A DNA stretch of 64,000 bases from Felis catus (Eukaryota): positions 82,834,001 to 82,898,000 of the forward strand of contig NC_058368.1 in the NCBI RefSeq assembly GCF_018350175.1, written 5' to 3'. This document shows, one piece after another, positions 1 through 64,000 of this stretch. The notes under the pieces are model-generated. The model saw only the letters and a list, made by a program, of their open reading frames with translations, ran no database searches and had not been told where the DNA came from. Position 1 is the first letter of the stretch; every line of letters begins with the position of its first letter. The position numbers and the translations under genes are program-made.

Positions 1-226
1 TCAGTCGGTTAAGCGTCTGACTTCGGCTCAAGTCATGATCTTGCCATTCCCCAGTTCCAGATCTGTGTCGGGCTCTGTGTTGACAGCTTACCTGGAGCCT
101 GTTTCAGATTCTGTATCTTCCTCTCTCTCTCCCTCTCTCTGTCTCTGTCTCTCTCTCTCTCTGCCCCTCCCCTGCTTGTGCACACACACACACTCTCTCA
201 AAAATAAACATTAAAAAAAAAAAAAA
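1..226 (+). mobile_element. CAN-SINE (SINEC, felid type), 5' end outside window
   Basis: tcagtcggttaagcgtctgacttcggctca body, (CT)n tract, AATAAA and A tail. Confidence 0.9.
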
Positions 227-1346
227 GGAATCAACTCAGTGTCCACTCATCCCCTCATAGCACTAGTTTTTCTGTTACCACTCCCCTCTGCCTTTGAACA
301 CCACAGAAGCAAGCTGCTTTATTCATTTCATATTCCAGAGCCTAACACTGGTTCTGACACAGAGTAGGCACTTAAATGAGTGAACAAGTCAATTCACCCT
401 TTGTTGGTTCCACTCTGGGACACTCTCAGGAAAGAAAAGCATCTGACCATGTGGCCCATGGAGGACCCCTATCAGCTCCTAGACAGGAGGTCCCATGGAT
501 GCTCTGCAGCTCTCCTGGGGGCTGCTGCAAACCACAGTCAGCCTGTACAAGTTCAGCCAAGTGGGACACGCCCTGGCTTCCCTCATATCCATGAGCCAGG
601 CCTCTAGTGCCAAGAACAAGGGCTTTCTTTAAAGAGGGAGGAAGGAGCAGCCATGATGCCCAAGGTGACTTGAAAATGCCACATGCACCCTGCGTCCCCT
701 CCACCGCAGCCCGTACTTGCCCTGCTGCTGCTCGTTCAGCAGGAAATCTGTGGGGGGCTCCTCACCTCTCTTGGGAGGGTCATTTCTTATTCCAGGCAGA
801 GAGAATCCATCCATGACTTCCAGGTAACCTGCCCAAAGAAGCAGACACACACATTCTGGCACAGGTGTTGCCCACCATGGGAGCCAGTCAGTGGTGGTCT
901 GCTATAGCAGCCTGACGAAGACCTAAGCAGAGAAGGTACAATGTCCCTCTGTGAACTGACAACAGCAGCATATTGGCAACTGCTGAAGCTGGTATGGGTC
1001 CATGTTATTACTCTCTCTCCTGTGAATGTTTAAAATTTCCAGTAATAAAATGTTAAAAAGAAAATTCATCTCAGATGGGGATTTTTTTTCCAGTTGGTTC
1101 ATATGTTCACAGACGAATTGAAAGAATACCTTGTCCTCTTCCGTTTTTCATTTTTATGGGTCTAATTGCTGAGACTGTGTTGATGTATGAGGGAGCAGAG
1201 GGGTCTTGTTACAAAAATTCCACCTAATTCTTTAAATTTCTTTCAAGTTATACACCAAATGTTCCAGTTATCTATAATCACAAATTACTTCTGAGGGTTT
1301 ACCATCCGATAATCCTCTCAATCTTACTGAAAGCAAAGACCTGCCT

Positions 1347-1572
1347 TATTTATTTATTTATTTATTTAACTTTTTTAATGTTTGTTTTTGAGAGAGAGAG
1401 AGAGAGAGAGCATGAACAAGGGAGGGGCAGAGAGAGAGGGAGACACAGAATCTAAAGCAGGCTCCAGGCTCTGAGCTGTCAGCACAGAGCCCGATGCGGG
1501 GCTTGAACCCATGAACTGTGAGATCATGACCTGAGCCGAAGTGCTCAACTGACTGAGCCACCCAGGCACCCC
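1347..1572 (-). mobile_element. CAN-SINE
   Basis: Reverse complement of ggggtgcctgggtggctcag head, (GA)n, T-rich tail; flanked by aaagacctg duplication. Confidence 0.9.
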
Positions 1573-1586
1573 AAAGACCTGACTTT

Positions 1587-1788
1587 TTAAAAAAAATTTT
1601 TTAACATTTATTTATTTTTGAGACAGAGAGCGACAGAGCATGAACAGGGGAGGGTCAGAGAGAGAGGGAGACAGAATCCGAAGCAGGCTCCAGCACAGAG
1701 CCTGATGCGGGGCTTGAACCCACGAACTGCGAGATCATGACCTGAGCCGAAGTCGGACGCCCAACCGACTGAGCCACCCAGGCGCCCC
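1587..1788 (-). mobile_element. CAN-SINE
   Basis: Ends gagccacccaggcgcccc; TSD aaagacctgacttt on both sides. Confidence 0.9.
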
Positions 1789-2168
1789 AAAGACCTGACT
1801 TTTAAAAGGATTTGTTATTCAATCAGTTGACTCATTAATTTTCTGTTCCTGGGAAGCAGGCACAGAAGAAGACTTTACCAGGACTTATCAAATAACTACT
1901 AATCACACCTGCTACCCTTTCATTCTTAGAGGTAAACAGTTTAATCTGATCTATTCAAGAAAACTTGGTGGGTGGAGTTCAAGGCAGTAATTTCAGTACA
2001 TGTTTGTCAGTACAATATTTTTACAGAGAGTTTACGAAAGCCTTGGATTGTAGATTTAATTAATGCAATTTATGGAAAATAGTGACCATGTAACCTCTGC
2101 CAGTTAATCTTTGTTTTTAGACCAATGAGTCAAAATCAGGCTTATTTTCTCAGAAAAGTATAACTTTG

Positions 2169-2475
2169 TTTTTTTTTTAAGTTTATTTATTTTGAGAGAG
2201 AGAAAGAGAGCAAGCGGGGAGGTGCAGAGAGAGGGAGAGAGGGAGAATCCCAAGCAGGTTTCATGCTCTCAGCGTGGAGCTAGACACAGGGCTCCAACTC
2301 ATGGACCCGTGAGATCATGATCTGAGCTGAAACTAAGAGTCAGACACTTAACCGACTGAACCACCCAGGTGCCCCCAAGAGTTTTAAGTAAACTTTACAC
2401 CCAACATGGGGTTTGAAACCACAAACCAGGGATAAAGAGTCACATATTCCACTGACTGAGCCGGACAGGTGCCCC
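2169..2475 (-). mobile_element. Two CAN-SINEs, one inserted in the tail of an older one
   Basis: Two caggtgcccc head ends (~2375 and ~2475); outer TSD ataactttgtttt. Confidence 0.8.
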
Positions 2476-3994
2476 ATAACTTTGTTTTCAATTCAAATAA
2501 ATGTGAAATTTATGTCTCAAAATGAGGACCAATTTATACAAAGGAATCAGGAACACATCTTGTTAAGAGATTACTAAATGCAGTAAAGTCAAGATTAAAT
2601 TTATGTAGAGCTAACAGTCTGTTTCTTACTACCTAAGGTAATGCAGTATAATGTGTAGCTAAACTTAGAGGAGTTTGTGAAGCAGAGAATATGATAATGG
2701 GAGCTATGTTGCTTCAGTAAATGGCAGTACATGAGTATATGAAACTCTAGTATTGGGCTTTAGGAATAGTTAATTTATTTAAAAACTAATCAATAAACCC
2801 TTTAATTTTGTTCTGTACTACTACCAAACATTTTACACATATTTAATAGTCAAATATATATTGCTAAAAACAATTCTGCCTGGCAACTAATCTATATGTT
2901 TATTTCTTAGTCAATAGCAAGTAGAAATATTTAATTGTATGAAAAATGACTGCAATTGGGAAATAAACTTGATAAAAAACAGATTTTCAGCTGCTATTTC
3001 AGCCTTCACTAAATACACTGTTGTTCCCCAAATTCTCCTTTGGGAACCGGCTCATTTGCTCATTCTGTACTCACAATCTGATTAAGTCTAAAACACATTC
3101 ATTCTGCTTTTTTAGCCTTTTGGAAATCGTTCTGTGACCTCAAGCTCACACCCTTCTCTGTGTTCCTAAACTGTCTCTCAAACCTCCTCCTGTATGTCCT
3201 TGAACTCATCTTAGAAGCAGTATTATCATTCAGGTGTGTTGCAGACAAACCATGTGATGTGCCAAAGACCAGCCAACCTGTAAGGGAAAGAGATCTTACA
3301 CCAGGTCTTTGCTGTACCAAATTACTGGGTCTTTCTGCCATTTGTTCGCTCACCCAAACCCTTAAATGCCATCCCTCCTCCAGCTTACTACTTAAGAAAT
3401 GATACAGGAAAATCTACATCCCTTAAATGTGAGAAACGTCTGGAAAGTTGTGTAGTCTCATGATACTTTCTGCTTGCCTTGAATTCTGTCCAGAGGAAAT
3501 CCCACCCGTTTAGAGTGGAAGAGGCTGGGTGAGACCAGCAGAGGCTGCCATCTTTCCGCCCAGCCTCCCCTCTGTGCTTCTCCTCTGGCAAACATGGCTT
3601 CACTAATGACAGGAAGCTCCAAAGGTGAAACATGGGCAGTAGAGTTCCCCACTGGGAACAAATGTAATTTTTTAACCACAGACTTCAAGTACTGACTCGG
3701 GCTCAGACTCACAAGCCATGACCTGAGCTGACATCGAGTCGGATTTCAGACTGAGCCAAACAGGCACCCCTCGTGGACCACAATTTAAAGAATTGAACTC
3801 CTTTGGCTTTTTCTCTGCTTGTTTAGATATTGTTTTAAAACTAAAATTACATGACAGGACATTCCTGCTTTACTACAAATGTGATTCACAATGGGCACAG
3901 TCACTTGCTCCTACTCCTGTTCCCCAATAGCTCCACGAGGGTGGGCTGGCTGGGCTATGGGTAAGCCTGAGGGCTTAGCATTCATGGTTTATAA

Positions 3995-4403
3995 TGCTGG
4001 GTCTCAATTGTGACTGTATTTGGAAACATGTGAGACTCTGGAAAACACCCAAGCCTGTGTTCTATACCCAGATTTCACTGGCCTGGAATGGGGCCCAGGA
4101 ACCAGTAGTTTTTAAAGCTTTCCAGGTGATTTTTTTTTCTTATTAAAAAAAAAATTAACATTTATTCATTTTGAGAAAGACAGAGCATGAGCAAGGGAGG
4201 GGCAGAGAGAGAGAGGAAGACACAGAATCTGAAGCAGGCTCCAGGCTCTGAGCTGTCAGCACAGAGCCCAATGTGGGGCTCGAACTCATGAACTGCGAGA
4301 ACATGACTGGAGCCAAAGTCAGAGTCTTAACCGACTGAGCCACACAGGTGCCCCATAAAGCTTTCCAGGTGATTCTAATGTGCAGCCAGGTTCAAAAATA
4401 ACT
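3995..4403. mobile_element. MER5-like hAT-Charlie MITE interrupted by a SINE
   Basis: ggggcccaggaacc...ttttaaagctttccaggtgattctaatgtgcagccaggtt, characteristic of MER5A. Confidence 0.55.
4130..4354 (-). mobile_element. CAN-SINE
   Basis: Typical body; TSD taaagctttccaggtgatt on both sides. Confidence 0.9.
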
Positions 4404-6089
4404 GATAGGTAGCACGGTGTTCATGGGAAAATGCTGAGTAGCAAAGAATGCCCAATCCTCTACTCCTCAACAAATATTTGAGAAAATGCTACTTCCAGGA
4501 ATATGACATGCAAGTCTCTGCCCTCAAGAAGAGGGAAACACTCCAGTAAAAGTCAGCAACAATAGGTGTCTAGGAGCCTTGGAAAAGGTGTCTTGCCCAG
4601 CCTGGAAGCAAGAAAGGCTTCCTCGGTGAGGAAGTAGTGCCTGGGTTGAGTTTTAAGCAGGACCCAATGCCTCACTTACATGGTGACTTACACTCACATG
4701 GTGTGTAGGGAATCAGATGTCTTGCCCACTAGAGCTCCGACATCAGCTATGACTCCAGGGTGGGAGTCCGCCATTGGATATTTTCATGGTGGTTTCGTGT
4801 TGGCTATTTGTAATTCAGATGTTTGATAGAAAGAAATCCCCAAAGGCCTGCAATACCTTGCCAAGAGGAGGTAAGCCATAAAATCTTCATCCTTCAATAT
4901 TACTTTCCCTACCAGTGGTGAAAATTCTCATTTGCACAATTCAATTAATGTATGAGTAACAGTGGCATTTAACATTTACTAAGTGCTCTGAGCACTTTAT
5001 GCGTCTTATTCCATAAAAACCTTATGTGGTAGGTCCTGCAATCTATCCCATTTTGCCTATGAGGATAACAACTCACTCAAGCTCACATTCAGGTATGCAC
5101 ACACATATACACACACATTAAGTGATGAAGGCAGGTCTGTCTGAAGATGAAGATGTAGGTCTGTCTGAATGCACAGCCCAAGCTCTCAACCACTATGCTC
5201 ATTATCCTCAGCAGGAGAGTAAGTGTGTGCTTATCAAGCATTAAAGCTATAATGTCCAACAAAGTAGGTCCTTAGCTTTGCTGGTGCCTTACCTCAGTTT
5301 TGTTAACAGTCAGATGGTGGGAGTCCTTGCATGGAGAGGGAGCCTGGCTTCCAGTCTCATACATAATATAGGGCAGGAGAGAAGTCGTGGGTTCCTTTTG
5401 CAGTTCCACAAGCACAAAGAGTATCCAAGGTCAGGCTGGTTTCTATGCTCACCACTCCTGCTTTTTTCTTCACCAGCAAGAGCAGGTGACCTTTACTCAG
5501 GAACCCTGTTCCAAGCAAAGTGCCCTCTGCCTCCTCCTTAGCAGGAGCAAACAAGACTGGAAGATGATTGGCTTTGTGTTGTCACGATACATCGCATAAA
5601 GGGACTCAGCTGGCCAGCATCAGGTTCCTGGTAGCCTTTCACTTGCATGTGTGTGGAAAGTCCATTCACTCATGTATTCAACTAGCATTTATTGAGTGCC
5701 TGCAATGTGCCAGGCACTGTGGAGTCAGCAGACCCTGTCAGTTCCTGCCTGCCTCACTCTGCTGGCTGTGAATTTGAGATGGTCATTTAGCAGAGCCAGC
5801 TCTGCTTGGCAGAAGAGAAGAGCCCCTTCGCACCAGCAAAACCCTCTGGGGTCCTGCCCCCCCCCCCATTTTCCCACCTATAAGGGGGCTCGTGAACTGT
5901 CCTCAGTTTATCATCCAGTTCTTTCTTGCTGAGTGGAAAGTTTCTGTCTGATCCACTAGATGAGACATTGTGCTATTTGTTTCCCATATGCTCTATAGCT
6001 CATAGGGCATATTGAAAGTTTGTCCAGATTTCTTCCCCTCATTCCTGTATTTTTCCCTTTTACATTTAGTTGATTTTTAAAAGTAAAAT

Positions 6090-8130
6090 GCTTGAATTCT
6101 TTATTTCCTTTTGCATGAAATCTACAGCAATTTTCTTTGTGGTTACCATGGGGATCAACATCTTAAAGTTATAACATTCTAATTTGAATTTGTAGCAGCA
6201 TAAGTTGAATAAGCATACAAAAACTCTGCTCTCTTACAACTCTATCCCTCCCCCTTTACGTTGTTGATGCCACAAAATTACAACTTTATACACTGTATGT
6301 CCCCAAACCAAAACTAATTCTTCTAAATGCAGTAGTCTCCTGAGTAACGGAGAAAACAAGACTTGGAGTCACAAAGCCAAGTTACAATAATACTAGTTTT
6401 ATAATAATTTTTTTTCTTTATATGTATTAGTCTCTGAAATCACTTAGCTAAGAAAAAAGTACAGTTACAAACCATTGTTATAATGCCAGCATCTATAATT
6501 GACCATACATTTACCTTTATGAAGATATTACTTTCTCCACACAGCTTCATCAAGGTAGTGTCTAGTGTCCCTGCAGGACTCTGCTGAACATTTACTGTGG
6601 GACATATCTAGTGGTCACAAACTCCCTGAGCTTTTTTTTTTTCTAAGAATGTCTTGATTTCTTCCTCACTTTTGGAGGACTGTGTTTGCCAGATATTTGA
6701 TTCTTGGTTGACAGGTTTTTTTTATTTTAGCACTCTTACTTTGAGTGCTTATAGGTCTTCTGGCCTATAAATTTTGATAAGAAATCTGCACATAATCTCA
6801 TTGAGGATCCTGTGTATGTGACGATTTTCTTCTCTCTTACTGCTTACAAGATTCATTCTTTTTCTTTCAACTATAATGTGTTTCGGAGTTTGTAGAACTT
6901 CCTGGATGTTTGGGAAGCTTTCAGCCATTTATTTCTTTGAATATTTGCACTGCCCCTTTCTCTCCCTCTTCTCCTGGGACACCCACAGAGTGTATGTTCG
7001 TCTACTTGATGGTGTCCTACAGGTCTCTTAGGTTCTGCTTGCTTTTCTTCAATCTTTTCTTTCTGTTCCTCAGCCTGGATAAATTTCATCATCCTGTCTT
7101 TACGTTCACTGATTTTTCTGTTTGCTCAAATCTGCCTTTGAATCCTTCTAGTGAATTTTTCATCTCCGTTGTGGTATTTTCAGCTCCAGAATTTCTTCTT
7201 GGTTTCTTTTCAGGTTTTTGATCACCCTGTTGGTATTTCCATTTTGTCCATACATCATTTTGTTGACTTTCTCCACTTCTCATTAGGCCTTTGAGCATCT
7301 TTAGGTCCATCGTTCTGGAGTCTTTGTCTAATAGATCTGCCATTAAGTCTTTCTCAGGGACAGTTTCTGTTGAAGTTTTTTCCTTTGAATGGGTCACTTT
7401 CCTGTTTGTCTATGATATTTTGTGAAACACTGGACGTTCGAATCTAAAATGTGTAACTGTGTAAATCAGTTTCTCCTCCTTTCCCAGGATTTACTGTCTT
7501 ATTATTGTATGCTCTACGCTGAGGATCAGCCTGAGGTGTAAAGTGTCTTATGTCTATTCTGAGCCTTTCCTTGGGCATTCATGGCCACTTCCTAATTTTC
7601 CCTGTACATGCAGCTGGTTTTCAAAGTCTTAGTCTTTAAAGTCTGGCTCCCCAAAGGAGAAAAGCAAAACTGAGGTCAGGGCAGTGGGAGGTGGGTGGGT
7701 GGAGTGCTGCCCCTTTAAATATCCTGAAAGTCACTTCAGCCGGGAGGTGGGAGTGGGGTGGGGGAAGGGGATTGCATTAATGGGGGAGATAGAATGAGAA
7801 TGCCTGTCTGCCTGCACCTCTTTGATCAAAACCAGCAATCAGCAAAGCACAGATGCCCAACATTTGGAAGACAGGGTCCTTTTTACCCACCTTAGTTCCT
7901 GTAAGTTGTGGGCAAGGTGCTCACATGGCCAGGGGTGGGGGATGGGTAGCTGCCACTGTGTGAAGAGCTAAAATTTACTGTCCAAGTCTTCCCCTGGAAG
8001 TTGTGAGCCTTCAAGAGACTGGAGTTCCAAATAGTTACATCAGACAGGTTCTATGAGTGTAATTGTTGTCCACATGGAGGGGACAGATTCCTGGGGTGTC
8101 CCACTCCACCATCTTCCCAGAATCCTCACT
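6090..8130 (-). mobile_element. Old L1 fragment (5' region, ORF1 and inter-ORF)
   Basis: Minus-strand translations resemble L1 ORF1 coiled coil (EMKNSLEGFKGRFEQTEK; IQAEEQKEK), many frameshifts. Confidence 0.7.
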
Positions 8131-8871
8131 GGAATTGATTGGCTTTTACTACCTTCTTATTTCACATGACTAAAACTCTCCCATTTATACAAACCAGGCC
8201 CACAACAAGCATTCGCAATAGATTGGGTGGTGATGGAAGCAAAAGTTAATTAAAATTATGCTCAAACCAACTAAGCCATTAATTGGTGAGGATCAAAAGT
8301 GTTGACACATCTGATTTCATTCCAATGACTTTTTTCAGTTTTCAGATTTAGTGTAGCGTCTCCAGTCTGGAGAATTTGTAACGAAAATGTTACATTCCTG
8401 CACTGAATCAATACTAAATGAGGCCCAATTCAACCTTATAGGGTTTTTCTGTTCTTTCTCCAATTCCTAAAATACAATGCAGTTTGGCCAAGACTAGCAT
8501 TGGAAGGTGGAGGGAAATGTGCCAGGCTTGGTGAGGATAGCAGTTTAACAGGAAACAGAGGGAGCATTTTCTTGGGGAAGAAAAAAATGAGCAGGGGGAG
8601 GGTTGGAAGGCTGCTTGAGTAAGGTATGGTTTGCCAATGGAAGATCCTAAGTAACTGGACCTTAAATGTGCAACATAAAAATCAGTCTTGTGGAGACCTT
8701 ATTTGTGTGTAAAGGGTGAATGGGGGTTGACACTGGAGTCCCCAGACTACAAGCAGTCTACTGTACTAATACATGTACACAGTGAGATGGCCACAGAAGA
8801 TATACTGCTGAAGAAACCTAGCTTGCAATAGGTCAAGCAGAGGAATCAAAACCCCAAATTTCAAGCCCAGG

Positions 8872-9263
8872 TCTAGCAGGCGGTAGCCCCAAAAGACATC
8901 CAAGTCCAAACCACCAGACCCTGTGATTATGGCCGTTTATATGGCAAAGATTTAGGGCCACTAATCTGCTGCCTTCAAAACAGGGAGATCATCCTAGATT
9001 ATCCGGGTGGCTTAATGTAAACGTAAGGGCCCTTACATGGAAGAAGGAAGCAGGAGATGTAGGTGCTAGCAAGCGGGCCACGAACCGACAGAAAACGTAA
9101 AGGGAAGGGAACGGATGCTCTTCTGGTGCCTCCAGGAAAGGCAGCCCAGCTGACACCTTGACTTTGGCCCTGTGAACTACAGAAACGTCGGAAAACAAAT
9201 TTGCGTTGTTTTAAGCAACTAAATTTCATGTCATTTGTTATGACAGGAAGGGGAAACTAATAC
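8872..9263 (+). mobile_element. MaLR (MLT1-like) solo LTR
   Basis: ccccaaaagacatcc...tatatggcaaaga...gggagatcatcctagattatccgggtgg...gacaccttgacttt...tttgttatgacag...aaactaataca. Confidence 0.7.
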
Positions 9264-10634
9264 ACTGCATACTCAAAGTTACTCAACAGAAACTGCAAGA
9301 TTGAGAAATGGGGACAATTTCAGGGTTTTTAAGATCTAGGGATGTAACTCAGCTTAAAAGATGCCCCTCTTCACTTTACGATCTCTGAAGATCCAACATG
9401 GTAAGCACCCTTCTAGGCCTTCATCTAAGACAAAAGCTATAATCCACACCAATATTTAAAACAAAAGCAGTATCTGCTAAAGACACATCACAGTTTATGT
9501 ACTTAGGGTCAAATTAATGAAAACGAAATAGGCCACCCTAAAATGTAATGGTGTCAGGTCCATGAATGTTGAGCGAAAGACGGTACAATTTTTCGTATTA
9601 TATAAAATAACTGGATCGAGTTCATTTAAAATAGTTGTAATTACATAGGAAAATAAAATGAACATGTAGGGCTGCATTGATTAGAGTTGGGATGCTATCA
9701 TATAGAAACCAGAATTATCAAGGTTGAAAAAAAGGGTATTAGGTTACTTTGACCAGAAGAGGTAAAAGGAAAAAAAAGTGGAAAGCCACAAATGAGATGA
9801 GCCAAGAACATGGTGGCTTAGAGGCCAAAACTATTTGTCACCCCCTACTTTAGCATAACAACTTGTGTTACGAAAAAACTCACCTAAGATGGCAAGTCAT
9901 GGGATCTAGTTGGCTCCACCTTGAGCAAAAGTCTAGGAAGCGTTCTGTGAGAAGTATGCAAGGTCCTAAGGAAAATGTGTTATACATAACACAATTGGTC
10001 TGAGACTGCAGGCTTCAAAAGGGTTTCTGGGTGCTGCACATTCTCTTTTCCAGTTGTAATTTTAATCAAGTCAGTATAGATGAGAAAAAGACCACTGTAT
10101 ATCCAAGATATCCCATCTGTCCTACTGTTGGCCTAGAAGGAAAACCCAGTAGTAGAAGCTTGCTCTCAAGGTACCCAGTGTGAACTGAAAACACCATCAA
10201 CTACTCACAGTGCTTTCCCTGCCAGACTGTGCTCCAGACTGTGCTCAAAGAGGGGAGAGACCTGGAGCCTGTAAGACCTTCCCAGTATTCTGTAAACACT
10301 ACCTTCTCGATTGGCATGCTAATTACGATGCTATGAGAAAAAGTGTTCCCTGTTCAAAAATGTCTAGAAACAGCTTAATTAAGACTACCTGTCTCCCAAT
10401 CCTCATGGCACTAAATGTTTCACGAGTCAGCCAGGATGTGGATATTCCACAAGGAGCCTCACCTAGGGTAGCTTCTCCCTCACCTGACCACAGAGCTGAG
10501 AAAACACAGCTTAGAAAATGCTTATTCAGACATGAAAATCAGCATGCTGAAAAAAGGGGGTATGGGAAATAATGGAATCTGGGTATTATACAATGAAAAT
10601 TGCACAAAAGAAGACACACACATGAAGATACTGC

Positions 10635-11665
10635 TGACATGAAAGCCTTTGCTTTTAATTTGGTCGATACACATTTGACAAAATATTTTGGAACAAAATA
10701 ACCCACGAACAGGTACAAGGTATTTACAGTAACAACCGTGGAAAACAGACAATTGACGTACTCTCAAACAGAAACGTCTACTTATAAAATTTTCTACTGT
10801 GAATCTGGAAGACTCTTCAGTTCCTACTCATTACCAGGTCTGAAATCCCAATAGGTGGCGCATGAGGCCCAGGGGCAGAAGTGTAGTTCTGACACATTTG
10901 GCAGTTAAGGATCATCTATTGGTGTGAACTCACAGGTAAGAAAAGAGCCAGAATGGAGCGGGGGGGGGGGGGGGGGGGGGGGGGGAGGGTCAGTGCAGTG
11001 TGGAAGAACCCAAAGGGAACATCTAAGGACAAGACCTAAGTCTAAGTCACACTCATCTTTCCCAGTCTCCTAGAGGAGAAGGCTGCAAATATTTTCAAAC
11101 TTACTTGACCCCTCTTCTTTTAGCAGAAAATCAGCAACCCTGAGACTCCAATTTTCCATGACGTAAAAGCTAATAAACATCTAGAACTGCTCAAAATTCT
11201 AACTTTATATGATCAAATAGGAACTTCAAAATAACTTTTATGATCTGAAAATAAGGAGAGAAAAAATTTCATGCCTAATTGTTAAACATTCCAACTAATA
11301 ATTTCCATTGTCTGAAGTCAGTTTCACAAAAAAAGATACACTTTATTAGATGTTTTAAATCGAGTACAACTTGCTCTGGATTAAGTGGACCGCCTACATC
11401 TTCATATTATTCAAATACATTTAAAGAAATTAGAGAAATCTTAATCCACCTGGAATATAGTTACGAATTTATTAACTTAACAAGACAGCCACATAAACAG
11501 AGGCCATGAAAAAAAGGACCAAATGCTTACCCTTTGTAACACTACCGAGACAAACACGGTACATCATACACATCAACATCTACCATTCCAACTATGCTAC
11601 TTAACTAGGCTTTACAGTTTCAACAAACAACTCTGTAGATCGTATATCCACGCCAAGTGTAAAAA
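10635..11665 (-). other. CHAMP1: CHAMP1 3' UTR (putative extent)
   Basis: Follows stop codon; ATTAAA (minus, 10654-10659) with GT/T-rich tract just downstream; AATAAA also at 11342-11347 and 11468-11473. Confidence 0.55.
10960..10985 (+). repeat. Poly-G run (26 nt)
   Basis: Directly visible homopolymer. Confidence 0.9.
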
Positions 11666-23890: not shown

Positions 23891-24038
23891 TTGCCTGGGC
23901 AGGAGGCAACTGCCTGGGCCTGAAGACTACCTGCCAAGGTACACTGTAAACACTATCCTGGGAGAGGGAGGAGGAACCATTCATCTTGTAAGGCACAATA
24001 AACAAACATTTTAGAATCTCTTTAAAAAAGAGCATTTT

Positions 24039-24240
24039 GGGTCACCTGGGTGGCTCAGTCGGTTAAGCGCCCGACTTCTTAATCTCACAGTTCGTGAGTT
24101 CAAGCCCCGCATTGGGCTCTGTGCTGACAGCTTAGAGCCTGGAGCCTGTTTTGAATTCTGTGTCTCGCTCTCTTTCTGTGCTCCTCCCCCCACTCATGCT
24201 CTCTCTTCTTCGAAAATAAATAAGAACATTAAAAAATTTT
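24039..24240 (+). mobile_element. CAN-SINE
   Basis: gggtcacctgggtggctcagtcggttaagcgcccgac head and A-rich tail. Confidence 0.88.
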
Positions 24241-25345
24241 TAAAAAGAGTGTTTTATTCAGGTCTAGATTAGGACAACTTCCTGCGATACACAATCCTCG
24301 GTATAGAGTTATATACATTTTTTACGTTAAAAGTCCCATTTTATTATGCAAAGAATGTTTCCAAGAGTTGCAGACTTTAAGTTTCCAGTATATGCAGCCC
24401 TGTATGACTTTAATCTTGAAGGAATCAGGGAAGTTTCTTACTTTTTCTTATCTTTTTGTGTTAAGAATGCTCCTTTTTGTTATTTTATTTAATGAAGCAG
24501 ACATAGTGTGTGCTACAGACCTTGGTAAATGTTAAGTAGTTTCCGGAAGCCCAGGAGTAGGGTCCCCAAATGTTAAAAGTTGAAAATTTTCTTTACCTGG
24601 GAAAACACCTCCCACTCTCCCAAGTCCAAACTGTGACATGAACTTTTATCTACTAACACAACAAAACTTTCTTTGTGAAAAAGGAAAGTTGAACACCGCA
24701 TTAAATATACAGAAAAAAGACAAACAGCTTATTTACAAGAGAAGAAACATAGATGTCCAATAAATAGTGAAAAAGTCTTCAGCCTTAATAGAAATACAAT
24801 CCATACTCTTTAAGCCATAAATTTTAAATGTAGAAATGAGAGAATCTTTTCTCTGACCACTTAGTTTTACATATTAACTTTTGAGATTGTTACCTTTAAT
24901 AGGAAGTTATGGTGTAAAATTCAGTATAGGCATATATGTAGTGCTGTTTTTCTCATTTTAGGCCTGTATTTTAAAAGTATTGTAATAATTACAAGTGTTG
25001 CTGCTGTATCAGTGTTACCAAAATAACTTTCAACTCTTATTACTGTCGTTACCCCTAAGGCCTCCCCCTGGAAGGTAGTGTAATTTGTACTCACATCACA
25101 CAATTTCCAGTTAAAGAACTGGGTAGTGACCAGAGACTGATAGCAAGATAACAGTGTATTATTTCTTCAGTTGCTGAAGATCTGCCCTCCTGGGGTGGTT
25201 TGTCAATTTGTGAACTGTTTGCAGACACAGACTTGTTCTCAGCTCTGCTATCTGCAGATGGAAGTCCCTAGGGTCTGGACCTGGTTGCCAAGTGTGTGGA
25301 TGCCTCTGGAGCACTGGAGTTCTGAGTTTCTGTTATTTAAGAAGC

Positions 25346-25563
25346 TTTTTTTTTTTAAACATTTATTTATTTTTGAGAGAGAGTGTGTGTGTATGTGTGT
25401 GGAGGAGGGGCAGAGAGAGAGAGACAGAGACAGAGACAGAGGTTCCAAAGCAGGCTCTGTGCTGACAGCAGCAAGCATGCTGTGGGGCTTGAACTCATGA
25501 ACCTCAAGATCATGACCTGAGCCAAAGTTGGACGCCCAACTGACTGAGCCACCTGGGTGCCCC
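25346..25563 (-). mobile_element. CAN-SINE
   Basis: Typical body; TSD aagaagctt. Confidence 0.88.
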
Positions 25564-27064
25564 AAGAAGCTTCTGTGGAGCTTTTTACCTTCTGTTTTGA
25601 AATCCAATTTCAGAAACAAGGTTCATGGTGGCTGCAGGCCAGAATTTGGCTGTGGTACTTGGTTTTTTCCTCAAGTGTTAGAATGAGTTGTTTTAACAGA
25701 ACTGTGAACAAACAAGCCTCTAGCGTAGGGCACCTCTTGGAAGCCAAATGTAGATTGTGATGGGGCAGTAATTCGGTCCATTTTAGTGAGAATTTCTCTA
25801 TAAATGACAAAGTAACATAGCAACAAAATACCCTCTGCCATTATTTTGAATTGAAATTATGTAAGCAAAGTTATCATAGAGTATATGGATAATTCAAATG
25901 AACTCCCAATTATTGAAACCTTAGTCTTTTAGAGTCTGTCAGTATATTGCCCTAAACCTGAAGTAACCCAAGAAAGCACAAATTAGCCTCATAAAACCCT
26001 GTACTAAAACTAGACCTTACAGACTTTTAAAGTCCACTTTAAGTCTCCTATTTAGGAGACTTTAAGTCTCCTATTTAGCACATACTTCATAACTTATTTG
26101 GGTGTTTTCTCAATTCCTGCCAGATTCTAGGGTCTAAACTTGAAGTGGGGAGCAGGTGGATGCAGGAGAACTAAAGTTGCAGCAAGAAGTGATCACCTCA
26201 GTGTCCTTGGTGGAGGAGGACACAGCTGTACCTGTGCGTATACTCAAAGCTGACACAGAATCACAATTGCAAACACAGTGCAGTTTGTGAATTGAAGGTC
26301 TAAAATCGTACAGAATTTTTGTCAGAAAAAGGCAGACTTAAATTTCCAATCCAAACTAGAGCATTAACGTACATCTCAAGGAACATCAGAAAAATGACAG
26401 AGAAATAAATACAGACATTTACACGGGGTAACTGTGGCATTCTGTTTCTCAGTTTATAATTGTAAAGAGCTGCTCTTCACCTGCTAGTGTGTTTTGCCCT
26501 CTTAAGTCACATCTAGTCCTTCAATTCATTTCAACAACAGGGCTGCCTAGATTTAGGTGTCTCTGGTTTTCTGTCTTTCCCATAGAATATATAAGTTACT
26601 GATGTTAGTATTATAATGAAAGAATGATAACTTGTTCTTTGGGAGTTATTAGGGATAAACATTGTCCAATTTCAAAGCAAAAAGTTCAAATAGCCACAGT
26701 TCTCACATTTGTCTTTGATACAAGAAGGGGGCTTCTATAGAGGTCCATTGAAAGCTATGTCTCCTACTTTGCGAAGATCTGGCCTGCAGCTTGGATAGAG
26801 CAAACTGTGATGCTCTGGCCTTTCTGCTCCTTTCTTTTTTGACTATCTGGGCAGCTCTCTAGTCACTGAGAGTGGATTTTAGGTGAACAAGTGGCTGGAG
26901 TAGCTATAAGATCACCCCTCTCTGTCTTTAGGCCAGCCCCTGGGCCTTTCAGAGAGCTTTGTGTGTGGAAAGGGTGGACCTGTTTGCCTTCGCCTATTTA
27001 TTTGGACTGCCTGCCTTGCTTTCAGTTTGTTGTCCACCTCTGTGATGGTTAGCACTGGCCTTAC

Positions 27065-27253
27065 CAATATATATATTTTAAACTTATTTATTTATTTTGA
27101 GAGAGAGATAGCATGAATGGGGATGGGGAAGAGAGAATCCCAAGCAGGCTCTGCACTGTCAGCACAGAGCCTAGCATGGTGCTAGAACTCACGAACTGAT
27201 CATGACCTAAGCCAAGGTCAGCTGCTTAATTCACTGAGCCACCCAGGTGCCCC
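27065..27253 (-). mobile_element. CAN-SINE
   Basis: gagaatcccaagcaggctctgcactgtcagc...ctgagccacccaggtgccc. Confidence 0.85.
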
Positions 27254-28232
27254 TGCCCTTGGCAACATTAAAGGTAGTGTTCTTATTGTCCCATGAGTAG
27301 TTGGAAGCAAACAGACATTTCAGAAGTTCATAAAAAGGCCTAAGGGAGATAGATGTTTGTTCTGCCACAGAAACCAGATGATAGCTGTCTTTTCTGAGGC
27401 TACCAACTTCTTTTCAAAATTTAAAATGCAGAAGATACCACAAAACCAAAGACTATAGGGCCAAAACTTTGTAGTGTAATGTTTGGATTTACAACTTTTA
27501 CCTAGACTGACATGTTGACTCACTGCTTTTTCCTTACTCCTCAGGAAGCAAGCCTTCCTGACTGTGGGGGTTCCTTGAAGTACGTCATGGATGATGGAGG
27601 ACCCCAGGGCCATCCTCACTGTTACAGGATTTGTCCAATGCACCCAGGTGGCCACATGATTGATGTTTTCTCAGGAATAAAGCATTACATTGAAGAATCT
27701 TACATAATTCAGAAGGTTTGACATACTATGGAGAAAGAAAGGAACATGGAACTTGGAAATTAGCTGAACTCTAACTGTGAAGACACAGCTGAAGCTCTGG
27801 GAAATATTTTCTTGCTTGAAGTGGATCTATCCTTGCTTCCAGAGGGCAGCAGAGGAGGGGAAATCAGCTTGGACACATTTTTCAGGGCATCTTGGTTTGT
27901 TGAAAAAGAGGTATCATGATGCATTTTAATGTGCTTTAAGTTTATTTTAAAAGAAAAGCAAAGAGTGAACACCAAGCATGAATGCCATAGTATTTACTGC
28001 TTTCAACCATCTTGAACTGTTTGGTGCCATTCAAATCAAAGTTCTATAATAATGAGAAGGTCTATTCTACTGAATTACTGTGACTAGAATTAAACATGTA
28101 CTCAAACGCACACACTCACATTCACACCTCCATCTTTGAGCATCACTGCCATATAAACTGCAGTGAATTCCCAAACTGCAACTGATCATGTTATTTAATG
28201 AGTCAGAAAGCACTTTTAAAATCACCTGAGGG

Positions 28233-28725
28233 ATGTGGCATCTAGGTGGCTCAGTTGGTTAAGCATCTGGACTCCTGATTTCTGCTCAGGTCATCATATC
28301 ATGGTGAGATCAAGCCCCAGAGGTCATGATCTCATGGTCGTGAGATAGAGCCTCACATTGAGTTCTATGTTGGACTCCATGCTGGGAGTGGAGCCTGTTT
28401 GGGATTCTCTCTCTTCCTCTCTCTCTCTGCCCCTCCCCCGCTTGTGTGTGCACTCACTCTCTCTTTTATTTTTTTTAAGTTTATTTATTTTTGAGAGAGA
28501 GAGAGAAACAGCAGGGGAGGGAGAGAGAGAGAGAGGGAGAGAGACAGAGAGACAGAGAGACAGAGAGAGAGAGGGAATCTCAAACAGGGTCTGCACTGTC
28601 AGTGCAGGTGCTCGAACTCATGAACTGTGAGATCATGACCTGAGCTGAAACCAAGAGCTAGATGCTTAAGTGACTGAGCCACCCAGGTGCTCCCTTCTCT
28701 CTCTCTTTAAAAAATAAAATAAAAT
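28233..28725. mobile_element. Plus-strand CAN-SINE with a minus-strand CAN-SINE (~28465-28694) nested in its CT tract
   Basis: Outer TSD aaaatcacctgaggg; inner element in opposite orientation. Confidence 0.85.
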
Positions 28726-30292
28726 AAAATCACCTGAGGGCTACAGGTCATTTTATTAACACCACTCCCATTGGGTTGTAGACATGTGGATGTGCCATTA
28801 TAAGGTAAGTTAGAGTTGAAATATTACTAAAAACCCTTTTCTTGAGAGCTTGCAGGAGAATCTGGGAGCAGTATTTTTTCTTTGCACCATGTAGAGCTTA
28901 CCTGCACAAGGTTCTGTTCTCAAGTACTCAAAGAAGAGGAACCTTTGCTGGTGTGGATGGTGTTTCTGGTTGCCATGGTGATAATGGTTTGGGGATGTGT
29001 GGCGGTTGATGAAATAAATATTAACTTATAGTATTGAGTATGTCCCAGGTGCTGGCTTGGTATGAACTATTCTGCAGAGACAATGGCTGAGAATGAACAA
29101 AGTGAAAACCGGTCTGGAACACACAGGTAAGGGGTTGTGCAGAGTAGGGGGTAGGGGTCACAGCCCTGGCCAATTTACCTAGGTTCAGAAGGTGTGAGGG
29201 GTTGGTGGTGTTTCACCATAAGTAATTTCACAGAAGAATGGCTTTTGGATGTTGATGTATTTTGTAGTTGGTAGAGAAGTCGGAGAGAGGGCACCCCATC
29301 TGTCTGAAAGGATCTGCAAATCTCAATAGACGTGACAGCTGAGTGCTCTTAAGAAGGTACCTGGCTTTCACAGGGCTCACTTTGAGCCTGCACGCAGGAC
29401 TGATTAAGACAATAAAAAGAATTGTTCTAAGGATGGGGTATTGGAAGAATGATGCACCTTGTAATCTTGGGAAGAGGGTGGATCTGGAGTCCACTGTGGA
29501 GTTACTTCACGAGAGTGGTGGTGGACCTGCAGCGTCTGGCTGATGAGATACCGGCCTTTTTTTATGAAGTATGGGCGTGGTTTCTGTGACTTTGTTCTAA
29601 GGGCTGGAATTTCCAAGGAGCAGGATTGTTAAGATGTAGGTTCCTGTAAGAGTTGATGCCTGGGGAGTGGACAAGTCCCCTTTTGTTGCTGGGAAGTATG
29701 TCTCTAGCGGCTGGAGTGGGTATTACAGGCATCTGGTAAGTGATGGGGTGGTTACAGGGGACAGCAGGCTGTTGTCACTCATGATCTTAATGGATGCATT
29801 CCTTATGGAGAGATGTTAGATTTTATGGATAGGTATCCTCATAAAGTGTGATTGTTGAGTTTAATAGTAGATATATTTTTATTACTTCTATCAACCTCCT
29901 TGTAGTTGGTATTCCAATGAGCGGTGTGTTACAATATTGCCTGCGTTTTATGTATTTGCATACTGAAAATGTTGATGACTCCCCTACAAATTGTACGCTG
30001 GAACATCCAATTAATTATTAATACAGTTTTATTTTTGACAATGAAATAAGTGTCCTCCTGTGATTCTTAGCTTAAGCCAGGGGGAGGGAGCCCTGTTTGG
30101 TACCAGTAGTGAGTAATGATATGGGAAACTTTCAGCTGTTAATGTTTGTCAGCCTTGCTCCTGGGCTCCCCCGAGAAGCTACAATTTAACATTTACCAAG
30201 GTCAGAATGACCTGGCAGAACTTCAGAGCATGGACTCTATTTCTTCCCTGAGCACACATTGTATCTCTGCTTCATTAAACAAACATACAAAA

Positions 30293-30500
30293 GGGGCGCC
30301 TGGGTGGTGCAGTCGGTTAAGCGTCCGACTTCAGCCAGGTCACAATCTCGTGGTCCGTGGGTTCGTGCCCCGCGTCGGGCTCTGGGCTGATGGCTCGGAG
30401 CCTGGAGCCTGTTTCCGATTCTGTGTCTCCCTCTCTCTCTGCCCCTTCCCCGTTCATGCTCTGTCTCTCTGTGTCCCAAAAATAAATAAACGTTAAAAAA
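30293..30500 (+). mobile_element. Young felid CAN-SINE
   Basis: Typical body; TSD aaacatacaaaa. Confidence 0.92.
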
Positions 30501-30824
30501 AAAACATACAAAACAAACAGACAAAAAACCACAAAGGAGAATTTTGAACAGAAGATAAGAAAAAGAAAGAAACATCCCTGGTTCCCATAAGATTAAAGTC
30601 ACATAGCCCTGCACATACCAAAAAGATAAGATAAAGTCTGTAACTTTCTGGAATGTCCTTCGTCACATAGATTTGTAACTCTCTATTGAAAAACCATGTA
30701 ACCCTGTGCCAAATGTTCCTTCTCCTGAGCATTCTCTTCTTTGGGAATATTGTGTATGCTTGGCAGCAGCCCTAACTTGAGCTCAAATAAAACTCTTTTC
30801 CTTTCTCTTTAAAAGGGTTTCTTG

Positions 30825-31045
30825 CGGCGCCTGGGTGGCTCAGTCGGTTGAGCGTCAGACTTCAACTCAGGTCATGATCTCACAGCTCATGAGTTCGAAA
30901 CCTGCGTCGGGCTCTGTGCTGACAGCTCAGAGCCTGGAGCCTACTTCTGCTTCTGTGTCTCCCCTCTCTCTGCTCCTAACCCACTCTCATTCTGTCTCTC
31001 TTTCTCTCTCAAAAATAAACAAACATTAAAAAAATTAAAAAAAAA
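30825..31045 (+). mobile_element. CAN-SINE
   Basis: Typical body; TSD aaaagggtttc. Confidence 0.9.
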
Positions 31046-31430
31046 AGGGTTTCCTCATTTTGTGTGGATAGTACCATAGTCCCTCCTGGGGTACATTATA
31101 ACATTCTGTTGGGAGCCAAACTCGATATTTGTTATTGTGAAAGAATAAGGAGTCCATGAATTGTTTGTATCTTGTTTCATATTCCATGAGTCCTGGTCTT
31201 AGTTTCACACCTCCATGAATCACACAGGGTGTGTTCTCTGCAAAGGGTATGTTTGAGACAAAGGGCAGCCTCTGTGCAGCTGGCCAACTCTAGCATCAGA
31301 ATGCTGTCAGTAGGGAGTTACTGGGACCCTAACTCTGAACCTGTTCATGACACACAGAGTAAATAGATTCTAGGTTTATACCCTTTGGGGAGAAATTTTG
31401 TATCTATGATGACAACCTGAAGAAAATTTG

Positions 31431-31610
31431 TAACCTCTAACCTTTAGCCTACCCCCTAACCTGAACCCTGAACCTCGAGCCCAAACCCCAATCTGAAACC
31501 CTAGCCCTAAACCTTGAACTGCAAACCCAGATCTCTAACTCCAACCTGAATCTGAACCCTGAACCCAAAACCTGGACCTAAGCCCTGAACCTGGAAACCC
31601 TAACCCCTAG
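31431..31610 (-). repeat. Degenerate telomere-like hexamers (CCCTAA/CCCTGA on plus strand)
   Basis: cccctaacctgaaccctgaacc...aaccctagccctaaacc...aaaccctaacccctag. Confidence 0.7.
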
Positions 31611-32867
31611 CAGTGTTAACAATAGCCAAAATGTAGAAACTATGCAAATGTCCATCAGTGGTGAGTGTATAAACAAAATGTCATTAAGGTTTAGACTTAA
31701 GATTTTATTGTTAGGGCCATGCGTTGGGGTCAGTGGAAGGCTTGAGATCAGGGCCTGTGTTTCATCCCCCTTTTCCATCTCTCTGGCCCTCCAGATTGGA
31801 CAGGACTCACCCAGGATCACACATGCATCAGAGGTTGATCTGAACATCGGTCTTCTGCCCCTTCAGCCCCGGGTACTAAGAGAAGGAGAGTCAAATGTCC
31901 GCTTGGTCCCTGACTATTTCAGATCAAACTCAGACCCAGTCCAGCATTGTGGAGAGCCTCAGAGATTACACAGGATTCTTCCACCCTCTCACCTGGAGAG
32001 GGTGTTGCTAGCCACACTCTGCCTGGGCAGCCCTAGGTTTCAGCACAGCCCTGACCCACAGGGCACTCAATGGACATGTGTCGGTTTACATAGGTCTGAG
32101 TGCAGCATCCTATAAGACCCCATGTGCAGCCCTTCTTGTGGAATGGGAGGGCCCTCCTGGCACTGGCTGTATCCCTGGTCCCATTGGAGCCATCAGCAGT
32201 AGACAGTCAGGTCTCAGACAGGACAGCCCTTGGCCTCTGACCATCCAGGCAGGCATCTGTGGTCCACCAGCTCAGGTCCTAAAACCCCCCATAGCCAATT
32301 ACTGAGCTGACTGTGCTCTTGGCAACTTAACAGGTCTATGGGCAGTGTAGACCAATCCACAGGATGTTTCCATTCCCAACGTCTGTGTGGTTGAGACAAA
32401 TAACTCTTCCCTCCTAGCCTCCTATCCTGCCAAGAGATATAATAACCCTCCAAATGTTGAATGTGGCCTTGGCCACAAGAGCCACACAGCAGACTGGCCC
32501 TGTAGTCCTTGGCCTCTCTGTTGTAATGTAAGTCTTGGACATTTATACTTGTTAAGGATCAAGAATATAGGAGCAACTGTGTTTCCCAGCAGGCAGTTTC
32601 TCACTGAGGCTGCATGGTCTCAGAGAGCCACATGCATGACTCCAGGACCATGGCCACCAGAAAGCCTGCCAAGTGTGGATTCTGTGCTGTGGAATAATCC
32701 TGGAGTCTCCCACTCCTTCACTGAGCACTAATTTCCTTACCTTCCTCACATGTGGTCTCTGCTCTTTGTAAAGGAGAGAGAAGAGACTCGAAGATGGGAC
32801 AATTTGTTCTATGACAATGTGTAATTAATGTGGCCAGGCGCAGGTGTGACTCCTGGTCTCCTTCCGA

Positions 32868-33042
32868 GGGTTAGGCTTAGGGTTAGGGGTTAGGGTTAGG
32901 GTTAGGGGTTATGGTTATGGTAGGGCTAGGGTTAGGGGGTTAGGGTTAGGGTTAGGGTTAGTGTTCCAGTTAGGGTTAGGGTTAGGGTTAGGATTTAGGT
33001 TATCATTAGAATTTGGGTTAGGGTTAGTTTAGGGCTAGGATT
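32868..33042 (+). repeat. Interstitial telomeric sequence, (TTAGGG)n with variants
   Basis: Several runs of perfect TTAGGG plus TTAGGGG, TTATGG, TTAGGA variants. Confidence 0.95.
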
Positions 33043-34342
33043 ACGTCCCAGGTGGCTCCAGGTGCTGGACTCACCATAGGGCACTTGTCTCCCTGAAGGT
33101 CTGAGTGTAGTGGTCAGAGGAGGGTGCCATTTAGGGTTAGTCTTGTTTTGCAAGTCTTGAGACCTCTATGGGCCTATGGTCTGGTAGTCCTCAGGAATTC
33201 TGTTTTATATCTACATTCATGGTTGTGAAATGATATTGTGATGTTTCAGTTTACATGTCACGTATTTATCCACCATTTCTCGACCCCATTTGAGTTGTGT
33301 CAGTCAGTGGAATTGGTTCGCTATGCAGAGAGAGCCTTAGTTACCCTCTGATTTGGGGTCAGGGAAATCTGTAGCGCCGAAGTGGCACCAGTCCTGTGAT
33401 CTCTCTGGATCGATGAATTGAAGGCCCATGCATGTTGGGAGTTAGGTGTATGGTGCGGGTTAACGATGAGGTGAGATTTAGCTTAACGTGTATACCGAAG
33501 GTAACAGTTAAGATTAGGTTTGGTCATAGGAGGCTCTTGGTGCTATACACCCAGTAGGGAAGTTGTTTCCCCGCAGGGCTGATTGGGTGGTCTAAGGAGC
33601 ATCCCAGTGAGGCTGAGTTTTGGGTGCCAGGGTCACTCCTCGGTTAGACCTCAAGAAATCCCCTGTGGATCTCCTTCTGGTCTTTGGAAATGACACCGAG
33701 ATGTTCCAGGTTCCATGGCGAGTAATCTTCCTCTGCTTATGGGCCTCACGTCCATTGTGTCCTCAGACTTAAGAATTGGGTCCCCACTGGGGAAAACTTT
33801 AGCCAAGGTTAAGGTTCGGTCCAGTGGTGTTGCCAGGACCAAAGTGACACCAGTGCCGTGATCACCCTGGAAGGCTGAATGAGGTCCATGATTGTGCGGG
33901 TCATGTGTAGGGTTAGGTTTAGAGTTGGGGTGAGGTTTAGTTTGAGCGGTGTGCTGAGTGTCATGGTTTAGGTTAGGGTTAGGTCCCAGGAAGCTCCAAG
34001 TGCTGAAACTCCAGCAGGGTAGTGGTCTCCTCAGAGGATTGAGTGTAGGCCTCATTTGAGCAAGCTGTTCAGACTTAGTCTTTGCCAAGGCCAGCCTCGT
34101 GTGTGTGTGACATTTTCAGTTGAGCCTCATCAACCCCCTTGTGCAGCTCCATGCGGGCATTGGAAATATCATGATGATGTTCCATGTTCCATGATGAGTA
34201 ATCCTGCACCACTTTGGGCTCTTTGTTCGTGGTGTTTTCAGAGATAGGAATTGGGTCCCCAACCAGAGAGATCCTTAACTAGGGTTAATATTCTGTCCAG
34301 GGACTTCACCAGTGCCAATGTGACACCATTCCTGTGTGTCGT
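33043..34342 (+). repeat. About three highly diverged FA-SAT-like monomers
   Basis: Satellite landmarks (cccagg..gctccagg, cctcaggaat, gatgttccagg, attgggtcccca) recur at ~475-bp spacing (~33050, ~33530, ~33985). Confidence 0.8.
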
Positions 34343-34820
34343 GAGGGTTGTGTTAGGGTTTGGGTTTGGGTTTGATGTTAGGGGTGAGGGTTATGGTTAA
34401 GGTTGTTGTTAGGGGTTAGCGTTAGGGGTTAGAGTTAGGTTTATGCATTAGGGTTGGGTTTAGGGTTAGGGTTACTGTTTAGGGTTATGGTTAGGGGTTA
34501 GGGTTTGGAGTTAGGTTTAAGCATTAGGTTTGGACTTGGGTTAGGCTTAGGTTTAGGGTTAGGGCTTGGGTTTGAGAGTTAGGGTTATGTTAGAGTTAGG
34601 GTTAGGGTTAGGGTTAGGGTTAGGGTTTGCATTAGATTTAGGGTTAAGGTGAGGTCTAGGTCTAGGACATTGTTAGGGGAATGGGTCGGTATTTGGTTTA
34701 GGGGTTAGCGTTAGGGTTAGTGTTAGAGTTTTATGGTTAGGTTTAGGGTTAGTTTTAGGTTTTTTATTTTTAGGGATAGTTGGTTAGGGCCGGGTTAAGG
34801 TTTAGGGTGAGGGTTAGGTT
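34343..34820 (+). repeat. Interstitial telomeric sequence, degenerate (TTAGGG)n
   Basis: ~480 bp of TTAGGG and variants; five perfect copies at 34596-34625. Confidence 0.95.
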
Positions 34821-37800
34821 TTGATCCCAGTTGTGTCCAGGCGCTGAACCCAAAGCTGTGCCTTTGTCTCCCTGAGGTGCTGTCTTGAGGGCCCAAGGGA
34901 GGGTGCCCCTCTGGATAGTATTTGGTTTCCAAGGCCATAGAACTCTATTGGCCAGTGGTCAGGTAGGCCTCAGGAATCGTCTCCGACAGCCTTGTCCATG
35001 CCTTGGAAACAACATGCTGATGTTCCAGGTTCAATGCCGAGTGATCCTGCACCACTTCTGGACCCCAGGCATGTGGTGTTGTCATATATTTTACTGGGTC
35101 CCCATGGGTAGATAGCCTTAGGTAGGTTTATTGTGTGGTCTAGGCACGTTGCCACGGCCTAGGCAACTCCAGTGTCGTGACTTTCCTCATGCGCTGAAGT
35201 GAAGGCCCATGTGAAGGTGCGAAACAAGTGTAGGGTTAGGGTTCGAGATAGGGTTACGTTTCGGTTCAGTGTTCTGCTTAGTGTTAGGTTTAGGTTTTGG
35301 TTTAGGTCCAGGGGGCTCAAGGCACTGAAACCACAGCAGTGCAATTGTCTCCCCAAAGGGCTGCATTTAGGGCCCAATGGAGTGTGATGGTCAGGATTAG
35401 TCTTTGGGTTCCAAGGCCAGACAACTCTATGGCCTATTGGTCGAGTAGGACTCAGGAATTCTCTCAGGTAGCTGTAGCCAGGTTTTGGGAAATAAAATGG
35501 TGTTCTACGTTCTATGCCGTGTGATCCTGCACTGCTTCTGGACTCCAGTTTCGTGGTGTTATTAGACTTTTGCATTGGGTCCCCATAGGTAGAGAGCCTT
35601 AGCTAGGGTTAGGGTTTGTTCCAGGGAAGTCACCAGGGTCCAAGTGACTCCAGTCTCATGATCTCCCTCGAGGGCTGACGTGAGGGCGTATGCCACGGTG
35701 CGTGTTCAGTATACAGTTAGGGTTGGAGATAGGGTTAGGTTTTGGTTGAGGGTTCTGCTTGGGTTAGAGTAGTGTTAGGGTTAGGTCCCAGGAGGCTGTA
35801 GGTGCCGAATCCACAGCAGTGCAGCTTTCTCCCCAAAGGGCTAAGTTGAGTGTACAAGGGTTGTTGCCGGTCAGGATTAGTCTTTGGAATCCAAGGACAG
35901 ACAACTCTTTGGGCCACTGGTCGGGTAGGCCTCAGGAATCGTCTTGGGCAGCTGTAGCCGGGCCTTGGAAACGACATGGTGATGTTCCAGGTTCTATGCT
36001 GAGTGATCCTGCACTGCTTCTGGACCCAAGGCGTGTGGTGTTGTCACATGTGGGTATTGGGTCCCCATGGGGTGAGAGCCATAGCTAGGGTTAGAGTCCG
36101 GTTCAGGGACCTCGAGAGGGCTCAAGGGACTCCAGTCTCGTGATCTCTTTCGAGGGCCAAAGTGAGGGCCCATGCGAAAGTGCAAGTCCAGTGTAGGGTT
36201 AGGGTTCGAGATAAGGTTAGGTTTCGGTTGAGGGTTCTGGTCAGAGTTAGGGTTAGGGTTAGGGTTAGGGTTAGGTTCCATGAGGCACCAGGAGCTGAAC
36301 CCACAGCAGTGCAGTTGTCTCCCCGAAGGGCTGAGTTGAGGGCACAAGGAAGGTTGCCTTTCAGGATTGGTGTTTGTTTTCCAAGGCTAAACATCTCTTT
36401 GGGCCACTGGTCGGGTAGTTCTCATAATCCTCTTGGGAAGCTGCACCCGGGAAAAGACTTCGTGGATATTCCAGCTTGTTTGCTGAGTGATTCTGCACCT
36501 TTTCTAGACCCCTCGTGTGTGGTTTTGGTACACATGGGTATTGTGTACCCATTGGAAGAGATCCTTAGCTAGGGTAAGTGTTCAGTCCAGGGATGTCGCC
36601 AGGCCCAAATCGACTCCAGTCTAGTGATTTCTCTCCAGGACTGAAATAAGGGCCCATGCCAAGGTGTGGGTCAAGTTTAGGGTTAGGGTTTTAGATAGGG
36701 ATATTTTTCAGTTGAGAGTTCTGTTTAGGTTTAGGGTTAGTGTTAGGGTGTGATCCCAGGAGACTCCAGGCACAGAACCCACAGCAGTGCAGTTGTCTCC
36801 CCTAAGGGCTGAGTTGAGAGCACAAGGTGTTTGCTGGTTAGGATTAGTCTTTGTGTTCCAAGGCCAGGCAAGTCTATGGGCTACTCGTCTGGTCAGCCTC
36901 AGGAATCCTCTCGGGCAGCTGCAGCCAGGCCATAGAATTGAAATAGTGATATTCCATGTTCTGTGCTGAGTGTACCTGCACTACTTCTGGACCCCAGGCA
37001 CGTGGTGTTTTCTCACCTTGGTATTGTGTCCCCATGGGGAGAGAGCCCTAGCTTGGGTTAGGGTTCGGTCGAGGGACGTCGCCAGGGCTGAAGCAACTCT
37101 ATTCTCCTGATCTCCCTTGAGGGCTGAAGTGAGGGGCTATGCGAAAGTACTGGTCGAATGTATTGATCGGGTCCGAGATAGGGTAAGGTTTCGATTGAGG
37201 GCTGTGCTTAAGGTTAGGATTAGGGTTATGGTGAGGTCCCAGGATGCTCCAGGCGCTGAACCCACAGCAGTGCAGTTGTTTTACTGAAGGGCTCATTTGA
37301 GGGCACAATTGAGGGTGCCGGTCAGGGTTAGTCTTTGTGTTCTATGGCCAGACAACTCTATGGGCTACTGGTCTGGTAGGCCTCAGGAATTCTCTTGGGC
37401 AGCTGGAGCCGGGCCTTGGAAACAACATAGTGATGTTCCAGGTTCTATTCCAAGTGATCCTGCACCGGTTCTGGATCCTGAGGCATGTGGTGTTGTCAGA
37501 CCTTGGTATTGGGTCCCCATGGGGAGAGGGCCTTAGCTAGGGTTAGGGTTCAGTTCCGGGACGTCGCCAGGGAAGATACGACTCCAGTCTCATGACCTCC
37601 CTTGAGGGCTGAAGTGAGGTCCATGTGATGGTGCGGGTCAAGTGTTGGGTTAGGGTTCTAGATAGGGTTAGGTTTCGGTTGAGGGTTCTGTTTAGGGTTA
37701 GTGTTAGGTCCCAGGAGGCTCCAGGCACTGAACCCACAGCAGTGCAGTGGTCTCCCGGAAGGGCTGAGTTGAGGGCACAAGGGGCGGTGCCGGTCACGAT

Positions 37801-40800
37801 TAGTCTTTGGGTCCCAAGGCCAGAGAACTCTATGGGCCAGTGGTTGGGTAGGCCTCAGGAATCGTCTTGGGCAGCTGCAGCTGGGCCTTGGAAATGACAT
37901 GGTGATGTTCCACGTTCTATGCCGAGTGATCATGCACCTTTTCTAGACCCCAGTTTGTGGTGTTGTCATATACTGTTATTGGGTCCCCATGGGTAGACAG
38001 CCTTATCTAGGGTTAGAGTTCGGTCCAGGGACATCACTAGGGCCTAGGCGACTCCAGTCTTGTGACCTTCCTCGAGGGCTGAAGTGAAGGCCCATGCGAT
38101 GGTGCAAAACAAGTGTAGGGTTTGGGTCGAGATAGTGTTGGGTTTTTTTGAGGGTTCTGCTTAGGGTTAGGGTTAGGGTTAGGTCCCAGAAGACTCCAGG
38201 TGCTGAACCCACAGCAGTGCAGGTGTCTCCCTGATGGGCTGACTTGCAGTCACAAGGGACGGTGCTTATCAGGATTAGTGTTTTTGTTCCAAGGCCAGAC
38301 AACTCTATGGGCCACTGTTCGGGTAGGCCTCAGGAATCCTCTTGGGCAGCTGTAGCTGGGCCTGGGAAATGACATGGTGATGTTCCAGGTTCTATGCTGA
38401 GTGATCCTGCACTGCCTCTGGATCCCAGGTGCGTGGTGTTGTCAGACTTTGGTATTGGGTCCCTATGGGGAGAGAGCCTTAGCTACGGTTAGGGTTTGGT
38501 CCAGGGATGTTGCCAGGGCCAAAGAGATTCCAGTTTTGTGGTCTCCCTTGAGGGCTTGAGTGAGGGCCCATGCGACGGTTCATGTCACGTATAGGATTAG
38601 GGTTTGAGATAGGGTTAGGTTTTGGTTGAGGGTTCTGGTTAGGGTTAGGGTTCTGTTTCTGGTTAGGTTAGGGTTTGAGTTAGGACCGAGGTGGTCCAGG
38701 TGCTGAACCCACAGCAGTGCAGTTGTGTCCCTGAAAGGCTGAGATGAGGGCACAAGGGGCGGTGCCGGTCACGATTAGTCTTTGGGTTCCAAGGCCAGAA
38801 ACCTCTATCGGCCAGTGGTCGGGTAGGCCTCAGGAATCGTCTTGGGCAGCTGTAGTGGGGCCTTCGAAACTGCATGGTGATGTTCCAGGTTCTATGCTGA
38901 GTGATCCTGCACTGCCTCTGGATCCCAGGTGCGTGGTGTTTCAGACTTTGGTATTGGGTCCCTATGGGGAGAGAGTCTTAGCTACAGTTAAGGTTAGGGC
39001 CAAGGACAATGCCAGGGCTGATGCGACTCCAGTCTATTCATATCTATTGAGGGCTGAAGTGAGGGCCCATGGTACAGTGCAGGTCAAGTGTGGGGTTAGG
39101 GTTCTAGTTAGGGATTGGTTTCAGTTGAGGTTTCTGGTTTGGTTTAGAGTTAAGGTCAGGGTTAGGGTTAGTGTTAGGGTTAGGTCCCAGGAGGGTCTAG
39201 GCGCTGACCCCACAACAGTTTTGATATCTCCCGGAAGGGCTCATTTGAGGGCACAAGCAAGGGTGCCAGTCAGGATTAGTCTTTGGGTTCCAAGGCCAGA
39301 CAACTCTATGGGCCACTGTTCAGGTAGGCGCAGGAATCATCTCGGGCAGCTGTAGCTGGGCCTGGGAAATGACATGGTGATGTTCCAGGTAATATGCCAG
39401 GTGATCCTGCACTGCTTCTGGACCAAAGGTGTTTGGTTTTGTCAGACTTTGGTATTGGGTCCCCATTGGAAGAGAGCATTAGCTAAAGTTAGGGTTAGGT
39501 CCAGGGCGTCACCAGGGCCAATGCGACTCCAGTCTCATGATCTCCCTCGAGGGCTGACATGAGGGTCATGTGATGGTGCGGGTCAGTGTAGGGTTTTGGT
39601 TGGAGATAGGGTTAAGATTCAGTTGAGGGTTATGGTGAAGGTTATTGTTAGGGACAGGGTTAGGTCCCAGGAGGTTCCAGGTGGTGTACCCACAGCTGTG
39701 CAGTTGTGTGCCTGAAGGTTTGAGTTGAGGGCACAAGGAAGGGTGCCAGTCAGGATTAGTTTTGGGTTCAAAGTCCCTCAACTCTCTGGGCCACTGGTCA
39801 GGTAGGCCTCAGGAATCCTTTGGGCAGCTGCAGCCGGGTTGGGAAACGACATGCTGATGTTCTAGGTTCAATGCCAGGTGATCCTGCACCGCTTCTGGAC
39901 CCCAGGCACGTGGTGTAGTCAGACTTTGGTATTGGGTCCCCATGGGGAGAGAGCCTTAGCTAGGGTTAGTGTTCAGTCCAGGGATGTCGCCAAGGCCAAA
40001 GCGACTCCAGTCTTGTGATCTCCCTCAACAGCTGAAGTGAAGGCCATGCGATGGTGCAGGTCAAGTGTAGGGTTAGTGTTCGAGATAGTGTTAGGTTTTG
40101 GTTGAGGGTTCTCAGGGTTATGTTTAGGATTAGGGTTAGGACCCAGGAGGTCCAGGCGGTCAACCCACAGCAGTGCAGTTGTCTCCCCAAAGGCCTGTGT
40201 TGAGGGCACAAGGGAGTCTGCCTTTTTGGATTAGTCTTTGTGTTCCAAGGCCACACAACCCTATGGGCCACTCTTCGCGTAGGCCTCATGTATCCTCTCG
40301 GGCAGCTGCAGCCGGACCTGGGAAATGACGTGGTGATGTTCCAGGTCTATGCTGATTGATCCTGTACTTCTTTTGGACTCCAGGTGCATGCTGTTCCAGG
40401 TTATGCCGAGTGATCATCCACCGCTTCTCGACCCCAGGCACCTGGTGATGTCAGACGTTGGTACTGGGTCCCCAAGGGGAGAGAGACTTAGATATGGTTG
40501 CAGTTCGGTCCAGGGACATCGCCAGGGCCAACGTGAGTCCAGTCTCATGATCTCCTTTGAGGGCTGAAGTGAGGGTTATGCAACAGTGTGTGTCATGTAA
40601 GTTTTTGGCTCGCTATAGGGTTAGGGTCCGGTTGAGGGTTCTCGTGAGTGTAGGGTTAGGGTTAGGGTTAGGGCCCAGGATACTCCAGGTGCTGAGCCCA
40701 CAGCAGTGCAGTTGTGTCCCCGAAGTGCTGAGTTGAGGGCACAAGTAGGGGTGCCGGTCAGGATTAGTATTTGGGTTCCAAGGCCAGTCAACTCTATGGG

Positions 40801-43800
40801 CCACTGGTCAGTAGGCCTCCGGGATCCTCTCGTGCAGCTGCAGCCTGGTCTTGGAAATGACATGGTGATGTTCCAGGTTGTATGCCAGGTGATCCTGCAC
40901 CTCTTCTGGACCCCAGGTGTGTTGTTGTCAGACTTTGTTATTGTTTCCCGTGGAGAGAGACTTAGCTATGTTTAGGGTTCGGTTCCAGGATGTCACCAGG
41001 GTGGAAGTGACTCCAGTCTCATGATCTCCCTCGAGGGCTGAAGGGAGGGCCCATGTGATGGTGCGGGTCAATTGTAGGTTAGGGTTAGAGATAGGGTTAG
41101 GTTTCGGTTGAGGGTTGTTGTTAGCGTTAAGTTTAGGGTTAGGATTAGGTCCCAGGAGGCTCCAGGCACTGAACCCACAGCAGTGCAGTTGTGTCCCCGA
41201 AGGGCTGAGTTGTGGGCACATGGGAGCATGCCAGTCAGGATTAGTCTAGGGTTCCAAGGCCAGACAACTCTATCGGTCACTGGTTGTGTAAGCCTCAGGA
41301 ATCCTCACGGGCAGCTGCAATCGGGCCTTCTAAATGACATGGTGATGTTCCAGGTTCTATACCGAGCAAACCTGCACCGCTTCTGGACAACAGGCGCGTG
41401 GTGTTGTCAGACTCTGGTATTGGGTCCCCATGGGGAGAGAGCCTTATGTAGGGTTAAGGTTAGGTCCAGGGACGTCGTCAGGGCTGAAGCAGCTCCAGCC
41501 TCCTGATCTCCCTCATGGGGTGAAGTGAGGACCCAAGGGACGTTGCGTGTCAAGTGTAGGGTTAGGGTTCAAGATAGGGTTACGTTTCGGTTGAGGGTTC
41601 TGGTTAGGGTTAGGTTTAGTGTTACTGTTAGGTCCCAGGATGCTCCAGGCACTGATCCCACAGCAGTGCAGTTGTGTCCCTGAAGGGAAGAGTGCAGGAC
41701 ACATGGGAGATGCCAGTCAGGATATGTCTTTGGGTTCCAAGGCCAGACAAGTCTATGGGCCACTGGTCGTGTATGCCTCAGGAATCCTCATGGGCAGCTG
41801 CAGCTGGGCCTTGGAAACGACATGGTGGTGTTCCAGGTTCTATGCCTAGTGATCCTGTACCGCTTGTGGACCCCAGGCGCATGGTCTATTCACAATTTAG
41901 TATTTGGTCCCCAAGGGGAGAGAGCCTTAGCTAGGATTATGGTTTGGTCCAGGGACGTCGCCAGGGCCAAAGCGACTCCAGTCTCATGATTTCTCTCGAA
42001 GCCTGAAGTGAGGGCCCATGGTACGGGGTGGCGTTAGGTTTCAGTTGAGGTTTCGGGTTAAGGTCAGGGTTAGGGTTATGTCCCAGGAGTCTCCAAGCGC
42101 TGAACCCATAGCAGTGCCGTTGTCTCCCAAAAGGGCTGAGTTGAGGGCACAAGGGAGGATGCTGGTCAGGATTAGTCTTTGGGATACAAGGCCAGACAAC
42201 TCATTGGGCCACTGGTCGCATAGACCTCAGGCATTCTCTTGGGCAGCGGCAGCTGGGCCTTGGAAATGACATGTTGTTGATCCAGGTTCTATGCCGTGTG
42301 ATCCTTCACCACGTCTGTTACTCAGGTGTGTGTTGTCAGACTTTTACATTGGGTTCCCTTGGGGAGAGAGCCTTATCTAAGCTTAGTGTTTGGGCCAGGG
42401 ACATCGCCAGGGCCGACGCCACTACAGGCTCGGATCTCCCTAAAGGCATGAAGTAAGGTCCCAGAAGGCAGTGCTGGTCATGTTTATGGTTAGGGTTTGA
42501 GATAGGGTTAGGTTTCAGTTGAGGGTTCTGGTTCAGGTTAGGTTTAGTGTTAGGGTTAGGTGCAGGAGTCTTGATGCTCTGAACCCACAGCAGTGCAGTT
42601 GTGTCCCTGAAGGTCTGAGTTTAGGGCACAAGGGAGGGTGCTGGTCAGGATTAGTCTTTGTGTTCCAAGGTCATTCTATTCTATGGGTCACTGGTCGGGT
42701 AGGCCTCTGGAATCCTCTCAGGCAGCTGCAGCCAGGCATGGGAAACAACCTGGTTATGTTCCAGCTTCTATGCCGAGTGATCCTGTACCGCTTCTGGACC
42801 CCAGGCGCGTGGTGTCAGACTCTGGTATTGGGTCCCCATGGGGAAAGAGACTTAGGGAGGGTTAAGGTTAGGTCCAGGGACGTCTCCAGGGCCAAAGCAA
42901 CTCCAGCCTCATGATCTCCCTCAAGGGGTGAAGTGAGGGCCCAAGTGATGGTGTGGGTCAAATGTAGGGTTAGGAATCAAGATAGGGTTACGTTTCGGTT
43001 CAGGATTCTGGTTAGGGTTAGGTTTAGTGTTAGTGTTAGGTCCCAGGAAGCTCCAGGCACTGAACCCACAACAGTGCAGTTGTCTCCCCTAAGGGCTGAG
43101 TTGAGGGCACAAGGGAGGGTGCCGGTCAGATTAGTCTTGGGTTCCAAGGCCAGACAACTCTATGGGCCACTGGTCGGCTATCCCTCAGGAATCCTCTCAG
43201 ACAGCTGCAGCTGGGCCTGGGTAACAACCTGGTGATGTTCCAGCTTCTATGCCTAGTGATCTTGCACTGCTTCTGGACCCCAGGCGCATGGTGTAGAAGA
43301 CTTTCGTATTGGGTCCCCATGGGGAGAGAGCCTTAGCTATGGATAGGGATCGGTCCAGGGACATCGCCAGGGCTGAAGTGACTCCTGTCTCGTGATCTCC
43401 CTAGAGGGCTGAAATTAGGGCCATGCCATGTTTCAGTTCAAGTTTAGGGTTTTGGTTCAAGATAGGGTTAGGTTTCGGTTGAGGGTTATGCTGAGATTTA
43501 GGGTTAGGGTCAGGATTAGGTCCCAGGAGACTCCAGGCACTGATTCCACTGCAATGCAGTTGTCTCCCCGAAGGGCTGAGTTGAGGGCACAAGCGCAGGT
43601 ACCGGTCATGATTAGTCTTTGGGTCCATGACCAGACAACCCTATGGGCCACTGGTCATGTACGTCTCAGGTATCCTCTCGGGCAGGTTCTGCCCATCCTT
43701 GGCAACAAACAGTGATGTACCAGGTTCCATGCTGAGTGATTCTACACCGCTTCTGGACCCCAGGCACGTGGTGTAGTCAGACTTTGGTTTTGGGTCCCCA

Positions 43801-44581
43801 AGTGAGAGATCTTTAGCTACGGTTATCTTTCTCTCCAGGGATGTCGCCAGGGCCAAAGTGACTCCAGTCTTGTGATCTCTCTTGAGGGCTGAAGTGAGGG
43901 CCCACGCGATGGCGTAGGGTCAATGTAGCGTTAGGGATCGAAATAGGGTTAGGTTTCGGTTGACGGTTCTCGTTAGGGTTTTGTTTAGTGTTAGGGTTAG
44001 GTACCAGGATGCTTCAGGCAGTGAAACCACAGCAGTCCAGTTGTCTCCCCGAAGGTCTCAGTTGGGGGCACAAGGGTGGTGTTGGTCAGGGTTAGTCTTT
44101 GGGTTCCATGGCCAGAAGCTCTATGGGCCACTGGACGGGTATGCCTCAGAAATCATCTCGGGCAGCTGCAGCCGGGCCTTGGAAACAACATGGTGATGTT
44201 CCAGGTAATATGCCAGGTGATCCTGCACCACTTATGAACCCCAGGCGCGTGGTGTCAGACCTTTGTGTTGGGTCCCCATGGGGAGAGACCCTTAGCTATG
44301 GTTAGGGTTGTGTCCAGGGACATTGTCAGGGCTGACACGACTCCAGTGTCCTGATGTCCCTTGAGGGCTGAAGTGAGGGCCCATGTTACGGCGCGGGTCC
44401 AGTGTAGTGTTAGGGTCGAGACAGGGTTATGTTTTGGTTGAGGGTTCTGGTTAGGGTTAAAGTTAGGGTGAGCGTCAGCGTTAGGTCCCAGGAGGCTCCA
44501 GGCATTGAATCCACAGCAGTGTATTTGTTTCCCCGAAGGTCTGAGTTGAGGGCACAAGGGAGGGTGCTGGTCAGTAGTCTT
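34821..44581 (+). repeat. FA-SAT satellite array, ~21 head-to-tail monomers
   Basis: Anchor ccacagcagtgcagttgtc occurs 20 times from ~35331 to ~44511, mean spacing ~483 bp (the known FA-SAT monomer length), plus one at ~34850; each monomer contains TTAGGG hexamers. Confidence 0.93.
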
Positions 44582-46227
44582 CTTTATAGCAAGTTCACGT
44601 TTACCTGAGTTGAATGGACTCCCTGAGTCTGCCCTCAGCTCTGACTGTGCTTGAGGCTGTTCTGGTTATAGTTAGGGGTAAAACCCGGAGAGAGATACGC
44701 AGGAAATTTCATGGCGGCTAAGGTGGTAGAGCATTGGAGAGAAAGTGTTCTGAACCGGGAAGAGAACAGTCTCATTTCTCCCAATCCACAAACATCTGCC
44801 ATCTTTGTTGTCTACCACTCTTCAGCTGCCTCCTCCCTTCATGGGGTGCTTATAAGCAGGCAGGTGAGCAGGGGCCATTCCCACTTGAGGGGGCCTTCCT
44901 GAGAGTTGCATCTTCCAGAATTTGATCATTGCAGGGCAACTTTTAGTAGAGTTTTGAACAAAAATGCAGTAGCCATTTGACCAGTATCACCCAGGCAGAA
45001 GCGCGGGGAATGTGAAAGAGTACTCAGCCCAGCACCACTGCCAGCAGAAAGTGACCTTCTGGTTGGACCTGATGCTGCCCGGAACCTACCAGGAGGGTAA
45101 AGAAGCTGATCTAGACTCAACACAACTCGAGCTTGTCCACTTTTGGGGCTTACACAACAGAGCTTTGAGGAAACAGCCTTTGTGTTGTAGCCTAGTACAC
45201 ACACATCTGAATGGGTATATATGTAGCCAAAAGAGAAGTTTCACAAAACACTTCTTACATGTGATGTCTTAGGATTTCTTTAAAATCGATCTTTGCCTCT
45301 ATAAAATGGATATCACAACCTAATAATCTGATTTCACAATCAATTAGGCAGTCACAGTAGCTAAACACTGTTCTGATGTATAATTTATCACGGCAGCATT
45401 GAGAGTTCTTTCCAAACGAACATCATACTTTTACCTAATATCACATCTTACTGTATTAGTTCTATCTGTAATGATTAAATTATCTGCTAATTGTGGAGAG
45501 TTATTGACACAGAGTGGTATAGGCATTTAAGGGAATCAATAATCTGTCCCTTGTTAAAGCATTACTAAACTGTGGTCGCAGAATTTCCATCTGTCGCCTC
45601 TGTCCCAGGGACTTCCTGCTATTTACCCAGGGATTCTTTGCTGGTCTCTGCTTCTGTGCTCTGGCTGAGTTTCTCTCTTTTCCCTGTCACTTCCTTGGGG
45701 CTTGATTTGCCCTTTGGGAATGGCTTCTGCCACGTTAAACTTCCCCTTCACCTCCTATATTTTCTCAACCTCTTTTGCTTTCTTAGGCATCTCTTCAACT
45801 GCTCTGGTTCTCTCTGCCTCTTCCAGTTGGTTCGTTCACATGAGCTAAATGATTGTGGACTCACTGTTAGTACAGTCACCACACATCATCACTGGGATGG
45901 CTCGGCCCATAGCAGCTTGTAAAAGCAGGGCCCTGGAAGAATGGGCAAACCAAGTAGGGATAAAGAAGTTACCCTTCGGTAATGGAAGACTCCATATTAC
46001 CTAAGAGGCAGTGTCTGTGCTAAACACTTTCCTGGAATGCTGGTCAAGTCAATTCTTGGCTTTAGCAGATAGTGCCCTGCAGTTAAGAGACAAAACATAC
46101 CTAATGCCTTGTTTCCCGAGATTATTTCAAACATGAAGCTAATACCTTGTATATAGAAGCTTTGGGTATTATGACAGTGGTAAAACACCTCGAAGTTCTC
46201 ATAACCTGTGACCTTTGTCCTTACTTG

Positions 46228-46970
46228 TCTTAGTATTCGGTTGCTACATAATAAATTACTACAAACTTATTACAGTAAAACCTTGGATTGCAAGCAACTC
46301 ATCCTGCAGGTGTTCTGCAAGACAAGCAAACATTTCTAATAAATCTTAAGTTGATAAACAAGTGATGTCTTGCAATACAAGTTGTACATGATGCTGAATG
46401 TCACGTGATCACAACTGAGCCAGTGGTTCTTGAAATTTGATTATACGAGTGCTTTGGATTACAAGAAGTTTTCTGGAATGAAGTATGCTCGCAAACCAAG
46501 GTTTTACTGTATATTTATTATCTTATAATTTTTATAGATGACAAGTCTGGGCATAGCATCTATGAGTCCTCTGCTCTGGGTCCCACAAAGCTGAAATCAG
46601 GAAGTTGGCTGGGTTGTGTCCTCATCTGTAGCTTGGGGTTCTGTAAGTTCATGCAGGTTGGCAGAGTTCAGTTCCTTGTCCTTGTCAGACTGAGGTGCCA
46701 GTTTCCTCATTGGCTGGTTGGTGGTTGCAGTCAGCTTCTGGAGACCACCCTCAGTCCAAGACATGTGTGCCTCTGACAACACAGTAGCTACTTCTTGAAG
46801 CCAGCAGGAGAGCCTTAAATAACATACAACCTTACATAATATTCTATAATCATGGGGGTGGCCATTTCATCGTATTCATAGGACCCCTTGCTAGGAAAGG
46901 GGATCGTGCACACCACATACACAAAGAGGTGAGAATCTTGGGGCCATCTTTGAAACCTGCTTGTCATATT
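46228..46970 (-). mobile_element. MaLR (MLT1-like) LTR interrupted by a MITE
   Basis: tgtcttagt...ttgctacataataaattactacaaactta / tttattatcttata...tcccacaaagctgaaatcagg...gaatcttggggccatctt. Confidence 0.65.
46273..46509. mobile_element. Tc1/mariner (Tigger-like) MITE, 237 bp
   Basis: 24-bp TIRs cagtaaaaccttggattgcaagca / tgctcgcaaaccaaggttttactg (2 mismatches), TA on both flanks. Confidence 0.9.
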
Positions 46971-47499
46971 ATCACATTTATCATGAATCCAGAGTAATTG
47001 CTGAGGATTCTCCTTACTGATGCATAATAGAAAAGAGTTTCATCTCTTTTCATTTACAATTAATTGTTTGGACTCCAACTACCCTAAAAGCAAGAAGTCC
47101 TTTTTCTCCCTTGAATGCTCCCCTCTTTCTCCACACAGATGTGCACATGCATACACACACGCACATGAGCACACACATATTGGTTACCCAGGACCATGGA
47201 GATTCTTGAGGAGGAGGGCACCACAGGGTCACTGTGGACGATGCTGTGCATCACATTAGCAGAGGGTGCTGTTTGGGCAGTGCTGGGTCCTTGCTGGTCC
47301 AGCCCTGGCCCAGATTCCCTACCCCCACTCCCAGCCCCCTGAACAGGGCAGTTCATCTCCTCTCATGCTCTATGCCTAACCACTCTTCTCCACAATGCAA
47401 CCACAGTCTCTGTGCGACTGGGACTGGAGGGGCAGCAGGTCCAGCCACCCCAGAGCCACACTCCTCCACCACTGAGGCCCTTGTGCTGGCCCAGGTCAT

Positions 47500-47845
47500 T
47501 GCCAGGCTGCATTTCTGTGTGGTCTCTGCTCAGATGTCACCTTCTCAGTGAGTCATCCCTGAACTCCTTGTTTAAACTTGTGTTATTATTTACTACCCCC
47601 TCTCCCTTGCTCTCAGCCTGCCAGCTTTTTATTTTTCACCACAGTGGGACTTAATGCCATCCAACACAGTTCATATATTTTTTTTATTTATTGTTTGCCT
47701 CCCTTTTCTGGATAGAAAGCTCCTTCTTGGCAGGGAATTCTGTCTGGCTTTTCATTATTCCATCCCTTGCACCCCATCCGAGGGTCCAGTGCAAAGCTAA
47801 GCTCCTTAGTAGCACCTTGGTGTGGTTTTTTAATGGATGCATAGA
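47500..47845 (+). mobile_element. L2 3'-end fragment
   Basis: tctctgctcagatgtcaccttctcagtgag...gaaagctccttcttggcagggaattctgtct. Confidence 0.55.
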
Positions 47846-47884
47846 TTATGAGAACCCATGGCATTTTTTAAATTTATTTTTAAA

Positions 47885-48313
47885 ATATTTTTTTTTAATT
47901 TTTTTTCAACGTTTTTATTTATTTTTGGGACAGAGAGAGACAGAGCATGAACGGGGGAGGGGCAGAGAGAGAGGGAGACACAGAATCGGAAACAGGCTCC
48001 AGGCTCTGAGCCATCAGCCAGAGCCTGATGCAGGGCTCAAACTCACGGACCGCGAGATCGTGACCTGGCTGAAGTCGGACGCTTAACCGACTGCGCCACC
48101 CAGGCGCCCCAAAATATTTATTTATTTTTGAGAGAGAGAGAGAGAGAGTGTGAGCGGGGGAGGGGCAGAGAGAGGGAGACACAGAATCAGAAGCGGACTC
48201 CTGGCTCTGAGCCGTCAGTGCAGAGCCCGACACGGGGCTCAAACCCACAAAGTGTCAGACTATGACCTGAGCCAAAGTCGGATGCTTAGCTGACGGAACC
48301 ACCCAGGCACCTC
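47885..48313 (-). mobile_element. Two CAN-SINEs, a young one (~47890-48110) inserted in the tail of the other
   Basis: Inner TSD aaaatattt; outer TSD taaatttattttt. Confidence 0.88.
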
Positions 48314-48856
48314 TAAATTTATTTTTTAATTTAAGTATAATTTATATACAGTGTCACATTAGCTTCAGATGTACAATATAATGATTCAGCAATTCTATAC
48401 ATTACTCAGTGCTCATGAGAGTAAGTGCACTCTTAATCTCCTTCACTTGTTTCACTCTTCCCCACCTACCTCCCCTCTGGGAACTGCCAGTTTATTGTTT
48501 GTATTTAAGAGTCTGTGGATTTGTTTGCTTCTTTTTTCCTTCGATCAGCAGCATTTTTAGGCACACACTTCAGTGTTCTACTATGTGTTGATTGATTAAG
48601 GCAAGTTAAACAGATCACCTTATGTCGCTGATTGACGGAAGCATCTCATGGAAATCATAACAAGTTCTATCTAGTACATAGAAGTCCGTGTTTGTGGATT
48701 ATGGGAGGACTGGATGTGAAAAGATCTGTATCATATGGAGAATGAGGTACTGGTGGTGGTGATGACTGGGCAGGAGTCTCTCAGATCAGTTTTGTCCTTG
48801 AAGTGATAGATTTAGCAGCAGTTGGGTGCTGGGTATTTAAAAAGATAAACACAAGA

Positions 48857-49085
48857 GGGCTCCTAGGTGGCTCACTCAGTTAAGTGTCCAACTCTGGGTT
48901 TTGGCTCAGGTCATGATCTCTCCATTCGGGAGTTTGAGCCCTGCATTGGGCACTGTGTTGATGGCATGGAGCCTACTTGGTATTCTCTGTTGCCTTCTCT
49001 CTCTGCCCCTCCCCTGCTCACAGTCTCCCTCTCTCTCTCTCTCTCTCAGAAATAAACATTTCAAAAATAATAATAATAAAATAAA
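48857..49085 (+). mobile_element. CAN-SINE
   Basis: gggctcctaggtggctcactcagttaag head, (CT)n, (AAT)n tail; TSD aaaaagata. Confidence 0.85.
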
Positions 49086-50224
49086 AAGATACTCAAGCCC
49101 TGGGAGCCAACCAAGGAGAAACGGCATAGGAACTCAGGTCTGCTGAGTTTCACTATAACTCCTCTCTGTCTTAACTAATCTTCACTAATACTTCCCAGGG
49201 AGCTATTTTCTACACAATTATTCATAAAGCAAGCCATTTTTAAAAGAAGAAAGTTGGCAGGAACCTAGATGACAACTATATGATTATCCAACATTGCTGA
49301 GAAACAGTCCACCTTCTCCCTTTTCCCCACCTATGGCCACATGGACTCAAGTAACTGCAGTGACAGTTTCTCTGTACATACCAAGGTGCAGAACCAAGGG
49401 GCTTCAGCTTTCATAGTCATCTCTCTTTTCCAAAAAAAGGGGGTGGCAGGCATCTTAAAGGAAGGTGGCTTGACTCCTTGGAGCCTGCACTGAGTCTGAA
49501 GGGCCTTGACTGGGCAGCTCTTCTAGGGGAGGAATAGCCCCTGAGCCCCACCCACACCTCATAGGGCCCCAAGCCTCAGACACCCTGGAGGGGAGGGGGG
49601 CAGTGAGACAAGGACAGTCCCGTCAGCGGAGTATATAAGGAGGCAGCACTGTAAAGCGGTCCTGCCCTCCCACCCCTTTCACTGGGAAACTAAAAAAACT
49701 CAGTTATGGGGAAACTGAGGCTTGCAGAGGTCCAGTAACTTGCCAGAGTCCCATAGCCATTAAGTGGCAAGACCAGAACTAAACTTGCTAATCTGTCTGA
49801 CTTCATAAGCTCTGCTTTGAACCTCAGGGGACTTGCCAGTGGCGTTCTCCCAGCTTTGGACCATCATCAGGGCTCGAGTGCTGAGCAGGGTCTACAGCAT
49901 GTAGACACGGGTCTGTTGAACTTCCTTCCCATTGCAGCGCTGGCGTGACTCATGCTGGCCTTGGTTCACAGGCCCCACCAGAAGGGAACAATTGTGATTC
50001 AGCATCTGGAGATGGTAGGGGCGCTTCGAATCACACTGATCTGCACTGGCCAGATCCATCTTTGCACCTTCTGTTTGGGCCACCAGACAGCACTCAGTTC
50101 TGGTTGGTGAAGTGCAGTGGTGGCGTTTCTGCCCGTTGCCCTGAATTGGCCTGGACCTCATGACTGGTTCGGCCTTCCTTCCGACCCAGGACACTGACTA
50201 GCCTCTGCCCCCTCTCTCCTACAG

Positions 50225-50302
50225 ATGCCGCCCTTACTAGGACTGCTGTGGCTCCAGGTGCTGTGTGCGGGCCCTCTCCATACAGAGGCTGTGGTATTTT
50301 TG
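50225..50302 (+). pseudogene. VOPP1: Isolated VOPP1 internal exon (78 bp) with in-frame stop; unprocessed gene fragment
   Basis: Frame from 50226 reads CRPY*DCCGSRCCVRALSIQRLWYF(W), matching VOPP1 CRSYEDCCGSRCCVRALSIQRLWYFW; acceptor cctctctcctacAG and donor GTaggt intact; TAG at 50238-50240. Confidence 0.9.
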
Positions 50303-51764
50303 GTAGGTTGCAACCCCTCTTCGTCTCAAATGACTTGGTCTACCACCCACCCCACAAAGGCTCTGCCAGCCTGAGTATTGTCATGTCACCTTCACCTGAG
50401 GTCTTGGTCTCGGGGACAGTCTCAGTCAAGCACACAGGTATGTTCAGGTTACCTCGCCAAGTTTGCAGAAAGCTTGTTCCCTTTTTCACAGGCGGTGGCT
50501 GGAAAGAAGAGTTTGTCTTTGGGAGATAGGCTGGAAGACTGTTCTCCAGAAGTTGCTGTGCCAGTTTCTGAGATGGAGCTGAGGATGACTGTCTGAAAGA
50601 CTCAGAATTAGCCAACTTGTCATCAAGTCTGTGCTGCCTGGAAGTCATTCCCACTCATGGTGTCAGCTGAGTAGATAACTTTCAGGACAGACAGCCTGCA
50701 TCCTTGTCCCTCTTCCAGCTCTCCTAAGGGAAGTCTGTAAAATTCTACCTTGAGAGGGGATGAGGGAGTGACGCTGATGAAGCATCCTGGAAGGGGAGAG
50801 GTGCAGTTTCCATTAATAACAGGATTCCCCAGGGGATTGCCCGCTTTAGAGGGTGCCTGCTTGGGGGTGTGCCTAAAAATGTATTTGGGTCTATAGTTGA
50901 GAGACACTGCTTCAGATCTCCGGGACGGCAGGGTGTGAGTGGGAGAGGATGTGCCTAAAACCAAAAGAGCATTTCCTGCACCCACAAACCCTCTCCTCTG
51001 CTCCACTGCAATGGTAGTGTCATCCAGGCAAGCTCCACAAAGAGTTAAGACAAGCTTCTCTATGACTTTTAGATTCCGAAATCACTGACTTCCGAAGACT
51101 TTAAGACTTTTACTAATAAGCATGTTGCAGCAGCCACTTGAAATTTTTTGTGAAGTTTTGTCTTTCCCTTCTGACAACTGTTCCCAGGTTTGATTAGGGA
51201 AAATGCCAGTAAGTGGGATTCCACATGTCACGTTGTCTTTGATAAGATAGCCTGCTTCCATATCACCATCACCACCTCCTTGATGGGGCATTGGCCATTT
51301 GGGGGCTCAACTCACCTGTCACATCGGGCCCTGGCCTGGCCCCCCTTAGGGTTGGCTTGGACATCCCCTGTTTTGATGTCACTACCTCTGGCAAGCCCTT
51401 CTGAACCAAGTGCCATATTGGTGCCTAAAACTCTATAATAGAAGGTAAATTTTTTTAGCCCAAGACCTTCTGAATGTAAACATCTCTGAGTACACTTCAA
51501 GTGAAGTGGGCCAGTACCAAAGCAGGGACTGGGAGGGCCAGGACAGTTGGTATTCCAGAGCTTTGCCTAGTTTCATGCATGCTTTCCCTCAGAACTTTCC
51601 TCCATGGGGCCTTGTGGTAGAAGGAGACAGGACTGTCTGGGACAAGAGTCCTGAAATGCTTAGGAAGTTATGCCAGGTTAGCCTGAAGCACCAGATGTTC
51701 CTAAAAATGAAATGTTCCTAAAAAAAAAAACAACTTGTCAAGGTTTAGGTATCAGGTGATTAAA

Positions 51765-51966
51765 AAAACTTTTTATTACATTTATTTATTTTTGAGAGAC
51801 CAAGAGAGACAGAATTCAAGTGGGGGATGGGCAGAGAGAGGGAGACAGGATCTGAAGCTCTGAGATGTCAGCACAGAGCCCAATGTGGGGCTTGAACCCA
51901 TGAACTGTGAGATCATGACCTGAGCCGAAGTCAGACACTCAACCAACTGAGCCACTCAGGCACCCC
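51765..51966 (-). mobile_element. CAN-SINE
   Basis: Typical body; TSD atcaggtgatt. Confidence 0.88.
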
Positions 51967-53879
51967 ATCAGGTGATTTTTTTTAAAAAATTGAGAGTGCA
52001 GGAGAAACATAAGGGCCTAGAAGCTAGAGCATCTTCTGTTGGCTTTCCCAGGAAACTTTACCTGAGCCAGCAGCCAAGTGCCTTTTAGAGGCCAGCCAGG
52101 GTCACTTATCAGAGTTGGGACACATTGGTAAGACAGTATGCAGTGAATGAGCAGGATCCCTGCACAGAGACATCTTATGAGTGCCATCAAACGGAGTGCC
52201 AGATGACAGAAGAGGAGATTCTGACAACAGGTTCTAAAGTGGGGGTACATCCAGAGAACAGCTGGAGATGTGTCTGAGGTGCCCCAGCTAAAGTCAAAGG
52301 ATGCTTGCGTCCAGCTCCTATGCATTCCTTCCCTCAGTAAACATGAAGTGTCTTGTACTCACCAGAGCCCCATGGAGAGGCACTTAGGGTAGTCAGACTC
52401 CTAAAAGAAGCAGGTGTCTAAATAGGTAATTCTATGGGGAGAGTTTTAAACTGGTGTCCTGGAAACACAGGATGGAGCCTCTGATCCCAGAAAAGTTGGG
52501 AAAAGCTGCAAAGCTTCTGACTGGGTGTCAGAGAGGGTGTTCTGTTCAAAGAGACCAGCATGTTGATGGGACAAGGAGGTAAGAAGAACCAACAAGGTGA
52601 GAGAATGGCAGGAGAGTCATGTGGGAGGCAGGTGTTTGTGGGGGAAGCATAGGAGATGGGAATATGGAGCTGGACATAGAGGGAAGGAAGGGCTACTCTC
52701 CAACCTTGGTCCCACCTCGTTTTTAAGGACTTCTGTCTCCTTACCATAGAACAAAGGTCTGGAGGAGAATGCTTCAAAAGTCCCCCCAGTTCTAAAATCT
52801 TGAGTAATCTTTGACCAACGCAGTCTGAATGAAATTTTCATTGTTTGAAGAACTAGACCAGTAGCACCCTTGAGTAGAGCTGGAAAGTACACTATGAAGG
52901 AGTAAAACCCCAGCAGGGTTATTATGTGCGTGAGCCCTGCCGCTGGGGGCTCCCACCCACCTGGGTCTGCATCATGGTTCACCTGATGCCTGGGACGTGC
53001 ATTCAGGGAGAGAGCTGCTGTGCTGAGTGCTGGGGGAGGGCAAGAAGGGATTGAAAAAACACATAGAATTGAAGAAACCAGATTACTTTGGATAATAGAA
53101 AAGGCATGAACTTCCTCCCTTCATCCCTGCAAAGCTTCCAAAACCTGGTCAGCAATGAAAGGGAACATCTAGAGCACAATTACCCTTTAGTGCTTCAAAG
53201 AACAGCTTTTCTTACTATACTCTTCTTTTTCCCCTTCCTCTCTTTCCTTGTTCTATAAGCTCATTTTCTTGACCCCTTGTCAGTTTCTCTCTTAAAATAA
53301 GTTCTCTCACCAATATTTCAATGAGGAATGAATCTGATGATTGATACAGAAGCTGGTAGTCAGTCTCCCACATTTTGACTTGCTCTGCCCATGCTTGGTA
53401 CTTACTTGGTCTCTGTTAGTCTAAGGTGCAATATCAGATGAGGTGCCTCAATATCATTCATATCTAGCTAGGAGAAGAATAATTCCATGTGATGGTGGAA
53501 CCAACACTGTGGCCTGTCCCAAGGAAGAGACCCCTATCTCAGATTTCTTGTGCATTTTTCAAAACCAGGGAGCCCATCTCTTGGGAGTGAGTGGAAGCAC
53601 TGTTTGAAAAACGCTATAAATCCTGTATATAAACCCTTCCGCACAGTGAGCCTCTCTGTGCTCAGATACTTACAATTCAGCCCACGGTTGAATGTAAGAT
53701 TACCATTGAGTTCATCCCAGGGAAATTAGTCTTAAGAGCCGAAAGAGTTCCCTTTGTGATTCCAGCATCTCGGTGCAGAGATGTCAGGCCCTTGCACAGT
53801 GGGATTCTTTGATATCCCAAGACAGCAGCCCCCTCGGCCTCTTCCCCGTCGGCGGCCCACAGCAATCCTCTGGGAACAA

Positions 53880-55547
53880 GGCCGAAGGGACTCCGGTCTC
53901 GTGATTTCCCTCGAGGGCTGAAGTTAGGGCCCATGCGACGGGGCGGCTCAAGTGGAGCTTTAGGTTTCGAGGCCGGCTTAGTTTTCAGTGGAGGGATCTG
54001 GTTCGGGGTAAGGTTAGGGTTAGGGTTAGGTCCAAGGAGGCTCCAGGGGCCGAACCCACAGCAGGGCAATGGTCTCCCCAAAGGGCTTAGTTGAGGACAC
54101 AATGGAGGGTGCCGCTCATGATCAGACTATGGCTGCCAAGGACACATAATTCGATGGGCCGGGCAGCTACAGCCCGGCCTGTGCAACGACATGCTGAGCT
54201 TCCTGGTTCCATGGCTAGTGAGCTTACACTGCTTCTGGACCCCAGGTGCGTGGTGTTGTCAGGCTTTGAGATTGGGTCTCTATGGGGAGGGAGGCTAGCT
54301 AGGGTAAGGGTTCAGTCCAGGGACATCACCAGGGCCGAAGCGACTCCAGTCTCGTGATCTGGGGTCGAGGGCTCAAGTGAGGGCTTATGCGACGGGGCGG
54401 CTCAAGTAGAGGGTTTGGGCTCGAGGCCGGCTGAGGTTTCAGTGGAGGGTTCCGGCATGGGGTAAAGATAGGGTTATGGTTAGGTCCCAGGAGGCTCCAG
54501 GCGCCGAACCCCAAAGCAGGGCAGTGGTCCCCCGAAGGGCTGAGGTGAGGGCACAAGGGAGGGTACCTCTCAGGATCAGTCTTTGGCTGCCACGGCCACA
54601 CACGTCGATTGGCCCCTGGTTGAGGAGGCCTCAGGAATCCTCTCGGGTAGCTGCAGCCCGGCCTGGGAAACGACGTGTTGCGCTCCAGGTCCCATGCCGA
54701 GTGAGCCTGCTCTGCTTGTGGACCCCAAGCGCGTCGTGTAGTCCGATTTTCTTATAGGGGCCCCATGGGGAGAGCGCCTTAGCTAGGGTTAGGGTTCGGT
54801 CCAGAGACGTCGCCAGGGATGAAGCGACTCCGGTCTCGTGATCTACCTCAAGGGGTGAAGTGAGGGCTCATGCGACAGGGCGTCTCAAGTGTACGTGGTG
54901 GAATCGAGGCCGGCTTAGGTTTCGGTGGAGGGTCCCGGTTTGATGTTGGGTTAGGGTTAGAGTTAGGACCCAGGAGGCTCCAGGCGCCGAACCCACAGCA
55001 GGGCAGTGGTCTGCCCGAAGGGCTGAGTTGAGGGCACAAGGGAAGCTGCCGGTCAGGATCAGTCTTTTGCTGCCAAGGACACACACGTCGAAGGAACCCT
55101 GTCCGGGAGGCCTCAAGAATCCTCTCGGGCAGTTGCAGCCGTGCCTCGGAAACCACATGCTCAGCTTCCAGGTTCCATGCCGAGTGAGCCTGCACCGCTT
55201 GTGAAGCCCAGGGGTGTGGCGTTGTCAGGTTTAGGGATTGGGTCCCTTGGGGAGAGTGCCTTAGCTAGGGGTAGGTTTCGGTTCAGGGACGTAGCCAGAA
55301 CCGAAGCGACTCCGGCCTTGCGATCTACCACGAGGGCTGAAATGAGGGCTCATGCGACGGGGCGGCTCAAGTGTAGGGTTAGGGTTCGAGACCGGCTTAG
55401 GTTTCGGTGGAGGGGACGGTTCCTGGCGGGCGGTTAGGGTTAGGGTTAGGTCCCGGGAGGCTACAGGCTATGAACCCACAGCAGGGCAGTGGTCTCCGCG
55501 AAGGGCTGAGTTGAGGGCACAAAGGAGGGTGCCGATCAGGGGTCTTT
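53880..55547 (+). repeat. Second FA-SAT array (~3.5 monomers), CpG-rich variant
   Basis: Anchor ccacagcagggcagtggtc at ~54056, 54511, 54993, 55476 (spacing ~455, 482, 483). Confidence 0.93.
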
Positions 55548-56610
55548 AAATTACATTTAAAGTAATTAATGATATTTAAGTAATTATTATCTTTTTGTCA
55601 ATTTTTTTTTTACTGTTTTTTAGTTCCATTTTTCCTTTATTTTTCTCAGTGTTTTATTTTGTGATTTTTGTTTTTGGAATGGTATACCTTGCTTCCTTTC
55701 TCTTTGTCTAGCTAGGTTATTTATGTTAAGAAACTCAGGCATTTGAGATGGTCTTACCCAAAAGGTACATTTTTGTTCCTTTCTTGCTATTTTCAATGAA
55801 TTTTTGTCTTAATTGTGATAAGCACCAGATATTGTATGGAAATGAGTCACTATATTATACAGCTGAAACTAATTTGTACTGTATGCTAACTAACTGGAAT
55901 TTTAATAAAAACATAAAAAAAGAATGCTGACAACAGACCAAGTCAGTATTTATACCACATTCATCATTCAATACTTTCAGATTGATCACATGAATGAATC
56001 AACTTTATAATCTTATTTGGTATCTACAGATTTAGAGTTCACTATTTAGCAATAAGTGCGACCAAGTTATTAATCTTAAAAAATGAATTTTTGTCTTAAG
56101 TTTTCACAATTATGTATATGATATTTGTTGGTTGGAAGCTATTTTAATTTAATCTGTTTCACATTTAATCAACCTGCTTGAATTTGTAGTCTTATGTCAT
56201 TTGCCAAGTTGGGAAATTTTTAGTCACTATTAATTTTGTTATTTTTCATCTCTCTGTACTTCTCCTCACCACACTTTGATAAAATAAATATATATCCCAT
56301 GGTTTATGAGGATACATTCATTTTCTTTATTTTTTAATTGGGAAATTTCCATTGCTATTTTTTAAAGTACACTTTTTGTGTACTTTCTACTTTGCTGTTC
56401 AGTCCATCCATGAGATTTTTATGTGGTTAGTGCATTTTTTGACTATAAGATTTACATGTTGGGTTTTTTTTCATATATTTTCTTATGCTAAAAATTTCTA
56501 TTTACTTGTTAAATTGTTGCTAATACATTTGTTTCAAGGGTGTTTATAATTTTTAGTGAAAATTTTATAAAGGCTGTTAATAAATTTTAATTAAATAATT
56601 TTAGCATTTT
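55548..56610. mobile_element. Decayed AT-rich L1 fragments, including a short plus-strand L1 3' end at ~55828-55921
   Basis: tcactatattatacagctgaaactaatttgtactgtatgctaactaactggaattttaataaaaac is a carnivore L1 3' terminus. Confidence 0.55.
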
Positions 56611-59600
56611 AGAGGGGGGGTGCCAGCAAGATGGCAGAGGAGTACCCTAAACTCACCCTGTCTCATGTTTACAACTAGATATCACTCACATCCAAATCAA
56701 CAAACTGGAGAGTGATATGAAGACTGGCAGAACAGACCACAACTAAATATAGGGAAGAAGTTGTATGGAAAAGTTAGGAAGGACAGAAAAGGTGCTTGCT
56801 TGGAAGTGGCCCCCAGAAGGGATAGACGAAAGGGGAAAGTACCAGGGAGCCCACATACGGAAAATGAATTCTTATAATTCCTGGCCTTGAAAACCAGAAG
56901 GGCTGAGCTCCATGAGTTTGTATAACTGGTGGATCTTGCAGCCTGGAGCTTTAACAACCAACTCAGCCTTGGGAAAGCTGGCAGGGCAAGTGATAACAGG
57001 GTCCCTACCCTTAAAGAGTACAAGTAGATGCAACAGAGAAGCCACACTTTGTACAATGGGGGGGGGGGGGAAGATATTTATACTGAATTTGGGGCATGTT
57101 GGGGTAATTCTCTGAGAACAAAGGATCTGTTCCATTTTCTTCCCTTGTCCCCCAGCATAAACACAGAACCACTTTCAGAGGCAAGATTGCACTGACACTT
57201 GCTACATAGCTTTCTTGCAGTGTGCCCCACCCAGGAGTTCTCCTAAAGACCACCCACAACAAGACTACTGACCTCTGCCCAGGACTCAGCAAAAATTTTG
57301 TTATTGCTGCCCATGACAACCAAGCTGCTGCCTCTGTGGATTGCAACCCCATGACCATTGTGTTTCTGGGGATCCTGCTTAGGACTTCTGGGTTGGTGCC
57401 AATTTTGCTAATGCTGTGTGCACATCACTCACCTGCCATCTGTCCCACCAGCCATTCTCCTTGCCCAGCTGCTGCACACACAGACACAAGTCACCATGCC
57501 AAGCCACCAGGCACACAGATGCTCTGCTCAATAACCATATGCACAGACACCATGTGCCCCTGGCCACCATACTACTGGGAATCAACCTAGGACTAGTGGC
57601 TTTGCAAATCTTACTAATGGTGCATGTGTGCCCTGTCTAGCTGGCTAGTGCACAGAAGCCAACAACCCCTAGCCCTTGATTGTGATGCACACAGAGCCCC
57701 AGGCCACCACCATATTTCAGGAGAGCCAGCCCAGGACTAGCGGCTCAAGGCAAAGTTTGGTAATGCTGTGCATATACCCTGTTCAGCCTCTCCCCACAAT
57801 GTTTCACACCCCCTACCACCACCACTACCCTTTTGTTTGGCCACCCAGCTGTGGGGGATTCAGTTTAGGATTAACATCACAGTGCAAATTTTACTAACAG
57901 CATCTTCTGCAGTCATACTCCTTCAGAATTGCTCTGCCTGGATCTCATTAAGATCACAGAGAGCAAGCACAGACCACAGCAGGCAAAGACTCTGTTGCAG
58001 ATGTCTGCACTGAATAAAAGATACAATAGCGAAAAATAAGAAACACACATAGGAGTCTCCCCTGAAGTGTCAGATTCTAATGAACACAGGACAATGCACT
58101 ACAGAACACTACAGGACCTCCTCTTCATAAAAAATACTTTCAAAAGCAGATAATGCAGCTAATTTTCCTAGTACACAGAAATACACACACAGAGGTAGAC
58201 AAAAGGAAGGGACAGAGAAATATGTCCCAAATAAAAGAACAGCACAAAATCACAGTAGGAGATCTGAAATGAAAAAAATAAATAAGTAATATAACTGATA
58301 CAGAATTTAAAGTAACAATTATAAAACATATTCATATGACTTCAGAAAATGATGGAAATAGCAGTAAGAACTTTGACAAAGAGTTAAAAAAATAAAAATC
58401 TGAGATGAAGAGCTCAATAAATGATATTAAAAGTACAACAGATTGAATAAATAGTAGGATATAGGAAGCAGAGGAATATATCAAGGGCCTGAAGAATAGA
58501 GTAATGGAAAACAAACTGAATAGGTGAGAGAAAGACAAATAGTGCATAATGAGATTAACCTCAGAGAAATCAGTGACTTGATCAAGCGTAATAATATTTT
58601 CATTATAAGGATTCAAGAAGGAAGAGAGAGACAAAATGTGTGTGTGTTGGGGGTGGGGGACAAAAGGGGGAAGACAGAAAATGTATTTGAAGAAATAATG
58701 GCTGAAAACGTCCTGAATGTGGGGAAGGAAATAGATATCCAGATATAAGAGGTACAGAGATCCTCTAACAAATTCAATCCAATGAGGTCCACACCAAGAC
58801 ACATAGCAATTAAAATGGCAAAAAAAGTAATAAAAAATGTTAAAGGTTGAAAGAGAAAATAAGAAAATTACATAGAAAGGATACCTCATAAGGCTATCAG
58901 TTGATTTTTCAGCAGAAACTTTTAGAGTCAGAAGGGAGTGGCATGGTGTATTCAAAGGTATAAAAGGGAAAAATCTCCATCCAAAAAGAATATACACAGC
59001 AAGGCTATATTTAATAATAGAAGGAAAGATAAAGAATTTATTTGACAAACAATTTAAAACAATTCATGACCATTAAACTAACCCTATAAGAAATGTTAAT
59101 GAGGAATCTGTGAGTGGAAAAAAATAACTAAGAATAAGAAAAATAGGAAAGACAAAATAAAAAGATATAAAAGATGACACGAAATATCTGAAACATGGAA
59201 GAGAGAAGAGTAAAGAATGAGCTCAAAAATAAGGGACCATCAGCTTCATATAGACTACTCTATGCAGAAGATGTTATATATAAACTGAATGGTAATTATA
59301 AACCAAAAAATAGTAATAGATATGGAAAACAAAGAGCGTGTAATCCAAGTATATCATGGAAGAAAATAGGCAAACCATGAAAGAGAGAAAAAGAAGAAAG
59401 TTTCAGAGAAAAACAAAATAAATAAAACCTTACAAAACATTGCAGTGAATACATATCTATCAATAATTGCTTTAAATGCAAATGAACAAAATAGTCAAAA
59501 GAAATAGGTAATAAAGTGGATAAAAATAGAATACTCATCTATACACTACCTATAAGAGATTCATTTAAGACCTAAAGACAACTACAGATTGAGAGTGAGG

Positions 59601-62600
59601 GGATAGAAAATATTTATCATATAAATGGATGTCAAAAGGAAGTTGAAGTAATATCTCTATCAGACAAAACAATGCACTTTAAAACAGAGTTCTCAGCAAG
59701 ACAAAGGACACTATATAATAATAGGAAGGACAATTTGACAAGATTATATAACAACTGTAAATATATATACACCCACATGGGAACATCCAAATACATAAAA
59801 CAGTTAATAGCAAACATAAAAGAACTAATTGATAGTAACACAATAATAGTTGAGGATTTTAACACTCCACTTACATTGATGGAGAGATCATCCAAACAGA
59901 CAATAAAAGAAGGAAACAGTAGATCGAATGACACACTGGACCAAATGGATTGAACACAAATATTCATAACATTCCATGCTAAAATACTGGAATACACATT
60001 CCTTTCAAGTGCACATAAAACATTCTCCAAAATAGATCGCACATTAGGCCACTAAACAAGTCTCAACAAATTCAAAAACATTGAAGCAATTTCATGCATT
60101 TTTATGAACACAACAGTATGAAATCATAAATCAACCACCAGATAAATCTGTAAAAACACAAAAACATGGAGGTTAAATAACATGTATTACTAAAAAATGA
60201 ATGGATAAGCCAATAAATAATAATAATTGTAATAATCGAAAAGTACGTAGCAACAAACACAAATGAAAACATTATGGTCCAAAAGCTTTGGGATGCAGCA
60301 AAAGCCATTCTAAGAAGGAAGTTTATAGCAAGGCAGGCCTATATCAAGAAGCAATAAAAAACTCAAGTAAGCAATCAAAACTTACACCTAAAGGAGGTAT
60401 AAAAAGAATAATAAACTCCAAAATCAGTAGAAGGCAGAAATACTAAAGTTTAGAGGAGAAAAAGAAAATAACATAGAAACGAAAACAAAAACCATAAAAC
60501 AAAAAATAAAACATATCAAGGAAACCCGGATCTTGTTCATTGAAAAGATGAACAAAATTGATAAATCTCTAGCCACACTCATCAAAAGGATGTATGTATA
60601 GAGAGAAGACTGAAATTTAAGAAAAAAAATCACCAGTGAAAGCTTAAATAACCAACACCACAAAAATACAATGAAATGTATAAGAGGTTATGAAAATGTC
60701 TAAGCCAAAAAATTACAATAAATGCATAAACTCTTAGAAGGATGTAGCCTATCACAACTAAAGTATAAATTAATAGAAAATTTGAACAAACGAATTACCA
60801 GCACTGAAATTGAATCAGTAATCCAAACATTCTCAACAAACATAAACCACGACCAGATAGCTTCACAGGGAATTTTCACCAAACATTTAAGGAAGAATTA
60901 GTAGCTGTTTTACTTAAACTATTCTACAAAATATTAGAAAAAAATCTTAAAAATTCATTGTGTGAGATATCACTCTGATACCAAAGCCAGATAAATATAC
61001 CACAAAAAAAGGAGAAATAGAGGTTAATAGACCTGATGAACATAGGTCCAAAAAACATCAACATAATAGCAAGCCAAATTCAACAATACATTAAAAAAAT
61101 CATTCACAGGACATGCTATGCTGGCAGCATGGAGACTGCTTAGGATTCTCTCTTTCTTCCTTTCCCTCTTCCTTTCCCCAACACACTCTCTTTCAAAATA
61201 CATAAATAAACTTAAGGAAACAAAGTCATTCACCACAAAAAAGTGGGATTTATTCTTGAGTTACAAGTATGGTTCAATATTCACAAATCCATAAACATGA
61301 TACATCACGTCAATAAGAGGAAGGATGAAAATCATAAGACCATCTCAATTGATTTAGAAAAAACACTTGACTTGGGGCACCTGGGTGGCTCAGTTGCGCT
61401 TTAGACTCTGGCTCAGGTCATGATCTCACAGCTCATGGGTTTGAGCCCCGTGTCGGGCTCTGTGCTCAGAGCCTGGAGACTTCTTTGGATTCTGTGTTTC
61501 CCTCTCTCCCTGTCCCTCCCCCACTTGTGCTCTGTCTCTCTCTCAAAAATAAATAAATATTAAAAAGTTTAAGAAAAAAAGGAAAAAGCACTTGACAAAG
61601 TGCTTCATGCACCCATTCATGGTAAAAGCCCTCACAAAATAGGTTCAGAAAGATAATACTGAACATAATAGTCCTATATGAAAAACTTACAGTGAGCATC
61701 ATACACATGAGGAAAAACTGAGAGCTTTAACCCTAAAGTTCTCATGACAAGGATATCCGCTCTCAGCATTTTTATTCAACATTGTACTGGAAGTGCTAGT
61801 CACACCAATAAAAAAAAGGAGTGGCATCCCAATTGGTAAAAATCAAGTAAAACTTTAAACAATAAAGAAAAGGAAATAAAACTCACTCTTTTGCATGTTA
61901 CATGGTGCCATATGTGTGTGTGTCACCCTAAAGACTGTATCAAAAACTACTAGAACTGATAAATGAATTAAGTAATGTTGCAGGATACAAGATCAATGTT
62001 CAGAAATCTGTTGCATTCTATAATAATGAAGCTGCAGAAAGAGAAATTTAAAAAGAATTTCATTTATAATTATAAGATACCTATGAATAAACTTAAAGAG
62101 GTGAAAAATTTGTACTTGAAAGCTACAAGACATTAGTGAAAGAAATAAAAGAGGACACAAGGAAATGCTCATGGATTGGGAGAACAAATATCATTAAAAT
62201 GTATATACTACCCAAAACAATCTACACATTTTATTTAATCCCTATCAAAATACCAACAGAATTTTTCACAGAACTAGAACAGAGAATTCTAAAGTTTATT
62301 TGGAACCACAATAGACCTTGAGTAGCCAAAAGAACATTGAAGAAGAAGAGCAAAACTGGAGGTATCACAATTCTTGAATTCAATTTATATTATAGTTGGA
62401 GTAATCAAAACAGTAAGGTACTGACACAAAAATGGTCTCATAGATCAATAGAACAGGATAGGAAACCCGGAAATATAGCCACAACTTTATTTTTAAATAA
62501 TCTGCAACAAACCAGGAAATAATTTTCAATGGTAAAAGGACAATCTGTTCAACAACTGTTATGGGGAAAATTGGTCAGCTACGCATGAAACAATGTAAAT

Positions 62601-63092
62601 GGACTACTTCTTACACCATATACAAAAGTAAACTCAAAATGGATTAATGACCTAAGTGTGAGACCTGAAACCATAAAAATCTTAGAAGAGAACACAGACG
62701 GTAGTTTCTCACAGACATATTTCTAGATATGTCCCCTGAGACAAGAGAAATAAGAACAAAAATAAACTATGGACTATGAAAAATTAAACAAAACAAAACA
62801 ACAAACTTCAGAACAGCAAAGTAAAAATGAATAAAAAAAGCAACGTACTGAATGGAAGAAGACATGTGCAAATGACATACCTGATAAAAAGGTTGGAATC
62901 CAAAATATGTAAAGAACTGTTACAAATCAAAACCCCCAAAATAATCCAATTAAAAATGGGCTGAAAAATGAACAGATATTTCTCCAAGGAAGACAGCTAG
63001 GTGACCAACAGGCCCATGTAAAGATGCTCACAGTACTCAACAGGGAAATGCAAATCAAAACTACAATGTGATTTCACTTCAAACCTGTAATA
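56611..63092 (+). mobile_element. Long decayed carnivore L1 (5' UTR, ORF1, most of ORF2; 3' end missing)
   Basis: caagatggc start; ORF1 remnants (LREISDLIKRNNIFIIRI, FEEIMAEN); endonuclease (NTIIVEDFNTPLTLMERSS); ORF2 ([30 protein letters not shown]); many stops and frameshifts. Confidence 0.9.
61374..61620 (+). mobile_element. CAN-SINE inserted in L1 ORF2
   Basis: ggggcacctgggtggctcag head; TSD aaaa(a/g)cacttgac. Confidence 0.88.
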
Positions 63093-63354
63093 ATCTATTA
63101 GTTTCAGCAGTAGAATTCAGTGATTCATCACTGACATAAATCACATATTTAACATTTCATTTGCTGTTCTTTTGTGTATTTTTGTATTTTTTGTAAAGAT
63201 ATTTAACTCATTGATTTTAAATAAAATTTAAATTATATATATATGCCCCAGTCAAGTGCTTTTCCTAAATCTATTGAGATGATCTCTCTCTCTATATATA
63301 TACATACACACACACAAATTTGAACCAAAAGTATACATTTGTAAATACAATATA

Positions 63355-63540
63355 GGGGTGTCTGGTGGCTCAGTATGCTAGGTGTCTGAGTTCATTTCAG
63401 CTCAGTTCATAATCTCTTGGACTGTGTCCTCACGTTCTGCATCATGCTTTGTGCTGATACTGTGGAGCCAGCTTGGGATTCTCTCTCTCCCTCTCTCTCT
63501 GACTTTCACCCACTTGCTCTCTCTCAAAGTAAGTTGAAAA
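63355..63540 (+). mobile_element. Diverged CAN-SINE
   Basis: ggggtgtctggtggctcag...ggagccagcttgggattctctctctccc. Confidence 0.75.
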
Positions 63541-63837
63541 GATAAATATAATATATCATAATAAATATATAACATATAATTTAGTATACAAATATATTTA
63601 TAATATATATTATATATACATATATATATACACCCACACACATGTTCACAACTGCTGTCAATACCCATCACCCATTTAACACTGCAAACCTTGCCTCCAA
63701 AAACTCTTAGCTTGTTCTCTATAGTTAGTCTGTTTCATGATTTGCTTCTAAAATAAATAAATAAATAAATAAACAACCAACCAACAGATATGGACTTCTA
63801 ATTCTGGCATCTAAAAACAAGTTAGAGAATTTTTATT

Positions 63838-64000
63838 CCTTTTTAAATTTATTTATTTAAATTCAAGTTTCTTGACATACAGTGTAGTATTGGTTTCAGG
63901 ATTAAAACCCAGTGATTCATCACTTACATATCCCCAAAATCACCCTCCCTAATGCCCATCACCCATTTAGCCCATCCCCTCACATCCCCTCTAGCAATGC
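63838..64000 (-). mobile_element. Carnivore L1 3' end (continues beyond window)
   Basis: T-rich tail then catacagtgtagtattggtttcagg...agtgattcatcacttaca...gcccatcacccattt. Confidence 0.75.

Follow-up and report, generated by a model that had tools for sequence, protein, structure and literature searches.

The stretch of cat (Felis catus) DNA analysed here, referred to as the window, is 64,000 nucleotides long and holds the gene CHAMP1, degenerate telomere-like tracts and arrays of the satellite FA-SAT. A coding exon of CHAMP1 (823 aa, reverse strand, 11666..14137) shows 72-88% identity to named mammalian CHAMP1 relatives, and the tract locus is placed beside it on cat chromosome A1 at about 83.28 Mb, at the end of the HSA13-like arm. 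Human CHAMP1, which serves as a context gene here, lies at 13q34 inside the terminal 13q33.3q34 loss. When 266 open frames were compared with Pfam, no second protein-coding gene by which to orient the locus was found, only an L1 domain scoring above the cut-off, and no relatives were found for the open frame at 429-761.

Two degenerate TTAGGG tracts lie on the forward strand: T1 (32871..33045) spans 175 bp and 29 units and is 87% identical to pure repeat, and T2 (34348..34824) spans 477 bp and about 79 units and is 80% identical. The original prediction had both right in existence, place and length, and it had also called them near-pure telomeric repeat, which at these identities they are not. 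Of exact TTAGGG units T1 has 14, covering 48% of its length with at most 3 in a row, and T2 has 26, covering 33% with at most 5 in a row; T1 is the purer (p=0.04). Short interstitial telomeric sequences are defined by at least four units with fewer than one mismatch for each unit (PMC7215372); T1, with 21 mismatches in 29 units, is within this limit, and T2, with 80 in about 79, is borderline. In both tracts degenerate units are intermixed with other repeats, as in subtelomeric telomeric-like sequence, and at A1 83.28 Mb no true telomere is next to them. A third degenerate tract, T0 (31440..31611, reverse strand), had been overlooked; it is inverted relative to T1 and T2, abounds in TTCAGG-type variants and has 72% identity to pure repeat. 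The window contains no head-to-head TTAGGG/CCCTAA array, its sole CCCTAA-rich bin (31401-31600) being to the left of the TTAGGG tracts, and a telomere-telomere fusion signature was rejected as not present within the window. A possible inverted monomer relic at about 31830-31940, in one of four windows examined, was not accepted either, its score lying at the 97th percentile of 736 control windows.

The tandem array beside the tracts has a period of 483 bp and a consensus of 484 bp, the monomer length of FA-SAT. Homology to FA-SAT was judged by published primers and probes and by published X06372 matches. Seven of the eight primers and probes fit the consensus with 1-5 mismatches (0/200 shuffles as good) and one does not fit; 19 monomer spacings agree with published X06372 matches on cat A1 (r=0.999, within 2 bp), among which the array of the window is found at 70-87% identity. 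Period, primer sites and spacings together uphold the predicted identity as FA-SAT. The consensus has 59% G+C vs 64% for FA-SAT. Changes in these copies are mainly C-to-T and G-to-A/T, and the lower value is consistent with decay. Its final 76 bp are 88% TTAGGG; the accessible text of PMC5714208 likewise describes telomeric motifs inside the FA-SAT monomer and an origin thought to be in telomeric regions. The segment occupied by the tracts, the slot, had been described in ordinary monomers as about 120 bp of degenerate GT-rich sequence. This is incomplete, since the slot measures 78-131 bp in 25 monomers and consists, in the consensus, of a 37-bp non-telomeric spacer followed by the 76 bp of mostly TTAGGG.

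T2 divides two layers of monomers, all on the forward strand. To its left are three edge monomers, namely 33046..33523 (70% identity to the array consensus, ordinary slot), 33524..33983 (460 bp, 74%, ordinary slot) and 33984..34347, which is truncated at about consensus position 371, with homology clear to about 357 and an AGGG end. To its right, at 34825..44581, are 20 full monomers with 82-91% identity to the consensus and a 96-bp partial unit. A second array (53877..55540, forward strand), comprising three full monomers and partial ends, is a separate subfamily. The view that the edge monomers form an older layer was strengthened: they are the most diverged and form one side of a 100/99 branch, in a tree that is unrooted and in which the branches of the trio are long. 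They have 11 three-way shared states vs 3.9 expected (p=0.0005), four of which are C-to-T changes also common in young monomers.

As predicted, both tracts stop at the next monomer landmark, at 33046 and 34825, which is to be expected because the hexamer run of every FA-SAT monomer ends there. The companion claim, that both begin after the same landmark, is solid for T2 and weak for T1. The consensus and monomer 33984 are colinear, with the anchored fit peaking at position 371 (score 51, vs at most 45 elsewhere). The left landmark of T1 (32830..32870, forward strand) is a weak 41-bp match to monomer positions 326-371, whose final AGGG is in register with the tract. By free fit it gives p=0.07 (2000 shuffles) and p=0.06 (1936 real flank windows); with the end fixed at position 371 it is reached by 0/400 shuffles, and a profile of all 26 monomers did not detect it. 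It scores 25 against the younger consensus vs 18 against the old-layer majority. Both left junctions finish in AGGG in register, a motif also present there in the ordinary monomer, the non-telomeric part of which has 10 AGGG ends.

The polarity of the change can be read from the spacer. T1 and T2 are without it, and it is part of an internal duplication in every monomer: spacer positions 372-408 match positions 56-92 at 27 of 37 bases (0/5000 shuffles reach that), so the spacer was there before the monomer underwent its internal duplication. The reference monomer also carries the duplication, visible as second matches at query 189-275, and monomers 33046 and 33524 retain the spacer at 28/37 and 30/37 bases. 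The tract-bearing unit is not supported as FA-SAT's ancestral form, since the spacer predates the duplication and these two equally old monomers keep an ordinary slot. On sequence comparison, the duplication points to a putative shorter ancestral satellite unit, for which loci on A1 (85-89 Mb) and B2 (30.5 Mb), whose matches cover query 2-110 alone, are candidates. The accessible text of PMC5714208 describes neither this duplication of about 90 bp nor the junction of the truncated unit with T2.

The right junction of T1 is single copy; the left junction of T2 is multicopy. In run X15 a 299-bp contig has a depth of 283.5 vs 11 and 17.1 for exact-match contigs (17-26x single-copy), and it aligns across the monomer-T2 junction (34134-34419) with 30 differences and no gap, the paralog comparison covering the first 72 bp of T2 only. 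A further paralog spans this junction in X1 and X15. Among raw reads at 34351, 43/45 and 36/37 are unlike the window, and single-copy bins hold 0.8-2.1 reads. In a published cat BLAST table, 12 of the 16 rows starting at query 228 are partial units, 69-74% identical, like monomer 33984. Nine of these 12 truncated array ends are near a chromosome end, with the G-rich strand facing that end in 9/9, and three are interstitial (A1, B4, X). The unit adjoining the truncated one measures 458-463 bp at 9 of 11 tabulated loci (window counterpart 33524, 460 bp), the tabulation leaving out B3 183 kb, E2 52 kb and E2 61.88 Mb for misfit of spacing, and the unit at the position of T1 is of ordinary length (453-485 bp) in 5/5 informative paralogs. 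In the B3 paralogs the array halts at the partial unit, with no match for the following 12 and 16 kb. Some of the related ends whose start is at query 243, 248 or 43 face away from the chromosome end closer to them (B4 65 kb, B3 11 kb, E2). The common start at 228 could partly be an effect of where BLAST stops on old copies; among the first five places listed for each start there is no spike at query 204-209.

Counted from the junction, variant units 6, 8 and 11 also recur in both T1 and T2 (p 0.001-0.012 at the best of 51 offsets), in a test that was post hoc and had one unit merged by hand, and as a sign of kinship this is suggestive only. Similarity was not significant in whole-tract tests (p 0.12-0.76) or in a base-level anchored test (p=0.11), and the higher purity of T1, the inner tract, misfits simple age layering. 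Because the T2 junction is multicopy and the tracts share variant units, a single ancestral event is the best account of the phase that they have in common, and the fixed phase is taken to be mostly one event copied.

The tracts are best read as telomeric repeats that were added as a derived feature and now lie within an old FA-SAT array of subtelomere type, a reading to which we give a probability of roughly 0.6. Its first part, that the tracts are derived and that one junction was copied, is very probable, and the mechanism, telomere addition and capture, is favoured with more reserve. A break near position 371 in the final monomer of an old array would have laid bare AGGG, and TTAGGG would have been added there in register, as by telomerase at healed ends or at short interstitial telomeric sites; in-register microhomology with flanking deletion is typical of telomeric insertions (PMC2246262). 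The paralogs show that the truncated end was copied, together with its tract, to many sites, the majority of them close to chromosome ends. At this locus a tract may then have found a pairing partner in the TTAGGG run within some other array's monomer and copied onward from it, and this would explain why the next monomer always starts right after the tract. T2 followed by the younger array would be the outcome, T1 followed by the old trio would probably come from a second copy of the same junction, and the tracts would finally have decayed. Pairing of terminal with internal repeats and subsequent copying has been demonstrated for yeast Y' in the accessible text of PMC4222662. There is no sign of a present function of the tracts.

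It is possible, though rather improbable, that the tracts expanded in place: one monomer would have lost its spacer by deletion between G-rich repeats and lengthened its own TTAGGG run through slippage or unequal exchange, with neither a chromosome end nor telomerase, the variant being duplicated later. The hexamer run does end at the same landmark in every monomer, the slot varies in length, and telomeric arrays generated in situ by satellites are described for Arabidopsis in the accessible text of 10.64898/2026.05.10.723265. However, the 477 bp of T2 stand against 131 bp in the largest ordinary slot, and the B3 paralog arrays end at the junction and do not run on. Moreover, no slot-specific variant pattern survived in T1 or T2 (p 0.46-1.0), and higher-order block structure, apparent by eye in T2, was significant in neither tract. 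A slot-tract similarity by unit shuffle (p 0.00-0.002) was discarded, as the null broke the 6-bp period and the similarity vanished with a proper null.

The original prediction had also proposed that chromosome ends were repeatedly healed with TTAGGG at this monomer position. Telomere-type addition stands as the likeliest origin of the junction, with AGGG in register; that T1 and T2 were separate breaks, each healed by telomerase at one favoured position, is improbable. AGGG in register at both junctions, the greater purity of T1 and the closer likeness of its landmark to the younger consensus would suit separate events, but the T2 junction is a copied family, the three index-matched variants are common to both tracts, and use of the same one of 10 AGGG ends twice requires a preference. 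Still less credible, and largely refuted, is the relic first proposed, in which tract-bearing units preserve an ancestral monomer of subtelomeric DNA plus a telomere tract from position 371. The units beside the tracts are indeed the most diverged and make up an older layer, and FA-SAT is thought to derive from telomeric regions; against this, the spacer belongs to the internal duplication in every monomer, including the reference, the slot is ordinary in two of the three old monomers, and paralogous old arrays keep ordinary unit lengths except at the truncated end. An assembly artefact has a negligible chance: a low-complexity repeat does adjoin satellite and no single contig covers the whole stretch, but exact-match contigs span the T1 right and T2 left junctions in two runs of different studies (0-1 differences in public contigs at the junction of the T1 tail with the first monomer, 0 at monomer/T2), the T2 region between flanking matches is the same 630 bp in the published cat assembly, with which the 19 monomer spacings also agree, and 20 runs from 9 studies, all of one organism only, contain 75-81% of the sampled words of the window.

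Telomeric addition and capture can be carried one step further. Since its position is next to CHAMP1, where the HSA13-like arm ends, the locus may be a fossil chromosome end, which would call for an inversion, given the direction in which CHAMP1 runs. More tentatively, it might hold successive fossil ends, FA-SAT having spread in the manner of Y' with telomeres capturing arrays through the TTAGGG run of the monomer, and the locus being the buried former end of an ancestral HSA13-like chromosome, fixed in place when that chromosome's union with the HSA5-like arm gave rise to felid A1. If so, the truncated junction would be a datable marker of old ends, and the interstitial copies on B4 and X would be other former ends or moved subtelomeres. 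A telomeric origin of FA-SAT is already published, in PMC5714208, and the headline idea is not new. What is added is a specific, countable marker, one truncated, TTAGGG-capped array end common to roughly a dozen cat loci or more. Should the capture model prove right, subtelomere growth driven by recombination would have a germ-line example among mammals, and former chromosome ends, the A1 arm junction included, could be located and dated in the evolution of carnivore karyotypes.

Among known systems, FA-SAT itself (X06372; PMC5714208, as far as its accessible text goes) agrees in the 483-bp period, the primer sites, the telomeric motifs in the monomer and the arrays at chromosome ends, but the copies here are old and decayed, and 477 bp of TTAGGG cap one unit, which is truncated. 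Both short and subtelomeric interstitial telomeric sequences (PMC2246262, PMC7215372) share degenerate TTAGGG off the chromosome tip, in-register AGGG, loss of flanking bases and mixed repeats; in contrast, the junction here is multicopy and lies within a satellite with a TTAGGG run of its own, and the right side joins via repeat homology and is not the other side of a simple break. The human fusion-type array at 2q13 (PMC7215372) likewise has telomeric repeats near an ancestral chromosome boundary, whereas here a CCCTAA tract is found 1.26 kb leftward of the TTAGGG tracts, which is the opposite arrangement and not head-to-head. Yeast Y' elements with internal TG1-3 tracts (accessible text of PMC4222662) have no homology to FA-SAT, a short non-coding unit, and their capture is established by experiment, while here it is read from fossils; in both, however, an internal telomeric tract precedes a subtelomeric unit, and in yeast the pairing of telomeric repeats moves such units between chromosome ends.

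The tandem array in the window has a period of 483 bp (consensus monomer, 484 bp) and is FA-SAT. Seven of eight published FA-SAT primers and probes fit the consensus better than any of 200 shuffles, and 19 consecutive monomer lengths agree within 2 bp (r = 0.999) with the published spacing of hits of the reference monomer X06372 on cat A1, so the window lies at about A1 83.25-83.31 Mb. The data used are the window, public sequencing runs and the table of cat-genome BLAST hits from which this spacing comes (PMC5714208, Table S2; all figures from it rest on 10 of its 51 parts). A second, short array (53877-55540), 9.3 kb from the first, belongs to a separate, more CpG-rich subfamily, 81-87% identical to the reference monomer in the table. 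On the right, the two arrays stop (44581 and 55540) at almost the same phase, consensus about 90-108, where the first duplicated segment of the monomer also ends. The monomer starting at 40141 is 532 bp long with an internal duplication of ~60 bp (40334-40395), and those at 41633 and 54031 carry deletions of ~30-35 bp. The only gene found in the window is CHAMP1 (11666-14137, minus strand). It has a G+C-rich island (22001-23000) and, immediately upstream of the island, a TA-rich microsatellite of 345 bp (23525-23869). Among 266 other open frames compared with Pfam, only an L1 ORF1 domain (58876-59073, Tnp_22_dsRBD, E 1.7e-11) was above the cut-off, in an A-rich L1-like stretch reaching the right end of the window.

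Many TAACCC-like hexamers were reportedly counted in the monomer by Fanning in 1987. According to the available text of the papers, the monomer holds telomeric motifs likely reflecting a telomeric origin (PMC5714208), tracts of degenerate telomeric sequence among other repeats form a recognised class (PMC7215372), and 47 TTAGGG repeats lie at the B2p end, with no link drawn to FA-SAT (PMC2453318). A TTAGGG-capped FA-SAT end is not described in the literature searched, which took in few subscription papers (neither Fanning 1987 nor Pontius and O'Brien 2009) and not the figure supplements of PMC5714208.

Two TTAGGG tracts are present in the array as first described, T1 (32871-33045) and T2 (34348-34824), but they are degenerate and not near-pure: T1 has 14 exact units and 87% identity to the pure repeat, T2 26 and 80%. 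That they fill the same monomer slot holds for the right ends, both at a normal monomer start, and for the well-defined left end of T2 (consensus ~371); the left landmark of T1 is weak, a 41-bp match missed by the monomer profile search (p = 0.06-0.07 unanchored; anchored, 0 of 400 shuffles reach its score). The ordinary slot (78-131 bp in 25 monomers) consists of a 37-bp spacer followed by about 76 bp of hexamer repeat, so a right end at a monomer start is expected of any tract joining a monomer. Exact-match contigs from two studies span the right junction of T1 and the left junction of T2, which rules out an assembly artefact there. A third, degenerate telomere-like tract with TTCAGG-type variants (31440-31611) lies 1.26 kb left of T1 in the opposite orientation; beside it, near 31830-31940 on the minus strand, a weak monomer-like match was not accepted.

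The edge monomers are indeed an older layer. Identity to the consensus is 70-74% for these three, which start at 33046, 33524 and 33984, and 82-91% for the 20 monomers following T2; an unrooted tree (26 rows) sets the three apart by a branch of support 100/99. They have 11 non-consensus states in common (3.9 expected, p = 0.0005), four of them common C-to-T changes; states shared by two or more rows show no excess (41 against 37.6). At 80% likeness, the body of monomer 33046 has single-copy depth in public runs.

The tract-bearing units are, even so, not a relic of the satellite's origin. Monomer positions 317-405 are a copy of 1-88, with a score of 64 where 2000 shuffles reach at most 34; this duplication is also visible in the table as second hits at query 189-275. 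Of the 37 bases of the spacer, which both tracts lack, 27 agree with positions 56-92. The spacer is thus part of the internal duplication and predates the present form of the monomer; it is kept in monomers 33046 and 33524, which are as old as 33984, and T1 and T2 are judged to be derived. The duplication of ~90 bp suggests an older, shorter FA-SAT unit. Each copy (consensus 1-88 and 317-405; for example in 39185-39664) comes after a telomere-like patch. The table also has clusters of hits that cover no more than about query 2-110, with identities of 70-80% (A1 85.2-89.3 Mb, B2 11.55 and 30.5 Mb, A2 60.35 Mb, B1 358-360 kb, B4 142.4 Mb); they may come from a related short-unit repeat, and several lie just beyond the window locus on A1.

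The fixed phase of the tracts is mostly that of one copied junction. Query 228 is the start of at least 16 table rows. Twelve of these resemble the hit on 33984, the monomer truncated at T2, in being partial units of 69-74% identity; the other four are three young copies and one internal deletion. Among the rows listed, three of the 12 are interstitial (A1, B4 81.6 Mb, X 111 Mb), and the other nine are close to a chromosome end and have their G-rich strand directed to it. Across 11 loci, counting two B4 rows whose start is query 243 but not the B1 and X rows, the unit next to the truncated one measures 458-463 bp in nine, is sum-consistent in one and unseen in one. On B3 the table has no further array past the truncated unit for 12 and 16 kb; the unit at T1's place is of ordinary length in all five informative paralogs. 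The spacing does not fit at three further candidate loci, and some of the related ends face inward. In the public run X15, one 299-bp contig, whose depth is 17-26 times that of exact-match contigs (a rough measure of copy number), aligns over the left junction of T2 and reaches 72 bp into the tract, ungapped and with 30 differences; reads and table agree on a multicopy T2 junction. T1 and T2 have variant units 6, 8 and 11, counted from the junction, in common (post hoc test; p 0.001-0.012, the best of 51 offsets), but tests of their kinship at base level were not significant.

In the available text of the papers, cat A1p is the HSA13 homologue, A1 being 13/5 (PMC7230465); CHAMP1 is within terminal 13q (PMC12295095); and both proposed ancestral carnivore karyotypes keep A1p and A1q separate, one model joining A1p to C1q (PMC3238119, PMC4731086). 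That the locus is a buried former chromosome end is a rather doubtful reading, which fits this separation, the place of CHAMP1 and the array, which points to higher A1 coordinates. No head-to-head telomeric array occurs in the 64-kb window. Window CHAMP1 points away from the array and human CHAMP1 is transcribed toward the telomere, so a fossil end would need a local inversion.

The original prediction of repeated TTAGGG healing at this phase keeps its telomere addition, the repeated events being recast as one old event followed by subtelomeric duplication. Most likely, an old array broke after AGGG and telomeric repeats were added in register. Copies of the capped end then spread between subtelomeres, as the table records, and at the window locus a tract may have paired with another array at its hexamer run, copying continuing onward. 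Such pairing and copying would explain why a monomer starts exactly where each tract stops. T1, although the inner tract, is purer than T2 (p = 0.04), which counts against simple layering. The main rival is deletion plus expansion of the hexamer run in place; neither T1 nor T2 retains any of the variant pattern of the ordinary slot. At primate and rodent telomeric insertions the commonest flank change is deletion, and about three quarters have in-register bases (PMC2246262, available text). The proposed capture of a further array by a tract has its likeness in yeast, whose telomeres gain Y' elements by pairing and copying (PMC4222662, available text).

Follow-up and report, generated by a model that had tools for sequence, protein, structure and literature searches.

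A stretch of Felis catus DNA of 64,000 nucleotides (the window) carries a displaced piece of the gene VOPP1 between two arrays of the satellite FA-SAT. By alignment, positions 44579–53874 are a collinear DNA copy of the end of intron 2, exon 3, and the start of intron 3 of an intact donor gene elsewhere in the same assembly (G000:C2:70.236–70.246 Mb). This block is a subtelomeric interchromosomal duplicon, a kind of structure already known. It is a duplicate in one assembled copy, 6.4% diverged, that was likely captured at a break in subtelomeric FA-SAT and then likely frozen once the chromosome end became internal.

Donor, junctions, and age of the block

The block and its satellite flanks comprise the following features:

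34826..44581, plus strand: left FA-SAT array, CpG-poor ("L-type"), of about 20 monomers, the last of which breaks off at about position 100 of the unit
44579..44581, plus strand: left junction; the three shared bases CTT fit satellite and donor equally
44579..50224, plus strand: final 6.0 kb of VOPP1 intron 2, copied from donor C2:70,245,961-70,239,940
46273..46509, no strand assigned: TA-flanked inverted-repeat element (MITE-like), multicopy at about 85%, common to copy and donor
47888..48110, minus strand: young SINE in the copy only; two different young SINEs sit about 70 bases off in the donor
50225..50302, plus strand: 78-bp copy of VOPP1 exon 3, 77/78 identical to the donor
50303..53874, plus strand: initial 3.56 kb of VOPP1 intron 3, copied from the donor as far as C2:70,236,304 and stopping about 1.95 kb before exon 4
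53875..53879, plus strand: right junction with 2–5 bases that the donor does not account for; poly(A) and target-site duplication are both absent
53877..55540, plus strand: right FA-SAT array, CpG-rich ("R-type"), 1.67 kb or about 3.4 monomers long; it enters the repeat unit at about position 332 and leaves it at about position 100

The donor contains exons 2–5 in order on C2, and its next exon is 100% identical to a Felis catus VOPP1 entry. The name comes from this homologue search: an Atlas search with exon 4 returned only matches at 0.80 or below, the Pfam library copy used gave no match for exons 3 and 4, and none of the 15 genome-wide matches of PF11669 (WBP-1) was at VOPP1 or in the window. 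Both introns are cut mid-way in the collinear alignment, and the block lies wholly inside the VOPP1 transcription unit. Segmental duplications are longer than 1 kb and share over 90% identity with another locus; the block, with 9.3 kb and 93.6% identity over 8,460 sites, is of this kind and interchromosomal. Its genomic intron–exon structure is kept while the donor stands intact on another chromosome, as in a duplicon.

An earlier note on this DNA had postulated a DNA-level duplicative transposition of VOPP1 intron–exon–intron sequence rather than a retrocopy, and had named alignment to the parental locus as the test. This reading holds, as the flanks do align to VOPP1 introns, collinearly and with no poly(A), and an intact donor exists. 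Its limits (44582–53879) have to be shifted to those of the donor homology, 44579–53874. Satellite does border the block directly, ending at 44581 on the left and starting near 53877 on the right, but the right "array" amounts to only about 3.4 monomers. Among the repeat names given, the inverted-repeat element proved to be multicopy and the SINEs were confirmed; the labels MLT and L2 were judged by eye only.

Several simpler origins were rejected. A retrocopy is at odds with the 6.0 kb plus 3.56 kb of donor intron retained and with the lack of poly(A); neither the intron removal nor the poly(A) tail and target-site duplication of a processed pseudogene was found, and within a few bases of the junctions there was no sign of a target duplication at least 5 bases long. 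An assembly echo of the donor is contradicted by evenly spread divergence, private SINEs, and the absence of any N in 364 kb. Collinearity speaks against insertion of circular DNA with swapped halves. The donor flanks searched (3.4 kb and 1.5 kb beyond the block ends) have no second copy, which argues against a leftover of a larger VOPP1 duplication.

The flanking arrays belong to FA-SAT, as judged from a tandem monomer of about 483 bp, TTAGGG-type motifs, and relatedness to arrays at cat chromosome ends. They thereby resemble the feline major satellite, described as having a 483-bp period, telomeric motifs, and a mainly telomeric location; their monomers, however, are only 78–80% alike (about 90% is reported), and their GC content is 49–61% instead of 64% (PMC5714208). 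All 19 scored monomers of the left array are L-type (mean monomer identity 78%), whereas all three full monomers on the right are R-type. This abrupt switch of subfamily speaks against a simple insertion into one uniform array; an array on C61, in contrast to the two flanking ones, scores uniformly. Both flanking arrays are decayed, being at most 79–83% like scored arrays elsewhere. FISH reportedly gave no FA-SAT signal on A1 (PMC5714208), as would be expected of an array that is small and decayed.

The block was probably captured when a subtelomeric FA-SAT tract suffered a double-strand break that was repaired by end joining or by microhomology-driven template switching. The left side may have used the 3-base microhomology and the right side a near-blunt join; at least about 230 bases of satellite would have been lost, or two different arrays joined. 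The junctions, with 0–3 bp of microhomology (a 3-base overlap on the left, 2–5 unassigned bases on the right), are compatible with end joining and template switching alike and do not fix the pathway, since chance alone can produce a 3-base microhomology and junctions of old age become eroded. The suggestion that the piece was moved by FA-SAT-mediated exchange could not be upheld: the FA-SAT profile had no match in 100 kb around the donor, the homologous repeat that satellite-mediated non-allelic homologous recombination calls for was not found at the donor breakpoints, and the arrays beside the copy are decayed and of two subfamilies.

Copy and donor differ at 6.43% of the 8,460 sites (K2P 6.76%), with the differences spread along the block, and young SINEs inserted independently in each. 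This divergence, together with the later SINEs in both copies, shows that the block is old. The copy has seemingly changed faster, with GC-to-AT differences numbering 299 versus 188; CpG loss leans the same way (55 versus 37). Under assumed rates, on which the date rests, the duplication is likely about 12–30 Myr old; the event therefore probably predates the radiation of living cats.

A patchwork at a likely former chromosome end

The block is one tile in a patchwork of subtelomere-type DNA, satellite, and two further duplicated segments, which is situated between putative 13q34-type genes and putative olfactory-receptor genes, named from sequence motifs:

11666..14182, minus strand: long exon of a CHAMP1-like gene, 838-aa open frame with weak C2H2 Pfam matches only
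31340..31610, minus strand: decayed (CCCTAA)n-type tract, limits approximate, 70–74% match to telomeric tracts at contig ends
31775..32866, plus strand: subtelomere-type DNA with 75–76% matches at other chromosome ends
32867..34752, plus strand: two decayed TTAGGG tracts (32867-33043 and 34344-34752) enclosing satellite monomers that are very decayed
55540..64000, plus strand: second duplicated segment, a copy of C1:83,676,983-83,691,036, running on to window-equivalent 68385

The gene at 11666–14182 we take to be CHAMP1-like; those further left are presumably UPF3A- and CDC16-like and lie on the opposite strand, and those of the right-hand flank are assumed to be of the olfactory-receptor type. 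Because the CHAMP1-like gene is opposite to its neighbors and the CCCTAA-type tract faces the other way, inversions appear to have reworked the site. The subtelomere-type DNA matches C47 (127.70 of 127.84 Mb), C39 (61.73 of 61.99 Mb), and C11 (205.33 of 205.37 Mb), and also C13 and C31. To the right of the block, the duplicated segments comprise DNA derived from C1:83.68 Mb and DNA shared with C11:38.1 Mb and C1:88.9 Mb; the acceptor is repeat-rich, and other duplicons lie beside the block.

In this patchwork we probably see the fossil end of a chromosome, located at the felid A1p/A1q junction or close to it, and the capture site would be this former end, later internal. Satellite alone is no proof of a former end, since short FA-SAT arrays are also present inside chromosomes, for instance at C11:38.16 Mb and C16:81.5 Mb. 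Chromosome painting is described as placing the human-13 segment with C1q, and A1q separately, in pinnipeds (PMC4731086). A further, tentative proposal, to which we give rather low credence, is that the site is the scar of the fusion that built cat A1, where a broken FA-SAT-capped end was patched by copied segments including the VOPP1 piece. The TTAGGG strand points right, and the CCCTAA-type tract at 31.4 kb and the TTAGGG tract at 32.9 kb are directed away from each other; a head-to-head TTAGGG/CCCTAA join was not seen, counts per 10 kb revealing no CCCTAA-rich tract over the next 220 kb beyond the right edge of the window.

The whole patchwork might also stem from one complex event, perhaps during the fusion, in which a broken satellite end copied VOPP1, the R-type array, olfactory-cluster DNA, and pericentromeric DNA by serial template switching. 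The satellite-to-donor junctions at 44581 and 55540 are indeed alike, both falling at about position 100 of the monomer and both having lost 3 bases ahead of GTCTT (on the left, a deletion 7 bases upstream of the junction); no other array end in 18 regions was placed at this position, the nearest being 85 and 121. This phase match is nevertheless one after-the-fact coincidence, expected by chance in roughly 4% of cases by our estimate. A single event would also suit the inverted 113-bp-repeat pieces between segments 2 and 3 and the 6.0% divergence at the far end of segment 2. However, segment 2 averages 2.9% and starts from only 1.3% beside the satellite, and segment 3 diverges by 4.8–5.2%, all below the 6.4% of the block; because both are less diverged than the block, equal ages would need later gene conversion. 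We therefore consider a single event unlikely.

Copy number and fate of the exon

The earlier note had also considered the block possibly multicopy. Three block probes found only the donor and the copy in the assembly (only the best candidates being scored), whereas another FA-SAT spacer, used as control, gave 28 near-full matches on 17 contigs of the same assembly. Many near-identical copies on several chromosomes, as typical of ape spacers, were thus not seen for the block at the level of the assembly. The control is what lends some plausibility to a model in which satellite exchange distributed the block as a spacer over FA-SAT arrays and the assembly lacks most of its copies: cat arrays do carry multicopy spacers, with shared flanks, and the satellite is under-assembled. 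The reported share of FA-SAT in the cat genome, about 2% (PMC5714208), far exceeds the arrays seen here, so much of it must be unassembled. Yet the search covered unplaced satellite contigs, which answered the control spacer, and the decayed flanking arrays have no close relatives among the scored candidates; such a multicopy origin is quite improbable. In the probable course of events, capture followed by internalization, the block would no longer have taken part in the exchange by which other FA-SAT spacers multiply, because the chromosome end became internal. The idea that the multicopy C61 spacer is a DUX-type macrosatellite was dropped, as no homeobox motif occurred in six regions and PMC13558733 lent no support.

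The exon itself had been correctly recognized beforehand, with regard to its position (50225–50302), its intact splice sites (AG at 50223-50224, GT at 50303-50304), the TAG at 50238, the origin of its peptide from VOPP1, now anchored by the C2 donor and the homologue search, and the lack of neighboring VOPP1 exons. When four VOPP1 proteins were compared by tblastn with 364 kb around the window, three of them found this exon and nothing else; the fourth lacks exon 3. The copy reads CRPY*DCCGSRCCVRALSIQRLWYF(W), and its single change from the donor is GAG→TAG at 50238-50240. Glutamate, encoded by GAG in the donor, occupies this position in 76/76 motif-matching homologues (120 fetched).

Good preservation raises the question of whether the exon copy was kept as a spliced part of a non-coding transcript starting from the CHAMP1-like CpG island or the satellite. 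It is in sense to the right-pointing strand, its splice sites are intact, 50201–50308 contains only one difference between copy and donor, and just 3/117 windows of 78 columns along the alignment are as well kept. In this comparison, only the copy's branch counts because the donor exon is under selection. On that branch, the probability of at most one change is 0.16–0.28 for the exon and 0.06–0.14 for the 108 bases, which is not significant; selection on the exon copy was rejected. With no partner exon known, we regard such a transcript as very improbable. The exon would rather be a passenger without protein function, and TAG a neutral later change. Since the exon differs only at the stop codon, reads that come from the copy can be wrongly assigned to VOPP1 exon 3, where they simulate a nonsense variant.

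Reverse transcription of an unspliced VOPP1 pre-mRNA piece into a break, suggested by the position of the block inside the transcription unit, is scarcely credible given 9.3 kb of unspliced sequence, no poly(A), no target duplication, and neighboring duplicated segments that are largely repeat DNA with no sign of transcript origin.

Known counterparts and significance

In the literature searched, no paper was found on a feline VOPP1 duplication, none joining felid chromosome A1, centromere, satellite, and segmental duplication, and no FA-SAT title on such an insert. Human subtelomeric and pericentromeric interchromosomal duplicons, for which a two-step acceptor model is described with the ALD duplications cited, and whose subtelomeric members are described as mostly products of non-homologous end joining, are a close counterpart: there, too, an intron–exon gene piece from an interstitial donor entered a repeat-rich acceptor in a mosaic with other duplicons. 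Unlike these, the cat block is at step one only, without secondary copies in the assembly, its acceptor is FA-SAT, and it is small at 9.3 kb (PMC8254307).

As euchromatic DNA between arrays of subterminal satellite, the block also resembles the segmental-duplication spacers of ape subterminal caps (PMC12154684, PMC3371704). Those are reported to measure 32–34 kb, to number 400–700 per genome, and to undergo ongoing ectopic exchange, whereas the cat block is 9.3 kb long, single, and flanked by decayed arrays; within the cat genome, the multicopy spacer with 28 near-full matches is the better analogue. A further mark of the ape spacers is a hypomethylated pocket inside heterochromatin; at the cat block, CpG loss leans to the copy. 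If taken as a fusion point, the cat site can be compared with that of human chromosome 2, where several old segmental duplications are likewise gathered at a former chromosome end and one is described as related to a subterminal spacer; in the cat, by contrast, telomere-like tracts face apart without a head-to-head join, and the site looks older (10.1101/2024.12.12.628057).

As a gene event, a dead exon in one duplicate is minor; its value is that of a marker. The monomers of a satellite array do not reveal its age, but an insert can be dated when, like this one, it is unique, 9 kb long, and of known donor. If present across felids, the block would date the array that hosts it and possibly the A1p/A1q junction, and would show a buried old chromosome end. 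The larger feature is that FA-SAT arrays of the cat are interleaved with multicopy spacers, resembling ape subterminal caps. Should the site indeed be a fusion scar, the block would date the fusion, both FA-SAT subfamilies would have capped chromosome ends before living cats diversified, and this spacer would have been arrested at copy one while its sister spacers expanded as in ape caps.

One donor and one copy of a VOPP1 fragment

The exon described in the earlier note was found in the window exactly where that note had placed it, with its splice sites and its TAG. When an 801-base probe was run against the cat's own 2.43-Gb genome, two places were returned: C1:82.88 Mb, which is the window itself, and, on another contig, C2:70.24 Mb, where the gene, as judged from its sequence, is intact.

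Window 50225-50302: copy of VOPP1 exon 3, read from the sequence (AG 50223-24, GT 50303-04, TAG 50238-40)
C2:70,267,482-411: donor VOPP1 exon 2
C2:70,239,939-862: donor VOPP1 exon 3
Start at C2:70,234,354: donor VOPP1 exon 4
Start at C2:70,210,531: donor VOPP1 exon 5

Exon 4 of the donor is 100% identical to a Felis catus VOPP1 entry, which bears out the identity proposed for the exon. Donor and copy exons differ by a single base (GAG to TAG), at a site occupied by Glu in 76/76 motif-matching homologues (120 fetched). The preservation of the exon in the copy was equalled by 3 of 117 windows of 78 alignment columns and was without significance after allowing for donor constraint (P 0.16-0.28). 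The donor alignment of the block is collinear (window 44579-53874 = C2:70,245,961-70,236,304) and takes in exon 3 with the adjoining 6.0 kb of intron 2 and 3.56 kb of intron 3, ending ~21 kb from exon 2 and 1.95 kb from exon 4.

Probes 49900-50700 and 52000-53900 gave two candidates each, the donor and the copy, which were also the two full-length matches of probe 44560-47800; the latter gave 38 further matches of ~250 bases, to an embedded element (best 40 of 3,307 candidates). Genome probes from the donor flanks revealed no second copy of donor DNA immediately beyond either breakpoint: the 3.4-kb probe, exon 4 included, matched itself and one repeat at 72%, and the 1.5-kb probe itself only. 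As a control, 4.7 kb of FA-SAT spacer on contig C61 (C61:150,300-155,000, or L134:5300-10000 in the fetched region; part of an 11.4-kb spacer flanked by two FA-SAT arrays) yielded at least 28 near-full matches, self included, of 95-100% on 17 contigs (best 32 of 19,409 candidates), so the search does detect multicopy spacers. The VOPP1 block is not a multicopy spacer in this assembly, contrary to what had been raised as a possibility; it is real, old, and single-copy there.

Copies of the C61 spacer recur about every 15 kb on that contig; it looks like a cat counterpart of the ape subterminal segmental-duplication spacers, and no homeobox motif was found in it. The VOPP1 block is similar to the ape spacers as portrayed in the available text of PMC12154684 and PMC3371704, but not in copy number. 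It shares the features tested with interchromosomal duplicons in subtelomeric or pericentromeric acceptors (PMC8254307, available sections) and is a further case of a known duplication type. A literature search found no published report of the VOPP1 insert, though it may have been noted in the 2023 paper on single-haplotype cat genomes or in the supplements to it; the accessible part of PMC11216403 mentions neither FA-SAT nor segmental duplications.

Flanking satellite arrays and junctions

Window 34826-44581: left FA-SAT array, ~20 monomers
Window 53877-55540: right FA-SAT array, ~3.4 monomers

Typed by 32 diagnostic columns derived from 22 monomers outside the window, the left monomers were of one type (19/19; 22-30 of 32 columns) and the full right monomers of the other (3/3; 24-29 of 32 columns), that is, the subfamily switches across the block. 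Monomers are 78% alike within the left array and 80% within the right, and the closest matches elsewhere reached 79% (best 16 of 377 candidates) and 83% (best 8 of 353), respectively. FA-SAT is reported to be ~90% uniform and mostly telomeric, with none detected on A1 by FISH (PMC5714208, available text). The window arrays look cut off from homogenisation. Among 18 array regions (L133-L172), FA-SAT splits into two types by the 32 columns, and the uniform arrays are of the CpG-rich type; many short arrays stop at the same monomer positions (264, 273-274) and have flanking sequence in common, and because of this they are regarded as cassettes that have spread.

At the left junction, satellite runs to monomer position ~100, with CTT common to satellite and donor, whereas at the right the donor end is followed by 2-5 unassigned bases and then by satellite from about position 332. 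Either at least ~230 bases of satellite were lost, or two arrays were joined. The introns were kept, and neither poly(A) nor a target duplication of at least 5 bases was found at the block ends, which upholds the earlier view of a DNA-level duplication rather than a retrocopy. Given the age of the block, the junctions would fit end joining and microhomology-driven copying alike. The FA-SAT-mediated exchange also put forward as a possibility is not supported: the monomer profile found no FA-SAT in the 100 kb around the donor, which could therefore not have recombined via this satellite.

A putative former chromosome end

CDC16-like and UPF3A-like exons lie left of the window and a CHAMP1-like exon inside it, on the opposite strand; the names rest on motifs and are tentative. 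The human counterparts are the final genes of 13q, all on the same strand.

Window 11666-14182, strand opposite to the UPF3A-like and CDC16-like genes: CHAMP1-like exon
Window 55540-64000, on to C1:82,902,385: segment 2, direct duplicate of C1:83,676,983-83,691,036
C1:82,902,907-82,923,125, right of the window: segment 3, 20 kb with a 113-bp tandem repeat

These exons are followed by subtelomere-type DNA (75-76% to sequence close to the ends of contigs C11, C39, and C47), by decayed TTAGGG tracts oriented rightward, and then by the FA-SAT arrays. Within 31340-33043, a CCCTAA-type tract and the TTAGGG tract point away from each other, and because of this and the strand of the CHAMP1-like exon, a local inversion at the old chromosome end is likely. 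Right of the right array, segment 2 duplicates 13 kb of an olfactory-receptor region at C1:83.68 Mb, 787 kb distant, where the donor continues through L1-like DNA at either end (judged by eye). Its divergence is 1.3% where it adjoins the satellite and increases to 6.0% at its other end, a gradient suggestive of gene conversion. Segment 3 is common to C11:38.12-38.14 Mb and C1:88.95-88.97 Mb, ~5% diverged (4.8-5.2%), and less similar relatives occur on C47, on C2, and at the beginning of C1; beyond it lie AT-rich DNA and, from C1:83.08 Mb, olfactory-receptor-like genes.

The simplest reading of this arrangement would be a chromosome end buried at or near the A1p/A1q junction. In the available painting tables, the human-13 segment (A1p) is joined with C1q, and A1q is separate, in pinnipeds (PMC4731086); three fusions, given by ancestral numbers, are assigned to the felid branch in the accessible part of PMC3238119. 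A head-to-head telomere join is absent at the site and, counter to the buried-end reading, short FA-SAT arrays occur at internal sites too. That the site is a datable scar of the A1 fusion is a tentative and rather doubtful idea.

We consider it probable that a break within subtelomeric FA-SAT would have been repaired by 9.3 kb copied from VOPP1, that the chromosome end would have been internalised later, and that the block never spread; the DNA-level duplication taken by itself is held with greater confidence than this whole account. Alternatively, a single serial event might have made both the block and the neighbouring duplicates, as the satellite-to-donor junctions at 44581 and 55540 share monomer position ~100, and at both of them 3 bases are lost before GTCTT. 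This common position may reflect a fragile site, a serial event, or chance, and the divergences of segments 2 and 3 do not make an equal age clear, so that we hold a serial event to be improbable.

Age of the block

With the SINE cluster and gap edges excluded, donor and copy diverge by 6.43% over 8,460 sites (K2P 6.76%; non-CpG 5.26 ± 0.48%), ranging along the block from 4 to 10% per 500 columns. Young SINEs arrived after the duplication, one in the copy and two in the donor at a different site.

C2:70,242,223-70,242,646: two young nested SINEs in the donor intron, ~70 bases from the copy's own SINE site

The three private SINEs are 97-98% identical to the closest relatives fetched, the shared ones only 77-89%. 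At 1.1, 1.6, and 2.2 × 10⁻⁹ per year, the block would be 31, 21, and 15 Myr old; the estimates based on non-CpG sites are 24, 16, and 12 Myr. The lowest rate was applied per year, and not per generation. In the available text of 10.1101/2024.04.06.587788, 1.1 × 10⁻⁹ is given per generation; the upper two rates also stem from there, one as 2.22 × 10⁻⁹ per year and the other as 0.81 × 10⁻⁸ per generation of five years. As differences with GC in the donor and AT in the copy exceed the reverse (299 vs 188; p = 6 × 10⁻⁷), the copy has probably changed faster than the donor, and from the donor share of divergence alone the age would be 12-24 Myr. Extant cats radiated ~11-15 Myr ago, and in view of its age the block is therefore predicted to be present in all of them.
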